Positions 1 to 64,000 of a stretch of DNA of 64,000 nt are shown piece after piece. Numbering within the stretch: the first letter of the stretch is position 1; each line of letters opens with the position of its first letter. The stretch is taken from NCBI GenBank assembly GCA_963844965.1, contig CAWJQC010000004.1, forward strand, positions 96,001-160,000, in the 5' to 3' direction. Made by a program: the position numbers and the translations under genes. The notes under the pieces are model-generated. The model did not search any database and had not been told where the DNA came from. It worked only from the letters and a program-made list of their open reading frames with translations. The DNA is from an uncultured bacterium (GTDB taxonomy: Bacteria; Patescibacteriota; Minisyncoccia; UBA6257; 2-01-FULL-56-20).

Positions 1-14
1 AACACCTGAAAAAA

Positions 15-1913
15 ATGATCTCGGAACTGCCATACGAACTCACGTTTTCGCAAAAGAAATCATTGTGGGAAATCATCCAGGACCTCGCCAAAAAACAGCC
101 GATGAACCGCCTGCTCCAGGGCGACGTGGGCTCCGGCAAGACGGTTGTCGCGGCGCTCGCCGCGGTAATTACCGCGGAAAACGGGCTGCAGACCGCGTTT
201 ATGGCGCCAACCGAGGTTCTCGCGAGACAGCATTTTGAAACATTGAAAAAATTATTCGCCGGAATTCCCTCGATCCATCAACCCGTAGTTGGGCTTCTCA
301 CGTCAAGCGAAGCAAAAATCCTCTACGCGACAGACCTTGAATCAAAAATCAAAAAACCGGAGTTGCAGGAAAAAATAAAAAACGGCGAGGTAAAAATAGC
401 CATCGGCACGCACGCTTTGATACAAAAAGACGTGGCGTTCGGCAATCTTGCCTTTATCATCATTGACGAACAGCATAGATTCGGCGTCTCACAACGAGCT
501 GCGCTCGTTCGCGGACAGACGCAGAATGATAATACGCGGACAGACGCTGAACAACTACTATACGAAAAAACGACGTTTGAGATAAGAAAAAGTCTGTTTG
601 AGGTGAGAAAACAACTGGGCCTTGGTCATAAAGAAGTGGTGTATCAGAAAGCATTGGAGGAGGAGTTCAAGAAATCCGGTGTAATATTTGAGAAAGAAAA
701 GAAAATTCCTGTCGTTTATAACAAGAAAAAGATTGGCGTTTATCAACCGGATTTTGTCATAGATAATGAAGTAATTTTGGAACTTAAGGCTCTTCCCTTT
801 ATCGGCGGCATCGAAAAAAAACAGCTGTGGAATTATTTGAGGGGTTCGGATTACAAACTCGCGCTTATGGCAAACTTTGGACCGGAAAGATTATCCATAG
901 AGCGGGTAGTATACGATATTGCGCGGAGTCGGCGGCTGTCAGCGTCCGGTCAGCAACTGTCCGCGCCTATCCCCCACCTCCTCTCAATGTCCGCCACGCC
1001 AATCCCACGCACGCTCATGCTCACCGTCTTCGGCGATTTGGATATATCGCTCATCACCGAACTTCCCGCCGGCAGAAAAAATATCGTAACAAAAATAATC
1101 CCCCCACGGGGCAGGAGCGAAGCCTATGAATTCATCCGCGGCGAAGTGAGGGCCAGCCGGCAGGTTTTTGTCATCTGCCCCCGCATTGACAAACCGCAGA
1201 CAGGCGCAGACCACACGCAGACAAACGCAGACAAGACACAGACAGACGCAGACAATTTTCAGCGGCTGTCTGCGTCAAGTCAGCGACTGTCCGCGTTAAG
1301 TCCACGTAAGTCCGCGTTAGTGTGGGAAGTAAGATCCGTGAAAGAAGAATTTGAAAAATTATCCAAGAAAATTTTTCCGGATTTGCGCGTCGCCATGCTC
1401 CACGGCCAGCTCAAGCCAAAAGAAAAAGCGGGTATCATGAAGGACTTCCGCAACTACAAAATAGATATTCTCGTTTCAACTTCCGTCGTGGAAGTTGGCG
1501 TGGACGTGCCGAACGCAACAATAATGATGATTGAAGGCGCCGATCGCTTCGGGCTGGCTCAGATCTACCAATTCCGCGGACGCGTGGGGCGCGGCGAACA
1601 CCAATCCTATTGCTTCCTGTTCACGGATTCGTCCGCCAAAACTACGCGCGAGCGGCTGCAGGCCGTCCTTGAAGCCAAGAACGGCTTTGAGCTCGCCGAG
1701 AAGGACCTGAAGATCCGCGGTCCCGGCGAATTCCTCGGCACGGCGCAGACCGGCTTTCCCGACACGGCGATGAGCGGCCTCATGAACCCGGAGCTCGTGA
1801 AAGCAAGCCGCGAAGCGGCGGCAAAAATCGTCCAAAAAGATCCGCTTTTCAAAAATTATCCGCTCCTGAAAACCAAATTAAACGAGTTCCGGAAGGAAAT
1901 CCACTTGGAGTAG
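15..1913 (+). CDS. recG: RecG-like ATP-dependent DNA helicase, helicase core only (N-terminal wedge domain lies upstream of the window); carries three in-frame insertions
   Basis: Walker A GDVGSGKT, IIDEQHRFGV (DEQH), SATPIPRTL, QFRGRVGRG motifs. About 150 extra aa between motifs II and III. Confidence 0.85.
   Translation: MISELPYELTFSQKKSLWEIIQDLAKKQPMNRLLQGDVGSGKTVVAALAAVITAENGLQTAFMAPTEVLARQHFETLKKLFAGIPSIHQPVVGLLTSSEAKILYATDLESKIKKPELQEKIKNGEVKIAIGTHALIQKDVAFGNLAFIIIDEQHRFGVSQRAALVRGQTQNDNTRTDAEQLLYEKTTFEIRKSLFEVRKQLGLGHKEVVYQKALEEEFKKSGVIFEKEKKIPVVYNKKKIGVYQPDFVIDNEVILELKALPFIGGIEKKQLWNYLRGSDYKLALMANFGPERLSIERVVYDIARSRRLSASGQQLSAPIPHLLSMSATPIPRTLMLTVFGDLDISLITELPAGRKNIVTKIIPPRGRSEAYEFIRGEVRASRQVFVICPRIDKPQTGADHTQTNADKTQTDADNFQRLSASSQRLSALSPRKSALVWEVRSVKEEFEKLSKKIFPDLRVAMLHGQLKPKEKAGIMKDFRNYKIDILVSTSVVEVGVDVPNATIMMIEGADRFGLAQIYQFRGRVGRGEHQSYCFLFTDSSAKTTRERLQAVLEAKNGFELAEKDLKIRGPGEFLGTAQTGFPDTAMSGLMNPELVKASREAAAKIVQKDPLFKNYPLLKTKLNEFRKEIHLE
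505..555. repeat. GCGGACAGACGC-type palindromic oligo-repeat, in frame in recG (left flank of GxxExxY insert)
   Basis: gcggacagacgcag...cgcggacagacgctg; same motif family recurs at 926, 1196, 15287, 24724 and 24919. Confidence 0.6.
575..880 (+). other. GxxExxY / PD-(D/E)XK-like (PDDEXK_3) domain inserted in frame inside recG
   Basis: LGLGHKEVVYQKAL...ILELKAL...LANFG matches the GxxExxY family signature. Sits between helicase motifs II and III and is bracketed by oligo-repeats at 505-555 and 926-967. Confidence 0.6.
926..967. repeat. oligo-repeat (inverted orientation: ggctgtc...gtccgcg), right flank of GxxExxY insert in recG
   Basis: gagtcggcggctgtcagcgtccggtcagcaactgtccgcgcc. Confidence 0.55.
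1196..1320. repeat. compound GCAGAC/GTCTGC palindromic repeat block, in frame in recG (encodes TQTNADKTQTDADNFQRLSASSQRLSALSPRKSAL)
   Basis: gcagacaaacgcagacaagacacagacagacgcagac followed by inverted copies gctgtctgcgtc, gactgtccgcg, gtaagtccgcg. Confidence 0.6.
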
Positions 1914-2179
1914 TGCCTTCGGTAAAAATGCTTTTCGGTAAAACTCGTTTTCAAACGACCGTCCGCTCATTCCGACAATCAATAGGCGGTAGCAGTGCCG
2001 CAAACGCCGTTCAGATAATTTTGAAGCGTTGCTTCCCAAGCATAATCGTTGCCAGCGGCGCAGAAGTGGGACAAGTGGCTCCACTTGTTACCTATTTCAC
2101 ATAAGCCTGCGTTTCCTTCCGATGCTCTGCCGGATTCTTTTGATCGGCTCTCGCTATTTTCGTGGAACTTGTTATGTCA

Positions 2180-3139
2180 CTACTGCTCCATATGACCGAC
2201 AAGGGTGCATGTATAAAAGTTACCAGTGCATTGGGATGAATTAGTAACATCCCAACAAGTTGAATAAGTCTCCAGCGCGCCACTACAAGGAGTGGTATTA
2301 GCGCATGAACTGTTGTAGTAACGAATATAAGTCATATACTGCGGGCAGAAGTAAATCGGCGTCCCGCCTGTAACTTTAAGAGTGCCGGGAATGATGACGT
2401 TGCCGTTTGCTAGAACCTGTATAGCTGCTCCGGTTGTAGTAGCTGTACCAGTATTCGGCATACTGCCGCCAATACCGACGTTGCCGGCATAGTTGATGAC
2501 TAATTTATTTGATTCTGCCGCACTAGGATAATTTCCCACCATAAGCATGGCGCCCTGATTAACATCGCCCACATCGAGCAGCACCGCATCCGCATTGGTC
2601 GTAGCCGCGGTGCCGTAGAACGTGCCGGTATTGGTATCCCTGTTCTGCTCGAACTGGGTGCCGTAATCACCGGTGTTATACAAGAACGAATAGGTGGGAT
2701 TACTAAAATCGCTGTACATCTCAAGGCCGGGGCCGGTACCGGCAGTATTTGAATATGCATAAAATTGATAGTTGGCGGGCGCCGCCGCTCCCACCCCGAT
2801 TCCGGAGGTGAATAAACCTCCTCCAGTTACCGTCAGTTTCTGGGTCGGCGCCGTATTCCCGATGCCGACGTTGCCGGAGGAATTCCAAATACCGGTGCCA
2901 GGCATCGTAACGTTGCCAGTAAAGGTCGGGCTCGCTAAAAGCGCCGCTCCGGTAACCTGCGCTACCCCGTAGTCACCAGATGCCGCCACCACGGCTCCGG
3001 TTCCGCCAAATACCGAGGTGACGCCGCCGCTCGGCCAAGCCGTGATGCAATTCGCCCCGGAGATGCAATATTGAGTGGCGTTTGCGGTAACCGTTGACGT
3101 ACAGAGCGTACCCTCCGCCTGAGTTTGTGAAATACCCAC
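2180..3139 (-). CDS. C-terminal part of tail-fibre-like surface protein 1 (Cys-rich C-terminus; joined to 2973-4625 by an apparent frameshift near 3125-3140)
   Basis: GNVGIGNTAP motif continues; ORF overlaps the upstream ORF in another frame. Confidence 0.5.
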   Translation of the reverse strand: MGISQTQAEGTLCTSTVTANATQYCISGANCITAWPSGGVTSVFGGTGAVVAASGDYGVAQVTGAALLASPTFTGNVTMPGTGIWNSSGNVGIGNTAPTQKLTVTGGGLFTSGIGVGAAAPANYQFYAYSNTAGTGPGLEMYSDFSNPTYSFLYNTGDYGTQFEQNRDTNTGTFYGTAATTNADAVLLDVGDVNQGAMLMVGNYPSAAESNKLVINYAGNVGIGGSMPNTGTATTTGAAIQVLANGNVIIPGTLKVTGGTPIYFCPQYMTYIRYYNSSCANTTPCSGALETYSTCWDVTNSSQCTGNFYTCTLVGHMEQ

Positions 3140-4625
3140 CGTAGCCGCCGGAGTTGGTGGCTAATCCATAAACTCCTACGCCGTTACCTGCCGCTGACTG
3201 TCCGGCAACCCCTACCCAGTAAGAAGCGCCGACCTGTCCGCCGAGAATCCCATTCGTTGTGGCGTTGCTATTATTTCCCGTTACCGAGCCGACCCATGAT
3301 GAATTGACGGCGCTCGTGAAACTGCCTACGCCAGCAACAACCAACGGATATGCCGGCGTCGTCGTCCCGATGCCGACGTTGCCGTTCGTGATGGAGAAAT
3401 ATGGACCACCCCCCATCCCAGTGCCAAGCGCCAAATTGAGGCCATAAGATTGTGACGTCAAATCAGCGTATGTAAATGCTCCGTTGCTGGTGGTGAACTT
3501 TATCCAATCTACGTTTGACCCGTTTGTATTGTCTAGCCGTAAGGTAGACGTACTTCCACTCTGAATATCAAGTTTTGCGACCGGCGCCGTGTTCCCGATG
3601 CCGACGTTGCCGTTGTTATTTATAAACAAGGCGGGTGACGCGCCGGATGAGTCAGAACCCTGAGTCAAAAAGGCCATTGGAGAACCGTTACTGCCGATCC
3701 GGGCCCAGTTCGCAACTGCTGCCGGTCCAAGCTGTAGCAAGGCATCGGTACCGTTAGATGTCAAGTCAAACTTGGCGAATTTTGACCCGTTCACGACATG
3801 CAACGTCGTTGCCGGCGACGCCGTCCCGATGCCGACGTTGCCGCCATATGCAAGCGTCATTATTTGGGAGTACCAACTGCTGGGGTTCTGATACCCAATC
3901 GTCAAGACCGAATTATCTGACGCTGGTGCAAAAACATACCCATTATTACTGCCAGCCATATCGCGGAGCTTGAAGGCTCCAAAGACATCAAGTGTATTTT
4001 GTGGTGACGGCGTCCCGATGCCGACCGAGCCCGAGAAATACCCGCCGCCGTAGACGGAGAGGGCCTGCGGCAAGTTGCTGGCGGAGGATGTGGTAACGCC
4101 CAGAGCGGAAGAAACAAACACACTGTGGGGGAACCCGTAGGGAACGCCGGAATCGGCCTCTAGAGAATTGAACACCGCGGGCGTGACATAGCCGGCGTTG
4201 ACGGTCCCGTTAAAATTGCCGTGGATCGTGCCGTTCACGTCAAGCTGGTAGCCAGGCGACGCCGTCCCGATGCCGACAGAACCGTCATTGCGCACGACAA
4301 GTATGGGCGACGAATTCGGATAAAGGATCTTCAATGTGTAATTCGCGGCATCAGCGGACGAAGAAGCAACGATGAGGAGTTTGGTTTCCGGCAGAGGCGT
4401 GGGCGTACCAACGCCCAGATTCCCAGCCGCATTAGTGCTTACCGCTCCCGAACCGAAACCGGGGGTGGGAGGAGGAGAGGCAAACGCGTAGTAGGTAGTA
4501 GGTAGTAGGTAGTAGGTAGTAGCGAGAATGACGAAAAACAAAACGTGCGGCGCAAAACTCGGACGCACACCGTAAAACTTGCGGCGGAGCTTTTGCTGTT
4601 TTTGGAACAAATCTGCGTCCATCAT
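2973..4625 (-). CDS. tail-fibre-like surface protein 1 (N-terminal part; paralog of 8555-11680)
   Basis: N-terminus about 95% identical to gene 8555-11680. KQQKLRRKF plus hydrophobic anchor, TTYYLLPTTYY, repeated NGNVGIGT(A/T)SP motifs. Block 3346-3850 is near-identical to 9464-9960. Confidence 0.6.
   Translation of the reverse strand: MMDADLFQKQQKLRRKFYGVRPSFAPHVLFFVILATTYYLLPTTYYAFASPPPTPGFGSGAVSTNAAGNLGVGTPTPLPETKLLIVASSSADAANYTLKILYPNSSPILVVRNDGSVGIGTASPGYQLDVNGTIHGNFNGTVNAGYVTPAVFNSLEADSGVPYGFPHSVFVSSALGVTTSSASNLPQALSVYGGGYFSGSVGIGTPSPQNTLDVFGAFKLRDMAGSNNGYVFAPASDNSVLTIGYQNPSSWYSQIMTLAYGGNVGIGTASPATTLHVVNGSKFAKFDLTSNGTDALLQLGPAAVANWARIGSNGSPMAFLTQGSDSSGASPALFINNNGNVGIGNTAPVAKLDIQSGSTSTLRLDNTNGSNVDWIKFTTSNGAFTYADLTSQSYGLNLALGTGMGGGPYFSITNGNVGIGTTTPAYPLVVAGVGSFTSAVNSSWVGSVTGNNSNATTNGILGGQVGASYWVGVAGQSAAGNGVGVYGLATNSGGYGGYFTNSGGGYALYVNGYRKRHSILHLRGELHHGLAERRRHLGIWRNRSRGGGIW
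4488..4521. repeat. (GGTAGTA)n heptamer array inside the signal-peptide region of surface protein 1
   Basis: gtaggtagtaggtagtaggtagtaggtagtag encodes TTYYLLPTTYY. Confidence 0.8.
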
Positions 4626-4633
4626 AATAATTT

Positions 4634-4658
4634 ACTACCTACTACCTACTACCTACCG
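4634..4658. repeat. (TACTACC)n heptamer array in the 5' leader of surface protein 1
   Basis: tactacctactacctactacctacc immediately 5' of ATG at 4625. Confidence 0.8.
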
Positions 4659-4661
4659 CTT

Positions 4662-4745
4662 TTAATTGTTTCGGGGCGACAATCTCATAGCTTTATTATA
4701 TAAGAACAGGGAAAGATATGTAGAAAGGGGTGTGCATAGGCGCGA
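4662..4745 (-). promoter_or_regulatory. conserved leader module (TATATAAT -10-like box) plus remnant mini-ORF ATGAGATTGTCGCCCCGAAACAATTAA, shared with locus at 12308-12915
   Basis: catagctttattatataagaacagggaaaga(c/t)atgta(a/g)aagggg recurs at 12846-12915. ttgttt(c/t)ggggcgacaa recurs at 12308. Confidence 0.45.
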
Positions 4746-4859
4746 AAACTGCCCGAGCGGCGGCCGCAAATTTCCCGGCCATCCGGGATATAAAAAAGGC
4801 TCTCGCGAGGAATTGCGAATTGCGAATCCTCACGAGAGCCAAACATACCGGAGGGGAAT

Positions 4860-5567
4860 CTAGTGGCCGACGATGGGTGGAAGACCGGCCTGGTAGCGGC
4901 GGTAATTCCCCATGTACCGGTCCGCCACCTGAATATTCCGCACGCCGTACCAAACGTGAACCGTGCTAAGGTAACCGGCAAAGCCGATGCTTGCGAGACG
5001 CTCGGCCCTCACCATTCTCCTGCCCCACTTATGTCCCCCCCATTTATGCTCTGTCCAGCGAGGGATAGCCGAAGAAAAGTAGGAAAAAACGACATCGAAC
5101 GCCGAGGCGCTCCCTAACACCCCAGCAATATTGCGATTGCCAAATTGGGTATATAGGGAGTCCGTCTCACGGGGGCCCTGCTGGCTAGCATAACGCAAAC
5201 CGTTGCTAGCGACGTACTCTGGAATAAAGGGTGGCGTAGAGAGGGAACGGAACGTGGTTATGTTGTCAAACGCAAATGGCCCGCGCTCAACACCCCACAT
5301 CCAAGCCTGTGTCCTCTCAAGCTTGCTCTGGTCCCGGTTTAACTTGCCGCCAGGCCAAGCCATAACCCTAAACACCTTATCAAAGGTTGATGGCTCAACC
5401 GGTGCCGCCGAACGCAAGGGCGAGATAGCGGGTGCGAGTGCCGGTGCAGACGCGGCGGATGCCGCCACGGGCGTTGACGCTAAGGGCAGTTCGGTAAGAC
5501 CGTCTGCCGGAAACGCGCGAACCGAAATGATTGTCAAGATTGTCAACAAAAGCACCAGTCGCTTCAT
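4860..5567 (-). CDS. secreted hypothetical protein
   Basis: Signal peptide MKRLVLLLTILTIISVRA followed by an Ala/Pro-rich linker; no recognisable domain. Confidence 0.4.
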   Translation of the reverse strand: MKRLVLLLTILTIISVRAFPADGLTELPLASTPVAASAASAPALAPAISPLRSAAPVEPSTFDKVFRVMAWPGGKLNRDQSKLERTQAWMWGVERGPFAFDNITTFRSLSTPPFIPEYVASNGLRYASQQGPRETDSLYTQFGNRNIAGVLGSASAFDVVFSYFSSAIPRWTEHKWGGHKWGRRMVRAERLASIGFAGYLSTVHVWYGVRNIQVADRYMGNYRRYQAGLPPIVGH

Positions 5568-5791
5568 AACGACCTCCTCAAAAAGATTTAATTTAATTGC
5601 GCAAAGCAATTTGGCTACTCCCAAGAATAACCAAATCGCTTTGCGCAAGCAATATATTCATTTTTCAAGATACTTGCCTATCTATGCTAATTATAGCACA
5701 AATAAACAACCTGTCAACCCCCACCTTTTTCCGAAAAGGTGGGGGTCAAGTGGCCGCGGCGGCTGACCCGCTGAAGCGACGATACCCTACA

Positions 5792-6046
5792 ACTCATAAA
5801 TCTCATCTCGCTTGCCTATTTTGAGTATATAAATTGCGCCATTTCTAACGTCAAATACCAACCTATAATCGCCCACGCGAAATCTGAACTCCCCGCCGCG
5901 GTTGTCAGCCAAACGCTTGGCAAACCTCAACGGATTATCCTCTGACGCATAAATGCGCATCTTCTTTGCTTTGCGATGCGCACTTGAACTTCTCTCGGCA
6001 GGGATTCCAACTGCTTAGCCGCCCGCTTGGCATAGAAAATCTTCGT
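5792..6046 (-). pseudogene. RelE/ParE-family toxin, decayed copy (start ATG->ACG plus 5-nt insertion)
   Basis: Aligned to intact copy 7812-8066: cttcgttaca vs cttcattaca, and ttctttgctttgcgatg vs ttcttcgcgatg. Confidence 0.6.
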
Positions 6047-6222
6047 TACAATCCCAACTTCTTAAACAGCTTATCCTGCGATATAGTTTTTTTTGCCTTG
6101 ATTTCTTTTCTCGCTTCGCGGACATCCAAAATATGCGCGAGGTAGCCAAGCAGGGCGCCGAAGCGAGCATCCGTTTTCCTCAAACGCTCGTATTCTTGTT
6201 TTGGTATAGTAACCGTGGTCAT
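6046..6222 (-). CDS. type II antitoxin (58 aa, MTTVTIPKQEYERLRKTDARF...), copy A
   Basis: Identical to 8066-8242; lies immediately upstream of the RelE-like toxin with a 1-nt TAATG overlap. Confidence 0.55.
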   Translation of the reverse strand: MTTVTIPKQEYERLRKTDARFGALLGYLAHILDVREARKEIKAKKTISQDKLFKKLGL

Positions 6223-6345
6223 ATAAGTGCATTATAGTAAACCGGCGGCGGATATCAACCCCCACACCAAACGAGGACTTTCCGGGTCCCGCGCCGAAGG
6301 CGCATGTCCTCGTTAGGATTCTCGATAGGAATTGCCGGTGCGACA

Positions 6346-6564
6346 TTACAACAGAGAAACAAACTGCTCCGGTGCAAGTTCGGCATCACGTAGTATTTTG
6401 CGAAGCAGAGAAACATCCACTGCCTTATAGTTCGGCACCGTTACGGATTTCTTGCCGGGACAGGACAAACGAATATGGCTGCCGCGCTGGCGAACTTCGC
6501 GATAACCGAACTTTGCCAAAGCAGAAATAATCTTGCGGCCGGAGATAACAGGCAGTTTAGACAT
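6346..6564 (-). CDS. hicA: HicA-family toxin (mRNA interferase)
   Basis: 72 aa, RGSHIRL motif, paired with upstream HicB. Confidence 0.7.
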   Translation of the reverse strand: MSKLPVISGRKIISALAKFGYREVRQRGSHIRLSCPGKKSVTVPNYKAVDVSLLRKILRDAELAPEQFVSLL

Positions 6565-6570
6565 GACGAG

Positions 6571-6822
6571 CTATACGGCAATTGTATGTAAGCTGATTTC
6601 CTGCGGCTTGTAATCCTGCAAAATTTGCCTGGACTGCTTTTCTTCCAAAATAAGCATTATAACCTCTCGGATATTGCGGAGCGCCTCGTCAATCGTCTTG
6701 CCCTGCGCATAACATCCTTCAAAAACAGGGCATTCAACAACATAAAACCCGCTCTCTCCTTTTTCGGCGAGGAGCGGCAATTGCCGGCCGCGGCCTATAA
6801 ATTTTGCTCTTGTTCTTGCCAT
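6571..6822 (-). CDS. hicB: HicB-family antitoxin
   Basis: FYVVECPVFEGCYAQGKTIDEALRNIREVI. Listed ORF extends to 6840; MARTRAKF is the likely start. Confidence 0.65.
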   Translation of the reverse strand: MARTRAKFIGRGRQLPLLAEKGESGFYVVECPVFEGCYAQGKTIDEALRNIREVIMLILEEKQSRQILQDYKPQEISLHTIAV

Positions 6823-7101
6823 AGTGAAATAATACCACAACCCTTTAGGCGGTCAAGTGAAATTGGTAGCCAAAATCGCCCTGCCACACTAAAACCCCTT
6901 TAAATTCTTCCAGCAAGCAAACTGCCCGCGCTTTTCCGCGCGGGCTTTTTTTAAATCCCCGCTGAATACCCAGCCGAGACGTGGCGGAGACGAAACAGTG
7001 AGATATCTTTCTTTCCTCGCTTCGCAAGAAATCTTGCCGTTCCTCCGCGAGCCAATATCTACGGCCCCCGGCTGGAGGGATGAAATGAAATGGACGCTCA
7101 A

Positions 7102-7296
7102 CTATTTCTGTTTAATCTCTCTAATACCGAGGTCCCGGCAGATTTTCTTTGCCAAAAATTCATTGATTTCGCTATGGCGGGGCACCGTAGACGAACGTCT
7201 GACTTTGGGGTTAAAAAAGACGCTGTGCTTGGCGCCTTCCCGAACAAAAACACACCCCTCATGCTCAATGTGGCAAATTAAAACAACTCGCTTCAT
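7102..7296 (-). CDS. hicA: HicA-family toxin, second pair
   Basis: 64 aa, HSEINEFLAKKICRDLGI, YcfA/HicA-like. Confidence 0.65.
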   Translation of the reverse strand: MKRVVLICHIEHEGCVFVREGAKHSVFFNPKVRRSSTVPRHSEINEFLAKKICRDLGIREIKQK

Positions 7297-7299
7297 TCA

Positions 7300-7515
7300 T
7301 CAAACTGTAAGCAGCTGCCGCGTCAACTTCTGTTTGCCGGCCTCGGCATCAGCCAGCGCCCGGTTGGTTTCCAAAATTAGCCGAAGCGCTTCTTTAAGAT
7401 TTTCTTTTACTTCCTTCACGCTTTTCCCTTGAGTATTTACCCCGGGCACTTCCTCTATCCAGCCGACATACCATTTACCGCTTTTTTTAAACACGGCTGT
7501 AAATTTGTATTTCAT
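7300..7515 (-). CDS. hicB: HicB-family antitoxin, second pair
   Basis: MKYKFTAVFKKSGKWYVGWIEEVPGVNTQGKSVKEVKENLKEAL. The longer listed ORF (to 7626) probably has an artefactual N-terminal extension. Confidence 0.6.
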   Translation of the reverse strand: MKYKFTAVFKKSGKWYVGWIEEVPGVNTQGKSVKEVKENLKEALRLILETNRALADAEAGKQKLTRQLLTV

Positions 7516-7811
7516 GACTGCCATACATTTAAGATAATCCCAAAGCATGTAGCTGTCAACTCCTCTCAACTCCCGAGAAAACCCAGATGGCGAGCTTCTC
7601 CCTGCCTCGATAGGGTAGAAAAACAACTCAAACAGCCCAACGAAATTCGTTGGGCTGGATTTTTTTAACCAATGGCGTCACCCGCCGTTGAATTCCTTAA
7701 TATCTTTTGGCGAACACCGTTTAAACTACCTGTCAACCCCCACCTTTTTTCCGAAAAGGCGGGGGTCAAGCGGCCGCGGCGGCTGACCCGCTGAGCTGAA
7801 GCGACGATACC

Positions 7812-8066
7812 CTACAACTCATAAATCTCATCTCGCTTGCCTATTTTGAGTATATAAATTGCGCCATTTCTAACGTCAAATACCAACCTATAATCGCCCA
7901 CGCGAAATCTGAACTCCCCGCCGCGGTTATCAGCCAAACGCTTGGCAAACCTCAACGGATTATCCTCTGACGCATAAAAGCGCATCTTCTTCGCGATGCG
8001 CATTTGAACTTCTCTCGGCAGGGATTCCAACCGCTTAGCCGCCCGCTTGGCATAGAAAATCTTCAT
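7812..8066 (-). CDS. RelE/ParE-family toxin (intact copy)
   Basis: 84 aa, ...RFRVGDYRLVFDVRNGAIYILKIGKRDEIY, typical RelE/ParE C-terminus. Confidence 0.7.
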   Translation of the reverse strand: MKIFYAKRAAKRLESLPREVQMRIAKKMRFYASEDNPLRFAKRLADNRGGEFRFRVGDYRLVFDVRNGAIYILKIGKRDEIYEL

Positions 8067-8242
8067 TACAATCCCAACTTCTTAAACAGCTTATCCTGCG
8101 ATATAGTTTTTTTTGCCTTGATTTCTTTTCTCGCTTCGCGGACATCCAAAATATGCGCGAGGTAGCCAAGCAGGGCGCCGAAGCGAGCATCCGTTTTCCT
8201 CAAACGCTCGTATTCTTGTTTTGGTATAGTAACCGTGGTCAT
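8066..8242 (-). CDS. type II antitoxin, copy B
   Basis: 58-aa ORF below the 60-aa track cutoff; stop overlaps toxin ATG (TAATG). Confidence 0.55.
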   Translation of the reverse strand: MTTVTIPKQEYERLRKTDARFGALLGYLAHILDVREARKEIKAKKTISQDKLFKKLGL

Positions 8243-8274
8243 ATTAAGTGCATTATAGCAAACCGGCGGCGGAT

Positions 8275-8345
8275 GTCAACCCCCACACCAAACGAGGACG
8301 CGCGCCTTCGGCGCAGGACCCGGAAAGTCCTCGTTTGGTGTGGGG
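8275..8345. repeat. 20-bp-stem palindromic hairpin element (cccccacaccaaacgaggac / gtcctcgtttggtgtggggg)
   Basis: Perfect inverted repeat; related copies at ~6250-6310 and 33165-33235; second hairpin family cccccacctttttccgaaaaggtggggg at 5714 and 7733. Confidence 0.75.
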
Positions 8346-8554
8346 GTAAATTATGCCGAAAAAGCCGGAAGGAAAGATGCGATCTATGTTTCTCCCGCAA
8401 GAATACCCCCGCCGCAGGCGGGGGATGAATTGCGGTTCGAGAAACATAAACCCCGCCGATGGCGGGGTGAACTACCACCTAACATGCTGCATGTGCTAAG
8501 TATTTCGTGCGCAGCACGGCAGTTGAGATACCACCGCTGTGAGGCGGTGGTAGT

Positions 8555-11500
8555 TCATTTCAGAAGAGCGTCAACTTTTTCTTGGAGCGCGGCGTTCTGC
8601 GCCTGAAGAGCGCTGATCTCTTGTTGCTGCTCCTTGATGGATTCTATCATCGGCGCGATAAGCCCAGTATAATCCAGACCAAGGGTTCCGCTCGCGTCAG
8701 TTTCCACCAACTGCGGGAAAACCGTCTGTACATTCTGCGCGGTTAAACCGAGCTGCTCTCCACTGCCCATCAGTTTTGTATCTTTCCATTCAAAGGAAAC
8801 CGGCGTCAGTAACTCAAGCTCCGCAAGCGAACCCGACAGTGGAACTATATTCTTCTTCAAACGCTCGTCGGAGCTATTTATCCACTGCCCAGCATTGTTT
8901 GTATACTCGCCGTGGGCTCCCTGAAAGTCATACGTACTGCCGGAACCATAGACGCCGATTGCAGCAGTTGAAAACACCCCATACCCTGCGGGATTACCGA
9001 AGTATCCAGCGGAACCGTTCGCGCCCGCGGTATCCGAATATCCTTCCACCCCAACCCCAGTACCAGCGTTGTAGCCATAGACGGCGGGAAGACCATTACC
9101 AGTACCGTAGCCATAGACCCCATACCCAGTCGCACCAGCAGTGCCATAGACACCATACATAGAGCCGGTGCCATAAATCCCTGCCCCAGCTTGCCCGGCG
9201 CCACCGACGCTTAATGTTGACGCCGGTGCCGTCGTCCCGATGCCGACGTTGCCGTTCGTGATGGAGAAATATGGACCACCCCCCATCCCAGTGCCAAGCG
9301 CCAAATTGAGGCCATAAGATTGTGACGTCAAATCAGCGTATGTAAATGCTCCGTTGCTGGTGGTGAACTTTATCCAATCTACGTTTGACCCGTTTGTTTT
9401 GTCTAGCCGTAAGGTAGACGTACTTCCACTCTGAATATCAAGTTTTGCGACCGGCGCCGTGTTCCCGATGCCGACGTTGCCGTTCGTGATGGAGAAATAT
9501 GGACCACCCCCCATCCCAGTGCCAAGCGCCAAATTGAGGCCATAAGATTGTGACGTCAAATCAGCGTATGTAAATGCTCCGTTGCTGGTGGTGAACTTTA
9601 TCCAATCTACGTTTGACCCGTTTGTATTGTCTAGCCGTAAGGTAGACGTACTTCCACTCTGAATATCAAGTTTTGCGACCGGCGCCGTGTTCCCGATGCC
9701 GACGTTGCCGTTGTTATTTATAAACAAGGCGGGTGACGCGCCGGATGAGTCAGAACCCTGAGTCAAAAAGGCCATTGGAGAACCGTTACTGCCGATCCGG
9801 GCCCAGTTCGCAACTGCTGCCGGTCCAAGCTGTAGCAAGGCATCGGTACCGTTAGATGTCAAGTCAAACTTGGCGAATTTTGACCCGTTCACGACATGCA
9901 ACGTCGTTGCCGGCGACGCCGTCCCGATGCCGACGTTGCCGGAACCTAAAATTGTCACGAGATCCGTTTTCGAAGAAGCGCCCGTTTTTTCACTAAACTG
10001 GAAAGCGGTGGTGGGATTGTTATAAACATTATAAAAATCAACTTCTGCATTTCCTCCCGTATAATTCCAACCGACGGCCAGACCACCAAGGCCATCACTC
10101 ACCGGTAAAGATTGCGTGTTATATGAAGTTTTCAGGAACCCACCCTCAACATCGAGCTTGTAACCTGGTGCCGCCGTCCCGATGCCGACCGAGCCCGTGA
10201 AATATCCGCCGCCGTAGACGGAAAGCGCCTGCGGACCTACGGCACTGCCCGAAGTGGCAACCGCCAACGAAGAGGAAACGACGACGCTGGCCGGGAAAAG
10301 ATAATTGCCCGTGCTGACAACGTTTGAACCGAAATACCCGGCCGCCACGTTGCTGGCGTTCACGGTGCCACCCGAAGAAGCGCAGTCGGAACCGGTGCCA
10401 GAAACAACGCCCGCAGCGCTTACGTGCAAACACTGGATAGAACCGCTGATTCCAGAAACAGTAAGGGTGTTGGCACTTGCGCCACTGCTGAAAGTTTGAA
10501 GCGCGGTCCAGGTGTTCGCATGTCCAAGATTCAATGCGGCGGACACGGCGCCCGCGGTTGGAGATATCGTTAGAGTTCCGACGCCGCTGTCGCTGACCGA
10601 GGTTACGCTGCCGCCTGCCGCAGACCAAGAAAGCGTGCCAGCGCCGTTGTTCGTGAGCACAGTACTTGCACCGCCTTGCGCGGCCGGCCAGGAATAAGTG
10701 ATACTGTTGATTTTCGCGATGTTGCCGTTATTGTCAACCTGGAATTGACTGCTCGCGCCGACGCTAAAAAGCGACGCTGGCCCCGTCGTCCCGATGCCGA
10801 CGTTGCCGCCCGCAGTTATCCTCATTCTCTCAGCAGCTCCAGCTGAAGTGTCAACCCTAAATATAAGACCATTCGTCGCAGCGCTCGCCTTGACATCTAT
10901 AAACCCTCCCCCAGAAGAATCACTACTGAAAAGTCTCATGCCGTTAACACCGACGCTCGTATCACCTCCAAAGAATAGGTTGCCGTTGACGTTGCCTGCT
11001 GCCATAGGCAAAAGCATATTTGACGTAAGCTGAAGCTGTTGAGTTGGGTTCGCCGTCCCGATGCCGACGTTGCCGCTGAAATACCCGCCGCCGTAGACGG
11101 AGAGGGCCTGCGGCAGATTGCTCGCGGTTGTCGTTGTGATTCCAAGACCGGAAGTGATAAACACGCTGTGGGGAAACCCGTAGGGAACGCCGGAATCGAG
11201 TTGGAGAGAGTTAAACACCCCGGGCGAGATGTTGCCGGCGCTTACGAGACCGCTCACGCTGCCATAAATGGACATGCCGCTGGCGAGATTCACACTGCCG
11301 GCATTAGTAAGATTTGAAGTGCCGATACCGACGGTGCCATCGTTGCGCACGACGAGAAGCGGAACAGCAGAGCCGGGCTGGACAACCTGCAGAGCGAAAT
11401 TTGAGCTGTCGGTTGACGAAGCCACAATCAGAAGCCTCACGTTGGCGGAGGGTGTTGACGTTCCAATGCCCAGATTGCCCGCGGCGTTAACGCTTATCGC

Positions 11501-11680
11501 TCCCGAACCGTAACCGGGAGTGGGAGGAGGAGAAGCAAACGCATAGTAGGTAGTAGGTAGTAGGTAGTAGGTAGTAGCGAGAATGACGAAAAACAAAACG
11601 CGCGGCGCAAAACTCGGACACGCACCGTAAAACTTGCGGCGGAGCTTTTGCTGTTTTTGGAACAAACCTGCGTCCATCAT
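8555..11680 (-). CDS. tail-fibre-like surface protein 2 with peptidase S74-type C-terminal intramolecular chaperone domain
   Basis: C-terminus has SSDERLKKNI...LTAQNVQTVFPQLV...coiled coil; repeated NGNVGIGT motifs; N-terminal anchor plus TTYYLLPTTYY. Confidence 0.7.
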   Translation of the reverse strand: MMDAGLFQKQQKLRRKFYGACPSFAPRVLFFVILATTYYLLPTTYYAFASPPPTPGYGSGAISVNAAGNLGIGTSTPSANVRLLIVASSTDSSNFALQVVQPGSAVPLLVVRNDGTVGIGTSNLTNAGSVNLASGMSIYGSVSGLVSAGNISPGVFNSLQLDSGVPYGFPHSVFITSGLGITTTTASNLPQALSVYGGGYFSGNVGIGTANPTQQLQLTSNMLLPMAAGNVNGNLFFGGDTSVGVNGMRLFSSDSSGGGFIDVKASAATNGLIFRVDTSAGAAERMRITAGGNVGIGTTGPASLFSVGASSQFQVDNNGNIAKINSITYSWPAAQGGASTVLTNNGAGTLSWSAAGGSVTSVSDSGVGTLTISPTAGAVSAALNLGHANTWTALQTFSSGASANTLTVSGISGSIQCLHVSAAGVVSGTGSDCASSGGTVNASNVAAGYFGSNVVSTGNYLFPASVVVSSSLAVATSGSAVGPQALSVYGGGYFTGSVGIGTAAPGYKLDVEGGFLKTSYNTQSLPVSDGLGGLAVGWNYTGGNAEVDFYNVYNNPTTAFQFSEKTGASSKTDLVTILGSGNVGIGTASPATTLHVVNGSKFAKFDLTSNGTDALLQLGPAAVANWARIGSNGSPMAFLTQGSDSSGASPALFINNNGNVGIGNTAPVAKLDIQSGSTSTLRLDNTNGSNVDWIKFTTSNGAFTYADLTSQSYGLNLALGTGMGGGPYFSITNGNVGIGNTAPVAKLDIQSGSTSTLRLDKTNGSNVDWIKFTTSNGAFTYADLTSQSYGLNLALGTGMGGGPYFSITNGNVGIGTTAPASTLSVGGAGQAGAGIYGTGSMYGVYGTAGATGYGVYGYGTGNGLPAVYGYNAGTGVGVEGYSDTAGANGSAGYFGNPAGYGVFSTAAIGVYGSGSTYDFQGAHGEYTNNAGQWINSSDERLKKNIVPLSGSLAELELLTPVSFEWKDTKLMGSGEQLGLTAQNVQTVFPQLVETDASGTLGLDYTGLIAPMIESIKEQQQEISALQAQNAALQEKVDALLK
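9236..9691. repeat. 228-bp (76-aa) tandem duplication inside surface protein 2 (single copy in paralog at ~3361-3590)
   Basis: Two copies differ by 1 nt (N/K); unit NGNVGIGNTAPVAKLDIQSG...GGGPYFSIT. Confidence 0.85.
11544..11577. repeat. (GGTAGTA)n heptamer array in signal-peptide region of surface protein 2
   Basis: gtagtaggtagtaggtagtaggtagtaggtagtag. Confidence 0.8.
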
Positions 11681-11687
11681 AATAATT

Positions 11688-11747
11688 TACTATCTACTAC
11701 TTACTACCTACCACCTACTACCTACTACCTACTACTTACTGCTTCGC
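11688..11747. repeat. degenerate TACTACC-type heptamer array (7 units) filling the gap between the stop of 11736-12200 and the ATG of surface protein 2
   Basis: tactatctactacttactacctaccacctactacctactacctactacttac. Confidence 0.8.
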
Positions 11748-12200
11748 AGGCGGTCCCTGGATGGTGCCGCTTGCCACTTGCGAAGGAAGCTGCTGCGAAG
11801 GAAGTTGCTGTCCCGATGACTGAAGCGAAGAAGGGTTGGCGAATGCCTGCACAAGCTGACTGTCGTTGCGCAGGCTCGTCCAGAAAATCACCTGCTTGGC
11901 GTTCAAATGGACCTCGTCAACCGGGCCCCAGAAAGCGTTCTTGAGGGCGGAGAGTCCGAGCTGTGCCTGATTCTGCTGATTGACGCTCCTCTGCAGGAAC
12001 CAGACGTTTGTCAGACGCAGGGACGGGAACCAGCTCAGTTTGCCGAAATAGATATCACCGGTCGTAAGATAGACCGCCGAATACTCGGAAGGGCCAGCCG
12101 GATTTTTGGGAGACATGAGTTTCAAGCCGAGCCACAGGCCGAAAATCAGGACGACGAGCACAATGAGAACCAGGACAGCGATTAATTTTTTGGGCAACAT
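11736..12200 (-). CDS. membrane-anchored hypothetical protein
   Basis: N-terminal TM helix; no recognisable domain. Confidence 0.4.
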   Translation of the reverse strand: MLPKKLIAVLVLIVLVVLIFGLWLGLKLMSPKNPAGPSEYSAVYLTTGDIYFGKLSWFPSLRLTNVWFLQRSVNQQNQAQLGLSALKNAFWGPVDEVHLNAKQVIFWTSLRNDSQLVQAFANPSSLQSSGQQLPSQQLPSQVASGTIQGPPAKQ

Positions 12201-12319
12201 GAACTATGATACTAATATACAAATTGTACTAATGATACGAATGAATACAAATTCGTATCATTTGTATCATTAGCATGATTAGTATATTGGTATCGCAATT
12301 ACTTGTGTTTACGACTTTT

Positions 12320-12852
12320 TTATTGTTTTGGGGCGACAACGAGGTAACCGATGGGACCTTTTTCCGGACCGCCGCAGGAAGCGCAGTAAAAGGTAAACTT
12401 GCCTTCAAGATAGGCCTGGAACTGGAACGTTTTGCTTGTCCCCTTTGGGGCAGAGAGATTCAGACCGTAATCGGGCTGGGTAAGGTCATAATTTCCGTCA
12501 ACCGCGTTCACGGTCAGGTTTATGACATCAAACTTGCGGACGATGATGGTGTCCGGTGTAAAGGCGTTGGCTTCAATCTTTATGGAAAAGTCGCGGTTGC
12601 TCGCGCTTGAGACCTGGCTCGCGGGGCTCACGGTCTGCGGAATGGCAACACCCTGCGGGACATTCTGGGAGTTCTGGTTGGGCACGACGATGTTCTGAGG
12701 CGCCACTTCGCGGGTCGCGGTAGCGTTGGGCTTGGCGTTGCCGCCGGCCTGAATGGCCGAGGTTCCGGGCTGGCGTTCTACGAGAAGGAAGATGCCCACA
12801 AAGACCACGACCACGACAACCGCCACAATGGCAATTATTTTGTTTTTGCTCA
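12320..12852 (-). CDS. membrane-anchored cupredoxin-like domain protein (copper ligands not conserved)
   Basis: TM helix, Thr/Pro/Gln linker, C-terminal ...FDVINLTVNAVDGNYDL...GKFTFYCASCGG...GYLVV beta-sandwich pattern; start assumed at MSKNKII. Confidence 0.45.
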
Positions 12853-12915
12853 TAGCTTTATTATATAAGAACAGGGAAAGACATGTAAAAGGGGGGTGTG
12901 CATAAGTGCGGAAAC
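12853..12915 (-). promoter_or_regulatory. conserved leader module (copy of 4681-4745) directly 5' of 12320-12852
   Basis: Near-identical 60-bp block with TATATAAT box. Confidence 0.45.
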
Positions 12916-12933
12916 CGCGGCGGGGGCTACTGC

Positions 12934-13797
12934 TTAGGTACAAGAAACGCTTGAAGTCGCAATCATGCCGCTGCCCGTAATATAAAGCCGATAGCAGGAA
13001 GCACCATTCTTCAGGATTATGCCGGACGCGCTATTGCTTATATATATATCTCCCCCGGCGACCTGAAGCGCCTGCGTCGGCTGCGAACCCATGTTCACGC
13101 CGGCGTAGCCGGTAAAATAAACATTATTTGAGCCGGGTAAGCCGAAATTGAGCACGCCGTTGACGTTACTCCAGTATTGCGTGGCAGTTCCAAGCGGCAG
13201 GCCGGTGGTTGACGATGGAAACACACCGGTATCAAAAGTCGCCGCATTCACGCGCGCAATCGCCGTCTGCAGTGCCTCCGAAAATTGCTGTGTCGCGTTC
13301 TGCGTATTGTTGGCCACAACGAATGAAACGCTCACGGAGTCGTGCCCCGGCGCGTTGGAACGCTTTATAAAAGTGAGGGAAGTAACGTTCACCCTCGGAG
13401 TTGTAAGCGGCTGCGGCGTGCCGGTAGCGGTCTGTTGCAAATATACCGTGCCAGGCGTACCGGAAGACAGATAAATGTAGGTCGGGTCCAACGAACTGGC
13501 TGCCATCCGCAACTTTAGGGTGCTCGTAGCGATATCCTGGTTTAACTCAACAAGACTTGAGCGTTCTATGTAATATTGGATCTGCTGCAACAGGAACTGG
13601 CTTTCTTGGTTCACCTCGGCGGCAGCCGACTGGCGGGATTGGATACGTATGACGGCGACCATCATCGTTATAAACGCAACCATGACTATTGCGAAGATCG
13701 CCGAAAAAGCAAGAAGTTCAATGATGGTGAAACCCTTCTTTGAACGGTAGGTGTAGTAAGTGGTAGGTGGTAAGTGGTAGGTGGTAAATTTCTTCAT
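12934..13797 (-). CDS. type IV pilin-like protein (class III signal peptide)
   Basis: ...KKG/FTIIELLAFSAIFAIVMVAFI prepilin cleavage/methylation motif. Unusually long leader MKKFTTYHLPPTTYYTYRS is encoded by degenerate heptamer repeats. Confidence 0.7.
   Translation of the reverse strand: MKKFTTYHLPPTTYYTYRSKKGFTIIELLAFSAIFAIVMVAFITMMVAVIRIQSRQSAAAEVNQESQFLLQQIQYYIERSSLVELNQDIATSTLKLRMAASSLDPTYIYLSSGTPGTVYLQQTATGTPQPLTTPRVNVTSLTFIKRSNAPGHDSVSVSFVVANNTQNATQQFSEALQTAIARVNAATFDTGVFPSSTTGLPLGTATQYWSNVNGVLNFGLPGSNNVYFTGYAGVNMGSQPTQALQVAGGDIYISNSASGIILKNGASCYRLYITGSGMIATSSVSCT
13746..13787. repeat. degenerate GGTAGGT/GGTAAGT heptamer array inside the pilin leader peptide
   Basis: ggtaggtgtagtaagtggtaggtggtaagtggtaggtggtaa. 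Confidence 0.65.
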
Positions 13798-13806
13798 ATT
13801 AACTAA

Positions 13807-14187
13807 TTATAACACTTGGGCGCCTAATGCGCTTATTGCCTTATTTATCATCCACATGATTTCATCTAAATCTTCGGCCAATTTCCTGTATGTTTCGGGG
13901 TTCAAATATTTTAATTCATAGACAATCTCTAACTGAGTTTCCAGCTCTGCGCCGGAACTATATGCGTTTCTCAAAAATTGTAATTTTTCTTTTTTGGAAC
14001 TTCTCCGAAAACCCTCGGCAATATTAGACGGCATAGAAATCGCCGCTCGCCGCATTTGACTTGTTAGACCATATAGTTCCGACGGTGGAAATTTTTCGGT
14101 AACTCCGTATATCAGAACCGCATACGATTTTGTGCGTTTCCAAATGTTCAAATCTCTGTAAGATTTAATGGCTGAATTTTCCGCCAT
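13807..14187 (-). CDS. four-helix-bundle protein (TIGR02436 / Avd-like, 23S rRNA IVS protein family)
   Basis: YRDLNIWKRTKSYAVLIYGVTEKFP...MRRAAISMPSNIAEGF. Confidence 0.7.
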   Translation of the reverse strand: MAENSAIKSYRDLNIWKRTKSYAVLIYGVTEKFPPSELYGLTSQMRRAAISMPSNIAEGFRRSSKKEKLQFLRNAYSSGAELETQLEIVYELKYLNPETYRKLAEDLDEIMWMINKAISALGAQVL

Positions 14188-14205
14188 GTCTAAATTCTAC
14201 TATAT

Positions 14206-14240
14206 CATACTACCTACCACCTACTACATACTACTTACCG
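14206..14240. repeat. degenerate TACTACC heptamer array in 5' leader of 13807-14187
   Basis: ctactatatcatactacctaccacctactacatactacttacc. Confidence 0.6.
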
Positions 14241-14331
14241 TGTCCGACCACCTCTCGCGTTTTCGGCGTTACCCAAAAGCGTCGCTCGCCTACGCTCGCT
14301 CCCTCACAACCTCTCGGTTTTGAGTAATTTC

Positions 14332-16005
14332 CTACACGGGAAAACTCCCGTTTTCCCGACCCCTTTCCCTGATTTTGGGCGTCACCCAAAATCCCAACCG
14401 CCATTTCCCTCCCAACATCAATCTGGTCTGCGCTTCAAGACCTGGCAACGCGCCAAAGATTATGAGCGTCAGCGGTATAAAAATCCACTGAAGAAAATAA
14501 ATGAGGTAGTGCCGCGCGCGGAACCAGCGCGGGCGCGGAGGCAAGAGCAGAATACCTAAAATCGCCGAACTTGCGATGCCTATCATGGAAAGCGAGACGA
14601 TGAAACGCGCGACTTGCGGCAGACTGTAAGAAAGGAGCGTGTAGTTGAAACGCCTGCCGCCGATGAACACCGGCAGCCACCCCAACGCGAAGATCATGAG
14701 GGAATTCGTCGCCCAAGAATGGAAACCTTCAAGGATATTGAAGGACCAATACCATTTTTTTCTTTTCGGAATTTCCGGGTCGCGCCGGAAGCCGTCCAGA
14801 AGATACGGAATATTTTCCGCGCCCCATCCCCAGCGCCGCTGTTGCCTGTAGATATTTTTCATCGTGGCCCAGAAAGTCGGCGCCGCGGGCGCGTCCATGG
14901 AAACCGGGTAAAGAAGGGGCTCAACGCGAAAATCGCCGTGATAGTGGAGATAGCACTGCCAAAAAATCCTTGAGTCCTCGGAGACAACGTCCTTATGCCA
15001 AAAACCGACGTCAATCAGCGTTTTCAGGGGAATTGACTGCGAAGAAAAAGAGGTCAGACGTTCCGGGCGCGACTGCTGCATCATCTGCCAGAAGGTTGAC
15101 GAAAAAGAAACGACGCGCGCCAAAGCCGGCGTCTCGTAAACGTTGTTCATGAAAAGCGGCACCGGCTGGTAAATCGCACGCTCGCGATCCTCCGAAGACA
15201 AAAAAACGTAGGCAAGCCGCCCGAAATATTCCGGGAAAACCTGCGTGTCAATGTCAAAAACCGACACTAAGATATTTTCATATCTTAACGCGGACTTACG
15301 CGGACTTAACGCGGAACTACGCGGAAAAACTTCTGCATTAGTCTGCACTTGCCCGCCTAAATTTCCTTCGGAAACTTTGGCGGGTAAATCTGCGTTAGTC
15401 TGCGCATTGACCAATGGGTCAATTATTAATTCTTTGGCGTGTGCCGCCGCCCACGCCTCATTGGAACCTTTGCCGGGAATTTCACCGGCTAAATTCCGCG
15501 GATGGACAGTGACAAGAAACCTGAAAAATTTATCGGCGAATTCTTTTTTTATTTTTTCGGCGACCGCTCTGGCGTCTTCCCCACCCGCTTCCTCCGTCGC
15601 CAGCACGACCAAAAGCTTATCCAGCGGATAATTCACGCGAACCAAGCTCTCAAAACTTCCGCGAACCACTTCATAGGGCTCTTTGTACATCGGAAGAATA
15701 ATAAGGTGATACACTTCCGACCATGACAATGACTTATGACGATGACCGCTCAAATTATTGTTATCGTTATTGTCATTTGTCATAGTCCGCAATTTTTCCA
15801 GCCAATCCACTCTCAGGTTTTTCCTCATCGCCGAAAAAGTTGAGCGCAAGTGCAGAGAGAGATAAATCGTTTTCAGGAGCCAGTAGATGTCAAAGAGTAT
15901 GATAAAAACCGCGACGGCGGCGGGCAGCTTCCACGACAGAAAGACCATCAAAAATAAAGTGAGCCAGGCAAGACCTCCGGGAAGAATTTCAAAAAAACGG
16001 TGCAT
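14332..16005 (-). CDS. family-2 processive beta-glycosyltransferase (cellulose/chitin synthase-like) with in-frame oligo-repeat insertion
   Basis: N-terminal TM helices; QQRRWGWG (QxxRW) motif; extra segment QTNADLPAKVSEGNLGGQVQTNAEVFPRSSALSPRKSAL. Confidence 0.65.
   Translation of the reverse strand: MHRFFEILPGGLAWLTLFLMVFLSWKLPAAVAVFIILFDIYWLLKTIYLSLHLRSTFSAMRKNLRVDWLEKLRTMTNDNNDNNNLSGHRHKSLSWSEVYHLIILPMYKEPYEVVRGSFESLVRVNYPLDKLLVVLATEEAGGEDARAVAEKIKKEFADKFFRFLVTVHPRNLAGEIPGKGSNEAWAAAHAKELIIDPLVNAQTNADLPAKVSEGNLGGQVQTNAEVFPRSSALSPRKSALRYENILVSVFDIDTQVFPEYFGRLAYVFLSSEDRERAIYQPVPLFMNNVYETPALARVVSFSSTFWQMMQQSRPERLTSFSSQSIPLKTLIDVGFWHKDVVSEDSRIFWQCYLHYHGDFRVEPLLYPVSMDAPAAPTFWATMKNIYRQQRRWGWGAENIPYLLDGFRRDPEIPKRKKWYWSFNILEGFHSWATNSLMIFALGWLPVFIGGRRFNYTLLSYSLPQVARFIVSLSMIGIASSAILGILLLPPRPRWFRARHYLIYFLQWIFIPLTLIIFGALPGLEAQTRLMLGGKWRLGFWVTPKIRERGRENGSFPV
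15287..15412. repeat. GCGGAC/GTCTGC oligo-repeat block in frame within the GT2 gene
   Basis: aacgcggacttacgcggacttaacgcggaactacgcgg...ctgcattagtctgcac...ctgcgttagtctgcgc. Confidence 0.6.
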
Positions 16006-16101
16006 GCAAAAGTCAATTAAAAAAATTTTAGTGTTACCTATCTATTATACACCTGCAACCGCTTTTGACTTTTAGGGTTTAGTTTTTTATCTTACTTATA
16101 A

Positions 16102-16176
16102 GGCCCTGTCGTCTAGTCTGGCCTAGGACACAGGCTTTTCAAGCCTGGTACACGGGTTCGAATCCCGTCGGGGCTG
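16102..16176 (+). tRNA. tRNA-Glu (anticodon UUC)
   Basis: Cloverleaf: acceptor GGCCCUG/CGGGGCU (two G-U pairs), anticodon loop uuUUCaa, T-loop GGTTCGAATCC; no encoded CCA. Confidence 0.75.
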
Positions 16177-16265
16177 CCGTGAAATAAAAACTCCGGGCGT
16201 TGTAGCGCGCCGCGGAGTTTCGGTTCCGCCCGAAAATCGGCCCGGCTCTGCCGTGATGCATGAGA

Positions 16266-16712
16266 TCAATTGACTCTGTCTTTATGTCCTTCTCGCTGTA
16301 GTTCCCCATACGACAGTTCTCCCTCGCCCTCAAAGTCCGGTGACGCTTCGCAACCCGCGCGCGAATAGGCCTCGTAAGCCATCACAAGCTGGCGCGCCCG
16401 CAAAAATACATCCCACAATCTCGCGCCGCTTACTGCACGCGCCTCAATAATCCCCCTCAAAACATTGTTCTGACAATCTTCGGGTAGTCGCCTGAATGCC
16501 AAACATAGGTCTCTCATCTCATCCAGCGTCACGATAAGTTCGGCACCGCAGAATTGACGTACGCTCTCCGTGTAAACATTCATGGTTGCCAGACTGACGA
16601 GGTATTCGCTTTCCACCTCGCGCTCTTGTCTGCGTCGGCGTCTTTGCCGCCGCAAGAATCTTTTCCAATCGCCATGACGGTTTTCAACCGCCACCTTATC
16701 TTCTTTTCTCAT
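16266..16712 (-). CDS. hypothetical protein (Arg-rich N-terminus)
   Basis: ORF only. Confidence 0.35.
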   Translation of the reverse strand: MRKEDKVAVENRHGDWKRFLRRQRRRRRQEREVESEYLVSLATMNVYTESVRQFCGAELIVTLDEMRDLCLAFRRLPEDCQNNVLRGIIEARAVSGARLWDVFLRARQLVMAYEAYSRAGCEASPDFEGEGELSYGELQREGHKDRVN

Positions 16713-16862
16713 CCTTCACCAACCCGTTCCTTGACAAAAATTTCTATTAGAATCATATAACACAACATTGCCTCCCACAACCGGAGGCAACGGCTCCATA
16801 AACTACGAGGTGAGACAAGAATAAAAAATCCCGCTTGCCAATCAGGCAACGGGATGAACAAC

Positions 16863-18158
16863 TCAGGCAGGCCGGATCAACACCCGCGCGTAATTTTTCG
16901 TGAAATATTTGTTGGCAACATCGCGCAATCTTTTCAATTTCAGACCTTTCATGCGCTTCTCAAAGTCGTGCAACCGCACAAGCTCTTCGTCGCCGTTCGA
17001 GGCGGCCATAACAATCGTATCGGCCAGACAATCGGGCAATCTGTGGAACATTTCATAGTACTCATCGAGCATTCTTTCCCTTGTGTCCGCAAATTGTCGT
17101 TCGTCCACCAGATCCGTTTTCAGTTTCCCAATCTCTTCAAGTGTGGCCCTTTCACCGTACGCAGCGAAGTCGCTACTTGCCGTGGCAAAACCCACGTAAA
17201 TCATGCCGTTAACAAAAGTCCGCGGTGTCTCAACGGAAACCCTGTACACGCCGCCATTGAAGTCGGTATTCTCATTCCGTAGGCGGCGATAGAGCCGCCG
17301 CTCTAGAATCCTTGCCAATACGTCAATCGTTTCAGCATCCGGACTAAGATAGGACTCCGTCGGAAAACCAATGCCGCAATAAAACAACTTGATGTCCCGG
17401 ACGATCTCCAGCGGCCTTATTTCATTGAGAACCGGCAAGTCGTCTAAATGGTCATAGTCCAGCTCGGGCGGTTCCGTGGCGCAATTCCAATCGCCGAAAT
17501 ATCTCTCGGCAATTTCCTTAACTCCCTGAAATGGCGGGCCGAGAATAATCAGAAACACGTTCTTCGGCACATAGTACCGATTCACGAATTTTCTCATAGC
17601 GTACGGAGTAATCTTGCGCAGAAGTTCCGGCTCGCAATCAATGCGGTAGCGGACAGGATTCTTCTCGTACATAAGCGCGTATACGGAATCTCGGAGAAGT
17701 TCTTTCATATCTTCAACGCCATACTCAAGATATTCCTTATACGCCGCCGCCATTTCAGACAGAGAAATCTTTCCCTGGTCAATAAGGCGATGGTCCTGAT
17801 GGACAAAGCTCGTCAGAATATCAAAAACTTCTTTCATGTATCTTTCCCGCCGGATGCTCGCGTGTCCGTAAAATGTGCACGTTCTCGTGGTGAATATGTT
17901 CCAGTCGCCGCTGTAATCGCCCAGATATCTCCAAAACTTGGACTCAACATCGTCGGCGCTATATTTGCGCGACTTGGTACAAATGACGTGTTCGGTGAAA
18001 TGCGCCATGCCGCCGTTCATGTGTATCGCTCCAACCTTCACGCCGACCCCGGAAAGCCAGGTCGTATGGGACGAATCATACTGCCCATAATAACGCATCC
18101 CGTTGCCGAGGACGTCGGTCTTGACCTTCAGTGATTCTCTCATCGGCGATTTCTCCAT
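16863..18158 (-). CDS. M16 (pitrilysin/insulinase) family zinc peptidase, single-domain
   Basis: Inverted zinc motif HFTEH (HxxEH) near N-terminus. Confidence 0.6.
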   Translation of the reverse strand: MEKSPMRESLKVKTDVLGNGMRYYGQYDSSHTTWLSGVGVKVGAIHMNGGMAHFTEHVICTKSRKYSADDVESKFWRYLGDYSGDWNIFTTRTCTFYGHASIRRERYMKEVFDILTSFVHQDHRLIDQGKISLSEMAAAYKEYLEYGVEDMKELLRDSVYALMYEKNPVRYRIDCEPELLRKITPYAMRKFVNRYYVPKNVFLIILGPPFQGVKEIAERYFGDWNCATEPPELDYDHLDDLPVLNEIRPLEIVRDIKLFYCGIGFPTESYLSPDAETIDVLARILERRLYRRLRNENTDFNGGVYRVSVETPRTFVNGMIYVGFATASSDFAAYGERATLEEIGKLKTDLVDERQFADTRERMLDEYYEMFHRLPDCLADTIVMAASNGDEELVRLHDFEKRMKGLKLKRLRDVANKYFTKNYARVLIRPA

Positions 18159-18278
18159 CGTGATGTAAAAAACTAAAAGTATCCTAAGTCAAATATGTAA
18201 AAAGTCAAATAATTCGGCGGGGATATTTCTCGCGATTTTTTCAGAACAAAACGGAGCGGCCAAGCCGCTCCGACACAC

Positions 18279-19970
18279 CTAATTTCCCGCCTTTTCTCGC
18301 AACGCAAGTTCTTTCTTCATCAAGCTGACTGGAATTGAGCCGAAGGAAAGGATCAGATCGTGGAACTCTTTAAGAGTCATGCCCTTCGCCAGACATTCCT
18401 CGCGCCATTTCAGTATCTCGCGCCTGCCCAGGAGATAACACATCGGATAGCCGGGTATCTCAGTATACATGCAAATTTCCCGCTTGGCGCGTTGCGGACT
18501 CCAACCAAGTTCGTCTATATAAATCTTCTGAGCTTCCTCGGGACTAATCTTCTTTGTGTGCAAACCGATGTCTATAATTACCCGGTATGACCTCCAGAGC
18601 TGGTCAACAAGATTCTGCATCTTAAGATACGGGTCGGTTATCAAGCCGACTTCTTCGGCGAGCTGTTCCACGTAAAACCCCCACCCCTCAATAAAGATGG
18701 TGAACGCGTTCAGCCGGCGTACGATACTCGGGTGTTTATGTGCAAGTGTCATCTGCAAATGGTGACCAGGATACGTTTCGTGGCAAGCGACCGGCACTAG
18801 TCCGAAGTGATCCTTGTATTGTTCCTGCTTCCGACGTTCGTCCGAATATCTGTCACCGGCAGGGTCCGAAACAAGGAAAAACGCCCATTTTTCTCTCTCA
18901 AAAGGTCCGCAAGGCCAATAGGCAGCTGTCGGTATAAGCGTCCGCCAAAAGCACGGGGTTGGCACAACGTCAACGCCTTCTTCTATCTTCGGCACCACCG
19001 AACCACGGTTGAAAAATCTTTCAACCTGAGCCGCGGCTTCCTTGTACAGTCGCATAAGATTTGACTCGTCAAAGCCGTGCGATTCAATCCGCCGCAGATA
19101 CAGTTCTCGCCATGTCTTGGATGGATCTATGCTCTTCGCAAGCTCTCCCAGTTTCGCCTTAGTTTCTCCAACGGCCTGCCAAGCAATTTCTTCAAGCTCC
19201 TCAAGGGAATACGGCAGGAAATGCCATTCGCGGACGATCTCCTGAAGCACTTCCCTGCCGGCGGCAAAATCTCCATTGGCGAGCGGTTTTATTTTGGCGA
19301 GCCACACTTCGTACACGTCAAGCGCGCGGCGCGCCTTCCGAATCGCTTCCCTGAAACAGTTACGCAGCCTCGGATAAAGAGCCGAAAATTTTCCCTCAAA
19401 CTCGTCAAAGAAACGCCGCGCGTTCTGAACTTCGTCTTCGGCCATTTCAACCCAAATGAGCGGCGGGTTAGCGATGGTCCGGCGGGCGCTTCGCAACACG
19501 GCGGGGATATGTCTCACGCGCCAGAGTATGCACCGCGCAACCAATTTTTGCGTACGGCGGGTCATAGTCACGAGCGGCACGTAGGTTGCGAAAACTGACC
19601 ACTCCAGGGGTATCACTGGATCCTTATCGTGAAACTTCTTGTCAACCAGCCAGCGATACAAGTTCAAGCAATGTTTCTGTTCCGCGACGGCAATTTCATA
19701 ATCCACCGTGCCCGTCGGAGAGAAAGCGGCCGGGGGAAGATATTCCCCAACAAGCTCCAAAAACCTGAGGCGGGCTTTATATGCCTTTAACCAAAACTTG
19801 TTTGACCCAACGGATTGTTGGGAGAGCATGTGGTCGTAATCGTGTATGCCGTAGCACGTTGCCAATTCGGGCTCCAGCGGCAGATCATGTAAAAACCAGG
19901 AATAATAGTGCCGATAAAATTCATCCTCAAACCGAGACGCCGACTCCGGAATTCTGACCATCCACTTCAT
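18279..19970 (-). CDS. DUF885-family putative metallopeptidase
   Basis: CHETYPGHHLQ (HExxPGHH) motif characteristic of DUF885. Confidence 0.55.
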   Translation of the reverse strand: MKWMVRIPESASRFEDEFYRHYYSWFLHDLPLEPELATCYGIHDYDHMLSQQSVGSNKFWLKAYKARLRFLELVGEYLPPAAFSPTGTVDYEIAVAEQKHCLNLYRWLVDKKFHDKDPVIPLEWSVFATYVPLVTMTRRTQKLVARCILWRVRHIPAVLRSARRTIANPPLIWVEMAEDEVQNARRFFDEFEGKFSALYPRLRNCFREAIRKARRALDVYEVWLAKIKPLANGDFAAGREVLQEIVREWHFLPYSLEELEEIAWQAVGETKAKLGELAKSIDPSKTWRELYLRRIESHGFDESNLMRLYKEAAAQVERFFNRGSVVPKIEEGVDVVPTPCFWRTLIPTAAYWPCGPFEREKWAFFLVSDPAGDRYSDERRKQEQYKDHFGLVPVACHETYPGHHLQMTLAHKHPSIVRRLNAFTIFIEGWGFYVEQLAEEVGLITDPYLKMQNLVDQLWRSYRVIIDIGLHTKKISPEEAQKIYIDELGWSPQRAKREICMYTEIPGYPMCYLLGRREILKWREECLAKGMTLKEFHDLILSFGSIPVSLMKKELALREKAGN

Positions 19971-20126
19971 CTGTTCTCGCCTCCTCTTTTCAAATAACCA
20001 CTGGATTAGAGTTTACACAAAAAAGAGAATTTGGCAATAGAAAAGGATTTTAGAAGATTCCGCAAAAATGAGCCGCCCATCAGCGGCGATTTACAACCGC
20101 GTCGTATTTTCCTATCATAAGCACCA

Positions 20127-20273
20127 TGATTATCCTGGGAATTGAAACGAGCTGCGAGGGCTACGATTTTCCTTTTCGAGGGACGGCTCGCTTCGCTCCA
20201 GCGGCGAAGCGGCGCTGTATCTCAATGCAGCGGTCGCCTTCGGCGAACCAAGCCCGCCGCATTTCCGATAACC
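20127..20273 (+). pseudogene. remnant 5' fragment of a tsaD/tsaB-like gene (MIILGIETSCE...)
   Basis: First 11 codons mimic the Kae1/TsaD N-terminus, then unrelated sequence; just upstream of the intact tsaD. Confidence 0.3.
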
Positions 20274-20317
20274 CCTCAAAAAAGAAAATCTCCGCTTAAG
20301 AAAAATTAACTAATTCA

Positions 20318-21361
20318 ATGAAGATATTAGCTATAGAAACCAGCTGTGATGAAACCGGGCTTGCCATTGTTGAGGCAAGCGGTGGTTTGCGCTCACCGCG
20401 GTTCAAGGTTTTGAAAAACCTGGTTGCTTCGCAAATCAAAATCCATCGTCCTTTTGGCGGCGTCGTTCCCAATCTCGCCAAGCGAGAACATCTGAAAAAT
20501 CTGCCGATCCTTTACAAGAAAATTGAAAATTCTAAGTTGAAAATTGAAAATTGTGACCTGGTCGTGGTAACTGTCGGTCCCGGACTGGAACCAGCCCTTT
20601 GGACCGGGATAGAATTTGCGAAAAACTTACCTGCCACCTGCCACCCACCACCCACCAAACTTGTCGGCACCAGTCACTTGGAGGGACATCTCTACAGTTT
20701 TTTGCTGCCCACGAAATCCACGAGCGGCTACGCTTCGGCACTCCTGCCGAAAGCCGTTTTTCCAGCTATAGCACTCATCGTCTCGGGCGGACACACTATA
20801 CTCTTATACATGGAATCGTTCTCCAAGTGGAAGCGGCTCGGCGAAACGCGCGATGACGCCGCGGGCGAGGCGTTTGACAAGGTCGCGCGCCTTCTTGAGC
20901 TTCCTTACCCCGGCGGGCCGGAGATAGAAAAGCTCGCAGCGAGAGGAAATCCATTCGCCATCACGTTCCCGCGCCCGATGCTTGACCAGAAAAATTACGA
21001 CTTCAGTTTCTCGGGGCTCAAAACTTCCGTCCTATACTACCTGAGAGACAATCCTCGCGCGAACAAAGCCGACGTTGCCGCGGGATTTGAGCAGGCGGTC
21101 GTTGATGTTCTCGTCGCGAAAGCCAAACGTGCCGCGCAGGAATACGGCGCCGAATCCATACTCCTCTCCGGCGGCGTCGCAGCGAACAAGCACTTGCGCA
21201 GGGCGCTCGCGCGCGCGGCTGAACTCATCGGCGCCAATTTCTTCGTTCCCGATTTCAAATACAACGCGGACAACGCCGTGATGATTGCGGCCGCCGGATA
21301 TATGGCGTATTTACGTAAGAAAAAATATAAACTTGAAGCACGGGGAAATTTAGAGATATAA
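20318..21361 (+). CDS. tsaD: tRNA N6-adenosine threonylcarbamoyltransferase TsaD
   Basis: MKILAIETSCDETGLAIV..., Kae1/Gcp fold; small low-complexity insert LPATCHPPPT. Confidence 0.85.
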   Translation: MKILAIETSCDETGLAIVEASGGLRSPRFKVLKNLVASQIKIHRPFGGVVPNLAKREHLKNLPILYKKIENSKLKIENCDLVVVTVGPGLEPALWTGIEFAKNLPATCHPPPTKLVGTSHLEGHLYSFLLPTKSTSGYASALLPKAVFPAIALIVSGGHTILLYMESFSKWKRLGETRDDAAGEAFDKVARLLELPYPGGPEIEKLAARGNPFAITFPRPMLDQKNYDFSFSGLKTSVLYYLRDNPRANKADVAAGFEQAVVDVLVAKAKRAAQEYGAESILLSGGVAANKHLRRALARAAELIGANFFVPDFKYNADNAVMIAAAGYMAYLRKKKYKLEARGNLEI

Positions 21362-21366
21362 ATAAA

Positions 21367-21395
21367 GAACCCAAATTAATGGGTTCGGTTTTGCG
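21367..21395. terminator. rho-independent terminator hairpin (gaacccaaattaatgggttc + T-run)
   Basis: Stem-loop followed by ggttttg. Confidence 0.5.
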
Positions 21396-21648
21396 TAGCT
21401 CCAAGCTTCAAAAGATAGGTGTCCTGCATTGAAGGATAGAACTTGCAACGTTCACAGTAAGAACTGAATCCCGCTGGGCGGACCACAACTTGGAGTGGTT
21501 CATCGCATTCCGCGCAATACAATATCGATTCCACGTTCGTTATGTTGCTTCTTTTACACTCTGGGCAGTATATTCCTCTGCCATTTGTCATCTGTAAAAG
21601 TTGGCAGCATTTAGCGCAGTACAACATGTACAACCGTCCTTTGGTCAC
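21376..21648 (-). CDS. zinc-ribbon protein (four CxxC pairs)
   Basis: CAKCC...CPEC...CAEC...CERC. Confidence 0.45.
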   Translation of the reverse strand: MTKGRLYMLYCAKCCQLLQMTNGRGIYCPECKRSNITNVESILYCAECDEPLQVVVRPAGFSSYCERCKFYPSMQDTYLLKLGATQNRTH

Positions 21649-21755
21649 ATAAACCAGGATCCATGTTCCCCCCCTCCTAAAAAACTGATTTGATTGTATG
21701 AAAAGAACTTAATTTAGTCAAACAATAGCTGGAGGCGCAAGGAGTATCTAAGAAT

Positions 21756-22220
21756 TTAAATAAAAAAACAATTGGGTTGGAGCGCGCGCTCCAACCCATT
21801 AGAAATAACCACGACAATGTCGGGATGCAAACTTTCACGGTCCGCTCCCTTGAAAAAGCCGCCGTTGATGAGCACGTATCGGAAAATATCGCCGTCGTTT
21901 GGGTCGCAAAATGTGGCTACGTGCTCTTCTTCCCCGGTCCAACCGACGGCAAACGTCTTGCCGTCGCGCACAAGGTTTGTTTGTATTCCTAAACTGCAAA
22001 CAAACCTGCCGCTCTTCGGGTTCCAACGGAAAGAACCGAAGTGCCAATTACCGTCGTTCACGTTCTCCCACTCGCTAGAATTCACTTCGGCAAGCACCAT
22101 GCCGCCCCTCATCAACCTTAACGTGACCGGCGTCCTAACAATATTGAAAAACCAATCATTGATCTTCCGATAAAGCTTCCTCAGCATAAACATAAGCTCC
22201 TCCCAAATCATACTTAACAA
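21756..22220 (-). CDS. hypothetical protein
   Basis: ORF only. Confidence 0.35.
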   Translation of the reverse strand: MLSMIWEELMFMLRKLYRKINDWFFNIVRTPVTLRLMRGGMVLAEVNSSEWENVNDGNWHFGSFRWNPKSGRFVCSLGIQTNLVRDGKTFAVGWTGEEEHVATFCDPNDGDIFRYVLINGGFFKGADRESLHPDIVVVISNGLERALQPNCFFI

Positions 22221-22306
22221 ATAAAAACTAACTAAATCTTACTCGGCCGGGATATTGATGTCAAGTTTTTGTGGAAAAAATTCGGAAAATGGCATAGAAT
22301 AACTTC

Positions 22307-25104
22307 ATGCCCGAAGAATTTCCTACGCGCTACGACATAAAGGAAGTTGAAACGAAAATCTACGACCTATGGGAAAAGTCTGGGTTTTTCAATCCCGATG
22401 TTTGCGTTGAAAAAGGCGCGACGAAACCGGACGCCGAACCTTTTTCCATCGTCCTGCCGCCGCCGAACGTAACCGGCACCTTGCACATCGGCCACGCCTT
22501 TGAGGACGCGATCCAAGACACCGTTGTCCGCTACGAGCGCATGCGCGGCAAGCGGACGCTCTGGGTTCCCGGGACCGACCACGCCGCCATCGCCACGCAG
22601 GCGAAAGTGGAGGAACTTCTGCGCAAGGAAGGGAAAACGAAATACGACCTCGGCCGGGAGGAATTCCTGCGGCGCGTGAACGAGTTCGCCAAAAATTCTC
22701 ATGACATCATAATCCGCCAGATAAAACGGCTCGGCGCTTCGCTTGATTGGGGCCGCGAGGCATATACGCTTGATGAAAAACGAAATCTCGCCGTCCGCAC
22801 CGCCTTTAAAAAAATGTACGACCTCGGCCTCATTTACCGCGGCGATCGTATCGTGAACTGGGACCCGAAGCTACAGACCACCGTCTCCGACGACGAGGTG
22901 GAATGGATAGACGAAACGACGCCTTTCTACTATCTGAAATATGGGCCGTTCGTCATCGGCACGGCAAGACCGGAAACGAAGTTTGGCGACAAATACGTCG
23001 TCATGCATCCGGACGACGAACGCTATAAAAAATATAAACACGGCGAAAAGATAGAACTTGAATGGATAAACGGGTCGGTCACGGCAACAATTATCAAGGA
23101 TAAGGTCATTGACGTGAATTTCGGCACGGGCGTGATGACAATCACACCATGGCACGACATGACGGACTTTGACATCGCGGAAAGGCATCGCCTGGATAGG
23201 GAGCAGATAATCGACCTGCGCGGCAAACTGCTGCCCATCGCCGGCGAATTCGCCGGAACGCCTATCGCCAAGGCCCGGCCGCTCATTATTGAAAAACTAA
23301 GAACAAAGGGTCTCGTGGAAAAGATTGACGAACATTACGCCCATCGCGTCGCCACGAACAGCCGCGGCGGCGGCCTCATCGAACCGCAGATCCTCAAACA
23401 ATGGTTCGTCAAGGTAAACTCCAAGTTCCAAATCCCAATTTCCAACCTAAAAGGGATAAAAAGCGGCCAAGAGGTGACGCTCAAGGAACTTATGAAAAAA
23501 GTCGTGGAGTCGGGGCAAATAAAAATCATACCCGGACAGTTTGAAAAAATTTACTATCATTGGATAGACAACCTGCGCGACTGGTGCATCTCGCGCCAGC
23601 TTTGGTTCGGGCACAGAATTCCGGTGTGGTATTGCCTCGCCTGCGGCGAGCCGCAAGTTGAACCGAAAATAAAATCGCGATGGTTCCTGGTGCGGCACGG
23701 AGAAACAGACTGGATCAAAGAGGGGCGGCACATGGGACATAAAGAGGTTCCCATGAATGAAACCGGCAAGCAGCAAGCGATGGTAGCCGGCGAACGGCTC
23801 GCAAACGAAAAAATTGATCTGATAATTTCTTCCACCACCATGCGCTGCAAAGAAACCGCCGAAATTATCGCGAAAAAACTGGGTGTCAAAATTATTTTTG
23901 ACGAACGTCTGCGCGAGCGCGGCAGTGGCGAATGGGAAGGACTGCTGCATGCGGAAATCAGGGAAAAATACAAACCTCTGGAGCAAAAATATGGACCGAG
24001 GAGTGGAACAAGCGCGCGCGCTATGAATTCAAACCGCCGGGAGGAGAAAATTGGCTGGAACTTGAAAAGCGCGTAATTCAATCGTTCAAAGAGCACAAAC
24101 TTCGATACGCCGACAAAAATATCGCGATTGTCACCCACGCCGGTCCGATCAGGATCCTGGAAAAAAATCTTAAAAACAAATCATTTGAAGAAGTGGTGGG
24201 ATTAATACCCGAGAATGCCGAGATTGCTAAGCTTTCAATCGCAACTGCTTCCTGTAAAAAATGTGGCAGTGATACTTACGAGCAGGATCCCGATACTCTG
24301 GATACCTGGTTCTCCTCCGCTATGTGGACGTTCTCAACTCTCGGCTGGCCTGAAAAAACCTCCGACCTCAGAACCTACCATCCAACCTCTTTGATGGCGC
24401 CGGGGTATGAAATCCTTTTCTTCTGGGTGGCGCGGATGATACTCATGAGCGGCTGTCTTTTGGGAGAAATCCCCTTCCGCACGGTTTATCTCCACGGCAT
24501 TGTGCGCGACAAGCAGGGCAAGAAATTCAGCAAATCCAGCGGTCACGCGCTTGACCCCCTGGAACTAGCCGACAAATACGGAGCGGACGCCCTGCGCATG
24601 GCTTTAATTGCCGGAGCGGCGCCGGGAAACGACGTGCAATTTGACGAGAATAGGGTCAAGGGCTACAGGAATTTTTCAACCAAGATATGGAACGTAGCGC
24701 GGTTTGTTTTACTAAACAAACCGCCGCAGACAGACGCTGACAAGACGCGGACAGCCGCGGACATTGCTGGCCGACCAGAGATAAAGGAGTTTGAGGCAAT
24801 TAAATCGGAAATAACGAAACATCTTGATGAATACGAACTGCATCTCGCAAGCGAAAAGATTTACCACTACTTCTGGCACACTTTCGCCGACAAAATAATT
24901 GAACAGGAAAAAGCCAACCTGCGGACAGCCGCCGACAAGACGCAGACAGACGCAGACATTGCGAGACGGGCAGAATCCTATGCCCTACTGGGATACATTC
25001 TCGTCGGTTCGCTTAAACTACTCCACCCTTTCATGCCGTTCGTAACAGAAGAGATTTATCAAAAATTTGAACTAAATAAGCTTCTCTTGACCGAAAAATG
25101 GTAA
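22307..25104 (+). CDS. valS: valyl-tRNA synthetase with inserted histidine-phosphatase domain; apparent frameshift at ~23985-24000 splits it into two ORFs
   Basis: HIGH (TLHIGHAF) and KMSKS-like (KFSKSSGH) motifs, DTWFSSAMWTFSTLGWPE; ORFs 22307-24076 and 23932-25104 overlap out of frame at the A5 run caaaaatatgg. Confidence 0.8.
23672..24250 (+). other. phosphoglycerate-mutase-family histidine phosphatase domain inserted between the CLAC and CKKC zinc-knuckle cysteines of ValRS
   Basis: RWFLVRHGETD (RHG catalytic His), ...RERGSGEWEG..., FKPPGGENW, VTHAGPIR motifs. Confidence 0.6.
24724..24780. repeat. GCAGACAGACGC oligo-repeat in frame in valS (QTDADKTRTAADIAGRP)
   Basis: ccgcagacagacgctgacaagacgcggacagccgcggac. 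Confidence 0.6.
24919..24965. repeat. GCGGACAGCC/GCAGACAGACGCAGAC oligo-repeat in frame in valS (LRTAADKTQTDADIARR)
   Basis: ctgcggacagccgccgacaagacgcagacagacgcagacattgcg. Confidence 0.6.
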
Positions 25105-25167
25105 ACGTTGACAAATTATGAATAGTGTGCTAGCATTGCATTAGCTTGCCACAAGGAGGGCTTTGCA

Positions 25168-25509
25168 ATGCAAATCTGGAAATGGAACAAAGAAGGGACG
25201 GGGTTGGTGAAATCGCGGTTCATGGCTTTCCCGCCGAGGAGAACTACTCTTCAAGAATTACTTCTCGGTCACCTCAAGAAAAATGATGGCAGGGGACAAT
25301 ATTGGATTGTATTCACAGAAAAAGAGGAGGGTGCAATCCGCAAGATGATATCTCCGTTTTTCCCCAAAACAATCCCGACCAGCGAAATACTTAACGCGCT
25401 TCTGTCTCCCGTGAGGAAAATATGGGCTGGCCCGCTTACCGCAACATATATTACCAAGAGTGGTATATTGGACGGCACACCTACTTTCCTAGCGATCATG
25501 ATTGACTAG
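25168..25509 (+). CDS. hypothetical protein
   Basis: ORF only. Confidence 0.35.
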   Translation: MQIWKWNKEGTGLVKSRFMAFPPRRTTLQELLLGHLKKNDGRGQYWIVFTEKEEGAIRKMISPFFPKTIPTSEILNALLSPVRKIWAGPLTATYITKSGILDGTPTFLAIMID

Positions 25510-25547
25510 CACATCATGCATTCTGCTGTGTAATACACAGACGGCAC

Positions 25548-25590
25548 AGGGCCCGAGCGCGTTCTCACTCTTGGGCCCTTTTACTTTAAA
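25548..25590 (+). terminator. rho-independent terminator (gggcccgagcgcgttctcactcttgggccc + TTTT)
   Basis: 10-bp GC stem followed by T-run. Confidence 0.6.
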
Positions 25591-25619
25591 AATCTTCCAA
25601 TTATATATAAAATGATTAT

Positions 25620-26297
25620 GTGAGTATTCTGACACTCATCCTCGCTCTTCTTCCCGGCTTCGCCTGGCTTCTTTTTTATCTGGAAGAAGACCTTCATCCG
25701 GAGCCGAAGCGGCTCATCGCCTACACATTTGTGATAGGAATGGCCTCGGCTTTTTTCGCGCTCGCCATAGAAATATTTTTCAAGTCTATTTTCAATAACG
25801 CGGGCGTCGCGGAACTTTCCCTGCTCCCGCTGCTCGTCTTCGCCTTTGTGGAAGAGATCATCAAATTCGGGGCAGCTTACCTGGCCGTTCACAAAAATCC
25901 TGCTTTTGACGAACCGGTGGACGCCATGATCTACTGCGTGGTCGCGGCCCTTGGATTCGCCACCGTGGAAAACATCGGTGCCTTGACCGGCGGTTATTCA
26001 GCGCAAACGGCGCTTTTAAGCCAGGTCTTCGCCGCGACCTCAACCCGATTCGTAGGCGCCACGCTTCTACATTCTCTCGCCTCGGCACTGGTCGGCTATT
26101 ATTGGGCGGTCGGCATCAGGGATATGCGGGTCAAAAAATATGTTCTATGGGGATTGCTCATCGCCACCGTCTTGCACGCCATTTTCAACTATCTTATAAT
26201 TATCTATGGAAACGTGGCCTACGTAGCTGTGTTTCTTTTAGTAATAGGTTTCTTTGTTCTCAGCGATTTTGAGAAATTAAAAAGAAGGTCGATATAA
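25620..26297 (+). CDS. PrsW-family intramembrane protease-like protein
   Basis: Multi-TM; FVEEIIKFG (EExxK), F..H and HAIFN motifs. Confidence 0.5.
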   Translation: MSILTLILALLPGFAWLLFYLEEDLHPEPKRLIAYTFVIGMASAFFALAIEIFFKSIFNNAGVAELSLLPLLVFAFVEEIIKFGAAYLAVHKNPAFDEPVDAMIYCVVAALGFATVENIGALTGGYSAQTALLSQVFAATSTRFVGATLLHSLASALVGYYWAVGIRDMRVKKYVLWGLLIATVLHAIFNYLIIIYGNVAYVAVFLLVIGFFVLSDFEKLKRRSI

Positions 26298-26398
26298 TAA
26301 AAAATTAAAAATTTAAAAATCAAAAATAAAAATGACTGAGTTCGCGAAGCGAACATCTGCATTTTACATTTTGATGTTTACATTTTAAATTTCCTATC

Positions 26399-26884
26399 AT
26401 GGACGACGAAAAGTTTTTTGAAGAATTAGCCAGCGGAAAATCCGCGGCCGACGAAGAATACAAGGTTGAACTCGCAAAGGCCGAATCCGTTCCCGCAAAA
26501 AAAATGCAAAAAGAACTAAAAGAGTCAAAGAACGAGGTGCCGGACAGCGAATCCGAGGGACAGCTCACAATTGACGTCTATCAAACACCGTCGGACATAG
26601 TGGTGGAGTCGGCGATAGCCGGAGTCAATCCCGACGACATAGACATAGACGTAACCAACGATTCCATCACCATAAAGGGCTCGCGTCATAGGGATAAAGA
26701 AGTTAAGGATGAAGATTATTTCTACCAAGAATGTTACTGGGGAAGATTTTCCCGCTCTGTGATACTGCCACAGGAGGTTGACCCTGAAAGCGCGGACGTA
26801 AAATTCAAAAACGGGATTCTCACGGTGCGCCTGCCGAAGCTGATCAAACAGAAATCCAAGAAACTAAAGGTCAAGGTGGAATAG
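26399..26884 (+). CDS. Hsp20/alpha-crystallin small heat-shock protein
   Basis: ...SITIKGSRHRDKEVKDEDYFYQECYWGRFSRSVILPQEVD...GILTVRLPK. Confidence 0.75.
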   Translation: MDDEKFFEELASGKSAADEEYKVELAKAESVPAKKMQKELKESKNEVPDSESEGQLTIDVYQTPSDIVVESAIAGVNPDDIDIDVTNDSITIKGSRHRDKEVKDEDYFYQECYWGRFSRSVILPQEVDPESADVKFKNGILTVRLPKLIKQKSKKLKVKVE

Positions 26885-26957
26885 GAACGGCCGCCGGGTA
26901 TTGCAAATTTCGGCGAACGATGCTAATATACGCGTTGTTAGCGGGAGTTTAATGTTA

Positions 26958-26975
26958 CCTGCCGGCAGGCAGATT
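26958..26975. repeat. palindrome TACCTGCCGGCAGGCAG just 5' of rpmB (related copies at 28046-28066 and 47926-47941)
   Basis: Perfect 14-16-bp palindrome recurring three times. Confidence 0.5.
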
Positions 26976-26980
26976 CACAA

Positions 26981-27178
26981 ATGTTTCCCATGAGACAATG
27001 CTCCATTTGCGGCAAGGGTTCGCAAATCGGAGGAAAAAGGATCCTTCTCCGCGGACACTACAATCCGACCAACAAATCCAGAAAATATCCCAATCTTCAG
27101 TGGGCGCGTGTTGAGGGCGTCCGGAAACTTATCTGCACGAATTGCCTGAAGACATTGCATAAAAATATCTCAAAATAA
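26981..27178 (+). CDS. rpmB: 50S ribosomal protein L28
   Basis: CSICGKGSQIGGKRILLRGHYNPTNKSRKYPNLQWARVEG. Confidence 0.7.
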   Translation: MFPMRQCSICGKGSQIGGKRILLRGHYNPTNKSRKYPNLQWARVEGVRKLICTNCLKTLHKNISK

Positions 27179-28014
27179 TGGCCTACCGCCCAGAACTTGT
27201 AAAATTGGTTTCGGAACGGGAAACCGAGGAGAAAGTGAAAAAACTCAGAAAGTTCATAGAAAACGCCGCAGCCGCGGATCGAAAAGAGGGTGTCCCAGTC
27301 GACACGGAGGGGCGGGTTGACATGCGGGCATTTCGCGGCCTGTATGCCGACGTTGAAAAAGACCGGGCAAACGTGCAAATGTGGTTTAAAGAAGAATTCT
27401 CCAAGAAACAGCCCGGTCAATCAGAAGGCCAATTTACGCGCGACGGAGAAAAATTGGAGCTGCTTATCCACGCCATTCTGTATAAAAATCTCCGCTCGGA
27501 ATACATCGTCGCGCGTTCAGCGCTTTTTGACGATATACATGGGGGTATAGATAACGGTCTTTTTGATAAAGAAACCGGCAGTCCGATTTGCGTGTTTGAC
27601 GATGTTGGCGATACTAACGATGAAAGATACAGGGACAAACAAAGTGGCGTTAAGAAACTCAACCTTGAAAAAGGGGGTGCCGACCTGAAATATGGGCTGA
27701 GGATGGAGAACGTGGGTGGTAAGAAAAAAATCGTGCCAAGCGCCGTTAGCAATATTCCTATTTTCTACATTGCCCTCCCCAAGGTTATGATCGATAGGGG
27801 CTTGAAGGAATTTGCTCCGTCACCAACAGAACAATCGGAATTTGAGAAAAAATTATTTGAATATATCTTGAAAGCTATGATGATTCAAATCAAAGATCTT
27901 GAAGTGTATATGCACAGCGGACGTCTCAATCAAAATCTGAGCGACAGGATCGCCGCCTTCAAAAAGACAATCATATCTCTCCAGGCCGCGAAAAGTTATC
28001 AGGCCGCGGCATAA
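27178..28014 (+). CDS. hypothetical protein (278 aa)
   Basis: ORF only; adjacent to tRNA-Pro and the mobile region. Confidence 0.4.
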   Translation: MAYRPELVKLVSERETEEKVKKLRKFIENAAAADRKEGVPVDTEGRVDMRAFRGLYADVEKDRANVQMWFKEEFSKKQPGQSEGQFTRDGEKLELLIHAILYKNLRSEYIVARSALFDDIHGGIDNGLFDKETGSPICVFDDVGDTNDERYRDKQSGVKKLNLEKGGADLKYGLRMENVGGKKKIVPSAVSNIPIFYIALPKVMIDRGLKEFAPSPTEQSEFEKKLFEYILKAMMIQIKDLEVYMHSGRLNQNLSDRIAAFKKTIISLQAAKSYQAAA

Positions 28015-28084
28015 CGGCGGTCAAAAACGGAGTATCGTATAATGGTAGTGCCTGCCGGCAGGCAGGCACATGCATGGCCCAGCA

Positions 28085-29686
28085 CTAAAATTTTCGGGCT
28101 GTAGTATAGCGGCAGTACGCACCCTTGGGGTGGGTGTAGACCGGGTTCGACTCCCGGCAGCCCGACATAACGGAACTTGCATCAACTTTTTCAAAATCAA
28201 CGCGCTCGCTTCGCTCGCTGTCTTTATGCACGAGGGGCAAATGGAGAAGCAAATCCGTAACTACTTTCCATTCGTCTTTCCAATCCCAAAAAATTTCCCT
28301 GTCCCGCAGGCGGCGGTTCGTTCCGATTTTCCCCGCAAAGGATTTTATGGCGTCGAATTCTTCGGACGAAGCCAGTTTTGCCGCGTGAAACGCGGATATA
28401 ATCCATTCCCGCAATGGTTCGATCCAATAGTTTCCCCTCCGCCCGCAATCATCATTCTGCTTGGACAAGGAAACTTTAGTTTTGATAAGCTCGTCCTTTT
28501 TGGCAAGATAGATTTCTTTTTCAATTGAGCCGTCCAAAAAGGCGTTCACGAGCTTGTCTAATTTCTGCTCGGTTTCCTTGAGTTGGGTTTCGAGATTGCG
28601 GGCGGAATTCTCCGAAGATTGGATGCCTTCTTTTTCCCACGCTTCCACTTGAACCAGCATTTTCTCTTTCCAATCTTCGGGGATGGCGACCTCCGAGATT
28701 TTCTCTTTGAGCTGTTGCACGAGTAAATCTTCGCGCAGATAGCTTTGTGAACACGGGCCAAGCCGTTTCGTACAGCGATAATACTTGTAGAGGCCGCCGT
28801 TCCCTTTCGCGTATTGGGCGGTGATGGCCGCGCCGCACTCGCCGCAGGTGAGCAATCCGGTGAACGGGAAATAATGACGCTTCTTGGAGTGGCGCGGCTT
28901 GGCTTTGTTCCTCAAAACCTCCTGCACTTTCTTGAAGGTCGCCTCGGGAACTATCGGCAGGAAATTGCCGACATAGCTCTCGCCGTTGTGTTTTATCACT
29001 CCGAGATAGGCGGAGTTCGTGAGCATCCGTTGGAGCGTGGCCTTCGGCATGGGATTTCCCGTACCGCTCACGATGCCGAAAAACTGGAAGCGGGCGGCGA
29101 GCGTCTTTAGGGTGTGCCTCCCTTCGGCGTATTCCTCAAAAACTTTTCTGATGATTCTCGCCCGCACGGGGTCGGGTTCGATGTTCCGCGTCTTGGGATT
29201 GTTGAGGTAACCGAAGGGGGCTTTGGTCGGCCACTCGCCGCGCCGCAATTTCTGCCGGATGCCGCGCTTCACGTTCTCGGAAAGGTTATCGCTGTAATAC
29301 TTGGACTGGCCGAAGGCGACCTGCAACATGAAAAGTCCCTGCGGGGTCGGCTCAAACCAGAACGTCGGGAACTTCAGCGAGGCAATCTTCTGGGTATCGA
29401 TGAGGTAGATGATTTGGCCGCCGTCTATGGAGTTGCGAGCCAATCGGTCGGGATGCCACGCCAATATGCCGACGGGTTCTTTGCTCTCGTGAATTTTCTT
29501 GATAAGGTCGCCGAACACTTCCCTGCCCGGACTTTTCGCGCTCTTGCTCTCGATGAAGGTCTCGATAATCTTTATATGTTCCCGTTTAGCGAACTCGGCA
29601 AGCTCCGCGAGTTGGGCTTCAATGCTCATCACCTGCCGTTCCTCGTCCTCGGTGGACTTGCGGGCATAGAGGAAATATGGGGTCAT
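28085..29686 (-). CDS. large serine recombinase (integrase/invertase type); 3' end reads through the tRNA-Pro 3' end
   Basis: N-terminal YARKSTEDEERQVMSIEAQ resolvase catalytic domain, recombinase domain, zinc ribbon CGECG...YYRC, coiled coil. Last ~27 codons are the reverse complement of tRNA-Pro. Alternative C-terminus ...SQLLNAVRTYFIENPRD is preserved at 30050-30260. Confidence 0.8.
   Translation of the reverse strand: MTPYFLYARKSTEDEERQVMSIEAQLAELAEFAKREHIKIIETFIESKSAKSPGREVFGDLIKKIHESKEPVGILAWHPDRLARNSIDGGQIIYLIDTQKIASLKFPTFWFEPTPQGLFMLQVAFGQSKYYSDNLSENVKRGIRQKLRRGEWPTKAPFGYLNNPKTRNIEPDPVRARIIRKVFEEYAEGRHTLKTLAARFQFFGIVSGTGNPMPKATLQRMLTNSAYLGVIKHNGESYVGNFLPIVPEATFKKVQEVLRNKAKPRHSKKRHYFPFTGLLTCGECGAAITAQYAKGNGGLYKYYRCTKRLGPCSQSYLREDLLVQQLKEKISEVAIPEDWKEKMLVQVEAWEKEGIQSSENSARNLETQLKETEQKLDKLVNAFLDGSIEKEIYLAKKDELIKTKVSLSKQNDDCGRRGNYWIEPLREWIISAFHAAKLASSEEFDAIKSFAGKIGTNRRLRDREIFWDWKDEWKVVTDLLLHLPLVHKDSERSERVDFEKVDASSVMSGCRESNPVYTHPKGAYCRYTTARKF
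28095..28165 (+). tRNA. tRNA-Pro (anticodon GGG)
   Basis: Acceptor CGGGCUG/CAGCCCG, anticodon loop uuGGGgu, T-loop GGGTTCGACTCCC. Confidence 0.7.
28163..28321. repeat. IR-A left arm (recombinase 3' coding end), inverted copy at 30050-30208
   Basis: ~159 bp identical in inverted orientation; inner boundary at the tRNA-Pro 3' end. Confidence 0.85.
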
Positions 29687-29759
29687 ATCAATATTATAGC
29701 GTCATCACGCCATATAGCGCAATAGTGCCCTGCCTGATACGATATTCATAAGAATACTC

Positions 29760-29963
29760 ATGGATATAGCGGCTAAATTCGGACAGAAGATAAAGAGGTT
29801 GCGATTGAGCGGAAAGATGTCTCAAGGTGGCCTCGCCAAGAAGCTCGGCGTTGGTGCTTCCTATGTCAGCAAGATAGAGCGTGGCATACAAAACGTATCT
29901 CTTAAGGGCGTGGAGAAATTAGCCGATGCGTTGGGCGTACCACCCGACCGCCTCTTGAAATAA
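29760..29963 (+). CDS. XRE-family helix-turn-helix transcriptional regulator
   Basis: KRLRLSGKMSQGGLAKKLGVGASYVSKIERG; divergent from recombinase. Confidence 0.75.
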   Translation: MDIAAKFGQKIKRLRLSGKMSQGGLAKKLGVGASYVSKIERGIQNVSLKGVEKLADALGVPPDRLLK

Positions 29964-30049
29964 CTGGCCTCGTCCGAAAGTTTCGGATAGATAAAATCCG
30001 CAAGGGAAAAATCGGGACAAAGATTCTTTCTTGTCGCAATTCACTTGCG

Positions 30050-30208
30050 ACGAACCGCCGCCTGCGGGACAGGGAAATTTTTTGGGATTGGAAAGACGAA
30101 TGGAAAGTAGTTACGGATTTGCTTCTCCATTTGCCCCTCGTGCATAAAGACAGCGAGCGAAGCGAGCGCGTTGATTTTGAAAAAGTTGATGCAAGTTCCG
30201 TTATGTCG
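30050..30208. repeat. IR-A right arm
   Basis: Reverse complement of 28163-28321. Confidence 0.85.
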
Positions 30209-30580
30209 CAGTTGCTGAACGCTGTACGAACCTATTTTATCGAAAATCCGAGGGATTAGCCACCGGATTTACCCCTTCATTCACCCCTTCATTCGGGTAT
30301 GCTCGGAATGAAGGGGTAGCAAGTCCTGATTGCCCTGAAAACGCTGGGCTTTTTGACTCTCGCCGGACAAAACCAGAAGTCCTACTTCACTCCGGTTTGC
30401 CTAGTCAATCACCCCGTCAATCACGATTGACTACCCTGACGGCCATTCCGCCCTTACGAGACCTCGCTTTTCTCAAAAATCCTGACCCCCGACAATACCC
30501 CTAAACGGGTCTGTGCTCAGCCCCTCAGCCGCTCACTGTTGTTCGGGCTTCGGGGCTTCGCGTATGGCGCGCCCAAATTC
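30203..30580. repeat. IR-B left arm (~380 bp), inverted copy at 32562-32942; abuts IR-A right arm at shared TGTCG
   Basis: Near-perfect reverse-complement identity. Confidence 0.85.
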
Positions 30581-30719
30581 CTCCCCCAACCCCTCCTTTG
30601 GGGCGCGCCGAGGGCGGTTGCGGCAACCCTTGGAACAGGGTATGGTTGAGATATCCACGCATAGGCGATGAAGCTCGCCGCAACCGCCCTTAGGGGCTGA
30701 TAGCTTCTATCTCAAAAAG

Positions 30720-30923
30720 ATGGAAGTTTTTTATTTATTGCTCATCATAGGATTAATCTTCGGCTCGCTCGGTGCGCTCATGGCCTACCTCATCACCTAC
30801 AAGGAATGGATGCATCATTACACATCGCCGAAGATTCCCCGACGTATAGCTCTTGAGACGGCGGTGTTCACACTCGTCTTTTTCATTGTGGTCGCCATGC
30901 TCGTCGGGGCATTCGTCAAATAG
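30720..30923 (+). CDS. small two-TM membrane protein
   Basis: Hydrophobic 67-aa ORF. Confidence 0.35.
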   Translation: MEVFYLLLIIGLIFGSLGALMAYLITYKEWMHHYTSPKIPRRIALETAVFTLVFFIVVAMLVGAFVK

Positions 30924-30959
30924 CGGTTTCTTGCCTCCAGCCCCCCGATACGCTACGAC

Positions 30960-31919
30960 TTACAATATCGCGTTGAATAGATAGCCCGTAAAGACAATCC
31001 CTAACGCTACGATGCCAGCGAAAATGAGTATGAGTTTCGGCTTCATCACCTTTTTCAAAATCATGAACTCCGGCAGGGATAGCGCGGTAACGGACATCAT
31101 AAAAGCAAGTGTGGTGCCCATCGCCACGCCTTTTTCGGTTAATGCGCTCACGAGCGGAATAACGCCTGCGGCGTTGGAATAAAGCGGAATACCGATAAGG
31201 ACGGCGAGCGGCACGGCATACCACGTTCCGCCTCCTGCGTAGCGGGCGATGAGTGAGGCGGGGACGTATCCGTGAATCCACGCACCCACGCCGATGCCGA
31301 CAACGACGTACAACCAGACCCTTTTCAAAATATTCAGAACGTAATCCTTGGCGTAGACGACCCGCTCCTTCCTCGTCATGTGGGGCGAATCAAAGTTCCC
31401 ATTCGCGGCATTTTGATAGATAAACGGCTCGACCAGATTCTCCATTTTCATTTTGCCAATGATTGCTCCCGAAAGCATGGCGATGACAAGACCGCTCGTT
31501 ATATAGATTGCCGCTATCTTCCAACCGAAAAGACCAAGGAGCATCACGAGCGCAACCTCGTTAATCATCGGCGAGGCGACGAGGAAAGAGAAAGTTGTTC
31601 CTAAGGGCACGCCCGCCTGCACGAATCCCAAAAACAACGGGATGGCCGAGCAGGAGCAGAACGGCGTGACGATGCCGAGGAGCGAAGCAAGCACGTTTCC
31701 GACGTACTGTTTTTTATGCGCCAAGACCGCACGCACTTTCTCCGGCGGCAAATAGGAACGGACGATGGACACGGCGAAGATGATGACCGCAAGGAGTAGA
31801 AATATCTTCGTCGTATCAAGGATAAAGAAATCTACCGCGCTTCCAAGGAGTGTGTTCGGCGCGATGCGGAACAGGCCATAAGTCATCCAGTCGGCCAATA
31901 ACTGGAGGGGGTAAAACAT
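30960..31919 (-). CDS. permease (COG0701/DUF318 family, ArsP-like)
   Basis: Multi-TM with paired CxC/CSC motifs (PFCSCSAIP); follows the ArsR and thioredoxin-like genes in an operon-like arrangement. Confidence 0.55.
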   Translation of the reverse strand: MFYPLQLLADWMTYGLFRIAPNTLLGSAVDFFILDTTKIFLLLAVIIFAVSIVRSYLPPEKVRAVLAHKKQYVGNVLASLLGIVTPFCSCSAIPLFLGFVQAGVPLGTTFSFLVASPMINEVALVMLLGLFGWKIAAIYITSGLVIAMLSGAIIGKMKMENLVEPFIYQNAANGNFDSPHMTRKERVVYAKDYVLNILKRVWLYVVVGIGVGAWIHGYVPASLIARYAGGGTWYAVPLAVLIGIPLYSNAAGVIPLVSALTEKGVAMGTTLAFMMSVTALSLPEFMILKKVMKPKLILIFAGIVALGIVFTGYLFNAIL

Positions 31920-31921
31920 CG

Positions 31922-32164
31922 TTATTTTATATTTTGGGAGATTATCTGCCTTATCTTGTCTTTGTCGGGAACCGACCCGACCAATACCGCCTTGCCATCC
32001 ATTGCCAAGACGGGGCTGGACAGCAAACCCATCGCGGCGATTTTCTGAATGTCGTTCACATACTCGACCTCCGTCCCCAAGTTCAATTCCTCGACCGCCT
32101 TTTTAGTCAGCTCAAACAGCTTTTTGCACTTTTGACAGCCCGAACCCAACACTTGAATCTTCAT
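31922..32164 (-). CDS. thioredoxin-fold redox-active disulfide protein 2-like
   Basis: MKIQVLGSGCQKC...; 80 aa. Confidence 0.6.
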   Translation of the reverse strand: MKIQVLGSGCQKCKKLFELTKKAVEELNLGTEVEYVNDIQKIAAMGLLSSPVLAMDGKAVLVGSVPDKDKIRQIISQNIK

Positions 32165-32168
32165 GTTG

Positions 32169-32489
32169 TTATTTGATTTGCTTTATCATCTGTACAAATT
32201 TCCGACCTTTCTTCGTTAATCGGTATTCCACGAACGTGCTTTCTTTGGAGCTTTCGATAATGCCTCCGTCGGCCAAATCCTTGAGATGATGGGAGAGGAG
32301 GGTTTGCGACAATCCCGTATGCGTTTCGAGGTCGCAGACGCAATGAGGGGCTTTATACAAAAGCGAGAGCATGGCGATTCTGCTTGGGGCGGAAACGAGC
32401 TTCATCTGCTCCGCCACGGGGTTGAACTCCGCGAGGTCAACCTTATCGTGAGGCCGTACCTTGCATACACACCGCTTATATATGAACAT
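32169..32489 (-). CDS. arsR: ArsR/SmtB-family metalloregulatory repressor
   Basis: HCVCDL metal-binding motif, LSHHLKDL recognition helix. Confidence 0.7.
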   Translation of the reverse strand: MFIYKRCVCKVRPHDKVDLAEFNPVAEQMKLVSAPSRIAMLSLLYKAPHCVCDLETHTGLSQTLLSHHLKDLADGGIIESSKESTFVEYRLTKKGRKFVQMIKQIK

Positions 32490-32561
32490 GCGTTCATATT
32501 ATAGCGATGCCCAGAGTGCGTCAAGTATGACCACGGCCATGCGGCCGTGAGCTATTTTGGG

Positions 32562-32942
32562 GGAGGAATTTGGGCGCGCCATACGCGAAGCCCCGAAGCC
32601 CGAACAACAGTGAGCGGCTGAGGGGCTGAGCACAGACCCGTTTAGGGGTATTGTCGGGGGTCAGGATTTTTGAGAAAAGCGAGGTCTCGTAAGGGCGGAA
32701 TGGCCGTCAGGGTAGTCAATCGTGATTGACGGGGTGATTGACTAGGCAAACCGGAGTGAAGTAGGACTTCTGGTTTTGTCCGGCGAGAGTCAAAAAGCCC
32801 AGCGTTTTCAGGGCAATCAGGACTTGCTACCCCTTCATTCCGAGCATACCCGAATGAAGGGGTGAATGAAGGGGTAAATCCGGTGGCTAATCCCTCGGAT
32901 TTTCGATAAAATAGGTTCGTACAGCGTTCAGCAACTGCGACA
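32562..32942. repeat. IR-B right arm
   Basis: Reverse complement of 30203-30580. Confidence 0.85.
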
Positions 32943-33164
32943 ATAAATAAAAACGGCGAGGTAAACTCGTCGCCTTTAGGTCCCACTTTAGACGTCCCGG
33001 CCAACTGCCAGGTGGGCTCCTCAGTCGGACTTACCGGGATCAACTGTTTTAAGAGCCGACCCACCGAGTCTGACTATTGCGGATCCCTAAATAGATTGTT
33101 TGATCCGGAATCTACAAGTGGGATTGTTTTTATCATAACATAAAGCGAGGTGAACGCAATGTGA

Positions 33165-33235
33165 ACCCCCACACCCAACGAGGAGTGCTGGTAACAACGC
33201 ACAAGGCATTGCTCCTCGTTAGGTGTGGGGGTGAA
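33165..33235. repeat. palindromic hairpin element (cccccacacccaacgaggag...ctcctcgttaggtgtggggg), same family as 8275-8345
   Basis: Imperfect 20-bp stems. Confidence 0.65.
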
Positions 33236-33454
33236 TTCAACGAAAAAGTGCATAAGTTACAAACCAGTGATTGATAAAGCACAGGTTTTCGGTTATAAAG
33301 CTTAATATATGCCCGGTACTACAACTTTGACGACGCCACTCTGTGCTTATATGTTTTATTCGGCAACAGCGGCCATAATAAACGGCCCGCACAAAGTTTT
33401 GTTACCAGGCAAACGGTCAAGGTCGCAGCATAAATCAAAGTTGTAGCACTGGGT

Positions 33455-34777
33455 ATGACCAAAAAAAGGCGGCGAATCATATTTTATACGCTTCTTCTCC
33501 TTTTTATTCTCGCGGGGGCGAGCGTCATTCTGTACGTAAACGGCTGGAGATTCAATTTCACGACATTCAGATTGGGGAAGGTCGGGGCCATATACGTCCG
33601 AAGCTATCCCCCCCAGGCGAACATGTATCTCGGCGGCCGGTCGGTGGAGAACAAATCCGGATTTTTCCAGAAAGGCACTTTCGTGAGCGACCTTTTTCCT
33701 AAGAACTACAAGCTTAAACTCACCCTGGATGGTTACGAAACTTGGGAAGAAAATGTCCCAGTTTTGCCGTCACTCGTGAGCGAGGTGAAATACGCGGTCC
33801 TTATACCGGAAAATTCCCGAATGGCTGCCACGGGGACTTTCAAAAACTTCTGGCTGCTCGGCAGCGGGGCGCTCACGGAAAACGCCGGAAATAATCTGCT
33901 CTACGACGGCAAAAAAATCGGCGCCGGCAGCGCCGCGGGATGGACGAGCGATTTCAAAAATATTCTCATACACAATGAGGCGCTTGGTAGCTATTCCCTG
34001 TACAACACCGACACCGCAAGCAGCACCGACGTGAATCTCCTCCTGAAAAAATCCAAATTCAACACGAAGCAGGATTTTGAAGTTTTCGCGGATTCGGAGG
34101 ACAAGAGAACACTCATAGTCCGGCAGCAGAATAAATTATACGCGCTGAACATCGGGGAGCCGTCGCTCACGAGTATTTACAAAACAAATCTGGAGCTCGG
34201 AGAAAAAATCGTATCGTCCCAATTCTATTACGCCTGGACGGAATGGAATGTCGCGGAAAATACTTCCACCCTTGTCGTTTACGACAAATTTCTGCAAAGA
34301 ATCAGACCGGAACTGCCAGAACTTCACGGCAAAAACTCGGAACTTGAGTGGATAAACGGAACGAACGAGATCGCCTTGCTTCAGGACGACGGCAGTTTAT
34401 ACACCTACGACATTTCAAGCGATAACATGCAAAAAATCGCCGACGACGTGAAAACATTTGCGTTCACGGACGGTGGCGACGCAGTGGCCGCCCTCGAACA
34501 CCGGTCGCTGGAAATCTTCTTCTTCAACGCGGACAAGGATTACTACCGTTTCAATTTGCCGGATGTCGGCCGCGCCGAAAGTATCATCTGGTACTCCGAC
34601 AAGAACCATCTGTTCGTCGTTTACCCCGGCGAGATAAAATTCCTGGACATTCAAGACGCTTCGCTTGATTACTTCCCCGTTGTCGCCGAGGGCCACCTGC
34701 CGCAATATGACGAGAAAAACAACATTCTCTATCTCGTGGCAAACGATGGCCTGAAAACGCTGGATTTTCCGAAGTGA
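33455..34777 (+). CDS. membrane-anchored protein with PEGA-like beta-sandwich domain
   Basis: N-terminal TM; GAIYVRSYPPQANMYLGG...YKLKLTLDGYETWEENVPV. Confidence 0.4.
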   Translation: MTKKRRRIIFYTLLLLFILAGASVILYVNGWRFNFTTFRLGKVGAIYVRSYPPQANMYLGGRSVENKSGFFQKGTFVSDLFPKNYKLKLTLDGYETWEENVPVLPSLVSEVKYAVLIPENSRMAATGTFKNFWLLGSGALTENAGNNLLYDGKKIGAGSAAGWTSDFKNILIHNEALGSYSLYNTDTASSTDVNLLLKKSKFNTKQDFEVFADSEDKRTLIVRQQNKLYALNIGEPSLTSIYKTNLELGEKIVSSQFYYAWTEWNVAENTSTLVVYDKFLQRIRPELPELHGKNSELEWINGTNEIALLQDDGSLYTYDISSDNMQKIADDVKTFAFTDGGDAVAALEHRSLEIFFFNADKDYYRFNLPDVGRAESIIWYSDKNHLFVVYPGEIKFLDIQDASLDYFPVVAEGHLPQYDEKNNILYLVANDGLKTLDFPK

Positions 34778-34863
34778 GCGGGGTGGAAAGATTCGCTGAG
34801 TCGGTTACGAAAACAGCCCCGATTTTCTCGGAGTTGTTGTACATTTCTGCCCACGGTATCGCT

Positions 34864-35649
34864 TTACCGTTTCTCCCATTTATTCAATTTATTCTGCTCG
34901 TCCTGTTGAAGCGTCTGGAGGGCTTCCTTAACGGTTGTCATGAACTGCGCCGGGAAAATTATCGTGGAATTCTTTTCGGTGGCTATCTCCGCCATGGTCT
35001 GGAGCGTGCGGAGCTGGAGCGCAACGGGATGGGTCGCAATGATATCAGCCGCTTGCCCCAATTTTTCAGCCGCTTGAAATTCACCTTGCGCGGCGACGAT
35101 CTTCGCCCGGCGCTCGCGTTCGGCTTCGGCCTCTTTCGCCATGGCTCTTTGCATGTTGTCGGGTAAAATAACGTCCTTAATTTCTACGGCGGTCACCTGG
35201 ATGCCCCACGGCTCCGTATGGACGTCTATCACATTTTTTATTTTTTCGTTTATATCAACCGTCTGCGACAAAAATTGGTCAAGCATAAATTGGCCCACGA
35301 CGTTCCTCACTGTCGTCTGGCTTATCTGATTCACCGCATCGTGGACGTTCTCTATCGCAACTACGGACTTCTGGGAATCCACCACGTGGTAATATGCCAC
35401 AGCTGCGATGTCTATTGAAACATTATCCTTTGTAATAATCTTCTGCGACGGGATATTCATCGTAACCGTCCGAAGCTCCACACGCACCATCCTCTCAAAA
35501 ATAGGAAGGATGTAAATCAGACCAGGACCACGCGCTCCAACAAGGCGGCCCAAGCGGAACACAACCGCTCGCTGATATTCCTTTATCACCTTAATCCCCG
35601 AGAGGAGCAAGACAACAATGATGATAGCTATGTACATGAGCCACTCCAT
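34864..35649 (-). CDS. SPFH/band-7 (stomatin/prohibitin-like) membrane protein
   Basis: [16 protein letters not shown]...[14 protein letters not shown]...[16 protein letters not shown]. Confidence 0.75.
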
Positions 35650-35817
35650 GTAGTCATTATATACTATTGCGGGTATTAATAATAGGGAAACGCAGAAATG
35701 ATGATGCTTTAAAAGCCCACCTATCGCTTCGTCCACAAGTAAAAATCCGATACTATTGACAAATATTTTATTGCATACTAACCTACGGCCAGCTATCTCC
35801 AGCCAGGAGGTTATCCA

Positions 35818-36135
35818 ATGAAAATTCTGGGTTGTGCTGCAGTACCGCTAGTTTGCATCCAAATGACCGTCGGCGACATAGGAATCCCCGAAAAGGGCGG
35901 CATCGTCCCTTTACTAGAGAAACCAGAAGAAGGAAAATTGCGACTTTACATCCCCAAGAAACTCGCTAAGGAACTTTTTCCGGGAAGCGTAATCGAAGCT
36001 CTATGTGTGCCCACGCCGGATTTGTCGATGGGCTATCAAACTTTTGTCCTCGCCAAAAAAGATGGCGGCATCACGCGGGTGATATACTCAGCTGGAAACT
36101 ATTGGGCAGAGCAATTTCGCTCACTGGTTTTCTGA
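35818..36135 (+). CDS. hypothetical protein
   Basis: ORF only. Confidence 0.3.
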
Positions 36136-36212
36136 CAAGCTCCCAGAACAAAATCATGGGGCTCCGACCAAAATCGGGGCCTGTTTTTATATCTCCCGGC
36201 CGTGCAGCACTT

Positions 36213-36684
36213 CTAGCGCTTCGCCCACTGGGGAGCCCTTCGTGCTTTCTTTAAGCCGTATTTCTTTCTTTCCACCATGCGCGGGTCGCGGCGGAGGTAG
36301 CCGAGCTTACTCAGGCGCTTTTCAAAATCGGGGTTCTTCAGGGCGAGCGCGCGGGCAAGTCCCAAACGCACCGCCTCGGCTTGGGCATTGATGCCGCCGC
36401 CATAGACCTTAGCCGACACGTCATACTTGTCACCGAGCTTCATTTTCTCCAGCGGCGCGAAAGCCAGTAATATGCAAGCGCGACAGGTCAAAGTAATTCT
36501 TGTATCCTTCTTCGTTCACCAAAAACTTTCCGTGCCCGCCTAAAACTCGCACGCGCGCAATGGCGGTCTTTCTTCTTCCCACACCCTCAACGTATCTGTC
36601 CGGTTTTTTCACCGCCTTAACCGCGGAGACCTCTTTGGTTTCCTTCGTTTGGATCTTTTTTGCTGGTTCTTTCTTTGTTGGCAT
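36213..36684 (-). CDS. rpsI: 30S ribosomal protein S9 (two ORFs joined by apparent frameshift ~36430-36490)
   Basis: GRRKTAIARVRV... N-terminal part and ...YLRRDPRMVERKKYGLKKARRAPQWAKR C-terminal part, in different frames. Confidence 0.75.
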
Positions 36685-36708
36685 TTAAATAATATATTGG
36701 TACCGCCG

Positions 36709-37055
36709 TTATTTATCAACGAAGATCAAATTCTTCAACCTTTTTTGATTCAGAAAATTTTTGGGCAGCATGTGGCGCACCGTTTCCCTGAGCGTTTTCT
36801 CCGGATCTTTGGTAAAAACCTGCTCAAAAGTCTTTTCTTTCAGGGTGCCCCATGTAGCCGGTATGGCGATAATAGATCTTCTCTTTGAACTTTTTTCCGG
36901 TAACAACGAGGATCCTTGCAATTTTTCACGTATACTTTGTCACCACCGACGAGCCGCCGCTCGTATTTCGGGCTTTTCTTACCCTGTAAAATCAAAGCTA
37001 TCTCCGAGGCCAGTCGCCCCAATATCTTGTTTTTGGCATCTATGTGATAATCCAC
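36709..37055 (-). CDS. rplM: 50S ribosomal protein L13 (two apparent +1 frameshifts within ~75 bp near 36840-36930; GTG start)
   Basis: IDAKNKILGRLASEIA... then VTGKKFKEKIYYRHTGYMG (third frame) then ...VRHMLPKN. Confidence 0.7.
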
Positions 37056-37058
37056 AGA

Positions 37059-37127
<69 letters not shown>

Positions 37128-37132
37128 CTTTA

Positions 37133-37486
37133 TTATACGAATTCCACGGCTGCCAGCCGCGAACCGTCCCTTTTTCTGGACTTTTGAAGTTTGATGATCC
37201 TGAGATATCCGCCGGCGCGCGCAGCGTAACGCGGACCCAGTTCTTCATAAATTTTATTGGCGATCCTCGGATTGTGCACGCGTTTCAAGATAAGGCGGCG
37301 TGCCGCCAAATTCTGTTTTTTCGCGATGGTGACGAGGCGCTCCACAACCGGCCTGATGGCCTTAGCTCTCGCCTCGGTAGTTTCAATTCGTCCCACCTTT
37401 ACCAAATCGTTCGCGAGATTGCGTAAAAAAGCACGCCTCTGTCCCCTTAACCTGTGAAATTTTTTCCCTTCTTTTAAATGTCTCAT
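37133..37486 (-). CDS. rplQ: 50S ribosomal protein L17
   Basis: Typical bL17 sequence. Confidence 0.85.
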   Translation of the reverse strand: MRHLKEGKKFHRLRGQRRAFLRNLANDLVKVGRIETTEARAKAIRPVVERLVTIAKKQNLAARRLILKRVHNPRIANKIYEELGPRYAARAGGYLRIIKLQKSRKRDGSRLAAVEFV

Positions 37487-37489
37487 AAA

Positions 37490-37560
37490 CTAGAATCTAG
37501 AAAGTAGAATCTAGAAAGTAGAAGTCTTAGATTCTATTTTCTATTTTCCATTTTCTAGTT
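37490..37560. repeat. TAGAAAG/TAGAATC heptamer array plus inverted partner, directly 5' of rplQ start
   Basis: ctagaatctagaaagtagaatctagaaagtagaag...attctattttctattttccattttctag. Confidence 0.75.
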
Positions 37561-37569
37561 ACGGCGCTA

Positions 37570-38337
37570 TTATGATTTCTTCGTTCTGCCGCGCTTCTTC
37601 GGCGCAGCTGCTTCGGCCTCAACTTTCGGCGCTGCGAATTCCTGGACGTTCAACGCCGAGACCTTCTCAAAATGATCTTTCAGGGCATTAGCCGATTTAT
37701 GCAAAGCCGACGACGGACTGATGGTTCCGTCGGTCTCTATCTCAACGCGCAAGCGGTTATAGTCGGTCCTGTCACCGACGCGCATGTTCTCAATTGAATA
37801 ATTGACCCTCTGCACCGGCGTGAAGATGGCGTCAATGGCTATGGTGCCGATGGAAAGCCGGCCTTCCTTCCGCGCCTCGACCGGCGAGTATCCGAGGCCG
37901 CGCTCCACCTTAACCTCCATATCAAGTTCAGCGTCTTTCGCTGTCAAGGTGGCTAGATAACTGTCCGGATTTACAAGTTCAACTTCCGAGCTCATTTTTA
38001 TCTCGCTGGCAGTCACGCCTTTCTCACCCTTTACCTTCAAGGTCAACACTTGTGGTTCATCGGTATGCATGCGGAATCTCAGTTTTTTGAAGTTCAGGCT
38101 TAGCTCTACCAGGTCCTCTTTGACTCCCGGCAAAGTTGAGAACTCATGGGGCGCGTTTTTGATCTTCAGTTCCGTAACGGCCGCGCCCGGCAGAGACGAG
38201 AGAAGCGCCCTTCGGAGCGCGTTGCCGACCGTAAGCCCGTAACCGGCGTATAATCCTTCAATCTCAAAAACGCCGTTTTTCGCGTCCTCGGAAACGGTTT
38301 TTATGGTAACGGTGGAACTTAAGTGAGAATGCTCCAT
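37570..38337 (-). CDS. rpoA: DNA-directed RNA polymerase subunit alpha, N-terminal domain only (255 aa; no alpha-CTD)
   Basis: alpha-NTD sequence ...GYGLTVGNALRRALLSSLPGAAV...; ends in a Lys/Ala-rich tail. Confidence 0.8.
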   Translation of the reverse strand: MEHSHLSSTVTIKTVSEDAKNGVFEIEGLYAGYGLTVGNALRRALLSSLPGAAVTELKIKNAPHEFSTLPGVKEDLVELSLNFKKLRFRMHTDEPQVLTLKVKGEKGVTASEIKMSSEVELVNPDSYLATLTAKDAELDMEVKVERGLGYSPVEARKEGRLSIGTIAIDAIFTPVQRVNYSIENMRVGDRTDYNRLRVEIETDGTISPSSALHKSANALKDHFEKVSALNVQEFAAPKVEAEAAAPKKRGRTKKS

Positions 38338-38353
38338 TGTTTTTTAATTATTG

Positions 38354-38959
38354 TTATTTGCTGAATGATTCGACCAATAAGTTGACATCAAACGGGGAGG
38401 TAGCCTCCGGAGGCGAAAGCACGCGCCCCTCCAATTTCTCTCTGTCCAAATGAAGCCACGCGGGCGGCTCGTATTTCTTGAGAATTTCGGCTCTCTTCTT
38501 TACCGCGTCAACGTCGCCCTGCGCAGTTATAACATCGCCAGCCTTGACCGAATACCCCGGCGATCTCACCCTGCGCTTGTTAACAAAAATATGGCCGTGG
38601 ACTATAAGCTGGCGCGCCGCTCCGCGCGAAGAAGCAAACCCAACCCTGTAAACCACGTTATCAAGCCGGCTCTCTAAAAATTCCACGATTTTCGCAGCCG
38701 AAGATCCTTTCGCTCTGACCGCCATCGCGAATATTCGCCTCAAATTACGCTCGTCCAAGCCGTAGCTCAACTTGAATTTCTTTTTTTCTTTGAGCTGCAA
38801 CCCGAATTCCGACAAACTCCTTCTTTGACGCTGCGGACCGTGAACGCCCGGCCGGTATGGCTTTCTCACAAAAGCACATTTTGGCGTGGAACAACGCTCG
38901 CCCTTCAGATTAAGGCGCTCGCCGACCGCTCTTTCTTTTTTTTCTTTGGGACCGATCAT
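38354..38959 (-). CDS. rpsD: 30S ribosomal protein S4
   Basis: Zinc-finger-like CSTPKC, S4 domain. Confidence 0.85.
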   Translation of the reverse strand: MIGPKEKKERAVGERLNLKGERCSTPKCAFVRKPYRPGVHGPQRQRRSLSEFGLQLKEKKKFKLSYGLDERNLRRIFAMAVRAKGSSAAKIVEFLESRLDNVVYRVGFASSRGAARQLIVHGHIFVNKRRVRSPGYSVKAGDVITAQGDVDAVKKRAEILKKYEPPAWLHLDREKLEGRVLSPPEATSPFDVNLLVESFSK

Positions 38960-39029
38960 AAACGTAAGTGTAAAGTTAAAAGTGTAAAGTGTAAAGTTTT
39001 TTGGCCATTTCCCATGTCGCTTTTCACAT

Positions 39030-39485
39030 TTATACTCGCCTCACTTTCGGCGGCCGGGGGCCGTTGTGCGGAATCGGCGTGACATCTTTTATGGAAAGGA
39101 CATCAAATCCCTGATTGATGAGAGACCTGATGGCGGAGTCACGACCGCCGCCTATCCCCTTCACGATTATCTCAACCTTGTTCGGACCGGTGTTCTTAAG
39201 CTTCTCCGCGATAACGGCAACAACTTTGGAAGAGGCGAAAGGTGTCGCTTTTTTCGGACCGGAAAAACCCAGGGCGCCCGCGGATGACCAGGCGAGCACG
39301 TCGCCCCGCGTATCCGTCACTGTCACGACCGTGTTGTTGTAAGACGCGTTAATGTAGACGCGGCCTTCTTCTGTTTTCTTGGATTTCTTGGCTGTCTGCG
39401 CGGCCTGCGGCGCTTGAGCCGCCGGGCTTTCTTTCCCGGTCTTAACTTCTTCAGCTGTTTGTTCTTTTATTTTTTTCTTACCCAT
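39030..39485 (-). CDS. rpsK: 30S ribosomal protein S11 (with KE-rich N-terminal extension)
   Basis: ...VTDTRGDVLAWSSAGALGFSGPKKATPFASS... Confidence 0.85.
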   Translation of the reverse strand: MGKKKIKEQTAEEVKTGKESPAAQAPQAAQTAKKSKKTEEGRVYINASYNNTVVTVTDTRGDVLAWSSAGALGFSGPKKATPFASSKVVAVIAEKLKNTGPNKVEIIVKGIGGGRDSAIRSLINQGFDVLSIKDVTPIPHNGPRPPKVRRV

Positions 39486-39487
39486 GT

Positions 39488-39871
39488 TTACTTCAATTCA
39501 ACTTTCCTCTTACCGCTGCCGGCGGTTCTCCGAACGTTTCCGCGGACGGTCCGCGAATTCGTGCGCGTCCGCTGTCCTCTTGAGGGCAGCCGCCGCAAGT
39601 GGCGCGAACCGCGATACGTCTTCAAGTCTTTTAACCTTTGGATATTTCTTTTTATAAGCTGGCGGAGTTCGCCTTCTATCGCGAAATTTTTTTCAACGAT
39701 ATTTTGGACGCGCGCAATCTCTTCGTTCGTGAGCGCGTTCGCCCTTTTATTCATGTCAACTTTGGCCGAACCCAAAATTTTCCGGCTCGCCGGCACGCCT
39801 ATGCCGTAAATATAAGTCAGCGCTATCTCAATTCTTTTATTATCTGGAATGTTAACGCCGAGAATGCGCAT
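39488..39871 (-). CDS. rpsM: 30S ribosomal protein S13
   Basis: MRILGVNIPDNKRIEIALTYIYGIG. Confidence 0.85.
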   Translation of the reverse strand: MRILGVNIPDNKRIEIALTYIYGIGVPASRKILGSAKVDMNKRANALTNEEIARVQNIVEKNFAIEGELRQLIKRNIQRLKDLKTYRGSRHLRRLPSRGQRTRTNSRTVRGNVRRTAGSGKRKVELK

Positions 39872-39872
39872 G

Positions 39873-39948
<76 letters not shown>

Positions 39949-39954
39949 CTTTAT

Positions 39955-40068
39955 TTATCCTTGTCTTTGTTTATGTTTGGGATTAACACAGACGATATAA
40001 AGCCGCCCCCTGCGCTTAACGACCTGGCAATTTTTGCAAATTTTTTTTATTGAACTTCTTACCTTCAT
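39955..40068 (-). CDS. rpmJ: 50S ribosomal protein L36 (37 aa; below ORF-track cutoff)
   Basis: Manual translation [37 protein letters not shown]; sits between infA and rpsM as expected. Confidence 0.75.
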
Positions 40069-40158
40069 GTTAACGCAATCCGAATCTGCGAATACATCCG
40101 AATGATACGAATTTTTATTCGGGGCATTCGGATGAAATTCGGATTTTTCGGGTCGCTA

Positions 40159-40377
40159 TTATAACCTCCGCACTATTCTTCCTCTTCTGCCGTCCGGACC
40201 AAGCTCAACCAAAACCCTATCGCCGGCTAGAACCCGGATATTGTTCAGCTTCATTTTGCCCGCCAAGTGAGCCAAAACCTCCACGCCTGCCTTTTGTTTA
40301 AGGCTGACCCTGAAAGTTAGACCGGGCAATGCTTCTAAAACCGTGCCTTCCTCGGACGCTTTCATCACGTTACTCAA
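40159..40377 (-). CDS. infA: translation initiation factor IF-1
   Basis: [17 protein letters not shown]...[20 protein letters not shown]. Confidence 0.8.
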
Positions 40378-40482
40378 AAATTGAATGACGCATATATCCT
40401 ATGTGTGGGGTGGCTCAACTCACAACTTATTATGTAGATTATAAGCGATAGGGAGTATATCTGTCAATGCCTTTTCGTAACC

Positions 40483-42195
40483 CTAATTTACCGTTATTTT
40501 CACATGATTCGGGTTCGCGGGCAGGCTCCAAAGCCAGATCGGCCAGAGTGAAACCTTCGCCGAAGCAAGGTGAGGCAATGCGGCGATTGCAGAGCGCACG
40601 TCGCTCACATTTTTGCCGAGAATGCTTGACTTGAAATCGTCGGCGGAGAAATCGGGTTTCAGATCGCCCGAGGCGGAAACGTCAAAAGTTTCTTTGCCAT
40701 TTTTAAAATCCACCTTTATCTGGCTGTAGTTGATCTGCGGATTGCCGTCAAAAACCATATTCGGGTTGCTCGCCGCCGCCGCCGCAGAAAGGAAAGAATC
40801 CAAACTTTTTTCTCCAGTCTCGCGGAAACACAGAACTAGAATATTTGCTTCTCCCAAGACGCTGAAACTGCCGCTCGCATTGGTATCTTCATCCACCTTC
40901 AGTTTCGTGACATTGAATTGCTCGGCGCCGTCCAAAACCTTGCAATCCGTCGGATAAGCGGCGGTAAGAGAATTATCAAGGGCGCTACGCAAGGCCGCAG
41001 TAGTTTTATCCTTGGCTTTCGCAATGTCGTCCGCGGTGGGCACCGCTTTTTCGCCGATGAAACCGCCGCTTGTCCCGCTCTTCAGTTCCCCGTAAAAACC
41101 GTCGTAGCGCGGTGAACCCTTGAAACCGGGGATAGTAAGCTTGGAAACCGGCCCGACATTGTATCCCTCGCCGGCAACGTCGGCTACCACGGTGGCATCT
41201 ATCGACGACGGTATGATATTGCCGTTATTGATTTGCGCGCCGGGAACAATCACGCTTGCCGGAATTCTGAAAATCTTGCCGTCTGGGGTCGCGAACCGCG
41301 TGGTTGCCACCAGTGTTTGGGGCGCTGAGCTGTAAGCGTTGTAGATAGTGATGGTTCCCTGCGCTTTTTGCGATACATCCTTATTTGAAGATGCTGGGTA
41401 AAGCTGAACGGTGTTCTTGGTATCGGTCACTATCCAGCCGGGCAGAATATTCTTGTTAAAATCAACGTTTGAAACGGACTTATCCGCCGAGAAAGCGTGC
41501 TCGTAACTCCACGGCGTCCTCGTAAAAGTTATCACTACGTCGGCTTTGTTGAAATAGTTGTTAACGATCAAAAAGATGGCGACGAGAATCAAAATCGAAA
41601 CTCCTATCAAGAGCACCGGTTTGAAAATTTTACGCCTCTGTTCCGCTGTTATGACGGGAATTCTACTAATCTTCCCAACGGCCGGCTCTTTCACGATCTT
41701 TTCCACCACAGCTTCCTGCTTAGGAGGCGCGCTTACCGGAGCTGCTTCTTTCTCGTAAAGCACGGCTGGGGGTTGCTCTTCTTTTTCTTTGCGGCCTCTT
41801 TTTGGCTGGATGGGCGCTTCCGGCTTATCTTCTTTCGAGCCGCGCGGAACTATGTCGGAAAGCGAAGAACTCTTGCGGTCTCCCTCAAAAAATGAATGGG
41901 TAGCGACGAGATTCGCGGACTTGGACAACGCCAGAATCTCATCGTCCACGGACTCCACAAAAACATTCTTGCCGCTCGCAGCGGCTTCCCTCCTTATTAA
42001 ATGAAAATTGCTCACAGACTCCTTGAGCCGTGAATTTTTCGGCACGACGAGCGTCAAATCCGTCTCTTCGTCGCCGATGATTTTTTCCACAACCTCCGCC
42101 ACGCCTTCGTTTTTGTCTATGAAAAGTTTTTTCACGGAGTATTCGCGAATAATGCGAATTTTGTTTGGATAGTAACCGCTAAAGCCGATTCGCAT
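40483..42195 (-). CDS. hypothetical single-pass membrane protein (cytoplasmic N-terminal region, large extracytoplasmic domain)
   Basis: TM helix at ~aa 200; no known domain recognised. Confidence 0.4.
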   Translation of the reverse strand: MRIGFSGYYPNKIRIIREYSVKKLFIDKNEGVAEVVEKIIGDEETDLTLVVPKNSRLKESVSNFHLIRREAAASGKNVFVESVDDEILALSKSANLVATHSFFEGDRKSSSLSDIVPRGSKEDKPEAPIQPKRGRKEKEEQPPAVLYEKEAAPVSAPPKQEAVVEKIVKEPAVGKISRIPVITAEQRRKIFKPVLLIGVSILILVAIFLIVNNYFNKADVVITFTRTPWSYEHAFSADKSVSNVDFNKNILPGWIVTDTKNTVQLYPASSNKDVSQKAQGTITIYNAYSSAPQTLVATTRFATPDGKIFRIPASVIVPGAQINNGNIIPSSIDATVVADVAGEGYNVGPVSKLTIPGFKGSPRYDGFYGELKSGTSGGFIGEKAVPTADDIAKAKDKTTAALRSALDNSLTAAYPTDCKVLDGAEQFNVTKLKVDEDTNASGSFSVLGEANILVLCFRETGEKSLDSFLSAAAAASNPNMVFDGNPQINYSQIKVDFKNGKETFDVSASGDLKPDFSADDFKSSILGKNVSDVRSAIAALPHLASAKVSLWPIWLWSLPANPNHVKITVN

Positions 42196-42256
42196 TATTT
42201 GCTATCATTCGCGTTATTAGCGATTACTCCAAAATTATAGCACAAAACTCCAAACA

Positions 42257-43396
42257 TTACTCCTGTATCAGCCAGTGCAGGCGCCTGCGCAGTTTATTGT
42301 TTATATCCGAATCGCTCTTGTCGCGGTAAAATTCAAAAAATGGCGCGAGTTTAATGAATATATCCCGCTCGGCGAGTGGCCACTCGCCGAAATCCGCCCG
42401 AAAACCTCCTTTTTCAAGAGCTTTCGCGAGCGGAAGGTCCGAGAAAGCAAGCCGCCCGACGGCCCGCGACGCGTCAAATGGAACCGGAACCGTCGAATAC
42501 AGGAACACCCGACCCTTGAGCCGCGACTTCTTGACCTCGGCCAAAAAATTATCAACCTCCGGCCGCAGAATTCGGTAAAAAGAACCGACAAAGGCGGGAG
42601 AAGCGTCTTTCCTCATAAAGGCGCCGTATAGCTTCATTGACGCCGGCTGGCTCACTTGGAGCGCCGAGATAATCGCCTTCCAGAACGACTTCATCCGCCA
42701 CTCTATTTCTCCCGAATAAACAGCGTTGCCCCAAGCGGCCTTGTCCAGTGTGAGGTAGGAAGTTTTTTCTTCGCCGACCAAAAGCAAATTGACCGGCAAC
42801 GATTCCACCCAGGCGAGAGAACGCAGGCCGGCAAGATGCGAGCCGGTAAAGAAAAAGCCTTCTTTGGAATTGAATAGGTCCTTGAGGCCGTAGAAAACCG
42901 GGCGCGTCGTGAACGTAAGCTCCAGCACCCCCTCAACCGTTTTGCCGCCAAAGCCAACGGGGTTCAAGACGGCGTGGCCGTCCATTTTGAAGTTGGTGAT
43001 CTTGGAATTAACGAGAATGGTATCAAGCTCGTCCGCCCCCAGGCGCGCGCTTGCGTTCTTCCTCTCATTATTGAACAATCTGCCGATTGCCTGTGCGAGA
43101 AGATTTTCCAGCTCCACGAGCGTAAGCGAATGAGAGACGGCGGACGTATCGCGCGCGAGCTTGACCGGAAAAGTTGTCGTGTGTATGAGCTCGGGCGCGG
43201 CCGAGACAATGACTTTCCTCCCGCGCAAATTCCGCGCCCGCGCGGCGCCGATTTTCTTCAAAGGAAAATCGTGCCAAATTTTTTCAAGACGCAAATTTCT
43301 TTCGCCGTCAACGCTCAAAAGCAAGGCGGAGGTTTTATCCTCGGCAACCTCCAAAAGCAAAAATTTTTCCTTGCCCCGTAGTAAATTTCTAAACAT
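42257..43396 (-). CDS. hypothetical protein, possibly actin-like ATPase fold (PilM/FtsA-like)
   Basis: N-terminal LLLEVAEDKTSALLLSV resembles the phosphate-1 region of actin-like ATPases; weak. Confidence 0.3.
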   Translation of the reverse strand: MFRNLLRGKEKFLLLEVAEDKTSALLLSVDGERNLRLEKIWHDFPLKKIGAARARNLRGRKVIVSAAPELIHTTTFPVKLARDTSAVSHSLTLVELENLLAQAIGRLFNNERKNASARLGADELDTILVNSKITNFKMDGHAVLNPVGFGGKTVEGVLELTFTTRPVFYGLKDLFNSKEGFFFTGSHLAGLRSLAWVESLPVNLLLVGEEKTSYLTLDKAAWGNAVYSGEIEWRMKSFWKAIISALQVSQPASMKLYGAFMRKDASPAFVGSFYRILRPEVDNFLAEVKKSRLKGRVFLYSTVPVPFDASRAVGRLAFSDLPLAKALEKGGFRADFGEWPLAERDIFIKLAPFFEFYRDKSDSDINNKLRRRLHWLIQE

Positions 43397-43536
43397 CTAC
43401 GTAAACTGCCTTAATTTTGCGACGCAGGATACGAGGATTTTCCCGAGAAAATCATTGTTTGAAATTTTACTTCGGGGGCGCGGGCGAAAAAAATTTAGAT
43501 TCATCGCTTACTATTATCTTAACACAAACGGCGCGT

Positions 43537-44442
43537 TTACCGAAGCACGTTGTGCGGAAAATTTTCAAATCGACGGATGACGAAGCGGGGGACAGAATGC
43601 AAAAACTGGAGATAGGCGCGGAGATAATGTTTTTTTATGATCATCTCGCTGTTGTGCTCAACTATGAGCTTGAAAATCGTGTCAAGCGTCCGCCGATAAT
43701 GAGCGAGGTCTTCGCGCCGAATCGCGCCTTGCCATGTTTTCGTAAGATTTTCAGTCAGAGGCAGAGTCGCTTCAACTGAAAAAAGAGATTTCGTGTGGAG
43801 AATGCTGTAAATTTCGTGCGCGTCCGGATCGCCGATGATGGGATATTTCCCTTTGTAGCTGCAGAGGATGCGGGGAAACGGGTCATATCCGGTTTTTTCC
43901 TCAACGAGAAGCGGCGCCTTCACGTGTTCCTCTTCTATCTCGCTCTCCAATTTTCTGATCTGCTTTTTTCCATAGTAATCAACCACAAAATGTTTCGGAT
44001 GCGGAACAATAAGGACCATCTCCCGCTTTTTCGCGATATAATCCAAAAATTCCGTTTCCGTGAGATTTCCAAAAATCTCGTCGTTCTTGAGAATTGTGTA
44101 ATTGGTCCTCTTTTTGACGTAGTCGCGGAGATTGTCGTGGTCACCGAACGTTAAAAGTTCACGCCGGGCCACCAGTTTGAAAACCGCGTCAACGAACCGC
44201 TTTTTCAATTTCCACTGTATCCCAGGAATGACAAGAACTTTTTCGGTGCTGTAGGCCAACGCTTCTTTCATCGTTATCGGAATCACATTATGGTCCGAGA
44301 TTCCGAGAACCGCGCGCTCGCCGCCGGGCAGGTTGCGTTCAAGATACTCAACGTACCTCTCAATCGGCACCGCCGAATCGTGCGAGCGGTCGGAGTGAAC
44401 GTGAAATTCCAGAAGCAGCCGCGGTTTCATCGTAATTGTCAT
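43537..44442 (-). CDS. PHP-domain metal-dependent phosphoesterase
   Basis: EFHVHSDRSHDS ... HP motifs. Confidence 0.6.
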   Translation of the reverse strand: MTITMKPRLLLEFHVHSDRSHDSAVPIERYVEYLERNLPGGERAVLGISDHNVIPITMKEALAYSTEKVLVIPGIQWKLKKRFVDAVFKLVARRELLTFGDHDNLRDYVKKRTNYTILKNDEIFGNLTETEFLDYIAKKREMVLIVPHPKHFVVDYYGKKQIRKLESEIEEEHVKAPLLVEEKTGYDPFPRILCSYKGKYPIIGDPDAHEIYSILHTKSLFSVEATLPLTENLTKTWQGAIRREDLAHYRRTLDTIFKLIVEHNSEMIIKKHYLRAYLQFLHSVPRFVIRRFENFPHNVLR

Positions 44443-46379
44443 TCAATAACTCCGCGGATGCGCCTCACGCCCGCGCCGACCGCCTCTTCTTTCGCGATCC
44501 TGAAACGCCCTATTTCTCCGGTGTGTTCCACGTGCGGGCCGCCACAAAATTCTATAGAGAACGCCTTATCGAACTGCGGACTTTCCGGCGTAGCCGATTT
44601 CGGTCCAACGGAATAGACCGAGACGCGGTCGGGGTACTTCTGCCCAAACTCGTGCTCGGCGCCCAGCTTCTCCGCCTCTTCGCGGGCTATTTCACTACGG
44701 ATAACGGGTAAATCTTCGGCGATTTTTTCATTCACGATACGCTCAACTTCTTTCTTTTGTTCTTCGGTCATCTTTTCATTGTGGACAAAATCCATCCGCA
44801 AACGTTCACTCGTGATATTACTCCCCCGCTGTTTCACCTCTGGTCCAAGCACAATTTGCAGGGCCTTCAATAGCAAATGATGCGCAGTATGCAACCGCGT
44901 CGTCTTTTCGGAATGGTCGGCAAGCCCACCTTTAAATGTACCGGCGGATGCTGTACGGGATAGTTTTTGATGCCCCGCAAAAGATTTTTCGAACCCAGCT
45001 TCATCAACTTTTATCCCAACTCTTTCCGCCTCATCCTTAATGTAGTCTATGGGCAAACCATACGTCGAAAAAAGAATGAAGGCTTTATCCCCAGGAATAA
45101 CGCCATCGGATACCGATATTCGGATGACTCTCTCTAACTCTGAACGCGATTTTAGAATTTCGGTGAATTTTCCAGCTTCCCTCAAAACAACTTCTTTAAT
45201 CTTGTCTTCTTTTCCCACTAACTCCATATAGAATTTTATTGCATTCGAAATAATAGAATTAATAACAAAATGCGTTTTCTCATCCCATCCCATTCGCGGC
45301 CTCGAATCTAATGGAATAATTGCATCTTTTTTGGTAAGGCTGATAACATGAAAAATTGCTCTACGGAGAATGCGCCGCAAAACATATCCTCGCTCTTTAT
45401 TGCTTGGTTCTACGCCATCACCAATCAAATTTATGGCGGCCCGTAAATAATCTAGGATTATTCTCTTTTTTCGGACATCCTCACTTTCTTTATATTGATG
45501 AAGTGGTTCGGCCATAGCTTGGAATACGTCGATTTTGAAGATGTCGGGGTCGTTATTCGCCGCCGCGGTAATGCGCTCAAGTCCGCCGCCGAAATCTACG
45601 TTTCGCTGCGGAAGTTTTTCAAAAGAGCCATCCTCTCTTTTTTTGAATTCCATAAAAACGGAGTTCCCTATTTCAAGAAAGCGTCCACAATCACAGTTCG
45701 GATGGCACTTTTTCCCAAACTTAGTATCGTGCGACGTACCAAAATCGTAGAAAACTTCCGAATCCGGTCCGCCCGGCTCGCCCGCAGGCATCTCTGAGGG
45801 CATGCCGGCGCGGCTCCACCAATTCTTTTTTACTCCGTAGCCGAAAATGCGTTCGTCGGTCCGCATACCCTTCTCGCTTGCGTCTTCTTCGGTATTCATC
45901 TCGGCATATTTCGCAGAAATTTTCTTTTCGGCAAAAAGTTTCTGCCAGATTTCAACGGAATCATTATCGCGCTCAACGCCTTCTCCTCCTGAAAACACCG
46001 TTACATAAAGATTCTCCGGTTTGAGGCCAACGCCGCCTTCTTCCGGTTTATTCGTCAAAAATTCAAAGAACCAGCGAAGTTGGTCCCGTTTCCAATAATC
46101 TCCGAGCGACCAGTTGCCGAGCATCTCGAAAAAAGTCGTATGCCGATTGTCGCCTACTTCGTCTATGTCTTCGGTGCGAAAACTTTTTTGCGAGTTAGCG
46201 ACCCGCTTTCCTTCTGGATGCGGTGCGCCCAAAATATACGGCATGAGCGGCTGCATACCGCTTCCCGTAAAAAGCGTCGTCGGATCATTTTCTGGCACAA
46301 GCGAAGCCGAAGGAATAATCGCGTGCCCGCGCGCCTTGAAAAACTCCAGAAACTTTCGGCGGATTTCTTCAGAAGTCAT
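44439..46379 (-). CDS. alaS: alanyl-tRNA synthetase, short form (646 aa: catalytic plus editing domains, no C-Ala domain)
   Basis: ...FTGSGMQPLMPYILG...FFEMLGNWSLGDYWK...HTAHHLL...CGGPHVEHTGEIG. Confidence 0.8.
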   Translation of the reverse strand: MTSEEIRRKFLEFFKARGHAIIPSASLVPENDPTTLFTGSGMQPLMPYILGAPHPEGKRVANSQKSFRTEDIDEVGDNRHTTFFEMLGNWSLGDYWKRDQLRWFFEFLTNKPEEGGVGLKPENLYVTVFSGGEGVERDNDSVEIWQKLFAEKKISAKYAEMNTEEDASEKGMRTDERIFGYGVKKNWWSRAGMPSEMPAGEPGGPDSEVFYDFGTSHDTKFGKKCHPNCDCGRFLEIGNSVFMEFKKREDGSFEKLPQRNVDFGGGLERITAAANNDPDIFKIDVFQAMAEPLHQYKESEDVRKKRIILDYLRAAINLIGDGVEPSNKERGYVLRRILRRAIFHVISLTKKDAIIPLDSRPRMGWDEKTHFVINSIISNAIKFYMELVGKEDKIKEVVLREAGKFTEILKSRSELERVIRISVSDGVIPGDKAFILFSTYGLPIDYIKDEAERVGIKVDEAGFEKSFAGHQKLSRTASAGTFKGGLADHSEKTTRLHTAHHLLLKALQIVLGPEVKQRGSNITSERLRMDFVHNEKMTEEQKKEVERIVNEKIAEDLPVIRSEIAREEAEKLGAEHEFGQKYPDRVSVYSVGPKSATPESPQFDKAFSIEFCGGPHVEHTGEIGRFRIAKEEAVGAGVRRIRGVIE

Positions 46380-46494
46380 AGTATATAAACTTTATCCCGC
46401 AAATCATAAATCGTCAAAAACAAAACGACCCTCCTACCTCTTCGCGATTGCGAAGTTTCGGAGGGTCGGGCACTAAAGCCAAAGTGAAAAAGAA

Positions 46495-47082
46495 TCAGCG
46501 GGCGAGGACCTGGGAGCCGACGAGCCACCTGAACGGGCGATCGACCGAGTAGGCGTGCATGTCCCAGCCACTGCCGTGCCAGTCCGCGTATACCGCCCAG
46601 AGGTTGCCGTCGCTGCCAATGATGTAAGCGATGTTCGCATACCCATTGGTAAGGAACAGCCCTGCCTCGCCCTTTGACTGCTTTTCGAGCAGTTCAAAGA
46701 AGTGGGCGAGAAAAATCCGGGCCCGTTCACCGAGTTCAGCGAGGACTTGGGCGTCGAGCAACGCCCTTTCCAAATTGTACGCGTTGAGGGTCGTTGCCTC
46801 GACGTTTTCCTCAACCATGTCGAAGAAAAGCTTCCTAAAGTTGCCGTCCATCCGGACGACGTTCGCTGCCTTGATGTGATCTTTGGCGACAAATTTCTTC
46901 GAGCCGTTGACCGCGACTGTCGCGACTTGTTTAAGCAAATCTGACATTTTCACGACAAGCTCGCCGCGGAGGAACCGTTCGGGTCCGTCTTCGCCGGCCT
47001 GCTTTTTGAGTAACTTAACAATTGCGTTCAGTTTGCCAGCGGTATAATCCTTCGATGCAAACTCTGCATTCTCTGCACTCAT
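46495..47082 (-). CDS. hypothetical protein
   Basis: ORF only. Confidence 0.35.
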   Translation of the reverse strand: MSAENAEFASKDYTAGKLNAIVKLLKKQAGEDGPERFLRGELVVKMSDLLKQVATVAVNGSKKFVAKDHIKAANVVRMDGNFRKLFFDMVEENVEATTLNAYNLERALLDAQVLAELGERARIFLAHFFELLEKQSKGEAGLFLTNGYANIAYIIGSDGNLWAVYADWHGSGWDMHAYSVDRPFRWLVGSQVLAR

Positions 47083-47099
47083 GGTCTTGCCTCCTTACC

Positions 47100-47880
47100 C
47101 TAATTTGGGCGTTTAGATTTTCCTCTAATCCGAGGATGGAGCTGCCACACGGCAAAGCAACTTGCGCTTGGCTTCGTAGTCACAGCCAGAAATCCCCTGT
47201 TTTCCAAGGAACTTTTGGCCGTGACTACGATTTACGATTTTCAATGTACGCCAACATTATACATCCAAATAGTCTATTTTGTCAATCACCGCGGGCTAAA
47301 GCCCGCGGCTTGTGTTCGGCTCCTGTTCCCACTGGTTTCTGATATATTCTCTCATCGCTTTTTCGTTTTGACGGCCAACGGTTTCGGCAAAGTAACCATC
47401 CTGCCACAAGCTGTCTCCCCAGAGGAATTCTTCCAGCTCGGGAAATTCTTTTCTGACAGCCCTGGACGTACCGCCTTTGAGATAAAACACCGCTTTGGCA
47501 ACCGTCAGGGTAGCAGGAATTTGAAGCAATAGATGGACATGGTCGGGCATTATCTGCGCTTCATGGATGAACCATTTATTCATCTTGGCGGCTTGAAAGA
47601 ACAATGTCTTGAGTCGCCCGACCATGTCCCCTCGCAGTATCGAGCGGCGGTACTTTGGGCAGAAAACAACGTGGTACAAACATCGCGTATAGCTGTGGTT
47701 GCTTGGCCAGAATCCAGAGGGCATTATCTTCATTATCGCACCGGCAGAAACCAGTGGGAACAGGCAAATAAGCCCTCCGCCCCTCGCTTCGCTCGGGGCT
47801 ACGGGGTCGCCTTATCCTCGGCCTAAAGGCCGGGGCTTGCGGCGGAGCGGGTCAATGTACTATCTTGTCCTTGTTTTACA
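47100..47880. mobile_element. IS200/IS605-family element (tnpA only); approximate limits
   Basis: HUH Y1 transposase ORF; GC hairpin caccgcgggctaaagcccgcggc at 47287-47309; 20-bp inverted repeat cctgttcccactggtttctg at 47322 and 47745. Confidence 0.6.
47296..47733 (-). CDS. tnpA: IS200/IS605-family transposase TnpA (HUH Y1)
   Basis: ...YHVVFCPKYRR...HVHLLLQIP...GYFAETVG. Confidence 0.85.
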   Translation of the reverse strand: MKIMPSGFWPSNHSYTRCLYHVVFCPKYRRSILRGDMVGRLKTLFFQAAKMNKWFIHEAQIMPDHVHLLLQIPATLTVAKAVFYLKGGTSRAVRKEFPELEEFLWGDSLWQDGYFAETVGRQNEKAMREYIRNQWEQEPNTSRGL

Positions 47881-47966
47881 ATGAAAACTGCAATGGTACA
47901 TATCCATTTCTTGGGCATGGAGATCCCCCGCCTGCCGGTAGGCAGGTTCGCCGTGCTCAGGATGAC

Positions 47967-48003
47967 ATAAAAATCAGCGATTATATCTCGCTGATTTTTA
48001 TGT
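47967..48003. terminator. bidirectional rho-independent terminator (aaaaatcagcga...tcgctgattttt)
   Basis: 12-bp stem flanked by A- and T-runs at the rpoD 3' end. Confidence 0.6.
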
Positions 48004-49257
48004 CAGGTTCTCAAAACCTTCTAGTGCCTTTGATTTCCCATGCTCCCTAATTTTCTCCAGCGCCTTCGCCTCAATCTGGCGGATGCGCTCGCGCGTGACG
48101 CCGAAGGCCTTTCCCACTTCTTCAAGCGTGTGGTTCACGCCATCGTCCAAGCCGAAACGCATCTTGAGAATTTTCTGTTCGCGCTCCGCGAGGTCCACCA
48201 GAATTTCCTTTATCAAATCGCGGAGCAGGGCGTGCGCGGCGAGCTGAGCCGGTGTTTGGTTCCGCTCGTCGGGGATGAAATCGGAGAGCGTGGAGTCCTC
48301 CTCGTCGCCGATGGGAGTTTCAATGGACAGAACCTCCTGCGAAATTTTTTGGATGTGCCGCACCTTGTCCACTTCCAACCCCATCTCGGCGGCGATTTCT
48401 TCCGCCAAGGGTTCACGCCCGAGTTCCTGGATCAGCTGGCGGCGCGCCTGCGTGTATTTGGAAATCGTCTCCACCATGTGCACCGGAATGCGCACCGTGC
48501 GCGACTGGTCGGCGAGTGCCCGCGTAATCGCCTGCCGAATCCACCACGTCGCATACGTTGAAAATTTGAAACCCTTGCGGTAATCAAATTTCTCCACGGC
48601 GCGCGAAAGCCCGATATTCCCCTCCTGTATCAAGTCAAGAATGGAGAGGTGCGGCGTGCGGTTCACGTAACGCTTGGCGATGGAAACCACGAGTCGCAGG
48701 TTGGCTTTCATAAGTTTCTGGCGGGCGTCTTCGTCCCCACGCTCGGCGCGCTTCGCCAATTCTTTTTCTTCTGCCTTAATTAAGAGCGGGGTCTTCCCTA
48801 TTTCCTTGAGATATATCTGAACCGCGTCCGGCACCTCTCCTTCCATCGCCAAGGCGTCGTCCAATTCTTTTTGGGCGAGTTCTTCCTTTGAAAAGCCGAC
48901 GAGTGCGCTTGTTTCTATGACTTTGATGCCGGCTTTTTCCAGACGGTCGTACACTTCATCCAAAAACGCCACGTCGTCTTCTATTTTCGGAAAGTAATAG
49001 AGAATCTCATTATCTGTCACAAAACCGCGCGGCTTCCCGCGTTCCAAAAGTTCCTTCAGGGATTCTTCGCGCGCCTCGGCCGCCGCCGCGGCTTTCCTGC
49101 CTAAACGGCGGGTCTTGCGCTTGGCTTTCTTCGGCTTCGCCGAAGACCGTCGTTCCCCCCTGTGCTTGCGGTACTTCCCGCGTTTTTTCCCGGACTTTTT
49201 ATTTTCCATAACTTTATCATAAAAAACTCCCAAAACTTCACACCATATACGAAGCAA
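47998..49257 (-). CDS. rpoD: RNA polymerase sigma-70 factor
   Basis: Regions 1.2-4 present: ...[40 protein letters not shown]... Confidence 0.85.
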
Positions 49258-49341
49258 TTATGGACATTTTATTAATAGAATACAGGTGTTTCCATAATTT
49301 TTCAACCCAATCGCAGAAGTTAAATGAACAAGCGCGAAACA

Positions 49342-49818
49342 TTAAAACCAGCTGGCGTTATTCACAATCAAACCTCCCAAGTATTTGCTTAACAATACAA
49401 TAACAAGGGCGACGGCGGCGTGCTCAACAATTATCGGCAAAGGAGCCACCCGTTTCCTTTCGGCGACGGCGCGGCTCACTAACGACAAAACCGCCAGGCC
49501 GTACACAAGAGAGGCAAGAATCGCAATATTTAAGGGAAGGAGGGCGACAATAATGACAAATCCAAGCGAAACAATCAGCCGGCTGACGAAATTGGTGAAA
49601 GTGGATATCCAAACGTTGCGTGAATTCTGCCCTTCCGATTCCTGAAATATATGGATCCCAAGAGAGTCGGATAAATTATCCGCGATGGCGATCACAAACA
49701 AGCCGTCTATGATGCCCACCTTGGCGTTGACCGCCGAGCTGAGTCCCGTAATCAGGGCCATGTTGGTGATTATCGCCGACGCACTTCCGAAACTTATCCT
49801 GGTTAGGGGCAATTTCAT
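49342..49818 (-). CDS. small multi-TM membrane protein (VIT/DUF125-like?)
   Basis: Hydrophobic; weak resemblance only. Confidence 0.3.
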   Translation of the reverse strand: MKLPLTRISFGSASAIITNMALITGLSSAVNAKVGIIDGLFVIAIADNLSDSLGIHIFQESEGQNSRNVWISTFTNFVSRLIVSLGFVIIVALLPLNIAILASLVYGLAVLSLVSRAVAERKRVAPLPIIVEHAAVALVIVLLSKYLGGLIVNNASWF

Positions 49819-49879
49819 TTATTAAAATCGAAAAAAATAATTTAACCGATCCAGATTACGATTTGGATAGTGATATTTT

Positions 49880-51625
49880 CTAAGATTCGTACACGGGCGC
49901 TGACAGGCCGTTCAGCTTCTCATTGATGCTCTGCAATTCCCGAATGGCGGATTCGCGGCCGGCTTCGTCGCCCACATCCTCGCGCTGCTTGACCTCATCC
50001 GCGAGCCGGCGTCTTTCTTCTTTGCAATGTTCTTTGATCAGCTCCGTTTTCAGCTCACCAAGTTCCTGCGCGCCGATATCAGCCGCACCAAGCACGATAA
50101 AATCCAAGAATCTCGTCCAAGGCGGGATCCGGAAGCTTCCTTTCTCCCTTTTGGAGAGCTTCCAAAATTTTTCCGCAATCCTTCGCAAGATAAGGAACAA
50201 TGTCATCCAAAATGCCGTAGTCGCTCTTCGCAACCGCCGCGCGCAGGAGAGTTTCGCTCACAAGTTCGCGCCGCGAATATTTCCGCGCGTGCGCATTCGA
50301 GACGTCCGTATCTTTTGAAAAGTCGCTGGTTTTAGATTCCGGTTTCGGCAAATTCATTTTTTCTGATTCCTCAATCAAAATCTTTTCGTCAATGCGCGCG
50401 CGCTTGGAAAGTTCCTTGAGCCAGAAACTTCTCTCAATCGGACTGGAGATGTTCACGATCTTGCCCAGCACAAGCCGCACATTATGGAGACCCCTGCGGC
50501 TGGAATAATCGGCTGAATTGCCTTTTTCCAAGTACTTGTCAAGATAGAATGCCATCGCCGGCACGGCTTCCTTGATGGCTTTCGTGAGATTTTCCGCTCC
50601 GGCTTCCGCGGCTTCGGCGGGATCCTTGAAGTCGGCGAACGTCGCGACCTTGACGCTGAAATCGTTGGCTTCAGCGAGGTCAATCGCCCGCTCCGAGGCC
50701 GCGGAACCGGCCGCGTCGGAATCAAAACTCAAAATAATTTCCTCGGTAAGGCGCTTAATACTCTAAGATGGTCGGCCGTAAGCGCGGTGCCGGAAGTCGC
50801 CACGGCATTCTTCACTCCGGCTTGCCAGCTCGCGAGAAAATCCATCTGCCCCTCCACGAGGAAAACCGAGCCGGCGTCGTGTATGGAATTTTTGCTTTTC
50901 CAAAATCCGTAGAGGAGACGGGACTTGTTAAAGATTGGCGTCTCCGGCGAATTCACGTACTTGCCGACGTTCTCGTTCTCAAACTGAGGAAGCAGCCGCC
51001 CGGTAAAGCCGACCACCTTGCCGAAATGATTGTGGATGGGAAACATTATCCGGCCGCGGAACCTGTCAAGAAGCAGGCCGCGCTCGGTTTTCACCGCGAG
51101 CCCGGCGCGTAAAATATCGTCCGGCGCGTAGCCCCTGTTCAAAAAATGCATGGAGAGCGCTTCCGGCTCGTTCGGCGCCCAGCCCAATTCAAACTCGTCT
51201 ATGGTTTCGGGTTTTAGCTGCCGGCCCACGAGATACTTCTTCACGACGGGAGTGCTCGTGAGCGCTTTGATATAAAATTCTTTCGCGGCGTTCTGAAGTT
51301 CAAATAAAAGTCCCGTATATTTGTGTTCGGCGGGATCAAGCCGCCTTAACTCCACGCCCGCCTTCTCGGCCAAAATCCGCAAGGCCTCGCCGAATTCCAG
51401 ATTCTCGTAGCGCATGACGAATCCGAAAATGTCGCCGCCCAAACCGCAGCCGAAGCAATGCCAGGACTGCCGTTCCGGCGAAACCATGAAAGAAGGCGTC
51501 TTCTCCTTATGGAAAGGGCAGGATGCCTTGAAATTTTTTCCGGCCGGCTGCAAATTCAAATACCCGCGCAGGAACTGCACTATGTCCAATTTCTCCTTGA
51601 TAAGCTCGGTGGTGGAGGAAGGCAT
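49880..51625 (-). CDS. dnaG: DNA primase (three ORFs joined by two apparent frameshifts at ~50730 and ~50100-50230)
   Basis: Zinc-binding CPFHKEKTPSF...CFGCG, Toprim EGQMDFLAS...SFDSDAAG continuing across the frame change. Confidence 0.7.
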
Positions 51626-51696
51626 TTGTCTTCATTGTAGGTTGTAAATTGGAAATTGGAAATTGGTTTCTGTGCGTATCTTGGGCAAGAGATAGG

Positions 51697-51725
51697 TCAA
51701 TCATCTTGACGCATGCCCGAGGCTT
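51697..51725 (+). promoter_or_regulatory. sigma-70-type promoter TTGACG-17 nt-TAGAAT, followed by AAGGAGG RBS
   Basis: cttgacgcatgcccgaggcttcgctagaatc, 36 nt upstream of ATG 51762. Confidence 0.55.
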
Positions 51726-51761
51726 CGCTAGAATCATGGAAGTCCATTAAGGAGGCGGGTC

Positions 51762-52109
51762 ATGAAACGAAAAACTGGCTGCCTTTTCGTTCCTCTTACG
51801 AAAAGCGCCTTTGAAGATTTTCTGCGCGGGAAGTCGTGGGAGTTGCGGAAGGCGGAACGGCAATGGAACGAAAGACAAATTGTTAGCGGTAAAAAGGCAA
51901 TACTCTCGCGCGGCTATAATGGCCCGCGCATTGAAGGACTCACCGTCGGTAAAGTTGTTTTCGGCGCTCTTCGGGAAATTTTTGAAAAGGTGCCGTGGCA
52001 AAAAATTGAACCTCGTGCGCAAAACAGGGCTGAGGCGATAAAGATGAATCGGCTGCTTTTGGGCAAGGCGCGGCGTTATGTCGCATTCCGAGTGTACGTC
52101 AAATTTTGA
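51762..52109 (+). CDS. hypothetical protein (possibly ASCH/PUA-like)
   Basis: ORF with strong promoter/RBS; fold assignment weak. Confidence 0.4.
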   Translation: MKRKTGCLFVPLTKSAFEDFLRGKSWELRKAERQWNERQIVSGKKAILSRGYNGPRIEGLTVGKVVFGALREIFEKVPWQKIEPRAQNRAEAIKMNRLLLGKARRYVAFRVYVKF

Positions 52110-52112
52110 CCG

Positions 52113-52150
52113 CGGTCCGATAGAATCGGGCCGTTTTTTATTACACAACA
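52113..52150 (+). terminator. rho-independent terminator (cggtccgatagaatcgggccg + TTTTTTATT)
   Basis: Stem-loop plus T-run. Confidence 0.55.
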
Positions 52151-52290
52151 ATCGGCAACGAAAAATAACGAAAAATTAAGTGTTAATCCCTTTCTCTTCC
52201 CTTCCGATTCAACCCAGATTTTTCCGCTCATTTTTCCTACACAAACAATAAAATAAAAGCTCCGACGCCGGTCGGAGCACAATCATCGTC

Positions 52291-52944
52291 TCAACGCACA
52301 AATAAATTCATTGCGGTCAATATTAAACCGGCAGCGACGGGACATAACCACAAATTATCCTCACCGTCCGTCAACTTTCCTTCAACAATTGTCAGAACAC
52401 CAGCCATCAGCAGGCTAAACAGAAACGCTTCAATAAGCGACGCGTGGGCAAGAGCCAAAATCACGAAGCCGATGAGAACGGCGCTTGCAAAAAACGCCGC
52501 GCTTCCGGCATATGACTTATCGGCGCATAAAAGCCGGCGAAATTTTCTTATGCCATACCTTTGGCCAATAATACTTGCCAAGGCGTCGCTTATTCCCAAA
52601 ACCAGCACGCCGTATACGTATTGCGACACATTTGGAAAAAATAGGGCTGTTACAAGAACTCCAAGCGGAAAATAAATCTCGCCGTAGGTATGGCGCCTAA
52701 CGCCATGCATTGAGCTGAAAACATTGTACCTTATGGATAAACATATTATCGCCACAAAACATGAACTAAGAAAGGCGATCTGGTCAAACGACATATATCT
52801 CGGCAATAATGCTGAGATAACCCCTGCGGTAATATGAATTATTCTCCGGGAGACATCTTTGCTCAAAGGCGAACTTTTCACGATGAGCTCCATCAATCCC
52901 AGCAATGCAAGATAGACCGCTGCCGCGATAAGCATCGCTATCAT
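52291..52944 (-). CDS. CTP-dependent polyprenol kinase / CdsA-family membrane protein
   Basis: Multi-TM; C-terminal DALASIIGQRYG (DxxAxxxGxxxG) motif. Confidence 0.5.
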   Translation of the reverse strand: MIAMLIAAAVYLALLGLMELIVKSSPLSKDVSRRIIHITAGVISALLPRYMSFDQIAFLSSCFVAIICLSIRYNVFSSMHGVRRHTYGEIYFPLGVLVTALFFPNVSQYVYGVLVLGISDALASIIGQRYGIRKFRRLLCADKSYAGSAAFFASAVLIGFVILALAHASLIEAFLFSLLMAGVLTIVEGKLTDGEDNLWLCPVAAGLILTAMNLFVR

Positions 52945-53056
52945 TGGTTATCCTCCTCTCCTGTCAACGTAAAATAGCCAATAAAAACATAGCGCAGACA
53001 GACCTCCGCGTCAATCCGGAGCCAAATCAGACCAACCGCTTACCAACAATGAAAAA

Positions 53057-54061
53057 CTAAATAATAATCACGCCTGTATAGGCGAAATGCTGATTGAGCA
53101 CGATAAGCAATCCGACGATGAGAATGACGAGCATGCCGCCCAAAATCACCTGCGAATGCTGAATGTGAATTTTTATGAATACATTAAGGACGAGAGCGGC
53201 GGCGAAAATCAAAACAACCGCCAGATAAAAATAATCAATGGTGCGGCGCGGATTCGCGGCCGCGCGCTGGACGATATTGGCCTGTTCCGTGTTGACTTGC
53301 TCCGCATGTGCAAGCGGAGCGGGCGTTGCTGTCGCTTCCGAAGCGATCCCGGTTCCGGCTCCTTTCACGGCAACAAAGAGATCTCCGCCGGTCGTTGAAG
53401 CCATCATGAGTTCCGGCGCGGGCTTCGCGGACACCTCCGGCGGGCGCGCGGCTGCCGCGGCAATCGGTGCGACCGCGGACGGCGGCGCCGGCTTTCCGAA
53501 AAGTTCAACCACGTAAACAGCTGGCTGGCCGTTAAATTCCCCCTGGGCGGTAGCCATACCAATATCGGTGAAGCCGGCGTTCGTAATATTCGCCCTATGT
53601 TCGGGAGAACTAAGCCAGGCATCGGTAACGTTTTGCGAATCCGAAAAGTTCACGGCGAGATTTTCGCCGGCGGCGAGAAAATTGTATCCGACTTTTTCAA
53701 ACCAATACCACGGAGTGACGCCGGAGGGACTCGTATGCGCGAAATAATTGTTCGCCACCATATCGTTCGCCTTGGCCTGCGCCGCCGCATCAAGAAGATA
53801 ATTCTCGCGGAGCACGTACAAATTGTTCGCGGCCCGGGCGGCATTGGTTTCGTCAATCAGCGCGTTCACGAGGACAATGCCAAAAAACTTTGAACGCGTG
53901 ATGACGGCGGACGAGCCGAAAATAAAAAGCGACTCCAGAGCGAGGGCAATGATAATCACGAACGCCACTATCCGCGGCCGCAGAATATGCGGCTTGTAAT
54001 CGTTCTCTTCGTGGGGAATGAAATATTTTTTCAGTTTCCTCGTTATGCCACCCATGGCCAT
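53057..54061 (-). CDS. CAP/SCP/PR1-like domain membrane protein
   Basis: ...ETNAARAANNL..LDAAAQAKANDMVANNYFAHTSPSGVTPWYW..., TM helices at both ends; start uncertain. Confidence 0.55.
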   Translation of the reverse strand: MAMGGITRKLKKYFIPHEENDYKPHILRPRIVAFVIIIALALESLFIFGSSAVITRSKFFGIVLVNALIDETNAARAANNLYVLRENYLLDAAAQAKANDMVANNYFAHTSPSGVTPWYWFEKVGYNFLAAGENLAVNFSDSQNVTDAWLSSPEHRANITNAGFTDIGMATAQGEFNGQPAVYVVELFGKPAPPSAVAPIAAAAARPPEVSAKPAPELMMASTTGGDLFVAVKGAGTGIASEATATPAPLAHAEQVNTEQANIVQRAAANPRRTIDYFYLAVVLIFAAALVLNVFIKIHIQHSQVILGGMLVILIVGLLIVLNQHFAYTGVIII

Positions 54062-54145
54062 ATTATACCACATAAACCTTGAAAACACAACCGCCCCGTC
54101 ATCCATATGGATGACGGGGCGGTTGCTGATTTTTACAGTCAGTCG

Positions 54146-57100
54146 TTACGGCAATTGCGGGATCTGAAGATTCAGAGAAGGGCACATGAGCATGTTGATC
54201 CACCACCTCGTTGTCTTGTAGACGTAACCTGTGGCGATGGTGTTGCTCTTAAGACCGTGCGGTACCCACGGCTCAAGCACCTTAATGTTGTACTTCAACT
54301 GAAATTGTATCACGGCGTTGTACGTCAAACTTCCATAATATCCGGTGACGGGAAGGTTAATCCCCAAATTCTGATTTAGGAATTCCTGAAGTTTTTTCAC
54401 TTCACTTGGATCGTTGTTCGCTCCAAGCTTGATGTAATCTCTGAGGTACATGCCGCAGCTCACTGAAGCGCCGAGTACTTGTCCGCCTGTTTGTCCGCCC
54501 AAAAGCTGAATTGAATCATCGGCAGTCCCGATATCAGTATTGGTTACGGAGCGGTACTTAACATACACGGTCTCCGTACCCTGTGTGGACCCGATAACCC
54601 ACGGCTTAGTGGTAACGTACGGCTCCCATGTGGCGCCGGCGAAATCCGGAGTGTTGGAGAGTTCCATCGTGTACGCGCCTGTTCCGTAAAGGGACAGCGT
54701 CACGCTCGTGGTCGCGGTTGAAGGAGCTCCACTATCAATGGAGATGCTATATGCCGATCCACCGCCGCCACCCAAAACCGTAGAGCCTCCTCCGCCACCT
54801 CCGCCACCGCCTCCACCACAATTTGACGTGCAGGGTGCGGCTTGAACCGCAATCGAAACTGAAGACGAATTATTGGCGGGGTCATCTACAAGTGAATCCA
54901 ATTCCTTGATCGTCGCGGTATTTGTGAGCGTTGTCCCCGCAGTCTGCGGGAGAACCGTCACTGAAATAACGAGTGTTGCCGTGGCGTTCGGTGAGATTGT
55001 TCCGACGCTCCATCCGATGGTAGCGCCCATACTGGAAGTACCCTGTGATGAAGTTATGGAGTTTACGCTCAAGCCGATCGGGAGGATATCGTTTACTACA
55101 ACGTATGTGGAAGTCACGGAACCGAGGTCGGTCGCGGTTAGGGTATATGTTATCGTATCGCCGCCTTTCGGATTTGCATTATCCACCGTCTTTGTGATCG
55201 CGACGTCCGCCGTGTTATTTGCTATTGCCGTTGGCGTGAAGGTCACAGAGCATGTCGTGCTCGCGGAAAGCGTCCCTGCGCAACCGCTGGAAGTCGCAAC
55301 CACGTAGTTGGAACTCGCCGCCGTAACGCCATAGAGGTCATTTGTAGGAAGAACGAACAATCCCGTGCCGTTACCGGTGGACGTTGACTGCGTTGCGGAA
55401 GCCGTTGAATCCAAAACCGTGATCGTCGCGGTATCGCTCGCGTTGAGGCCGCTCACGGAAACCGAGAGTGTGCTTGTCGTGTTTAGGGCAGGCGATCCTC
55501 CGGTCCCCACCAATACAGTTGCGTCTGACGAATTGTTCCCCAAATTAGGATCGGTGGTTGAAGAATTCTCACCGACCGAAGCTGTATTGGTTATCGTCCC
55601 CGTGGCGTTCACCACTGCCGCGATCGCCAATGTCGCCGTAGAGCTCACAGGCATGTCGCCTATCATCCAGCTTCCTGTTGAACTCACGTAGCTTCCTTCG
55701 GAATTGGAAGAAGTGGCATTCAGGAAAGTGAGACCGGAAGGCAGAGTGTCGGTAGCTACTACGCCGGTTGACGTAGAAGGGCCGAGCGCCGTCACGGTAA
55801 GCGTATAGTGAACGGTGCCGCCTTCAACGGTTGAAGTCACGTCGGCCACTTTAGCGATGGAGATGTCGGCGGAAGGAATGGTTGAGGTGGGAGTCGGAAC
55901 CGGCGCGCCGCATGAAGAACCGGCTTCGGTCACGGTGAGCTTGTAAAGCAAACCGGCCGGATTTGACTGAGCCGTAGAGCTCGCCAGACCAAAGTTCGTC
56001 ACCGTAAGCGCCAGATGATTCACACCCTGGTGCACCGCGGATAACGCGTCAACGTGCCCCTCGTTCTCGAGGAAATAGTTGAATTCACCAGAGTTGAGAG
56101 CCACGTCCGTCCCATTCAGCGCCGCATCGTACGAATTATCTGCCGCGATATCAAGATGGGCCGCGAGAGGACCGCCAGTCACCATAAAGTCCTTAGTGAA
56201 TGTGAATGTCTGGTTATGCGCCGGGTCAGTCACGTAAGGCGTCGCCCAAATCCACGTCGCGCCAGGAATTGAGGCGGTCCAACGCGAATCGTAGGGCGTC
56301 GCGACGAGCGCCGCCGAGCTGCCGTTTACCATGTTCGTCGCATCGCTCACGATGACATCCGAACAAGTAGCAGCCGGCGCAGGCGTCGCGGTTATAGACG
56401 ATGTCGCATTGTTGTTTGTCGTGTTCGGATCGGTGGTTGAAGAATTCTCACCGACCGAAGCTGTATTGGTTATCGTCCCCGTGGCGTTCACCACTGCCGC
56501 GATCGCCAATGTCGCCGTAGAGCTCACAGGCATGTCGCCTATCATCCAGCTTCCTGTTGAACTCACGTAGCTTCCTTCGGAATTGGAAGAAGTGGCATTC
56601 AGGAAAGTGAGACCGGAAGGCAGAGTGTCGGTAGCTACTACGCCGGTTGACGTAGAAGGGCCGAGCGCCGTCACGGTAAGCGTATAGTGAACGGTGCCGC
56701 CTTCAACGGTTGAAGTCACGTCGGCCACTTTAGCGATGGAGATGTCGGCGGAAGGAATGGTTGAGGTGGGAGTGGAGGTTGAAATCGCGCCGAGGAACCG
56801 ATTGAGAACGATAAGCTGCCGCGTGGGCCGCGATGCCTCAAGATAGATGTCTCCGTCGGCGTTCGTATTCCTTAGACCATCGTTCGTCGGATCGTTGTCA
56901 AACAATTGCCCGCTGTAGGAGAAAAAATCGGATGTCGCATTTGCGGTAACTGTGTCCTGGTCGTTGTAAAGCGGCATTGCCCAGTTGTAGCTCGAGCTCG
57001 CAATCCGCTCCTCGCCATAGTAATAATGGCCAAGCGCGAGATTGTTGTAAGTCACGCACTGGGCGTTCGCCGCGGACGCGCCGAAAAGCTCTGCGTTCGC

Positions 57101-57670
57101 GGAAAGTGGGGTCGTGAAAACCGCGGTAGGCAGTAATCCTGCCGCAGCGGCCGTTGTTGAGGGCACGGAAACGAAGCCGGGAACCGTAAAGGTCTGCCCC
57201 GGAAACGCCGTGCCGTCCACGACCGTGCCGCTCGCATTCACAATCGCCTTGCAGACGCTTATAGACCCCGTCGTTGGCGCGGGAGGAACGAAGGTATCGG
57301 TGATGACGCAGGTCTTCGCGTCTTTTCTTTCCATCGTTCCCGAACAGTCAGCGGAAAAACCAGCAGTGTAATCCGAACTTGAAGCCTGACTAACGTGGTA
57401 CGTTCCGGTTCCCATTGAGACCAAGGTTCCGGAAGCGGAACCCTGGAACGTTGACGGAGAAGGATTGTCGCCGGAAACCATCACTGTAAAATCGGAGGCG
57501 GATTTGGTGCCGCCACCGGTGTTCACGACGTTCACGACAACTGTAAGCTTGGCGCAAGAATCAGAATCCTCGCCGCAACTGCATGCATATGTTTTTGTCG
57601 CCGCGAGGATCGCCGACCAGAGAAGAATTCCAGTAATAATCAGACCTGTAATCGCAATCTTTCTTTTCAT
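54146..57670 (-). CDS. giant cell-surface protein with DUF11 repeats, poly-Gly tract and C-terminal peptidoglycan-binding domain
   Basis: Signal peptide; repeated ...ADISIAKVADVTSTVEGGTVHYTLTVTALGPSTSTGVVATDTLPSGLT... (DUF11); C-terminal ...LQEFLNQNLGINLPVTGYYGSLTYNAVIQFQ (PG_binding_1-like). Confidence 0.65.
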   Translation of the reverse strand: MKRKIAITGLIITGILLWSAILAATKTYACSCGEDSDSCAKLTVVVNVVNTGGGTKSASDFTVMVSGDNPSPSTFQGSASGTLVSMGTGTYHVSQASSSDYTAGFSADCSGTMERKDAKTCVITDTFVPPAPTTGSISVCKAIVNASGTVVDGTAFPGQTFTVPGFVSVPSTTAAAAGLLPTAVFTTPLSANAELFGASAANAQCVTYNNLALGHYYYGEERIASSSYNWAMPLYNDQDTVTANATSDFFSYSGQLFDNDPTNDGLRNTNADGDIYLEASRPTRQLIVLNRFLGAISTSTPTSTIPSADISIAKVADVTSTVEGGTVHYTLTVTALGPSTSTGVVATDTLPSGLTFLNATSSNSEGSYVSSTGSWMIGDMPVSSTATLAIAAVVNATGTITNTASVGENSSTTDPNTTNNNATSSITATPAPAATCSDVIVSDATNMVNGSSAALVATPYDSRWTASIPGATWIWATPYVTDPAHNQTFTFTKDFMVTGGPLAAHLDIAADNSYDAALNGTDVALNSGEFNYFLENEGHVDALSAVHQGVNHLALTVTNFGLASSTAQSNPAGLLYKLTVTEAGSSCGAPVPTPTSTIPSADISIAKVADVTSTVEGGTVHYTLTVTALGPSTSTGVVATDTLPSGLTFLNATSSNSEGSYVSSTGSWMIGDMPVSSTATLAIAAVVNATGTITNTASVGENSSTTDPNLGNNSSDATVLVGTGGSPALNTTSTLSVSVSGLNASDTATITVLDSTASATQSTSTGNGTGLFVLPTNDLYGVTAASSNYVVATSSGCAGTLSASTTCSVTFTPTAIANNTADVAITKTVDNANPKGGDTITYTLTATDLGSVTSTYVVVNDILPIGLSVNSITSSQGTSSMGATIGWSVGTISPNATATLVISVTVLPQTAGTTLTNTATIKELDSLVDDPANNSSSVSIAVQAAPCTSNCGGGGGGGGGGGSTVLGGGGGSAYSISIDSGAPSTATTSVTLSLYGTGAYTMELSNTPDFAGATWEPYVTTKPWVIGSTQGTETVYVKYRSVTNTDIGTADDSIQLLGGQTGGQVLGASVSCGMYLRDYIKLGANNDPSEVKKLQEFLNQNLGINLPVTGYYGSLTYNAVIQFQLKYNIKVLEPWVPHGLKSNTIATGYVYKTTRWWINMLMCPSLNLQIPQLP
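55548..55893. repeat. ~346-bp exact internal repeat (second copy 56427-56773) inside the DUF11 protein gene
   Basis: Identical DNA over the whole length, encoding a duplicated DUF11 module. Confidence 0.85.
56427..56773. repeat. second copy of 346-bp internal repeat
   Basis: See 55548-55893. Confidence 0.85.
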
Positions 57671-57984
57671 GGATATTCATTTTTATTATTTATTTTTCGA
57701 CCTTTGAATTTATATTCAGTTCTCAAAGGACGAAAAATATTTTCAAGGAACAAAGCACTCTTTTAAACCAAGAGTGCTTTAGAGCATCCCATTGCTTAAC
57801 CAAAATAAGTTACGAAGCGGCCGTGAAACATAGACCGCTCTGACCTATTATGGTTCAAGAATACTCCGTTTTTCTACCATAGGACACGTGAAAAAGCAAA
57901 ACCGTGTGTCAATACCCGCAACCCGCCGTGGCAATTGCCGCCGCGCGGAAATTTTCTATCAGTAAAAATTGGAGCGAAAATATA

Positions 57985-59805
57985 CTAACCAGCGGAGTTG
58001 TCCGTTGACTTCTTGTTTTCAGGCGGCGCGACTTGCAGCGAAAAAGTGAAGGTTGAACCCTTGCCTTCCCCGGCGGATTCCGCCCAGATCGTCCCTCCCA
58101 TTTTCTCCACCGTTTCCCTCACGATGAAAAGACCGAGGCCCGTCCCCGTGATGCCCTTGGTTTGGTCCGTTTGCACGCGGTAAAACTTCTGGAAAAGTTT
58201 CGTCTGCGCTTCCTTGGAAATGCCGAATCCCGTATCTTTCACGCGCGTTATTAAATTATCGCCGTAGATCTCATGAGTGATGATGACCCTTCCGCCGGGA
58301 TCGCTGTACTTTATAGAGTTACCCACTAAATTAACAATAATTTCCTTCAACCGCTCGGAGTCGGCCATAACTTTCGGAATGTTTTCCGGTATTTCGTAAA
58401 GCATCTCCGTCTTATTTTGATCGGCCAATGATTTCAGCTCGCCTAACGCCGAATCAATCGCCTCGGTTATGTCCACCGGCGAGACCTTGATCATGAGCCG
58501 TCCCGCTTCCGAACGGGAAACATCAAGAAGGTCGTTCACAAGCTGGATCAGGCGCTGGTTGGAATTGATAACCTTATTCACGAATTCCTTCGTCTTATCC
58601 GTGATGGGCCCCGTAAGGCCGTCGCGTATGAGGGTAAGATATCCCTTCATCGCCGCAACCGGCGTCCGAAGTTCGTGGGCGGCGATGAAGACGAATTCGT
58701 CTTTCAATTGCTGCAGTTGTTTCAGCCCGGCAATCATTTTATTGAACGCTTGTCCCAGTTCCTCAAGCTCGTCTCCGCTTTTGATATCAACACTCTCATC
58801 AAACTTCCCCTCCGCGACAAGTCTCGTTCCTTCCTCCAGTTTGCGCACGGGGCGGACAATAACCACGGCCAGCGCTATGCTCGCGATAATGACCGCAAAA
58901 AGCACGAAGGCCGAAACGGCGACATCCTTATACATGAGGTCGTTGACGCTCGCGTCCGCTTCCTTAGCCGGCCACTCGGCTATCAGTCCCAGCTTAAAAT
59001 CGGGCAGATACTTGCCGGCGGCAACGACCTCTTCGCCAAAATAATTTTTGTAGCGACGCTGACCGTCGGCGCCGAGAAAATCCATCCCATTCACGGTTTC
59101 GGAAACAATTCCTATATTGCCCACAAAAGTGTACAAAGGAACCCTAAGACCTCCGCCGACAAGAACGCCCTTGCCATCAACGAGGTACAAATAACCGCTA
59201 TTGCCCAAGGAAACATTTTTAAGGATCGCCTGAATACCGGCCAAACTTATCTCACCGCGCGTCACGGAAATAATCTTCTTCTCGCTGTTCAAAACCGGGA
59301 AGGCAACGGTCATCATCGGGACGTTCGCGGTAAAGTAAAGAGGGCTTACGTAGTCGTCGCCCTTGATCGCCGCGAGGAACGCCTCGCTTTGGCTTTCGTC
59401 CTTTAGATCGGAGCCGGCAATGCCGCTGGGATTTTTCCTGTTTATCACGAAAGCTTCGGTTCCGGAAGTGTTCAGCCAGGCGAATTCCTGCAATTCCTGG
59501 TGAGAATTCATAGCGGCAATGGCGCCGATCTTCACTCCGTCCATGTCAACGCTCTCCAGCGTGACCGGGAATGGAACGTATGTTTTTATCCCGCCCTCCG
59601 CGCCGGCTATGAAATCTTCTATTTCGTTGTACTTCTGTTCAATCAGCGCGTTCTCCAGATTCGCCACGTCTATGCGGTGCGACAATGTGACGCTGTATAT
59701 GGACAAAAATGCTGCGATCAAAATCGGCAGCAAACCGACAAGCATCATCAATAAAAATATCTTATTGCGCAATTTGCCTCGCGGATGTGAAACCTCCTCG
59801 GCCAT
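57985..59805 (-). CDS. sensor histidine kinase (TM - extracytoplasmic sensor - HAMP - HisKA - HATPase_c)
   Basis: H-box FIAAHELRTPVAAMKGY; G-boxes DTGFGIS...GTGLGLFIV. Confidence 0.8.
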   Translation of the reverse strand: MAEEVSHPRGKLRNKIFLLMMLVGLLPILIAAFLSIYSVTLSHRIDVANLENALIEQKYNEIEDFIAGAEGGIKTYVPFPVTLESVDMDGVKIGAIAAMNSHQELQEFAWLNTSGTEAFVINRKNPSGIAGSDLKDESQSEAFLAAIKGDDYVSPLYFTANVPMMTVAFPVLNSEKKIISVTRGEISLAGIQAILKNVSLGNSGYLYLVDGKGVLVGGGLRVPLYTFVGNIGIVSETVNGMDFLGADGQRRYKNYFGEEVVAAGKYLPDFKLGLIAEWPAKEADASVNDLMYKDVAVSAFVLFAVIIASIALAVVIVRPVRKLEEGTRLVAEGKFDESVDIKSGDELEELGQAFNKMIAGLKQLQQLKDEFVFIAAHELRTPVAAMKGYLTLIRDGLTGPITDKTKEFVNKVINSNQRLIQLVNDLLDVSRSEAGRLMIKVSPVDITEAIDSALGELKSLADQNKTEMLYEIPENIPKVMADSERLKEIIVNLVGNSIKYSDPGGRVIITHEIYGDNLITRVKDTGFGISKEAQTKLFQKFYRVQTDQTKGITGTGLGLFIVRETVEKMGGTIWAESAGEGKGSTFTFSLQVAPPENKKSTDNSAG

Positions 59806-59904
59806 AGATAAATTATAGCAGATAATGAATGGTTCCGGGCCCCGCGTGGCGGCATTTGAGCATAAGCCGGCGACGGGTTAAAATGATTGATATAAGAAAG
59901 AGAG

Positions 59905-60618
59905 ATGCAAAAAATCCTGACGGTTAAAGATCTCAGCGTGAGCTTCGGCGAACAGAACGTGCTCGCCAATTTAAATTTTGACCTGGACAAAGGCGAAAAT
60001 CTGGCGGTCATCGGACCGAACGGCGCGGGAAAAACCGTGCTCCTGCGGGCGCTTTTGAACATGATCCCGTACAACGGCGAAATCTCCTGGGAGACGGGAA
60101 TACGCCTAGGCTACGTGCCGCAAAAGATAGAGGCCGACCGACACCTACCCATCAATCTGAAAAATCTTCTCGCGGCTAAAGCAAGTGTTCTTGGCCTGCC
60201 GAAATCGGATATAAAAACGGTGGTTGAAGCGACGAAGCTGACCGAAAAAATAATGACGACGCCCATCGGCCACCTCTCCGGCGGACAATTTCAGCTGGCG
60301 CTCATCGCCTTCGCGCTTCTCGGCCGCCCCGACGTGATACTTCTTGACGAGCCGACCGCGAGCATTGACCAGCTCGGCGAAGAACAGGTGTACGAACTGA
60401 TACACGAGCTTCAGGACAAATACGGCATCACCGTCATGCTCGTCACGCACGATCTGCATTTCGTGAACCATTACGCAACGAAAGTTTTGTGCATCAACAA
60501 AGCCGGCCTTTGTTACGGCACTCCCGAAGAAGCATTGACGCCGGAAATTTTGCACAAGCTCTACGGCGAACAGCACAAATACTACCACCACATGCATCAC
60601 CACGAACACGGCCAGTAA
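59905..60618 (+). CDS. znuC: ABC transporter ATP-binding protein, metal (Zn/Mn) uptake type, His-rich C-terminus
   Basis: GPNGAGKT, LSGGQ, LLDEP; tail YYHHMHHHEHGQ. Confidence 0.7.
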   Translation: MQKILTVKDLSVSFGEQNVLANLNFDLDKGENLAVIGPNGAGKTVLLRALLNMIPYNGEISWETGIRLGYVPQKIEADRHLPINLKNLLAAKASVLGLPKSDIKTVVEATKLTEKIMTTPIGHLSGGQFQLALIAFALLGRPDVILLDEPTASIDQLGEEQVYELIHELQDKYGITVMLVTHDLHFVNHYATKVLCINKAGLCYGTPEEALTPEILHKLYGEQHKYYHHMHHHEHGQ

Positions 60619-60645
60619 TTTCCAACAATATTCAAGTTTCAAAAC

Positions 60646-61413
60646 ATGCTTAGCGAAACATATTCAATAATTTTGGCGATATGCGCGGCGGCGGCGGCCG
60701 GCCTCGTCGGCGCTTTCGCGTTGATGAAAAAAACCGTGCTTGCCGGGGACGTAATGTCGCACGTCGCGATTCCCGGTTTGGGACTCGCCATCATCTGGCA
60801 CCTGAATCCCCTGCTCGGCGGCGGACTCACTCTTTTGGTTGGTGCGATTCTCATTTCGCAACTTGAAAGGAAAGCGGAACTGTCGTCGGAAGCGGCGATC
60901 GGCGTGATTTTCGCGAGTTCGGTCGCTCTGGGCGCGCTTCTCATCAACTCAAAGGAAGAACTGATAGACGCTCTCTTCGGTGGCTTCGGTAACTTATCCC
61001 TGAACGAATTTGTCTTCGGCGTCGCGGCAAGCGTTTTCATCGTCGTAGCACTTTGGCTTCTCCGCAACCGGCTCATCATCAGATTGTTCTCGGAGGACCT
61101 GGCAACCGCGACAAATATAAAATTGGGCGCTTTGAATCTCTGGTTTCTCCTTCTTTTCGCGCTTGCCATCCTTTTGGGACTTAGATTTCTCGGCGCCCTA
61201 TTAGCCGGAGCTCTGATAATAGTCCCGGCCTCCGCCGCGAGGCAGCTCACGCACACCCTCGGCTGGTTTCTCACCTCCTCGGTAGCTCTTTCGGTGCTAT
61301 CAATGGTGCTTGGCTACGCCATTTCTTCGGTCTATGGACCGGAGCTCGGCCCGACAGTCGTTGTCGTCGCCGCGGCGCTTTTCGTCTTGAGCTTACTGAA
61401 AAAAAAGGAGTAA
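60646..61413 (+). CDS. znuB: ABC-3 family metal permease
   Basis: 8-TM ABC-3 pattern, paired with upstream ATPase. Confidence 0.7.
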   Translation: MLSETYSIILAICAAAAAGLVGAFALMKKTVLAGDVMSHVAIPGLGLAIIWHLNPLLGGGLTLLVGAILISQLERKAELSSEAAIGVIFASSVALGALLINSKEELIDALFGGFGNLSLNEFVFGVAASVFIVVALWLLRNRLIIRLFSEDLATATNIKLGALNLWFLLLFALAILLGLRFLGALLAGALIIVPASAARQLTHTLGWFLTSSVALSVLSMVLGYAISSVYGPELGPTVVVVAAALFVLSLLKKKE

Positions 61414-61473
61414 AAAAACCAAAAAGAGCGGCTTACTTGCCGCTCCCAAAAGCTCGCCAGGCGCGGAAGCGTA

Positions 61474-61890
61474 TCAATTATGGGCGGATTCGGAAAGATA
61501 ACCGCACAGCGTCTCGTGGATCTCGCCCGCCATCCTCCGTAAAAGTTCCCGGCGCTTCCAGAAAGAATTGTTCTCGGAGACCTCTTTGTTCCGGATCAGG
61601 CCGAGCTCGCGGATAGCCACATAACGATCGTGCCCAAGATCGTCCGTGGTGCGGATATCTATATCTTCAATCCCCTGATAGACCTGCTTCATAATGAAAT
61701 ATTTGGGAGAGAGCTCGGATGCCCGGCTACCCCTTTTCGCGCCTTTGAAAAAGACCGCAAACGACGGCGTGGATTCTATATATTGGACGAAATCGTGGAG
61801 TGAGACGAAAAAAGGAAAGCTCGCGGGAGTTTCACGGACAATTTTGAGTTTTTGATCAAGAACCAGCCTGACTTTTTCCGTTGTTGTCAT
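61474..61890 (-). CDS. hypothetical protein
   Basis: ORF only. Confidence 0.35.
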   Translation of the reverse strand: MTTTEKVRLVLDQKLKIVRETPASFPFFVSLHDFVQYIESTPSFAVFFKGAKRGSRASELSPKYFIMKQVYQGIEDIDIRTTDDLGHDRYVAIRELGLIRNKEVSENNSFWKRRELLRRMAGEIHETLCGYLSESAHN

Positions 61891-62191
61891 TTACCTTATT
61901 CTACCACGCCCGCGGTAAAATAGCCATATTCTGCGGGATGTCTTTGCCCGTTTCTTTGTTTTAACAAAGAAGTGCGGGCTTTGGAAAATTAACGCGGGGG
62001 GCGGGTTAGTGAATAACGATAGAACCTGTTTTGTGCAAAAAATCCAGCATTTTCAGGTGCCGAGTTGTTCATGATCAAGAAATGTTGAAGAAAAAATGTT
62101 CCAGCGGCCGGAGGATGTAGAACTTCCTGCCTTGGTTACTAGGCAGGAGAGAACCAGTTTATACCAGTTTATATAAGTAAACACACTTGTA

Positions 62192-62977
62192 TTAAAGCTG
62201 ATATTTTCGCTTAAACCTTTTTATCGCCTCTCTAGCGCCAGGCAAAGCTGTGGTGTTGTACAACTTACTTAGGTTGTCAAGAAAACTCGGACCAAATGAT
62301 TCCTCAAATAATTTAACAACGTCCTGGTTTTCAAGCGTCTCCCCGTTCAATAAAGCCTGCACCAATGCCTCCCAACACACGCGCTCGCTCTGCTGATTCT
62401 TAGTTGCCAACCTCTTTACCATGGCATTGACTAAAGAAACTTCTAGGTTATAGGAAAATCCTTGATCGCTTGCGACTGCCGTTTTGTATGCACTTACCCG
62501 ATCCTCGGGCCATCTTGATCGCTCTGCGTAAGCCACGGTGATTTCCCTGGAGAGCTTTTCCACTACGCCCTCGTTAAGCGCATCGAACAAGCAGCCGAAA
62601 TTACTGTTGCGGTATATGCTGCTGACTCGGCCCGACCTTCGGAAGTTGATGCCTTCTTCGCCCAACTTTCGAAACAGGCCGGATTGTTTATAGTCTACGT
62701 ATTCTTCGGTTCTTCGATCTGGGTGTTCGTAGGTATTCCACATACAGATATTTCGACTTACTGCATGCGTTTCCTCGTGTGCCAGCACAGCAAGCTGTAT
62801 TAACTCTGCCCCTCCGCATTTTTCAAGTTTCGCTTTTGCTGACTTCCGCCTTTTCGGATCCAAGTCAGAATAATCATCAACACGGCTAAGCACAATGACG
62901 TTGTTTTCCGGATTGTAGCTATGACCTGGACCCGCTATTTTAGACACAAAGGTCGAAACCAAGTACCATTGTGTCAT
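62192..62977 (-). CDS. HExxH zinc metallopeptidase-like protein (possibly ImmA/IrrE-like)
   Basis: LAVLAHEETHAV motif; start assumed at MTQWYL (listed ORF extends to 63100 across the opposite-strand recombinase). Confidence 0.4.
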   Translation of the reverse strand: MTQWYLVSTFVSKIAGPGHSYNPENNVIVLSRVDDYSDLDPKRRKSAKAKLEKCGGAELIQLAVLAHEETHAVSRNICMWNTYEHPDRRTEEYVDYKQSGLFRKLGEEGINFRRSGRVSSIYRNSNFGCLFDALNEGVVEKLSREITVAYAERSRWPEDRVSAYKTAVASDQGFSYNLEVSLVNAMVKRLATKNQQSERVCWEALVQALLNGETLENQDVVKLFEESFGPSFLDNLSKLYNTTALPGAREAIKRFKRKYQL

Positions 62978-64000
62978 GACTAACAAAAAGGGGCATCGTA
63001 TCCCCATGCTCCGCCGCATTGAGCGGGGCGAGGCGCAGGGTATCATCTGTTGGAAACTAGATCGAGTGGCACGCAATATGCAGGACGGCGGAAAGACCAT
63101 TGAACTCCTTAAACAAGGAGTGATCCAACATATTCGTGCCTTCGCAAGCAGTTACTATCCGCAAGACAACGTGCTCCTCATGTGCATAGAGTTCGGCATA
63201 GCTGACCAATATGTTCGCGATTTAAGTGCTAACACTTCGCGCGGATTGAGATACAAAGCAAGCTTGGGTATCTACCCCGGCCTCGCCCCGTTCGGATATA
63301 TAAACGATCCACAGACCAAGACCGTTATCGTAAACCGCAAGAACGCAAAGCTCGTCAAAAAAACTTTTGAGATTTACGCGACGGGCAAAGTCCGCCTTGA
63401 AAATCTTGCCGATCTTTGGGAGAAGGCGGGCGTCATGTCTAAAGGCAACCGTCGCGTCCATATTTCAAGAATGTCTTTCATTCTGCAAAATCCTTTCTAC
63501 TACGGACACTTTCGTTATTGCGGCGAGATACACGAAGGCAAGCATGAGCCAATCATTACGAAAGACCTCTACGATAAAGCGAACGCTGTCCTGCGAAGCC
63601 GAGGCCGTGTGCCGGACATTAAGAACGACCCAAGCCCTTACTGCGGCCTCCTGCGGTGCGGCGAGTGCGGTATGGGTATTACGGCCGAGGACAAGACAAA
63701 GCACCAAAAGAACGGCAACGTCCACCACTACGTTTATTACCGTTGTACCCGCAAATCGAAGACGCACAAGTGCCACGAAGCACCCGTGCGGAGCGAGATA
63801 CTGGATCGGCAGTTGTCGGCTCTTATCGCCGACTACGCCATGCCCAAAGAGTGGGTAGCCCCTTTGTCGGCTATGCTCGACCAAGAGGCCATAAACGCCA
63901 AACAGACGGCGTCGGTGGCCGTTCAAGAGTTGCGGGAGCAGGTGCAAGACCTTACCCGCGACCTCGCCAGACTTACCGATGTCTATGTTGCACAAGACAT
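62976..64000 (+). CDS. large serine recombinase, 5'-truncated (no catalytic Ser region) and running off the window end
   Basis: Manual translation ...LDRVARNMQDGGKTIELL...NDPQTKTVIVNRKNAKLVKK...CGLLRCGECGMGI...YYRCTRKSKTHKC..., homologous to 28085-29686; not in ORF track because there is no stop before window end. Confidence 0.6.
   Translation, partial: MTNKKGHRIPMLRRIERGEAQGIICWKLDRVARNMQDGGKTIELLKQGVIQHIRAFASSYYPQDNVLLMCIEFGIADQYVRDLSANTSRGLRYKASLGIYPGLAPFGYINDPQTKTVIVNRKNAKLVKKTFEIYATGKVRLENLADLWEKAGVMSKGNRRVHISRMSFILQNPFYYGHFRYCGEIHEGKHEPIITKDLYDKANAVLRSRGRVPDIKNDPSPYCGLLRCGECGMGITAEDKTKHQKNGNVHHYVYYRCTRKSKTHKCHEAPVRSEILDRQLSALIADYAMPKEWVAPLSAMLDQEAINAKQTASVAVQELREQVQDLTRDLARLTDVYVAQD

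Follow-up and report, generated by a model that had tools for sequence, protein, structure and literature searches.

Why should conserved enzymes of an ultra-small (CPR) bacterium carry, within their reading frames, short palindromic repeats that encode low-complexity peptide? The question is raised by a 64,000-nt stretch of contig CAWJQC010000004.1 (the window), in which a preliminary description had noted six repeat sites in recG, valS and a GT2-type glycosyltransferase gene. All six are present where it had placed them (Table 1). Each lies in frame within an open ORF, and the peptides quoted for them are indeed encoded there.

A family of tandem units in the window

The six sites belong to one repeat family, as had been proposed, and contribute low-complexity peptide to variable loops in enzymes that are otherwise conserved. 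The unit is ~10.5 nt long, with core CGC[A/G]GA, or TC[C/T]GCG when inverted, and is arrayed at each site. The window copies have units in common without long identical sequence, and thus recent copy-and-paste in this genome is not demonstrated.

Such a motif might reflect chance or codon usage, for which the GC-rich background speaks and nothing more. The two-unit pattern GCRGACANRMSCVGACA (≤1 mismatch) matches 7 times in the window, compared to 0.05 expected, and at least 7 matches were seen in 0 of 100 shuffles. The heptamer CGCRGAC occurs 49 times (21.2 ± 4.4 expected), and clusters of at least two cores 8–14 nt apart number 9 versus 0.55 expected, 8 of these 9 falling within the sites already reported. 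In addition, GCA is the rarer Ala codon (134 GCA versus 411 GCG) yet is used throughout the 5′ arms, and the census of relatives described below shows a further excess. The shuffles refute this explanation, and we give it virtually no credence.

Single cores outside arrays are near expectation in the window (~28 versus ~21). A DNA uptake signal was rejected on this ground, there being no excess of dispersed single cores, and because the copies are tandem clusters. Other unit flavours also occur in the window; heptamers, for example, form in-frame arrays in TsaD and hairpins between genes.

Table 1. Repeat copies and their host genes in the window
Feature	Position	Strand	Details
recG (host gene)	3..1913	+	NCBIfam RecG equivalogs, E down to 2e-172; alignment to PDB 1GM5
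recG site 1, 5′ arm	508..552	+	Forward units CGCGGACAGACGCAGA ... CGCGGACAGACGCTGA, read as RGQTQNDNTRTDAE; pairs with 926-967
Predicted GxxExxY PD-(D/E)XK nuclease domain	555..914	+	Between helicase motifs II (DEQHRFG) and III (SATPIPR)
recG site 1, 3′ arm	926..967	+	Inverse units GCTGTCAGCG / GGTCAGCA / CTGTCCGCG, read as RRLSASGQQLSA; family D17
recG site 2, solo imperfect palindrome	1188..1322	+	Linker between both helicase lobes; encodes QTGADHTQTNADKTQTDADNFQRLSASSQRLSALSPRKSAL
GT2-type glycosyltransferase (host gene)	14332..16005	-	PF13632 in orthologues; alignment to orthologues
GT2 composite palindrome	15284..15412	-	Encodes NAQTNADLPAKVSEGNLGGQVQTNAEVFPRSSALSPRKSAL
Nested inner hairpin	15352..15384	.	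CCCGCC-AAA..TTTCC-loop-GGAAA..-GGCGGG, within 5′ arm of GT2 element
valS (host gene)	22307..25104	+	Two overlapping ORFs; histidine-phosphatase insertion
valS array A	24724..24765	+	Four forward units, without inverse arm; read as PQTDADKTRTAAD
valS array B	24919..24960	+	Forward units alone; read as RTAADKTQTDAD

Palindromes in recG and the glycosyltransferase gene, and one-armed arrays in valS

The copy at recG site 2 and the GT2 element are both ~130-nt imperfect palindromes carried in frame (135 and 129 nt, respectively). Site 2 consists of a forward arm with 5–6 units (1195-1254), the loop AATTTTCA (~1255-1262) and an inverse arm with 4–5 units (1263-1320), and it adds ~40 aa relative to T. 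maritima RecG. Among orthologues this site is filled, empty or occupied by other repeat flavours. The GT2 element is a clean 40-aa insertion compared to orthologues that are 55% and 67% identical, and its nested inner hairpin occurs once in the window.

The copies had been described as palindromic, and this is so for three of the six, each of which is a palindrome or part of one; valS carries arrays with a single arm. Folding drew the same line, with z scores of about −4 to −9 for recG site 2 and GT2 but ~−1 for both valS arrays. As RNA, recG site 2 folds at −55.9 in the sense orientation (z −5.5) and at −77.6 in antisense (z −9.2); the corresponding z scores for GT2 are −5.7 and −8.8.

The valS arrays are missing from 119 orthologues. 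Array A adds ~6 residues relative to close orthologues and none relative to Thermus ValRS, and array B adds 8 aa and 12 aa in the same two comparisons. All of the segments are insertions relative to orthologues, and orthologues with empty sites exist. The GT2 and valS copies are absent from relatives.

At the position of array B, close orthologues read ..GTDAEK.., which is consistent with in situ expansion of the array from a seed. More generally, all arrays might have arisen where they stand, through slippage from chance seeds and quasi-palindrome template switching under a mutational or repair bias common to these reduced genomes, with nothing moving. The forward-only valS arrays, one of them on a native GTDAEK-coding spot, fit such an origin, as do the other unit flavours in the same window and the free variation of unit number between orthologues. 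Evidence that weighs against it comes from other genomes and is given with the rRNA copies.

A nuclease cassette at recG site 1

The 5′ end of recG is cut by the window edge, and the full protein has 893 aa (P0001). Aligned to PDB 1GM5, this RecG shows two extra segments, of ~149 aa and ~40 aa. Two repeat copies had been said to bracket a whole inserted domain, and we find just this, the copies being inverse arms around residues 185–304. That segment is a GxxExxY domain (TIGR04256, E = 7.8e-30). Judged from its sequence, it belongs to the GxxExxY family (TIGR04256 / PF13366), having the model match, the GxxExxY motif and the PD-(D/E)XK catalytic residues. No solved structure matched GxxExxY by sequence, although there was a weak hint of T7 endonuclease I (E = 0.12). 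The peptide of the 5′ arm is predicted to be disordered, as are arm peptides generally (pLDDT < 50). The GxxExxY domain is the only ORF carried by a copy, and there is no second GxxExxY gene in the window.

Site 1 with its nuclease is found in 97 of the 120 closest RecG homologues and is empty in the other 23. In one RecG (P0070), site 1 is reduced to a scar in which only the 3′ arm is left. Site 1 is a clade-wide feature of Paceibacteria RecG with co-evolving arms, and is not private to this genome. Arms from the same protein form a more stable duplex than arms from different proteins (−28.8 versus −19.4 kcal/mol), and none of 20,000 permutations did as well (P = 5e-5). Complementarity is retained across orthologues that differ at ~45% of residues, while unit number varies freely (~8 units per arm in P0055). 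This persistence may come about by template switching within the element, gene conversion or re-insertion, but it could equally reflect selection on a structure.

Comparison of insert and host phylogenies by distance correlation was uninformative. By quartets, insert and host agreed in 40% of all cases and in 85% of strong quartets, compared to 59% and 99% in a size-matched host control. The lower agreement is a hint, though no proof, that cassettes have sometimes been replaced. 'GxxExxY protein' is the name under which NCBI lists many of these RecG proteins.

Copies in relatives and use of the reading frame

As an 8-mer test for shared flavours proved too noisy, we used a census of core clusters. 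In 375,011 bp of related Paceibacteria loci, 40 arrays were found versus 0.05 expected, or ~1 array per 9 kb; 208,078 bp of other RecG loci contained none. A metagenome scan with the insert alignment picked up generic RecG motifs, and the resulting 20 loci lack the insert and can serve as negative controls. An exhaustive phmmer search with the 46-aa element peptide returned only 7 unrelated repeat proteins and hence gave no census of hosts; in a protein search, the 41-aa hairpin peptide had no words in common with any other sequence.

Of the 40 arrays, 35 lie within ORFs, including those for RecG, TsaD, an RluA-like protein, LeuRS, ValRS, PheRS and the CCA enzyme; EF-G (a translation factor) is also among the hosts in the sampled loci. 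Within ORFs the units are spaced by 10 or 11 nt in alternation, and outside ORFs mostly by 10 or 12 nt. Counts for codon phases 0, 1 and 2 across the ORF arrays are 5, 41 and 40 for forward cores and 26, 3 and 28 for inverse cores. By these counts, arrays within ORFs are confined to two of the three frames, and they encode hydrophilic peptides (TQTNAD.. / ..LRESAS) in variable loops. In solved structures of RecG and ValRS, the sites correspond to short loops that vary, and disorder is predicted for the arm peptides. Both the 10+11-nt rule and the restriction to two frames offer a tractable test of reading-frame filtering of selfish DNA. A practical consequence is that these segments inflate and distort alignments and domain annotations of CPR proteins.

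Might selection act on the protein only, favouring flexible hydrophilic linkers or disordered regions, with DNA repetition as a by-product? The use of two frames would fit, as would the predicted disorder of arms that flank an inserted domain, where linkers are needed. However, peptide function does not call for two arms that are each other's reverse complement, as these are, the host enzymes are unrelated, and elements with the same core occur in intergenic DNA and in 23S rRNA, including one with 77% identity to the GT2 copy. Protein-level selection fails as the sole explanation, and we consider it very improbable.

Hairpin polarity is constant, 5′-(CGCAGA)n-loop-(TCTGCG)n-3′, the loop often being AATTTTC. 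Both the CGCRGA core and this polarity are unchanged across genomes whose proteins are only ~50% identical. Near-identical hairpin tips are found in unrelated genes of different genomes: the 18-nt loop of recG site 2, for example, is identical in the RluA-like gene of another genome (L015). An intergenic copy in a relative has the same loop.

Copies in 23S rRNA and around free-standing genes

The 23S rRNA gene of one related locus (L043) contains three helix-tip insertions with the same core, at positions ~284-288, 1218/1219 and ~1887-1907 of the Rfam LSU model. The insertion at 1218/1219 lies at what we take to be the tip of helix 45, the classical site of 23S intervening sequences (IVS). One of the L043 insertions is 77% identical to the GT2 element of the window and has the same nested hairpin at the same position. 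The link to rRNA is drawn from this one 23S gene. Short non-intron insertions at classical IVS sites in CPR 23S rRNA have been reported, without this link (PMC11270868).

In Bacteroides and Bernardetia, free-standing GxxExxY genes also lie between inverted arrays, as do PF05635 (23S_rRNA_IVP) genes in two further loci (L048 and L049). The closest relatives found for the elements are these repeat-flanked GxxExxY and 23S_rRNA_IVP gene cassettes together with the stem-loop insertions in CPR 23S rRNA. The elements tie together three subjects so far considered apart: short rRNA IVS, the large GxxExxY and 23S_rRNA_IVP families, and lineage-specific insertions in CPR proteins.

These comparisons argue against a purely in situ origin. 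A ~130-nt composite with a nested hairpin is shared, at 77% identity, by a GT2 ORF and a 23S rRNA gene of different genomes; 18-nt loops are identical in unrelated genes; and core and polarity stay constant where proteins have diverged to ~50% identity. We therefore regard in situ origin as unlikely.

Strand asymmetry of folding

In none of the 12 solo hairpins does the sense strand fold better than the strand antisense to the host transcript, whose advantage ranges from 0.2 to 38.5 kcal/mol; among 17 pairs of site 1 arms, the antisense strand folds better in 15. G·U pairs number 65 versus 21 between the strands (Wilcoxon P = 0.002). Codon bias was rejected as the cause of the A·C asymmetry. 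Translation-specific weakening of the mRNA stem was also dismissed, as the bias is seen in the rRNA copies too.

The asymmetry is one of several observations that would suit a functional signal, with stems selected as RNase III sites, as protein-binding arrays along one face of the helix or as structures of the antisense strand. A unit of one helical turn, fixed polarity and arm co-variation across deep orthologues point the same way. Against this, close orthologues differ in whether they have a copy, without a compensating feature, one-armed arrays do not fold, genic positions track protein loops rather than transcript landmarks, Rfam offers no match, and single cores show no genome-wide excess of the kind that an uptake or recognition signal would give (~28 versus 21 outside arrays in the 64-kb window). 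A functional signal thus seems to us an improbable explanation.

Origin of the elements

The family is real and abundant, and orthologous sites differ in whether they carry a copy. We think it somewhat probable that the arrays constitute a dispersed family of imperfect-palindrome DNA repeats in a large CPR clade (Paceibacteria, including Liptonbacteria). The best reading of the family is that it is undescribed, behaves like Rickettsia palindromic elements (RPEs) but is probably distinct from them, and is tied to rRNA IVS and GxxExxY cassettes. Our literature search found no description of these elements, and an Rfam search returned no family for the hairpins.

We infer the selfish or mobile character of the elements from their distribution. 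They would propagate as DNA, either selfishly or as neutral passengers, genic copies surviving only where translation through them does no harm. Arrays may grow, shrink or lose an arm by slippage and deletion; compare the P0070 scar and the one-armed valS copies. The GxxExxY nuclease is the obvious candidate for moving them, although it need not be present locally: one genome has arrays but a RecG free of GxxExxY. The GT2 and recG junctions show no target-site duplication, and neither a transposase linked to the elements nor any other hallmark of transposition was found in the window. Whatever their origin, the arrays are ready markers for strain-level population genetics.

A bolder proposal, which we put forward tentatively and hold to be rather doubtful, is that hairpin arrays, GxxExxY genes and 23S_rRNA_IVP genes form one undescribed class of mobile 'IVS cassettes'. 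The ends of such cassettes would be inverted arrays of units with helical period, at which the GxxExxY protein, as a structure-specific PD-(D/E)XK nuclease, might cut or home to extruded hairpins. Transcribed DNA that tolerates stem-loops (rRNA helix tips, operon spacers, protein loops) would be colonised, and the antisense folding bias would indicate which strand the element acts on. If true, this would explain both the spread of 23S IVS and the role of two large families without assigned function.

Comparison with known systems

The copies had been likened to RPEs, and part of this likeness stands: in-frame palindromes occur in housekeeping genes, and a relative has a related copy in a stable RNA. 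The tandem-unit architecture does not fit. RPEs, too, occur in RNA genes. Both systems have in-frame palindromes in numerous housekeeping genes that are unrelated to one another, in a bacterium with a reduced genome, and both add peptide, here in regions that may be tolerant. Palindromes of ~100–150 bp lying in frame in unrelated genes are seen here at recG site 2 and GT2, while the valS copies lack the palindrome. RPEs are described as ~150-bp elements in ten families, each with a conserved encoded peptide (PMC10969869). The present elements are instead built from ~10.5-nt tandem units in variable number, are sometimes one-armed and also form the ends of nuclease cassettes; moreover, their host, a CPR bacterium, belongs to an unrelated phylum. 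In-frame palindromes in essential genes, considered largely Rickettsia-specific, are now seen to be dense in the sampled loci of a second, unrelated group with reduced genomes.

What defines 23S IVS is that RNase III excises them from rRNA. Like the present elements, they are inverted-repeat stem-loops that extend helix tips, with or without a small ORF (PF05635). The window copies, however, lie in translated protein-coding genes, and only the L043 copies sit at 23S helix tips. We know of no report of IVS inside ORFs.

Bacterial MITEs can fuse in frame with genes, as reported for Coxiella QMITE1, intragenic ERIC and Anabaena MITEs (PMC10969869, PMC5896051). They resemble our elements in that they are small, have inverted repeats, are non-autonomous and can extend the peptide of an ORF in which they lie, and the inverse arrays amount to terminal inverted repeats. 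The present arms differ in being internally tandem-repetitive, and no parent IS, transposase or target-site duplication was found. REP/REPIN are extragenic palindromes moved by a Y1 (IS200/IS605-like) RAYT transposase (PMC3116915). Both systems pair a family of short palindromes with a single protein gene that the repeats flank in inverted orientation, but here 35 of 40 arrays are genic and the flanked protein has a PD-(D/E)XK fold, so that the elements are not REP/REPIN-RAYT systems.

Like our elements, cyanobacterial STRR heptamer arrays are tandem oligonucleotides, and cyanobacterial small dispersed repeats are very small and associated with hairpins; nesting of one within another is possible, and they can be found in structured RNAs and genes. 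Their units and hosts differ from ours, and to our knowledge neither association with a GxxExxY cassette nor systematic in-frame use has been described for them. Genic repeat units of Borgs are multiples of 3 nt and are not palindromic. In-frame tandem repeats of Borgs are reported to create disordered regions (bioRxiv 10.1101/2022.05.18.492195). To that extent the two systems are alike, repeats within genes giving rise to new disordered peptide segments, but the present units of 10 and 11 nt are frame-neutral in pairs only.

Repeat units in the window

The repeats that the preliminary description had placed in recG, valS and a GT2 gene are present at those positions. They consist of ∼10–11-nt units with the core CGC(A/G)GA(C) (forward) or (G)TC(C/T)GCG (inverse), and Tandem Repeats Finder returned periods of 10 and 21. 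Their frequency is not that expected at random: the window contains 7 occurrences of the two-unit pattern versus 0.05 expected, 49 of the heptamer CGCRGAC versus 21, and 9 clusters with at least two cores versus 0.55, 8 of the 9 lying inside the reported sites. The host bacterium belongs to the CPR (Patescibacteria), with nearest RecG matches labelled Liptonbacteria or Paceibacterota.

All copies had been called palindromic. This is true of the two solo palindromes (recG site 2 and GT2), which fold far better than shuffled sequences as RNA (z −5.5 to −9.2) and as DNA (z −4.1 to −7.2), but not of the valS arrays, which have forward units only and show no folding signal (z near −1 or above). At recG site 1, two copies do bracket an inserted domain, as had been proposed: residues 185–304, between the arms, match the GxxExxY nuclease family (TIGR04256, E = 7.8e-30). 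AlphaFold predicts the nuclease core confidently (pLDDT 89–97), whereas scores for both arm peptides are <50.

Features of the window (positions without a locus name) and of related loci
Feature	Position	Strand	Structure
recG site 1, 5′ arm	508–552		forward units
recG site 1, 3′ arm	926–967		inverse units
recG site 2	1188–1322		solo imperfect palindrome: 5–6 forward units, loop AATTTTCA, 4–5 inverse units
GT2 copy	15284–15412	minus	palindrome, 5′ arm broken by nested second hairpin (15352–15384)
GT2, second insertion	15740–15790		TTATTG hexamer array
valS	22307–25104		overlapping ORFs 22307–24076 and 23932–25104
valS copies	24724–24765 and 24919–24960		forward units only
TsaD	20318–21361		heptamer arrays 20518–20553 and 20625–20657
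Surface-type proteins	2973–4625, 8555–11680		inverted arrays 4488–4656 and 11544–11740
Direct repeat	5718–6317 and 7738–8347		∼600 bp
Serine recombinase	28085–29686		159-bp inverted repeat 28163–28321/30050–30208
ArsP-type permease	30960–31919		386-bp inverted repeat 30204–30589/32557–32942
Fluoride riboswitch	30655–30716
Intergenic hairpins	37060–37126, 37487–37557, 39874–39937		GTAGAAA/TTCTATT
L043 23S insertion 1	Rfam LSU model ∼284–288		154-nt insert
L043 23S insertion 2	Rfam LSU model 1218/1219
L043 23S insertion 3	Rfam LSU model ∼1887–1907		21 nt replaced by 136
L043 group I intron	L043 4229–4490		Rfam RF00028
23S_rRNA_IVP genes	L048 22197–22538; L049 17478–17876		free-standing; inverted AATTTTC- or GGAAT-type arrays
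PF13366-containing gene	L048 18172–19590		472 aa

Insertion status in orthologues

Compared with T. maritima RecG (1GM5), the window RecG is longer by ∼149 residues between helicase motifs II and III and by ∼40 in the linker preceding the second helicase lobe. The nuclease insert occupies the site 1 position in 97 of the 120 best RecG homologues; the other 23 have only 34–67 residues between the motifs, and in one of these (P0070) the sole remnant is the 3′ arm, QRESASDPRQSAL. Site 2 is a hotspot: in some orthologues it is empty (35–36 residues), in many it holds CGCAGA-type hairpin peptides, and in others the peptides are hairpin-like but of repeat types quite unlike CGCAGA.

Two syntenic orthologues of the GT2 protein (55% and 67% identity) align with a clean gap of 40 residues at the insert. 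A second low-complexity insertion in this protein, TNDNNDNNN, is absent from these two orthologues as well. Neither valS array was seen in any of 119 ValRS orthologues. Relative to close orthologues the gain is ∼6 residues for array A and 8 for array B; relatives read ..GTDAEK.. at the array B position, and against Thermus ValRS array B is the only net insertion (+12 residues). These alignments and empty sites confirm that the segments are insertions. Lineage specificity holds for the GT2 and valS copies, absent from the orthologues compared, but not for the widely shared recG site 1 insert.

The valS gene also carries a histidine-phosphatase (PF00300) domain within its zinc-knuckle region and is divided into two overlapping ORFs. 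ORFs of relatives (P0132, P0163, P0166, P0167, P0202) likewise start inside the phosphatase domain, so the split may be real or a programmed frameshift rather than an assembly error.

Arrays in related genomes and their reading frames

Arrays, defined as at least three cores spaced 8–14 nt, were counted in 375,011 bp of sequence: the window plus 18 fetched loci, 19 related sources in all. There were 40, versus 0.05 expected. None occurred in other RecG loci (208,078 bp), nor in 22 kb around a Patescibacteria RecG lacking both inserts. A locus whose RecG is nuclease-free but has the site 2 hairpin carries arrays elsewhere, so the repeats do not require a RecG-borne nuclease close by.

Long ORFs contain 35 of the 40 arrays. 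The hosts are RecG (three different sites), TsaD, an RluA-like pseudouridine synthase, LeuRS, ValRS, PheRS-α, the CCA-adding enzyme, GT2 and two ORFs without known function; one additional locus adds EF-G. The central reading, of in-frame palindromic repeats that translation tolerates, stands with the corrections given here. By codon phase (0/1/2), forward cores number 5/41/40 and inverse cores 26/3/28, the avoided frames being those that would yield Arg-Arg runs or Cys. Such use of two of the three frames would reflect a translation filter acting on the arrays. Within ORFs, neighbouring cores are 10 nt apart in 63 cases and 11 nt apart in 34, as two-frame alternation requires of arrays with three to four units; elsewhere the counts are 9 for 10 nt, 4 for 12 nt and 1 for 11 nt.

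The window TsaD gene contains two other kinds of heptamer array that keep the frame, GAAAATT ×5 (peptide KKIENSKLKIEN) and ACCTGCC/ACCCACC (peptide PATCHPPPT), and thus in-frame arrays in the window extend beyond the CGCAGA family.

A probable dispersed element family

L043, the locus of homologue P0010, includes a 23S rRNA gene with three hairpin-array insertions, each at a helix tip. The second lies in what we take to be the helix 45 loop, the classical site of intervening sequences (IVSs). Downstream of this gene is a group I intron (86.9 bits) adjoining a tRNA. The first insertion is 77% identical to the window GT2 element over ∼130 nt, with the nested CCCGCC...GGCGGG hairpin at the identical position. 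An RluA-like gene of another genome (L015) contains an exact match to CGCAGACAATTTTCAGCG, the tip of the recG site 2 hairpin; an intergenic copy adjoining rplC has the same loop, and the recG site 2, RluA-like and GT2 copies can be aligned across their central ∼80 nt. These shared composite structures are our main argument for one element family dispersed among sites, and they argue against independent local slippage.

The suggested resemblance to Rickettsia palindromic elements (RPEs) is one of behaviour; the element is an analogue, and probably not itself an RPE. By sequence and architecture it groups instead with the short IVSs of rRNA and with small-gene cassettes flanked by repeats, as known from CPR and other bacteria. 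Tsurumaki et al. report many short non-intron insertions at classical IVS sites in CPR 23S rRNA (PMC11270868); in the text covered by term searches of that paper, 'hairpin' and 'inverted repeat' are absent and 'protein-coding' is used once, for coding regions within rRNA insertions. We did not find the element described in the literature, although coverage was incomplete and its absence there is unproven.

Arm complementarity and nuclease cassettes

Left and right arm peptides at site 1 differ among orthologues (TQINAD/NLRESA, NAEQT/SAFVPQSSAS, TQINSD/QSKSEF and an AT-rich pair, VVNTSEF with KIVNSNN). Each 5′ arm was duplexed with every 3′ arm across the 17 loci with DNA. Mean duplex energy was −28.8 kcal/mol for own arms versus −19.4 for foreign arms, with 0 of 20,000 permutations equal or better. 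Because 5′ arms pair best with their own 3′ arms, complementarity has been maintained through sequence change; possible causes are selection, intra-element conversion and re-insertion.

Free-standing GxxExxY genes were examined on plasmids of other phyla. Inverted arrays lie on both sides of those of Bacteroides finegoldii (units CACAGAGGA, z −8.5) and Bernardetia (units ACAGAGA, z −4.5); the Treponema gene is flanked by a plain inverted repeat, that of Gemmatirosa is followed by a CGCGGAT-unit hairpin, and those of a Fusobacteria bacterium and Prevotella have direct repeats as flanks. Inverted arrays, of heptamer type, also enclose two 23S_rRNA_IVP (PF05635) genes of the related loci. The recG site 1 structure is thus an in-frame case of a general array–ORF–inverse array cassette. 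A second gene containing PF13366 was also seen in related genomes.

Quartet agreement between insert and host trees was 40% overall and 85% for well-supported quartets, compared to 59% and 99% for a size-matched host control. The test is not decisive; it points to largely vertical descent of the recG cassette and hints that the cassette has occasionally been replaced.

Strand asymmetry

Strands sense and antisense to the host transcript were compared for 12 solo hairpins, 9 from ORFs and 3 from rRNA; the sense strand never gave the more stable fold, the antisense advantage ranging from 0.2 to 38.5 kcal/mol. Of the 17 site 1 arm pairs, 15 likewise fold better on the antisense strand, and the G·U counts at this site are 65 (antisense) and 21 (sense; Wilcoxon p = 0.002). 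Transcripts tend to have GCAGA in the 5′ arm opposite TCCGC in the 3′ arm. Codon bias is ruled out as the source, since GCA is the rarer Ala codon, and so is translation, since the rRNA copies show the same pattern. One possible reading of the asymmetry is that selection disfavours stable folds in the transcript or in the non-template DNA strand; another is that the element is polar and acts through the opposite strand. Polarity is always forward array, loop, inverse array, with 0 cases of the reverse order.

Other repeats in the window

Intergenic inverted heptamer hairpins lie between genes of the ribosomal-protein region, their plus-strand mismatches being G·U-compatible. Two paralogous large surface-type proteins, with 5′ regions 92% identical, have inverted GGTAGTA/CTACTAC arrays around the start codon and first ∼35 codons, which could sequester the ribosome-binding site. 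A direct repeat of 91–98% identity holds a G+C-rich hairpin (CCCCCACCTTTTTCCGAAAAGGTGGGGG). Perfect inverted repeats lie around the ArsP-type permease gene and around the large serine recombinase gene. This region (28085–32942), which includes the fluoride riboswitch, may be capable of inversion or mobility, or may result from misassembly.

Follow-up and report, generated by a model that had tools for sequence, protein, structure and literature searches.

A GxxExxY nuclease gene in frame within recG of a Patescibacteria bacterium: inverted repeat arrays, recurrence and other host genes

Positions 510-965 of the window (the whole 64,000-nucleotide stretch of DNA analysed here) hold a complete small nuclease gene that lies in frame inside the RecG of a Patescibacteria (CPR) bacterium. 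The same cassette occurs in the same loop of at least 146 RecGs (50-67% identical) and at other host sites. The reading that we favour by a modest margin is a selfish, translated, non-splicing nuclease cassette that recombines between alleles and occasionally reaches new sites. Production of the fusion protein, nuclease activity and the mechanism of mobility are inferred.

The host gene, the nuclease core and the flanking arrays

The 3' 636 codons of the host recG occupy positions 3-1913 of the + strand; frame 3 is open and the 5' part lies beyond the window edge. The full RecG protein (P0001, 893 aa) is a 100% identical match to the window ORF and carries the Pfam set RecG_wedge, DEAD, Helicase_C and RecG_dom3_C, which, with its wedge domain, SF2 motifs I-VI and RecG C-terminal domain, fits RecG as the host. 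The window ORF itself matched RecG models of NCBIfam at E 1e-172 and, in Pfam, DEAD, Helicase_C and RecG_dom3_C. The NCBIfam equivalog scores fell under their cut-offs solely because the window copy is truncated and bears inserts. A homologue search gave Candidatus Liptonbacteria and Paceibacterota as the nearest named relatives. Helicase motif II (DEQHRFGV, 465-488, + strand), read directly from the sequence, is invariant among 51 homologues, and motif III (SATPIPRT, 990-1013, + strand) was placed by reading and by homologue alignment. The two are 167 codons apart, compared with 19-52 residues, mostly 19-31, in 23 insert-free homologues. We placed the element in this interval at 510-965 (456 nt, 152 codons).

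The GxxExxY/PDDEXK_3 nuclease core spans 552-920 of the + strand (123 codons), as judged from profiles, conserved residues, AlphaFold2 (AF2) modelling and G+C content. The insert matched Pfam PF13366 (PDDEXK_3) at E 2.5e-29 (profile positions 3-116 of 117; 102 bits, cut-off 22) and NCBIfam TIGR04256 (GxxExxY) at E 3.9e-31 (positions 2-116 of 116; 108 bits, cut-off 35). The signature residues are G-H-K-E-V-V-Y at 624-644, a catalytic D at 750-752 and E-L-K (ExK) at 780-788; none of the G, E, Y, D, E and K varies across the 26-51 homologues of alignments A1 and A2. The G+C content of the core is 35-39%, against 50-60% in the flanking recG. The core has no start codon of its own, no in-frame Met, no ribosome-binding site and no stop codon. 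The GxxExxY/PDDEXK_3 family comprises 6,887 cluster representatives, and its function is listed as unknown (PMC3424549). The identity of the domain is shown; its activity as a nuclease is inferred, and there is no direct evidence of DNA cutting or of a target.

The AF2 model of the core has pLDDT values above 90 and adopts the PD-(D/E)XK fold, with the expected alpha-beta-beta-beta-alpha-beta order. Foldseek matched this model to Cas4 SSO0001, lambda exonuclease, Hjc and tRNA-splicing endonucleases; junction nucleases of the Hjc and T7 endonuclease I type have a similar fold. The homing endonuclease I-Bth0305I (PDB 3r3p) was a weak structural match (rank 38, E 0.37). In the AF2 model of full RecG, the core is confident, and both linkers as well as a second insert (residues 654-692) have pLDDT below 50; the best PDB match was RecG 1GM5 (E 3e-44, TM 0.69). 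AF2 predicts that the RecG fold stays intact, with the nuclease as a folded domain on two disordered linkers.

The linkers are encoded by two terminal arrays, both found by repeat search. The left array (510-551, + strand) is made of four CGC[G/A]GAC units approximately 10-11 nt apart (CGCGGACAGACGCAGAA ... CGCGGACAGACGCTGAA) and encodes the linker RGQTQNDNTRTDAEQ. The right array (929-965, + strand) carries the left units in reverse-complement form (…GCGGCTGTCAGCG…GTCAGCAACTGTCCGCG) and encodes RRLSASGQQLSA. Both linkers have pLDDT below 50, the left one in both AF2 models, and are predicted to be disordered. The sequence CGCGGACAGACGC is found on the + strand at 510 and 535, and its complement at 932-944 and 953-965. 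In the whole window it matches 14 times (2.2 expected; none of 100 shuffles reached 14), and arrays of at least three units number six against 0.06 expected. The unit consensus of the cassette arrays is (A)CGC[G/A/T]GA[C/T], with a spacing of about one helical turn. As terminal inverted repeats, the arrays at 510-551 and 929-965 fit what is looked for in a cut-and-paste transposon or MITE. Apart from the GxxExxY nuclease, which belongs to no known transposase family, the cassette encodes no protein.

In the minimum-free-energy RNA fold of 495-980, the right array pairs with the left, and the stability of this whole-element fold is not above that of shuffles (z +0.37). Over 80 loci, the duplex between the left and right flanks of the same locus is -49.7 kcal/mol versus -30.7 kcal/mol for shuffled flanks; further cassette copies gave flank-duplex z values of -3 to -7. 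Strong locus-specific covariation of the two arrays did not hold up. It is only modest (cross-locus duplex -44.6 vs own -49.7 kcal/mol) since CGC[G/A]GAC-type units are common to most loci. Nor are the arrays free of stop codons in all six frames, with an off-frame stop density of up to 0.10 per codon. A divergent nuclease subtype is accompanied by different repeat units, and free-standing, intergenic copies (L162 and L040, Chloroflexi) are flanked by the same inverted arrays, placed at the ends of the ORF or beyond them. On the basis of the reverse-complement flanks, the free-standing copies and the subtype-specific units, we regard the arrays as DNA-level signals and more than linkers.

No Hint, intein or intron signal was found in the insert with Pfam and Rfam. 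The junctions read VR|GQTQ and LSA|PIPH, are variable among homologues and do not meet the requirement for intein junction residues. Rfam covariance models, including group I/II introns, gave only sub-threshold miRNA-hairpin matches, all on the cargo-less palindrome described below. PADLOC and PHROGs gave no informative match. No target-site duplication was seen at filled/empty junctions, where the flanks have diverged, and no defined cleavage site of the cassette was found.

A sequence-only reading of this DNA had proposed a complete GxxExxY domain in frame between RecG motifs II and III, bracketed by oligo-repeats, without intein hallmarks, at 505-967, in a place where RecG normally has about 25 residues. 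The profile search with PF13366 and TIGR04256 upheld the first claim, the inverted copies on both sides the second, and Pfam with the junction residues the third. The coordinates were right to within a few bases, and the expected spacing also held.

Three further stretches of the window hold the arrays without cargo. In recG itself, an element at 1188-1316 (+ strand; repeat search, RNA fold and AF2) has five forward and then five reverse units that form a near-perfect hairpin (RNA fold -63.2 kcal/mol, z -8.0). It is in frame and encodes KPQTGADHTQTNADKTQTDADNFQRLSASSQRLSALSPRKSAL between the CPRID strand and the WEV(R/K)S motif; homologues hold variants at the matching RecG site. Repeat and array searches located an insert at 15284-15410 on the - strand, within a glycosyltransferase-like ORF (14332-16005, - strand); read on the + strand, it has four forward units followed by reverse-type units around a small central hairpin. 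The same searches gave two solo forward arrays, in frame, in the anticodon-binding part of ValRS (24725-24763 and 24920-24958; 24725-24958 overall, + strand), encoding PPQTDADKTRTAADI and LRTAADKTQTDADI. As part of our preferred explanation, and with the same measured confidence, we take these arrays to be non-autonomous, MITE-like relatives of the cassette.

Recurrence, other hosts and mosaic alleles

At the RecG II/III loop, the domain was found in at least 96 RecG homologues plus 50 metagenome loci, without exception in frame. The same junctions and frame are seen in more than 140 independently assembled contigs (NCBI, JGI, ENA, Logan). An insert-only profile recovered 80 metagenome loci; in all 80 the core lies within a longer open frame or the contig end cuts the locus, and none is free-standing. 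Their hosts are the RecG II/III loop (50), LepA (23), ValRS (2), SecA (2 sites), GatB (1), GT2 (1) and the RecG wedge (1). Altogether the cassette is in frame at eight or more host sites besides RecG II/III, and none of the approximately 230 instances examined interrupts or shifts the reading frame of its host. Cassettes are about 60% identical across hosts, with an identity of 0.60 within a host site and 0.59 between sites. Recurrence and the presence in other hosts are therefore shown.

The wider family gave a similar picture. The top 30 HMMER representatives (E ≤ 1e-30; approximately 50-63% identical) are almost all internal to proteins of 225-907 aa, and 59 longer representatives drawn from the top 150 cover 44 Pfam families. 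The closest relatives of the domain (at least 50% identity) are nearly all embedded in larger proteins and rarely free-standing. Patescibacteria widely carry the RecG-embedded form, which public databases already contain, often auto-named 'GxxExxY protein'. We found no published description of such a cassette in the literature searched. Two other searches were of narrower reach. An insert-only word-index search returned 22 matches, on short contigs only, and missed the RecG copies; it yielded P0121 (PF13366 + GTP_EFTU). A full-RecG scan of genome contigs was dominated by ordinary RecGs and gave the cassette in L001. The latter scan also gave empty sites, L040 and L007.

The cassette is patchily distributed among close relatives. 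At least 14 presence/absence changes were counted on the RecG tree, and filled/unfilled RecG pairs were 96% and 88% identical in protein. RecG alleles in this range (88-96%) either lack the domain or hold the cassette at another RecG site; a close relative has the alternative site occupied (P0032 and P0038), and clean empty sites are seen in close relatives (P0028). The unfilled P0070, P0098 and P0114 retain repeat footprints. The unfilled allele L162 has a different mini-hairpin (unit AATCGC) instead of a remnant left by deletion from its 96%-identical partner. A homing endonuclease gene is expected to recur at the same site of homologous genes and to have empty alleles in close relatives, and the cassette does both.

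Divergence between close alleles is centred on the site. L161 and L162 share 98-100% nucleotide identity, which falls to 77-89% over approximately 150 nt on each side of the site. L164 and L163 are 96-99% identical except for approximately 560 nt upstream (58-73%) and approximately 60 nt downstream. In L086/L087, six of nine SNPs lie inside the element, and in L107/L108 the divergence is solely around the wedge site. Of four filled/unfilled pairs, two (L161/L162 and L164/L163) show such mosaic tracts clearly, and in the remaining two the divergence is too great for a judgement. The tracts are shown and could reflect co-conversion of flanking host sequence, but the sample is small, and ordinary recombination spanning the site by chance would give an identical pattern.

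Two analyses point to inheritance as well. On the core tree there are 12 host switches versus 27.6 with shuffled labels, so that cores group largely by host site, and host and insert identity show a weak positive correlation in a less biased set (Spearman 0.27). Much of the distribution can therefore be put down to long vertical inheritance. A first test (Spearman -0.09) was judged biased, as its matches had been selected on host plus insert score, and a full decoupling of host and insert histories was withdrawn once the less biased set gave +0.27. The core is under purifying selection at the codon level in the host frame, with dN/dS of 0.05 versus 0.03 for the host. This value rests on one pair, the only informative one left since nearly all pairs were saturated; in pairs with saturated dS, amino-acid identity is about 60%.

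These results bear on what the sequence-only reading had said of origin. Its suggestion of a mobile-element-driven insertion is supported by the other host sites, the patchy alleles, the site-centred divergence and the array-bearing free copies. Two points needed correction: the closest relatives of the domain are for the most part embedded rather than free-standing, and the occurrence is not limited to this genome. The insert in related genomes and the free copies, both of which it had raised, were found, and in the predicted structure of RecG with the insert the core was confident.

How the insert arose and persists

In the explanation that we prefer, the cassette is a GxxExxY PD-(D/E)XK nuclease gene without start or stop, bracketed by inverted short-unit arrays, that sits in the surface loop separating RecG motifs II and III and would be translated as part of RecG. 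The arrays would become two hydrophilic, disordered linkers, so that the nuclease is looped out and the helicase core still folds. The cassette may persist in essential genes through the tolerance of only those copies that are in frame in permissive loops, and also since imprecise loss would damage the host gene. Its main spread would be by homologous recombination between same-site alleles, with flanking host sequence carried along, in a homing-like transfer probably stimulated by a break made by the nuclease. New sites would be colonised rarely. All of the following is inference: the fusion protein is produced, the nuclease is active and recognises the arrays or the empty site, and it drives the recombination.

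A bolder form of this explanation, for which we see slightly more reason to doubt than to believe, holds that GxxExxY cassettes are an undescribed selfish class, an 'intein without splicing', which would recognise their own CGCNGAC-type arrays or the empty site, home between alleles and pepper coding sequences with cargo-less hairpin derivatives.

Domestication is an unlikely alternative, in which an old insertion has become a functional RecG module, for example one that cleaves junctions or forks and is coupled to branch migration, kept for the benefit of the host with the repeats as relics. The same loop in at least 146 RecGs, the invariant catalytic residues with dN/dS of 0.05, the fold like Hjc and T7 endonuclease I-type junction nucleases, and RecG inserts that fall mostly in one clade all speak for it. 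In a Flavobacteriales genome, moreover, the same RecG loop is filled by DUF559, a different and unrelated nuclease family, which could mean a RecG-specific functional advantage. Against it, LepA, ValRS, SecA, GatB and glycosyltransferases, in which a nuclease would serve no evident purpose, contain cassettes of about 60% identity, and identity within a host site is not above that between sites. RecG alleles 88-96% identical in protein do without the domain or have it at another site, and the inverted DNA arrays are retained on both sides, also around free-standing copies.

We also consider it improbable that the insert is a fossil, that is, a single ancestral landing followed by neutral, immobile baggage whose patchiness comes from deletions only. 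The clustering of cores by host site, the weak host-insert correlation and the repeat footprints of some unfilled alleles (P0070, P0098, P0114) agree with this. Invariant catalytic residues and a dN/dS of 0.05 across synonymous-saturated lineages are, however, not expected of neutral baggage. The L162 mini-hairpin, the clean empty sites (P0028), the divergence tracts beside the site and the occupied alternative RecG site (P0032 and P0038) also count against it.

Less likely still is an RNA-level intervening sequence, in which the repeat stem in the transcript is cut (e.g. by RNase III) and the insert is removed or the mRNA split, so that the domain is never in RecG. Members of the GxxExxY family and of the four-helix-bundle family reportedly occur in 23S rRNA intervening sequences. 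Also in favour of this reading, the predicted fold of 495-980 pairs the terminal arrays with each other, and the hairpin of the cargo-less element is very stable (z -8). Excision would need no continuous frame, yet all of the approximately 230 instances are open and in frame with the host, which argues against it. So do the codon-level purifying selection in the host frame, the lack of a start codon or ribosome-binding site in the core, the absence of an Rfam family match and the unremarkable whole-element fold. Bacteria are, to our knowledge, without a mechanism that religates RNase III products.

An assembly chimera or mis-join that put a free-standing GxxExxY gene inside recG, named in the sequence-only reading as what would refute it, has only the G+C drop in its favour and is all but excluded, since the architecture recurs with the same junctions and frame in more than 140 independent assemblies, and the identical protein (P0001) sits on a 216-kb contig.

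Comparison with known systems and implications

Inteins with homing endonucleases are similar in being selfish, nuclease-encoding in-frame insertions without their own start or stop codon, in conserved housekeeping proteins that are often ATPases or helicases, near catalytic motifs. They too recur at the same site across distant lineages, are patchy and have diverged flanks, which in the cassette may reflect co-conversion. The cassette differs in having no Hint/splicing domain and no C/S/T ... HN-C/S/T junction residues, and the domain must therefore remain in the mature protein. Its nuclease is a PD-(D/E)XK GxxExxY enzyme by family, not LAGLIDADG or HNH; it is bounded by inverted DNA repeat arrays, absent from inteins; and it lies in surface loops rather than within active-site motifs.

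Rickettsia palindromic elements (RPEs; Ogata et al. 2000) are reported to be in-frame palindromes in protein genes. Other coding palindromes are PARCEL (PMC2996958) and those of Nematomorpha mitochondrial genes (PMC6649704). Like these, the cassette arrays are in-frame palindromic repeats translated as extra surface segments, and the cargo-less hairpin at 1188-1316 is much alike. RPEs have no ORF, whereas the cassette arms are arrays of a 7-8-nt unit that can enclose a complete nuclease domain; RPEs belong to another taxon, no sequence relationship was seen, and the resemblance is functional only. REP/BIME sequences with RAYTs share an enzyme gene between inverted short repeats that are also scattered genome-wide without the gene; by analogy, this suggests an autonomous element with non-autonomous copies. 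RAYTs are HUH/Y1 transposases and REPs extragenic, whereas the cassette is PD-(D/E)XK and its copies are in frame within coding sequence.

I-Ssp6803I is a PD-(D/E)XK homing endonuclease of the free-standing/intron-borne group. It and I-Bth0305I are, like the cassette, small nucleases tied to a mobile insertion in an essential gene, but they have their own ORF in a self-splicing intron or intergenic region, and their structural similarity to the core is weak. The 23S rRNA intervening sequences share the insertion in an essential gene, inverted repeats for a closing stem and a small ORF of a multi-copy family. Their excision leaves an rRNA that functions in fragments, which a protein-coding host cannot tolerate. 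The strict frame conservation of the cassette favours read-through translation over such removal.

If our preferred explanation is correct, there would be a third way for selfish DNA to live in essential genes, besides self-splicing introns and inteins: it would never be removed, merely tolerated in a surface loop by virtue of built-in disordered linkers. The permissive loops in RecG, LepA, SecA, ValRS and GatB, and a compact nuclease that can be placed as an internal domain, may be of use in protein engineering. The systematic mis-annotation by which RecG is named 'GxxExxY protein' can be flagged. The GxxExxY/PDDEXK_3 family would gain a testable role and, in the flanking unit arrays, candidate DNA ligands. 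There would also be an explanation for the insertions and low-complexity segments that recur in CPR housekeeping proteins. Should the bolder reading hold, such cassettes would be a major overlooked source of extra segments and domain insertions in Patescibacteria proteomes and the probable source of 'GxxExxY protein' mis-annotations across bacteria.

An in-frame nuclease domain in RecG

The recG gene is already under way at the 5′ start of the window, where frame 3 is open over positions 3–1913. The complete protein (P0001; 893 aa, on a 216-kb contig) is 100% identical to the window copy and, by Pfam, carries the RecG wedge, the SF2 helicase and the RecG C-terminal domain. Motif II (DEQHRFGV, 465–488, + strand) and motif III (SATPIPRT, 990–1013, + strand) are separated by 167 codons, compared with 19–31 residues in insert-free homologues. 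Profile searches assign this additional stretch to PF13366 PDDEXK_3 (E 2.5e-29, profile 3–116 of 117) and TIGR04256 GxxExxY (E 3.9e-31, profile 2–116 of 116), both well over the curated cut-offs. The sequence-only reading had claimed a complete GxxExxY domain in frame between these motifs, bracketed by repeats and without an intein; all three parts held. The signature GHKEVVY (624–644), the catalytic D (750–752) and the ExK motif ELK (780–788) do not vary in two alignments (26 and 51 homologues). The core (552–920) has a G+C content of 35–39%, against 50–60% in the adjoining recG. It is preceded by four CGC[G/A]GAC units with 10–11 nt spacing (510–551) and followed by their reverse complements (929–965), so that the whole element (510–965) measures 456 nt, or 152 codons. 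No second GxxExxY copy was found elsewhere in the 64-kb window. On the immediate upstream side of the insertion point, the conserved host codons CAG CGC GCG GAA (QRAE; window 489–512 and the empty sites of loci L163, L166 and L168) resemble a repeat unit, CGCGGAA. As a lead only, they might offer microhomology or serve as a natural landing site.

The core lacks its own start codon, and all instances are open in the host frame. The sole pair not saturated at synonymous sites gave a dN/dS of 0.05 for the core and 0.03 for the host. When the insert was modeled alone with AlphaFold2, the core had a pLDDT above 90 and both repeat-encoded linkers were below 50. The full model keeps the RecG fold (top PDB match 1GM5, E 3e-44) with core residues 445–560 confident; the linkers (430–441 and 563–577) and a second insert (654–692) are predicted to be disordered. 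In structure comparison, the modeled core has a PD-(D/E)XK fold whose closest matches are Cas4, lambda exonuclease, Hjc and splicing endonucleases. A structure search found no close solved relative, and Pfam and Rfam gave no sign of an intein, an intron or any other known RNA family.

The same domain is present between motifs II and III in 96 of the 120 best RecG homologues (50–67% identical). Named carriers are Candidatus Liptonbacteria, Paceibacterota, Sungiibacteriota and ‘Patescibacteria group’, and several of these proteins are auto-annotated merely as ‘GxxExxY protein’. In all 96 carriers, peptides such as RGQTQTETRTDAE or RRLTQIDTQINAD lead into the domain and SQRLSASSPRLSAS or NLRESASNLRESAL come after it; these peptides are the two repeat strands read in the host frame. 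Four homologues have a divergent nuclease subtype and a different repeat unit at the same loop, and repeat footprints remain in some insert-free proteins (P0070, P0098 and P0114). In P0038 and P0046 the loop is normal and the cassette is found in the wedge region. A Jorgensenbacteria RecG (L002) has a GATGAC/GTCATC mini-hairpin in the loop. The RecG match in a Saccharibacteria MAG (L010, 586–3963) spans 3378 nt (~1,100 aa), far above the usual length, with normal motif II–III spacing; a large insertion must lie elsewhere in that gene.

Repeat arrays and other hosts

The repeat unit is strongly enriched in the window (14 matches of the 13-mer, 2.2 expected), with six arrays of at least three units where 0.06 are expected. 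Every true array lies within an ORF and in frame. A cargo-less array in recG (1188–1316), made of five forward and then five reverse units, folds as RNA into an almost perfect hairpin (−63.2 kcal/mol, z −8.0). A glycosyltransferase-like ORF has a repeat insert (15284–15410), and ValRS has two solo forward arrays (24725–24763 and 24920–24958).

The ValRS gene (22307–25104, + strand) is split into overlapping ORFs (22307–24076 and 23932–25104). Its catalytic domain is interrupted at tRNA-synt_1 profile position 260 by a histidine-phosphatase domain (PF00300), a further case of a domain inserted into a housekeeping enzyme. The change of frame falls inside the inserted domain, and a frameshift, sequencing error or pseudogene could account for it. 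Perfect or near-perfect 7-nt tandem repeats (GTAGTAG/TACTACC, TAGAAAG, GTAGAAA) cluster at the termini of large ORFs whose products are Gly/Thr/Asn-rich surface-type proteins (4488–4522, 4633–4656, 11544–11577, 11688–11740, 13746–13787, 14208–14238, 37060–37092 and 39874–39907). A 1041-aa protein (8555–11680, − strand) ends in Peptidase_S74 (endosialidase chaperone, tail-fibre-like), and its gene contains a 228-nt tandem duplication (9223–9712). This gene and a large serine recombinase (28085–29686, − strand) are possibly prophage or mobile-element remnants.

A metagenome scan with the insert-only alignment recovered 80 loci. In all 80 a longer open frame surrounded the core or a contig end truncated it, and none was free-standing. 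The hosts, backed by Pfam, were RecG II/III (50), the G domain of LepA/EF4 (23, between RMLY and EYILNLIDTPGH), ValRS (2) and SecA (2, at different sites); the remainder were GatB, a GT2 glycosyltransferase, the RecG wedge site and one unidentified fragment. HMMER, run exhaustively against 1.84 billion representatives, gave 6,887 relatives. Almost all of the 30 best matches (E ≤ 1e-30; ~50–63% identical) are internal to proteins of 225–907 aa. Among 59 longer representatives drawn from the top 150 were 44 Pfam families, including GT1/GT4, GTP_EFTU, RecG, transketolase, GatB, Wzy and RtcB. Cargo-less hairpin inserts also occur in host proteins, with two in one LepA (L124, 805–3291), and repeat-only copies appear to be commoner than nuclease-bearing ones. 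Long arrays were seen in GatB (L152, 317–2512).

Across the 80 loci, pairing between the two flanks of one locus gives −49.7 kcal/mol, compared with −30.7 when the right flank is shuffled. Cross-locus pairing is nearly as strong (−44.6 kcal/mol) because most loci share CGC[G/A/T]GA[C/T]-type units, and locus-specific covariation is therefore only modest. Two free-standing intergenic GxxExxY genes were identified: a subtype-2 gene in L162 (6847–7233, − strand; ACGAAT ×4 and ATTCGT ×4) and one in an Anaerolineales (Chloroflexi) MAG, L040 (20167–20532; TCAGCG ×4 and CGCTGA ×3). The pairing of nuclease and inverted arrays thus extends past in-frame copies and past Patescibacteria. In both, the arrays are at or beyond the ORF ends; selection for protein linkers alone therefore does not account for them, and they are part of the element DNA or RNA.

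Signs of exchange between alleles

On a tree built from host parts only, insert presence or absence changed at least 14 times among 119 RecGs. Close relatives differ: P0012 and P0114 (96% protein identity) are filled and occupied by a different mini-hairpin, respectively; P0005 and P0028 (88%) are filled and cleanly empty; P0032 and P0038 (88%) carry the cassette at II–III and at the wedge site. The recG genes of L161 and L162 are 98–100% identical, falling to 77–89% in the ~150 nt that flank the site on either side. L164 and L163 are 96–99% identical except for ~560 nt upstream (58–73%) and ~60 nt downstream, and also differ at a third, hairpin-only site. L107 and L108 are identical beyond nt 660 and 55–92% identical before it, a stretch covering the wedge-site indel. 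L086 and L087 differ at 9 positions, 6 of them within the element, and the core differences are all synonymous. Two more diverged pairs showed no informative pattern. These site-centred mosaics are consistent with co-conversion during homing, or with import or export of the cassette by any kind of recombination.

The cores fall mainly into host-site groups (12 host changes, where shuffled labels give 27.6 and the minimum possible is 8), and insert and host identity correlate weakly (Spearman +0.27). These results count against rampant mobility. A value of −0.09 from an earlier sample was set aside as a probable selection artefact.

Competing explanations

The main rival, domestication as an accessory nuclease of RecG, appears unlikely. 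It gains some weight from a Flavobacteriales MAG (L007, JACJZB010000003.1, 11219–11713), in which the same RecG loop contains an insert of 165 aa. The insert carries a DUF559 (Vsr-like) endonuclease domain (PF04480, E 9e-34), has the small hairpins CCTTCCCAAAGGGAAGG and CCTCCCCTTTAGGGAGG at its flanks, and represents a convergent nuclease insertion in another phylum. However, domestication leaves unexplained both the patchy occurrence and the cassette in LepA, ValRS, SecA and GatB. A purely fossil insertion is also improbable, being at odds with the conserved active site. Excision at the RNA level is very unlikely given the universal conservation of frame. An assembly artefact, the chimera that the sequence-only reading had raised, is excluded by recurrence of the same architecture.

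The element resembles inteins as an in-frame nuclease parasite of essential genes, Rickettsia palindromic elements as a coding palindrome, and REP/RAYT as an enzyme gene lying between copies of a repeat that is also dispersed without it. It fails the criteria that define inteins and appears to fail those of the other two, and the likeness to Rickettsia palindromic elements is functional only. Full-text literature searches turned up no account of GxxExxY/PDDEXK_3 insertions, or of coding palindromes, in CPR bacteria, and the one paper naming PDDEXK_3 gives its function as unknown (PMC3424549).

The model we favor, with moderate confidence, is a selfish, non-splicing nuclease cassette that sits in frame in RecG between inverted unit arrays and would be translated as a looped-out domain and pass between alleles through recombination; the cargo-less arrays would be its MITE-like relatives. 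The nuclease activity, its recognition target and its starting of recombination are inferred. A fair summary of the behavior of the cassette is long residence at a site, exchange between alleles and occasional jumps to new sites.

Follow-up and report, generated by a model that had tools for sequence, protein, structure and literature searches.

The 23S rRNA intervening sequence (IVS) of Coxiella is 428 to 444 nt long, has a 28-bp stem, and contains an S23p open reading frame (ORF), with RNase III cleavage in the stem (PMC4990558). Here, we describe arrays of a 7-bp unit in a 64,000-nt stretch of DNA (referred to here as the window) from an ultra-small, Parcubacteria-type bacterium. The original prediction had taken these arrays for a slipped-strand on/off switch. 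We instead consider it probable that they are the arms of vertically inherited hairpin cassettes resembling 23S rRNA IVSs, in which the stop-free arm is tolerated in cleaved leaders.

Host-attachment genes and their partial duplication

The minus strand of the window carries a cluster of conserved host-attachment genes, which combines a fiber (phage-tail-fiber-like or Bdellovibrio-MAT-like) with a prepilin and is partly duplicated. Their reading as a surface-attachment cluster was supported: besides a fiber carrying an S74 chaperone, they encode a prepilin, a small membrane protein, and a cupredoxin-like protein. In the direction of transcription, the cluster comprises the ORF of a family-2 glycosyltransferase (GT; 14332 to 16005), which is a conserved upstream neighbor; a four-helix-bundle gene (13807 to 14187) assigned to 23S_rRNA_IVP by profile search (PF05635, E = 1.8e-36; TIGR02436, E = 8.4e-35); a 287-aa prepilin-type protein (12934 to 13797; PF07963) with 276 homologues, whose leaders were compared; a cupredoxin-like protein (12320 to 12853; ORF and domain match); a membrane-anchored protein of 154 aa (11736 to 12200; ORF), which is conserved in synteny and had no match in a family search; and fiber adhesin B (8555 to 11680; 1,041 aa).

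Adhesin B has a signal peptide, nine GNVGIGT-type repeats, and, at its C terminus, the Peptidase_S74 intramolecular chaperone domain anticipated for it (8705 to 8872; PF13884, aa 937 to 992, E = 2.3e-14; SSDERLKK at aa 936). A search against the PDB matched the Bdellovibrio fiber Bd2133 (8OND; E = 1.1e-10), and most of the 834 homologues were from Patescibacteria, several being named "tail fiber domain-containing protein." TRF, the mismatch list, and blastn delimited a 228-bp tandem duplication (9223 to 9716; 2.1 copies of a 76-aa fiber module), which is a single copy in locus A. The copies had been said to differ by one base; they differ by one core mismatch (9398) plus three at one edge.

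Adhesin A, also on the minus strand and with eight of the repeats, had been treated as one gene (2180 to 4625), but consists of two overlapping ORFs. The first (2973 to 4625; 550 aa) represents the true protein to approximately aa 512, where a +1 frameshift (approximately 3093 to 3096; GGTTACC) passes the reading to the second (2180 to 3139), the Cys-rich C-terminal part, in which the profile search found no S74 domain. Homologue P0062 aligned straight over this junction. Adhesin A is currently frameshifted and broken; this is the only frameshift, and it sits in nonrepetitive sequence.

The paralogy of the two genes was upheld: their 5' ends share 92.5% identity across 254 bp (4404 to 4657 versus 11459 to 11712), rather than approximately 95%, and the near-identical internal block (3353 to 3843 versus 9451 to 9941; blastn, 99.4%) measures 491 bp. 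This block is probably a recent recombination or conversion tract; the mosaic identity fits the proposed gene conversion between the loci, or recent recombination. Upstream of adhesin A, a cupredoxin remnant (4662 to 4724, minus strand) retains the start and last ~20 nt of the cupredoxin gene as a mini-ORF (4662 to 4688), together with its promoter (TCTACA-18-TATAAT; 4695 to 4724). The remnant supports the derivation of locus A from locus B by deletion.

Heptamer arrays around start codons

The heptamer arrays (19 matches versus 0.06 expected by chance) had been described as the same array occurring twice per gene. They are, rather, reverse complements, with purine-rich (GGTAGTA)n upstream of the start codon and (TACTACC)n after it, within the coding sequence. 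Their arrangement suggests the two arms of long hairpins with predicted stems of 24 to 33 bp; the arms are 24 to 34 nt long and 85 to 100% complementary, and the RNA fold z-scores were -4.9, -8.2, and -3.6 for hairpins A, B, and C, respectively (all on the minus strand).

In hairpin A, an upstream arm of 3.4 units (4633 to 4656) ends 7 nt before the ATG and is 100% complementary over 24 nt to the (TACTACC)x5 downstream arm in the signal-peptide coding region (4488 to 4522). Hairpin B has the same layout: its upstream arm (11688 to 11740; 7.6 GGTAGTA-type units) likewise ends 7 nt before the ATG and supplies the stop codon of the 154-aa ORF upstream, and its downstream arm (11544 to 11577; (TACTACC)x5) is read as TTYYLLPTTYY in the signal peptide. 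The loops of both (~110 nt) contain no more than the start codon of the adhesin and the ~35 initial codons of its gene. The loop of hairpin C contains the four-helix-bundle gene as cargo plus the -10 box and start codon of the pilin gene. Its downstream arm (13746 to 13786) is a degenerate TACCACC/TACTACC array read as prepilin leader, and its upstream arm (14208 to 14238; GGTAGTA/GGTGGTA, 27 to 31 nt) is ~85% complementary to 13753 to 13786. The claim that a degenerate array encodes the pilin leader was confirmed for part of the 21-residue leader, but this inverted partner had been missed. The leader is MKKFTTYHLPPTTYYTYRSKKG, with cleavage before FTIIE; an N_methyl motif is present (PF07963), and at least seven pilin homologues have a 10-residue TTYHLPPTTY.

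The two arms differ in coding properties. Stop codons occur in every frame of the upstream arm, which thus closes the upstream reading frame, whereas the downstream arm is stop-free in each frame and is thus translated. It lies in leaders that are cleaved off (Sec signal peptide and prepilin leader), where extra residues would be harmless.

Slipped-strand phase variation, by which one 7-bp unit gained or lost would shift the frame and turn the adhesins and the pilin on or off while the upstream array modulates expression, draws on a perfect five-unit tract inside both adhesin genes, on targets that serve surface attachment and exist as two paralogues, which recalls classical contingency loci, and on the unequal lengths of the upstream arrays of A and B. 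However, the coding tract has five units in both paralogues although their flanks have diverged by 7.5%, and (CTACATT) occurs in exactly four units at the diverged, orthologous pilin loci of the relatives L122, L127, L128, and L130. The array-encoded leader is also constant in length in many pilin homologues that are 50 to 70% identical to each other. The pilin tract is degenerate (77% matches), and degenerate arrays slip poorly. None of the arrays showed an allele with a broken frame; P0128 and P0204, which appeared N-terminally truncated, proved to be in frame. Slippage leaves unexplained, moreover, the complementary, covarying partner of each array (see below). Taken together, the pairing, its maintenance while the unit changes, the constant unit number, the degenerate pilin arm, and the in-frame calls do not support a slipped-strand switch, which we regard as quite improbable, although slippage at low frequency may occur.

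Inverted repeats of 24 to 50 bp around the start codons of three surface-protein genes also recall invertible-promoter systems, in which recombination between the arrays would flip the loop with the start codon (and the pilin promoter) and disconnect the gene. A DNA inversion switch of this kind is hardly credible here: no recombinase was found among the principal ORFs scanned (1 to 20 kb), the four-helix-bundle gene is co-oriented with the pilin gene in six of the six loci having it there, and the inverted loop of adhesin A, as read from the sequence, gives no in-frame start.

The loop of hairpin C also appears to contain a leaderless pilin promoter, namely, a TATAAT box following TGT (extended -10; 13806 to 13811, minus strand) that overlaps the four-helix-bundle stop codon and is followed 8 nt later by the pilin ATG. 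Visual inspection showed this arrangement in L122 to L127 too. The cupredoxin gene has TTTACA-18-TATAAT (12860 to 12889) with its ATG 6 nt after the -10 box, and TATAAT-N6-8-ATG recurs at the pilin, cupredoxin, and four-helix-bundle genes and at ~15 others, which suggests leaderless expression from a box 6 to 8 nt before the ATG. The adhesin ATG lacks a clear -10 box, with only TAAATT present. If such promoters are used, transcripts starting from them would not include the upstream arm and would be translated. Transcripts reading through from upstream would carry both arms and could form a 24- to 33-bp RNA duplex around the start codon in vivo; they may then be silenced, or cleaved by an RNase acting on double strands such as RNase III, as rRNA IVSs are, with a possible regulatory benefit.

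Conservation and covariation of the arms

The GT-pilin hairpin is kept in seven related Parcubacteria loci. The order of GT, four-helix-bundle gene (where present), pilin, cupredoxin, membrane protein, and fiber recurs in L122 to L126 and L131, and L130, in which the GT end is missing, has the four-helix-bundle, pilin, and cupredoxin-like genes in order. Orthologous four-helix-bundle genes lie upstream of the pilin gene in L122 to L125 and L130. These orthologues are 59 to 81% identical, compared with 57 to 76% for the pilin and 59 to 79% for the GT; the L122 copy has diverged further (59%) than the pilin (76%) and the GT (79%) of that locus.

The arms fell into five classes (GGTAGTA/TACCACC, TAGAATG/CATTCTA, GTAGCAA/TTGCTAC, ATGGAAT/ATTCCAT, and TATGAAT/ATTCATA). 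Each upstream arm pairs with its own downstream arm only, and the unit changes in both arms together; helix scores were 13 to 28 for cognate arms, at most 12 between classes, and at most 11 to 13 for shuffled sequences. These comparisons indicate long-standing vertical inheritance of the GT-pilin cassette within this Parcubacteria lineage, with arms evolving in concert. L126 and L131 retain the hairpin but have no cargo in it. L127 and L128 retain neither the cargo nor most of the upstream arm, yet their pilin gene is intact, indicating that the hairpin is not essential. The adhesin-start hairpin is kept only in the window and L122, being decayed or absent in L123 to L126 and L131, and most adhesin homologues have ordinary signal peptides; this hairpin may be a tolerated passenger. 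L125 has a third four-helix-bundle cassette, whose downstream arm falls within the signal peptide encoded by the adhesin-like gene that follows.

Mismatches in the arms showed no excess of G:U (14 versus 20 A:C), so they do not demonstrate selection on the sense RNA; DNA-level pairing, or one protein recognizing both arms, would yield the same covariation. The latter would make the arrays operators, i.e., inverted sites for a repeat-binding protein controlling promoters downstream of the upstream arm, with covariation reflecting shared recognition rather than base pairing. The binding protein could be the four-helix-bundle protein, which is presumably related to Avd (a DGR protein that binds nucleic acids) and gave weak matches to Avd models. 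The missing G:U bias agrees with operators, as does the position of the upstream arms, which for the four-helix-bundle gene and the adhesins lies in the -35/upstream region relative to the inferred -10 boxes. L125 has three four-helix-bundle paralogues (31 to 34% identical), each with its own arm type, and the window has a single such gene and one unit family in all three hairpins. In L122, however, the unit of the pilin cassette is not that of the adhesin hairpin, with only one four-helix-bundle gene seen there; the hairpins of L126 and L131 are cargo-less; and DNA-binding activity of this family is undocumented in the literature searched. Operator arrays are very improbable on this evidence.

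Related repeats and known elements

Other hairpins and repeats occur in the window. An intergenic, cargo-less hairpin (12208 to 12294, minus strand) has ~9-nt tandem units and 37-nt arms that are 84% complementary. A PDDEXK_3 gene lies in frame inside RecG with complementary decamer arrays on both sides, a cargo-less in-frame hairpin occupies 1170 to 1340 (z = -6.6), and the GT has an in-frame repeat insertion (approximately 15245 to 15400). A Y1_Tnp gene (47296 to 47733) is bracketed by a perfect 20-nt inverted repeat.

Outside this lineage, dispersed (GGTAGTA)n arrays occur in many phyla, where a genome contains several copies. Among 120 unrelated (GGTAGTA)3 loci, 22 had an inverted partner no more than 2.5 kb away, with GGTAGTA preceding TACTACC, and one additional pair (L003) was in reverse order. 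A four-helix-bundle gene was found at 2 of the 120 loci from other phyla; arrays and cargo are thus not obligately linked. The layout recurs in another phylum, in that Maribacter (L035) has a heptamer array, a four-helix-bundle gene, and a complementary array, and L018 has an upstream array and a four-helix-bundle gene.

Such dispersal, together with the sporadic presence of arrays in adhesin signal peptides, would suit selfish palindromic cassettes, functionless for the cell and sometimes carrying a four-helix-bundle or PD-(D/E)XK gene, that are spread by a hairpin-recognizing enzyme (e.g., an IS200-type Y1 transposase) and survive only where harmless (intergenic regions, cleaved leaders, and surface loops). 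These would resemble the Rickettsia palindromic elements. The RecG insertion and the 1170 to 1340 hairpin in the same window agree with this, as do the in-frame repeat insertions in GT variable loops of several relatives and the Y1_Tnp genes in the window and beside the four-helix-bundle gene of L130. We nevertheless consider purely selfish elements unlikely. The GT-pilin cassette occupies one fixed site, and its cargo diverges roughly with its neighbors, which implies long vertical residence and not repeated insertion; decay would be expected of an old palindrome under neutrality, but the complementarity of the arms is maintained through changes of the unit; and the four-helix-bundle ORF is intact in six lineages.

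Our preferred reading, cassettes of the IVS type, draws on hairpin C. With an element of ~495 nt and a stem of ~27 to 31 bp, this third pair of arms appears to have the size and shape of a 23S rRNA IVS, and it resembles that of Coxiella in size, in stem, and in the four-helix-bundle-type ORF inside the hairpin.

Gene content of the two adhesin loci

The genes described here are all encoded on the minus strand. Locus B comprises, in transcription order, a family-2 glycosyltransferase gene (GT; 14332-16005), a four-helix-bundle gene (13807-14187; PF05635, E = 1.8e-36; TIGR02436, E = 8.4e-35), and genes for a prepilin-type protein (12934-13797; PF07963), a cupredoxin-like protein (12320-12853), a 154-amino-acid (aa) membrane-anchored protein (11736-12200), and, last, fibre adhesin B (8555-11680; 1,041 aa). 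We took a glycine followed by F-T-x-x-E and a hydrophobic helix as the mark of a type IV pilin or pseudopilin. The class III signal is present in the prepilin-type protein as KKG followed by FTIIELLAFSAIFAIVMVAF, and PF07963 is matched at 24.6 bits (cut-off, 21.2).

Adhesin B contains nine GNVGIGT-type motifs. Its C terminus matches Peptidase_S74 (PF13884; aa 937-992; E = 2.3e-14; 53.8 bits; cut-off, 22) and carries SSDERLKK at aa 936 (i.e., the S-D-x-R-x-K, Ser...Lys autocleavage motif). The predicted S74 end therefore stands for adhesin B; adhesin A has none and ends in a Cys-rich region instead. Part of the shaft (aa 528-721) matches 8OND (Bd2133 of Bdellovibrio; E = 1.1e-10), which is a sequence match to a solved structure, and there are weaker matches to 8OML and to the phage long-tail-fibre tip 6F45. 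The closest homologues are 36 to 43% identical, with no near relative among the matches. An exact look-up of adhesin B retrieved no contig, all window proteins were singletons, and a metagenome scan with a variable-gap pattern for orthologous adhesin 5' ends returned one chance match only (L001).

Homologues of the pilin number 276, in Parcubacteria-type genomes. For comparison, we retrieved eight more loci, which surround pilin homologues and the adhesin homologue P0044. The gene order in L122 to L126 and L131 was DoxX (unseen in L122), GT, the four-helix-bundle gene where present, pilin, cupredoxin, membrane protein, and fibre; L127 to L129 are short contigs. The attachment module belongs to a known kind of cluster that is conserved in Patescibacteria. 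A prophage origin was rejected on the basis of this cellular, conserved synteny and the absence of phage genes.

In locus A (2180-4724), a shorter copy, the cupredoxin promoter (TCTACA-18-TATAAT; 4695-4724) is retained, and adhesin A is preceded by a 27-nt cupredoxin remnant (4662-4688) in which the first five bases of the gene are joined to the last ~20. DNA comparison confirmed the original prediction of two mosaic paralogous adhesin loci, the duplication being partial: adhesins A and B share 92.5% identity over the first 254 bp, ~80% over 190 bp, and 99.4% over 491 bp (3353-3843 versus 9451-9941), and long stretches have no detectable DNA similarity. This mosaic fits a recent recombination or conversion tract. 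We conclude that the partial duplication and the recombination between the copies are real. The 228-bp tandem duplication described in adhesin B was also recovered (9223-9716; one core mismatch).

Adhesin A had been read as one frame (2180-4625) but consists of two ORFs, 2973-4625 and 2180-3139, that overlap in different frames. The two can be fused into a single 814-aa protein by deleting one T at GGTTACC (~3093-3096), and the alignment with the homologue P0062 runs gaplessly across the junction. Given this overlap and alignment, adhesin A is frameshifted in the assembly, as either a pseudogene or an assembly error. The +1 site lies in non-repetitive sequence, outside the heptamer arrays.

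A toxin-antitoxin island with ParE and HicA/HicB genes separates the two loci and is partly duplicated (5703-6278 versus 7722-8299). The duplicated ParE-toxin/antitoxin pair is 96% identical, with one toxin copy truncated, and there are two HicA/HicB-like pairs (6346-6840 and 7102-7626). A dispersed REP-like element, a perfect or near-perfect 21-nt hairpin (ACCCCCACACCAAACGAGGAC, ~27 nt, complement), has copies at 8279-8347 and 33165-33232. Rfam matches at the gathering threshold were a fluoride riboswitch (30655-30716, plus strand) and tRNA genes (16102-16176 and 28095-28165).

Heptamer arrays and the slippage model

On its coding strand, adhesin A begins with (GGTAGTA)3.4, aattatt, ATG, ~100 nt, and (TACTACC)5; adhesin B has a similar layout with a longer, slightly degenerate upstream array. 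The two arrays of each gene are reverse-complementary (adhesin A, 24 nt, 100%; adhesin B, 33 to 34 nt, 94 to 97%), and in the RNA folds the start codon falls within a stem-closed loop (z = -4.9 and -8.2, respectively). The array in the pilin leader (13746-13786) has its partner beyond the four-helix-bundle gene (14208-14238; 27 to 31 nt, ~85% complementary). The result is a stem-PF05635 ORF-stem structure of ~495 nt (hairpin C), the stem of which is present in both the minimum free energy and centroid folds. These three pairs are the only arrays of the GGTAGTA kind in the 64 kb.

The arms differ in coding properties. Stop codons interrupt all three frames of the upstream units, which supply the stop of the preceding gene at several loci; translated downstream units are stop-free in every frame. 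The exceptions are ATGGAAT, which is stop-free and translated as the GT tail in L126, and ATTCATA, which has stops and contains the pilin ATG inside the arm in L131. The translated arm always falls in the part removed from the mature protein, i.e., a Sec signal peptide or a prepilin leader.

The core of the original prediction was that gain or loss of heptamers within the adhesin coding sequences acts as a slipped-strand on/off switch. Both adhesin genes do contain a non-triplet, uninterrupted coding tract, (TACTACC)x5 with 100% matches; the pilin tract is degenerate (77%). There are five coding-arm units in both A and B, though the flanks differ by 7.5%. We found no difference in tract length between the coding arms of paralogues or relatives; only the untranslated upstream arms differ. 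Exactly four CTACATT units occur in L122, L127, L128, and L130, the pilins of which are ~50 to 75% identical (L127 and L128 derive from separate samples), and the TTYHLPPTTY segment is constant in length in at least seven pilin homologues. No OFF alleles were found at the arrays: P0128 and P0204, the calls of which start after the leader, are in frame in the DNA. Such stability is not expected of a hypermutable tract, and the comparative data do not support the switch. Non-triplet repeats that are perfect and lie within adhesin genes are routinely labelled phase-variation switches; the comparative data show those in this window as hairpin arms, which implies a risk of misannotation.

We also rejected an inverton. 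The repeats bracket gene starts, but no recombinase was found in the scanned principal ORFs of 1 to 20 kb, and the orientation of the four-helix-bundle gene was identical in all six loci that have it upstream of the pilin gene.

Covariation of the arms and possible roles

Among the leaders of the best 120 of the 276 pilin homologues, about half were array-like (15 to 25 residues) and the others were of the MKKG type. The periodic leader peptides were lineage specific (TTYHLPPTTY, LHSTFYILHS, LDSRFQILDS, ATCYLLLATR, and HIPHSIFHILH). In seven loci (the window, L122 to L126, and L131), a tandem array after the GT end has its complement in the pilin leader. The upstream and downstream units were GGTAGTA and TACCACC in the window, L123, and L124; TAGAATG and CATTCTA in L122; GTAGCAA and TTGCTAC in L125; ATGGAAT and ATTCCAT in L126; and TATGAAT and ATTCATA in L131. 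Because an RNAduplex cross-matrix was too noisy (long internal loops are allowed), we used a gapless-helix score, which was 13 to 28 for cognate arms, at most 12 for other classes, and at most 11 to 13 for shuffles.

The four-helix-bundle genes upstream of the pilin gene are orthologous (59 to 81% identity across loci), and their divergence roughly tracks that of the pilin and GT, although the L122 copy, at 59%, has diverged more than its neighbours, at 76% and 79%. Together with the arm matches, this indicates that the pilin cassette is old and vertically inherited, with both arms changing units in concert. The hairpin is free of cargo (i.e., the four-helix-bundle gene) in L126 and L131; in L127 and L128 both the cargo and the greater part of the upstream arm have been deleted, with the pilin gene and its array-encoded leader intact. 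Three four-helix-bundle paralogues occur in L125, and each has an arm type of its own; the third has its downstream arm within the signal peptide of the adhesin-like gene that follows, as at the pilin. The adhesin-start hairpin is kept in L122, but elsewhere in these loci it has decayed or is missing; most adhesin N-terminal homologues have ordinary signal peptides.

Two further features concern these sites. An intergenic hairpin with arms of ~9-nt tandem units (12208-12294) separates the cupredoxin gene from the 154-aa ORF; it may be an "empty" site, given that in L125 and L131 a four-helix-bundle gene occupies a nearby intergenic gap of the cluster, downstream of the pilin gene. In L123, an extra ~150-nt insert (2440-2610) separates the upstream arm from the four-helix-bundle gene; it contains ATGAGATTGTCGGCCCC, which resembles the cupredoxin-remnant mini-ORF of locus A.

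TATAAT or TAGAAT lies 6 to 8 nt before the ATG of many window genes, including the pilin, cupredoxin, and four-helix-bundle genes. The pilin -10 region (TGTTATAAT) overlaps the four-helix-bundle stop, and related loci show the same for the pilin. These patterns suggest that leaderless mRNAs may be common in this organism. Starts of this type without a visible Shine-Dalgarno sequence include those at 12853, 13797, 14187, 22307, 29686, 32489, 35649, 59805, and 61890. Transcripts from a gene's own promoter would begin at the ATG within the loop, without the upstream arm. Read-through transcripts alone would hold both arms and form a 24- to 33-bp duplex, which would be a typical substrate for a double-strand RNase as well as a block to initiation. 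We therefore favour, from the sequence patterns, an intervening-sequence-type hairpin cassette that would insulate the pilin and adhesin genes from read-through or silence it. Control of these genes is of interest because attachment is central to the Patescibacteria lifestyle.

Pairing at the DNA level, or one protein that recognises both arms, would explain the covariation equally well. Arm mismatches comprised 14 G:U versus 20 A:C, and since there is no G:U excess, they do not discriminate between selection on RNA and on DNA. The candidate arm-recognising protein is perhaps the four-helix-bundle protein itself, a distant relative of Avd.

The cassettes could also be selfish elements without a cell function, which we consider unlikely. 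This reading draws on the RecG gene (15-1913), with an in-frame PDDEXK_3 gene between complementary decamer arrays and a cargo-less in-frame hairpin, on in-frame repeat insertions at variable loops of the GT, and on an IS200-type Y1 transposase gene (47296-47733), another of which lies beside the four-helix-bundle gene in L130. The read-through cassette remains our preferred reading.

These repeats have further features of their own. The RecG helicase gene (plus strand) carries its PF13366 (GxxExxY-type, PD-(D/E)XK) domain or gene at aa 186-297, between helicase motifs, bracketed by complementary CGCGGACAGA-type arrays (~510-560 and 905-960); the second hairpin (1170-1340; z = -6.6) is of the same CGCGGACAGA-type family. 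The RecG cassette resembles the four-helix-bundle cassette but lies inside a coding sequence. The GT insertion NAQTNADLPAKVSEGNLGGQVQTNAEVFPRSSALSPRKSAL (15245-15400, minus strand), in frame, belongs to the repeat family seen in RecG, and RecG 1290-1319 matches GT 15286-15315 in inverted orientation. At these loops, GT orthologues in the L122 to L131 alignment carry other insertions or lack them, and L123 has in-frame PTTY-type heptamer residues. The Y1 transposase (PF01797, E = 9e-39; 47296-47764 with its repeat, minus strand) is bracketed by a perfect 20-nt inverted repeat (47322-47341 and 47745-47764). In L130 the order is Y1_Tnp gene, four-helix-bundle gene directly downstream, and pilin gene. 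The Y1 transposase is a possible mobilising enzyme for the hairpin elements.

A scan for (GGTAGTA)3 in one genome per species gave at least 120 loci in many phyla. An inverted partner was present within 2.5 kb in 22 of 120, with the stop-rich arm first and the open arm second; L003 carries a second pair in reversed order. Two of the 120, both Bacteroidota, had the array beside a four-helix-bundle gene; in one of them, the cultured Maribacter aquimaris (L035), the array-gene-complementary array layout is complete. Most arrays elsewhere are directly upstream of unrelated genes, so the arrays are not restricted to four-helix-bundle cargo. Array-bearing groups among L002 to L121 include Pleurocapsales cyanobacteria, Bacteroidota, CPR, Elusimicrobia, and Campylobacterota, among others. 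These arrays often number several per genome, usually just upstream of a start codon, and are sometimes in frame in enzymes (L098, glycosyltransferase; L068, radical-SAM protein).

A conserved, covarying hairpin cassette whose downstream arm is used as leader-peptide coding sequence is unusual. The literature searched on Patescibacteria heptamer repeats, the repeat sequence, GxxExxY, and PF05635 gave no description of this architecture outside rRNA, and an Rfam search found no known RNA family in the region. A broader proposal is that four-helix-bundle genes with cognate inverted arrays form a general, previously undescribed regulatory or mobile module outside rRNA, domesticated in these Parcubacteria to gate pilin and fibre expression, with arms that co-evolve with the protein and a downstream arm serving as leader coding sequence; we regard this as improbable at present.

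Comparison with known systems

In Haemophilus influenzae, 7-bp repeats upstream of the paired adhesin genes hmw1A and hmw2A form contingency loci. The window likewise has 7-bp units at the 5' ends of two paralogous adhesin loci and a non-triplet coding tract, but the tract length is conserved rather than hypervariable, the arrays have complementary partners, and no OFF allele was found. Rickettsia palindromic elements and other MITE/REP-like palindromes are inserted in frame in coding genes. Here too, hairpin repeats are tolerated and translated in ORFs in several copies per genome, with further in-frame cases in the window RecG and glycosyltransferase. The window arms differ in being short tandem units that change in concert, in that some copies carry a gene, and in a position conserved across genera.

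Bdellovibrio mosaic adhesive trimer (MAT) fibres are modular and mosaic, with interchangeable C-terminal ends (PMC10769870). Adhesin B resembles these and phage tail fibres in this modular build, in its match to Bd2133 (8OND), and in its S74 C terminus, a likeness at the sequence level. It differs in lying in a conserved cellular operon with a prepilin gene and no phage genes nearby, and adhesin A differs in its Cys-rich C terminus without S74. Type IV pili drive episymbiosis in Saccharibacteria (PMC9894109, PMC12206443).

PF05635 has been described as Avd-like (PMC10053308). The four-helix-bundle protein belongs to the same fold family and weakly matches bAvd and DivGenRetAVD, but the scores are far under the Avd cut-offs (33 versus 80 bits). 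A diversity-generating retroelement was rejected, given the weak Avd matches and the absence of a reverse transcriptase or a template/variable repeat pair in the region examined. The PF05635/TIGR02436 family is large; the literature searched treats it mainly as the ORF of rRNA intervening sequences (IVSs) and gave no function for it outside Avd.

The Coxiella 23S rRNA IVS is 428 to 444 nt long, with a 28-bp stem, an S23p ORF, and RNase III cleavage in the stem (PMC4990558). Hairpin C resembles the IVSs of Coxiella and Leptospira in size (~495 nt versus 428 to 444 nt), in its PF05635/TIGR02436 ORF, and in terminal inverted repeats that form a long stem around the ORF; a single acquisition followed by vertical inheritance is apparent in both (PMC4990558). 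The window cassette differs in lying between the GT and pilin genes and not in a 23S rRNA helix (9, 25, or 45), and Rfam detected no rRNA in the window. Its arms are tandem heptamer arrays, the downstream one translated as the prepilin leader, cargo-less versions stand at the adhesin starts, and RNase III excision of the cassette is only predicted. The occurrence of a stem-ORF-stem structure in a protein-coding operon and in a Bacteroidota isolate offers a setting for asking what the four-helix-bundle protein and the stem do.
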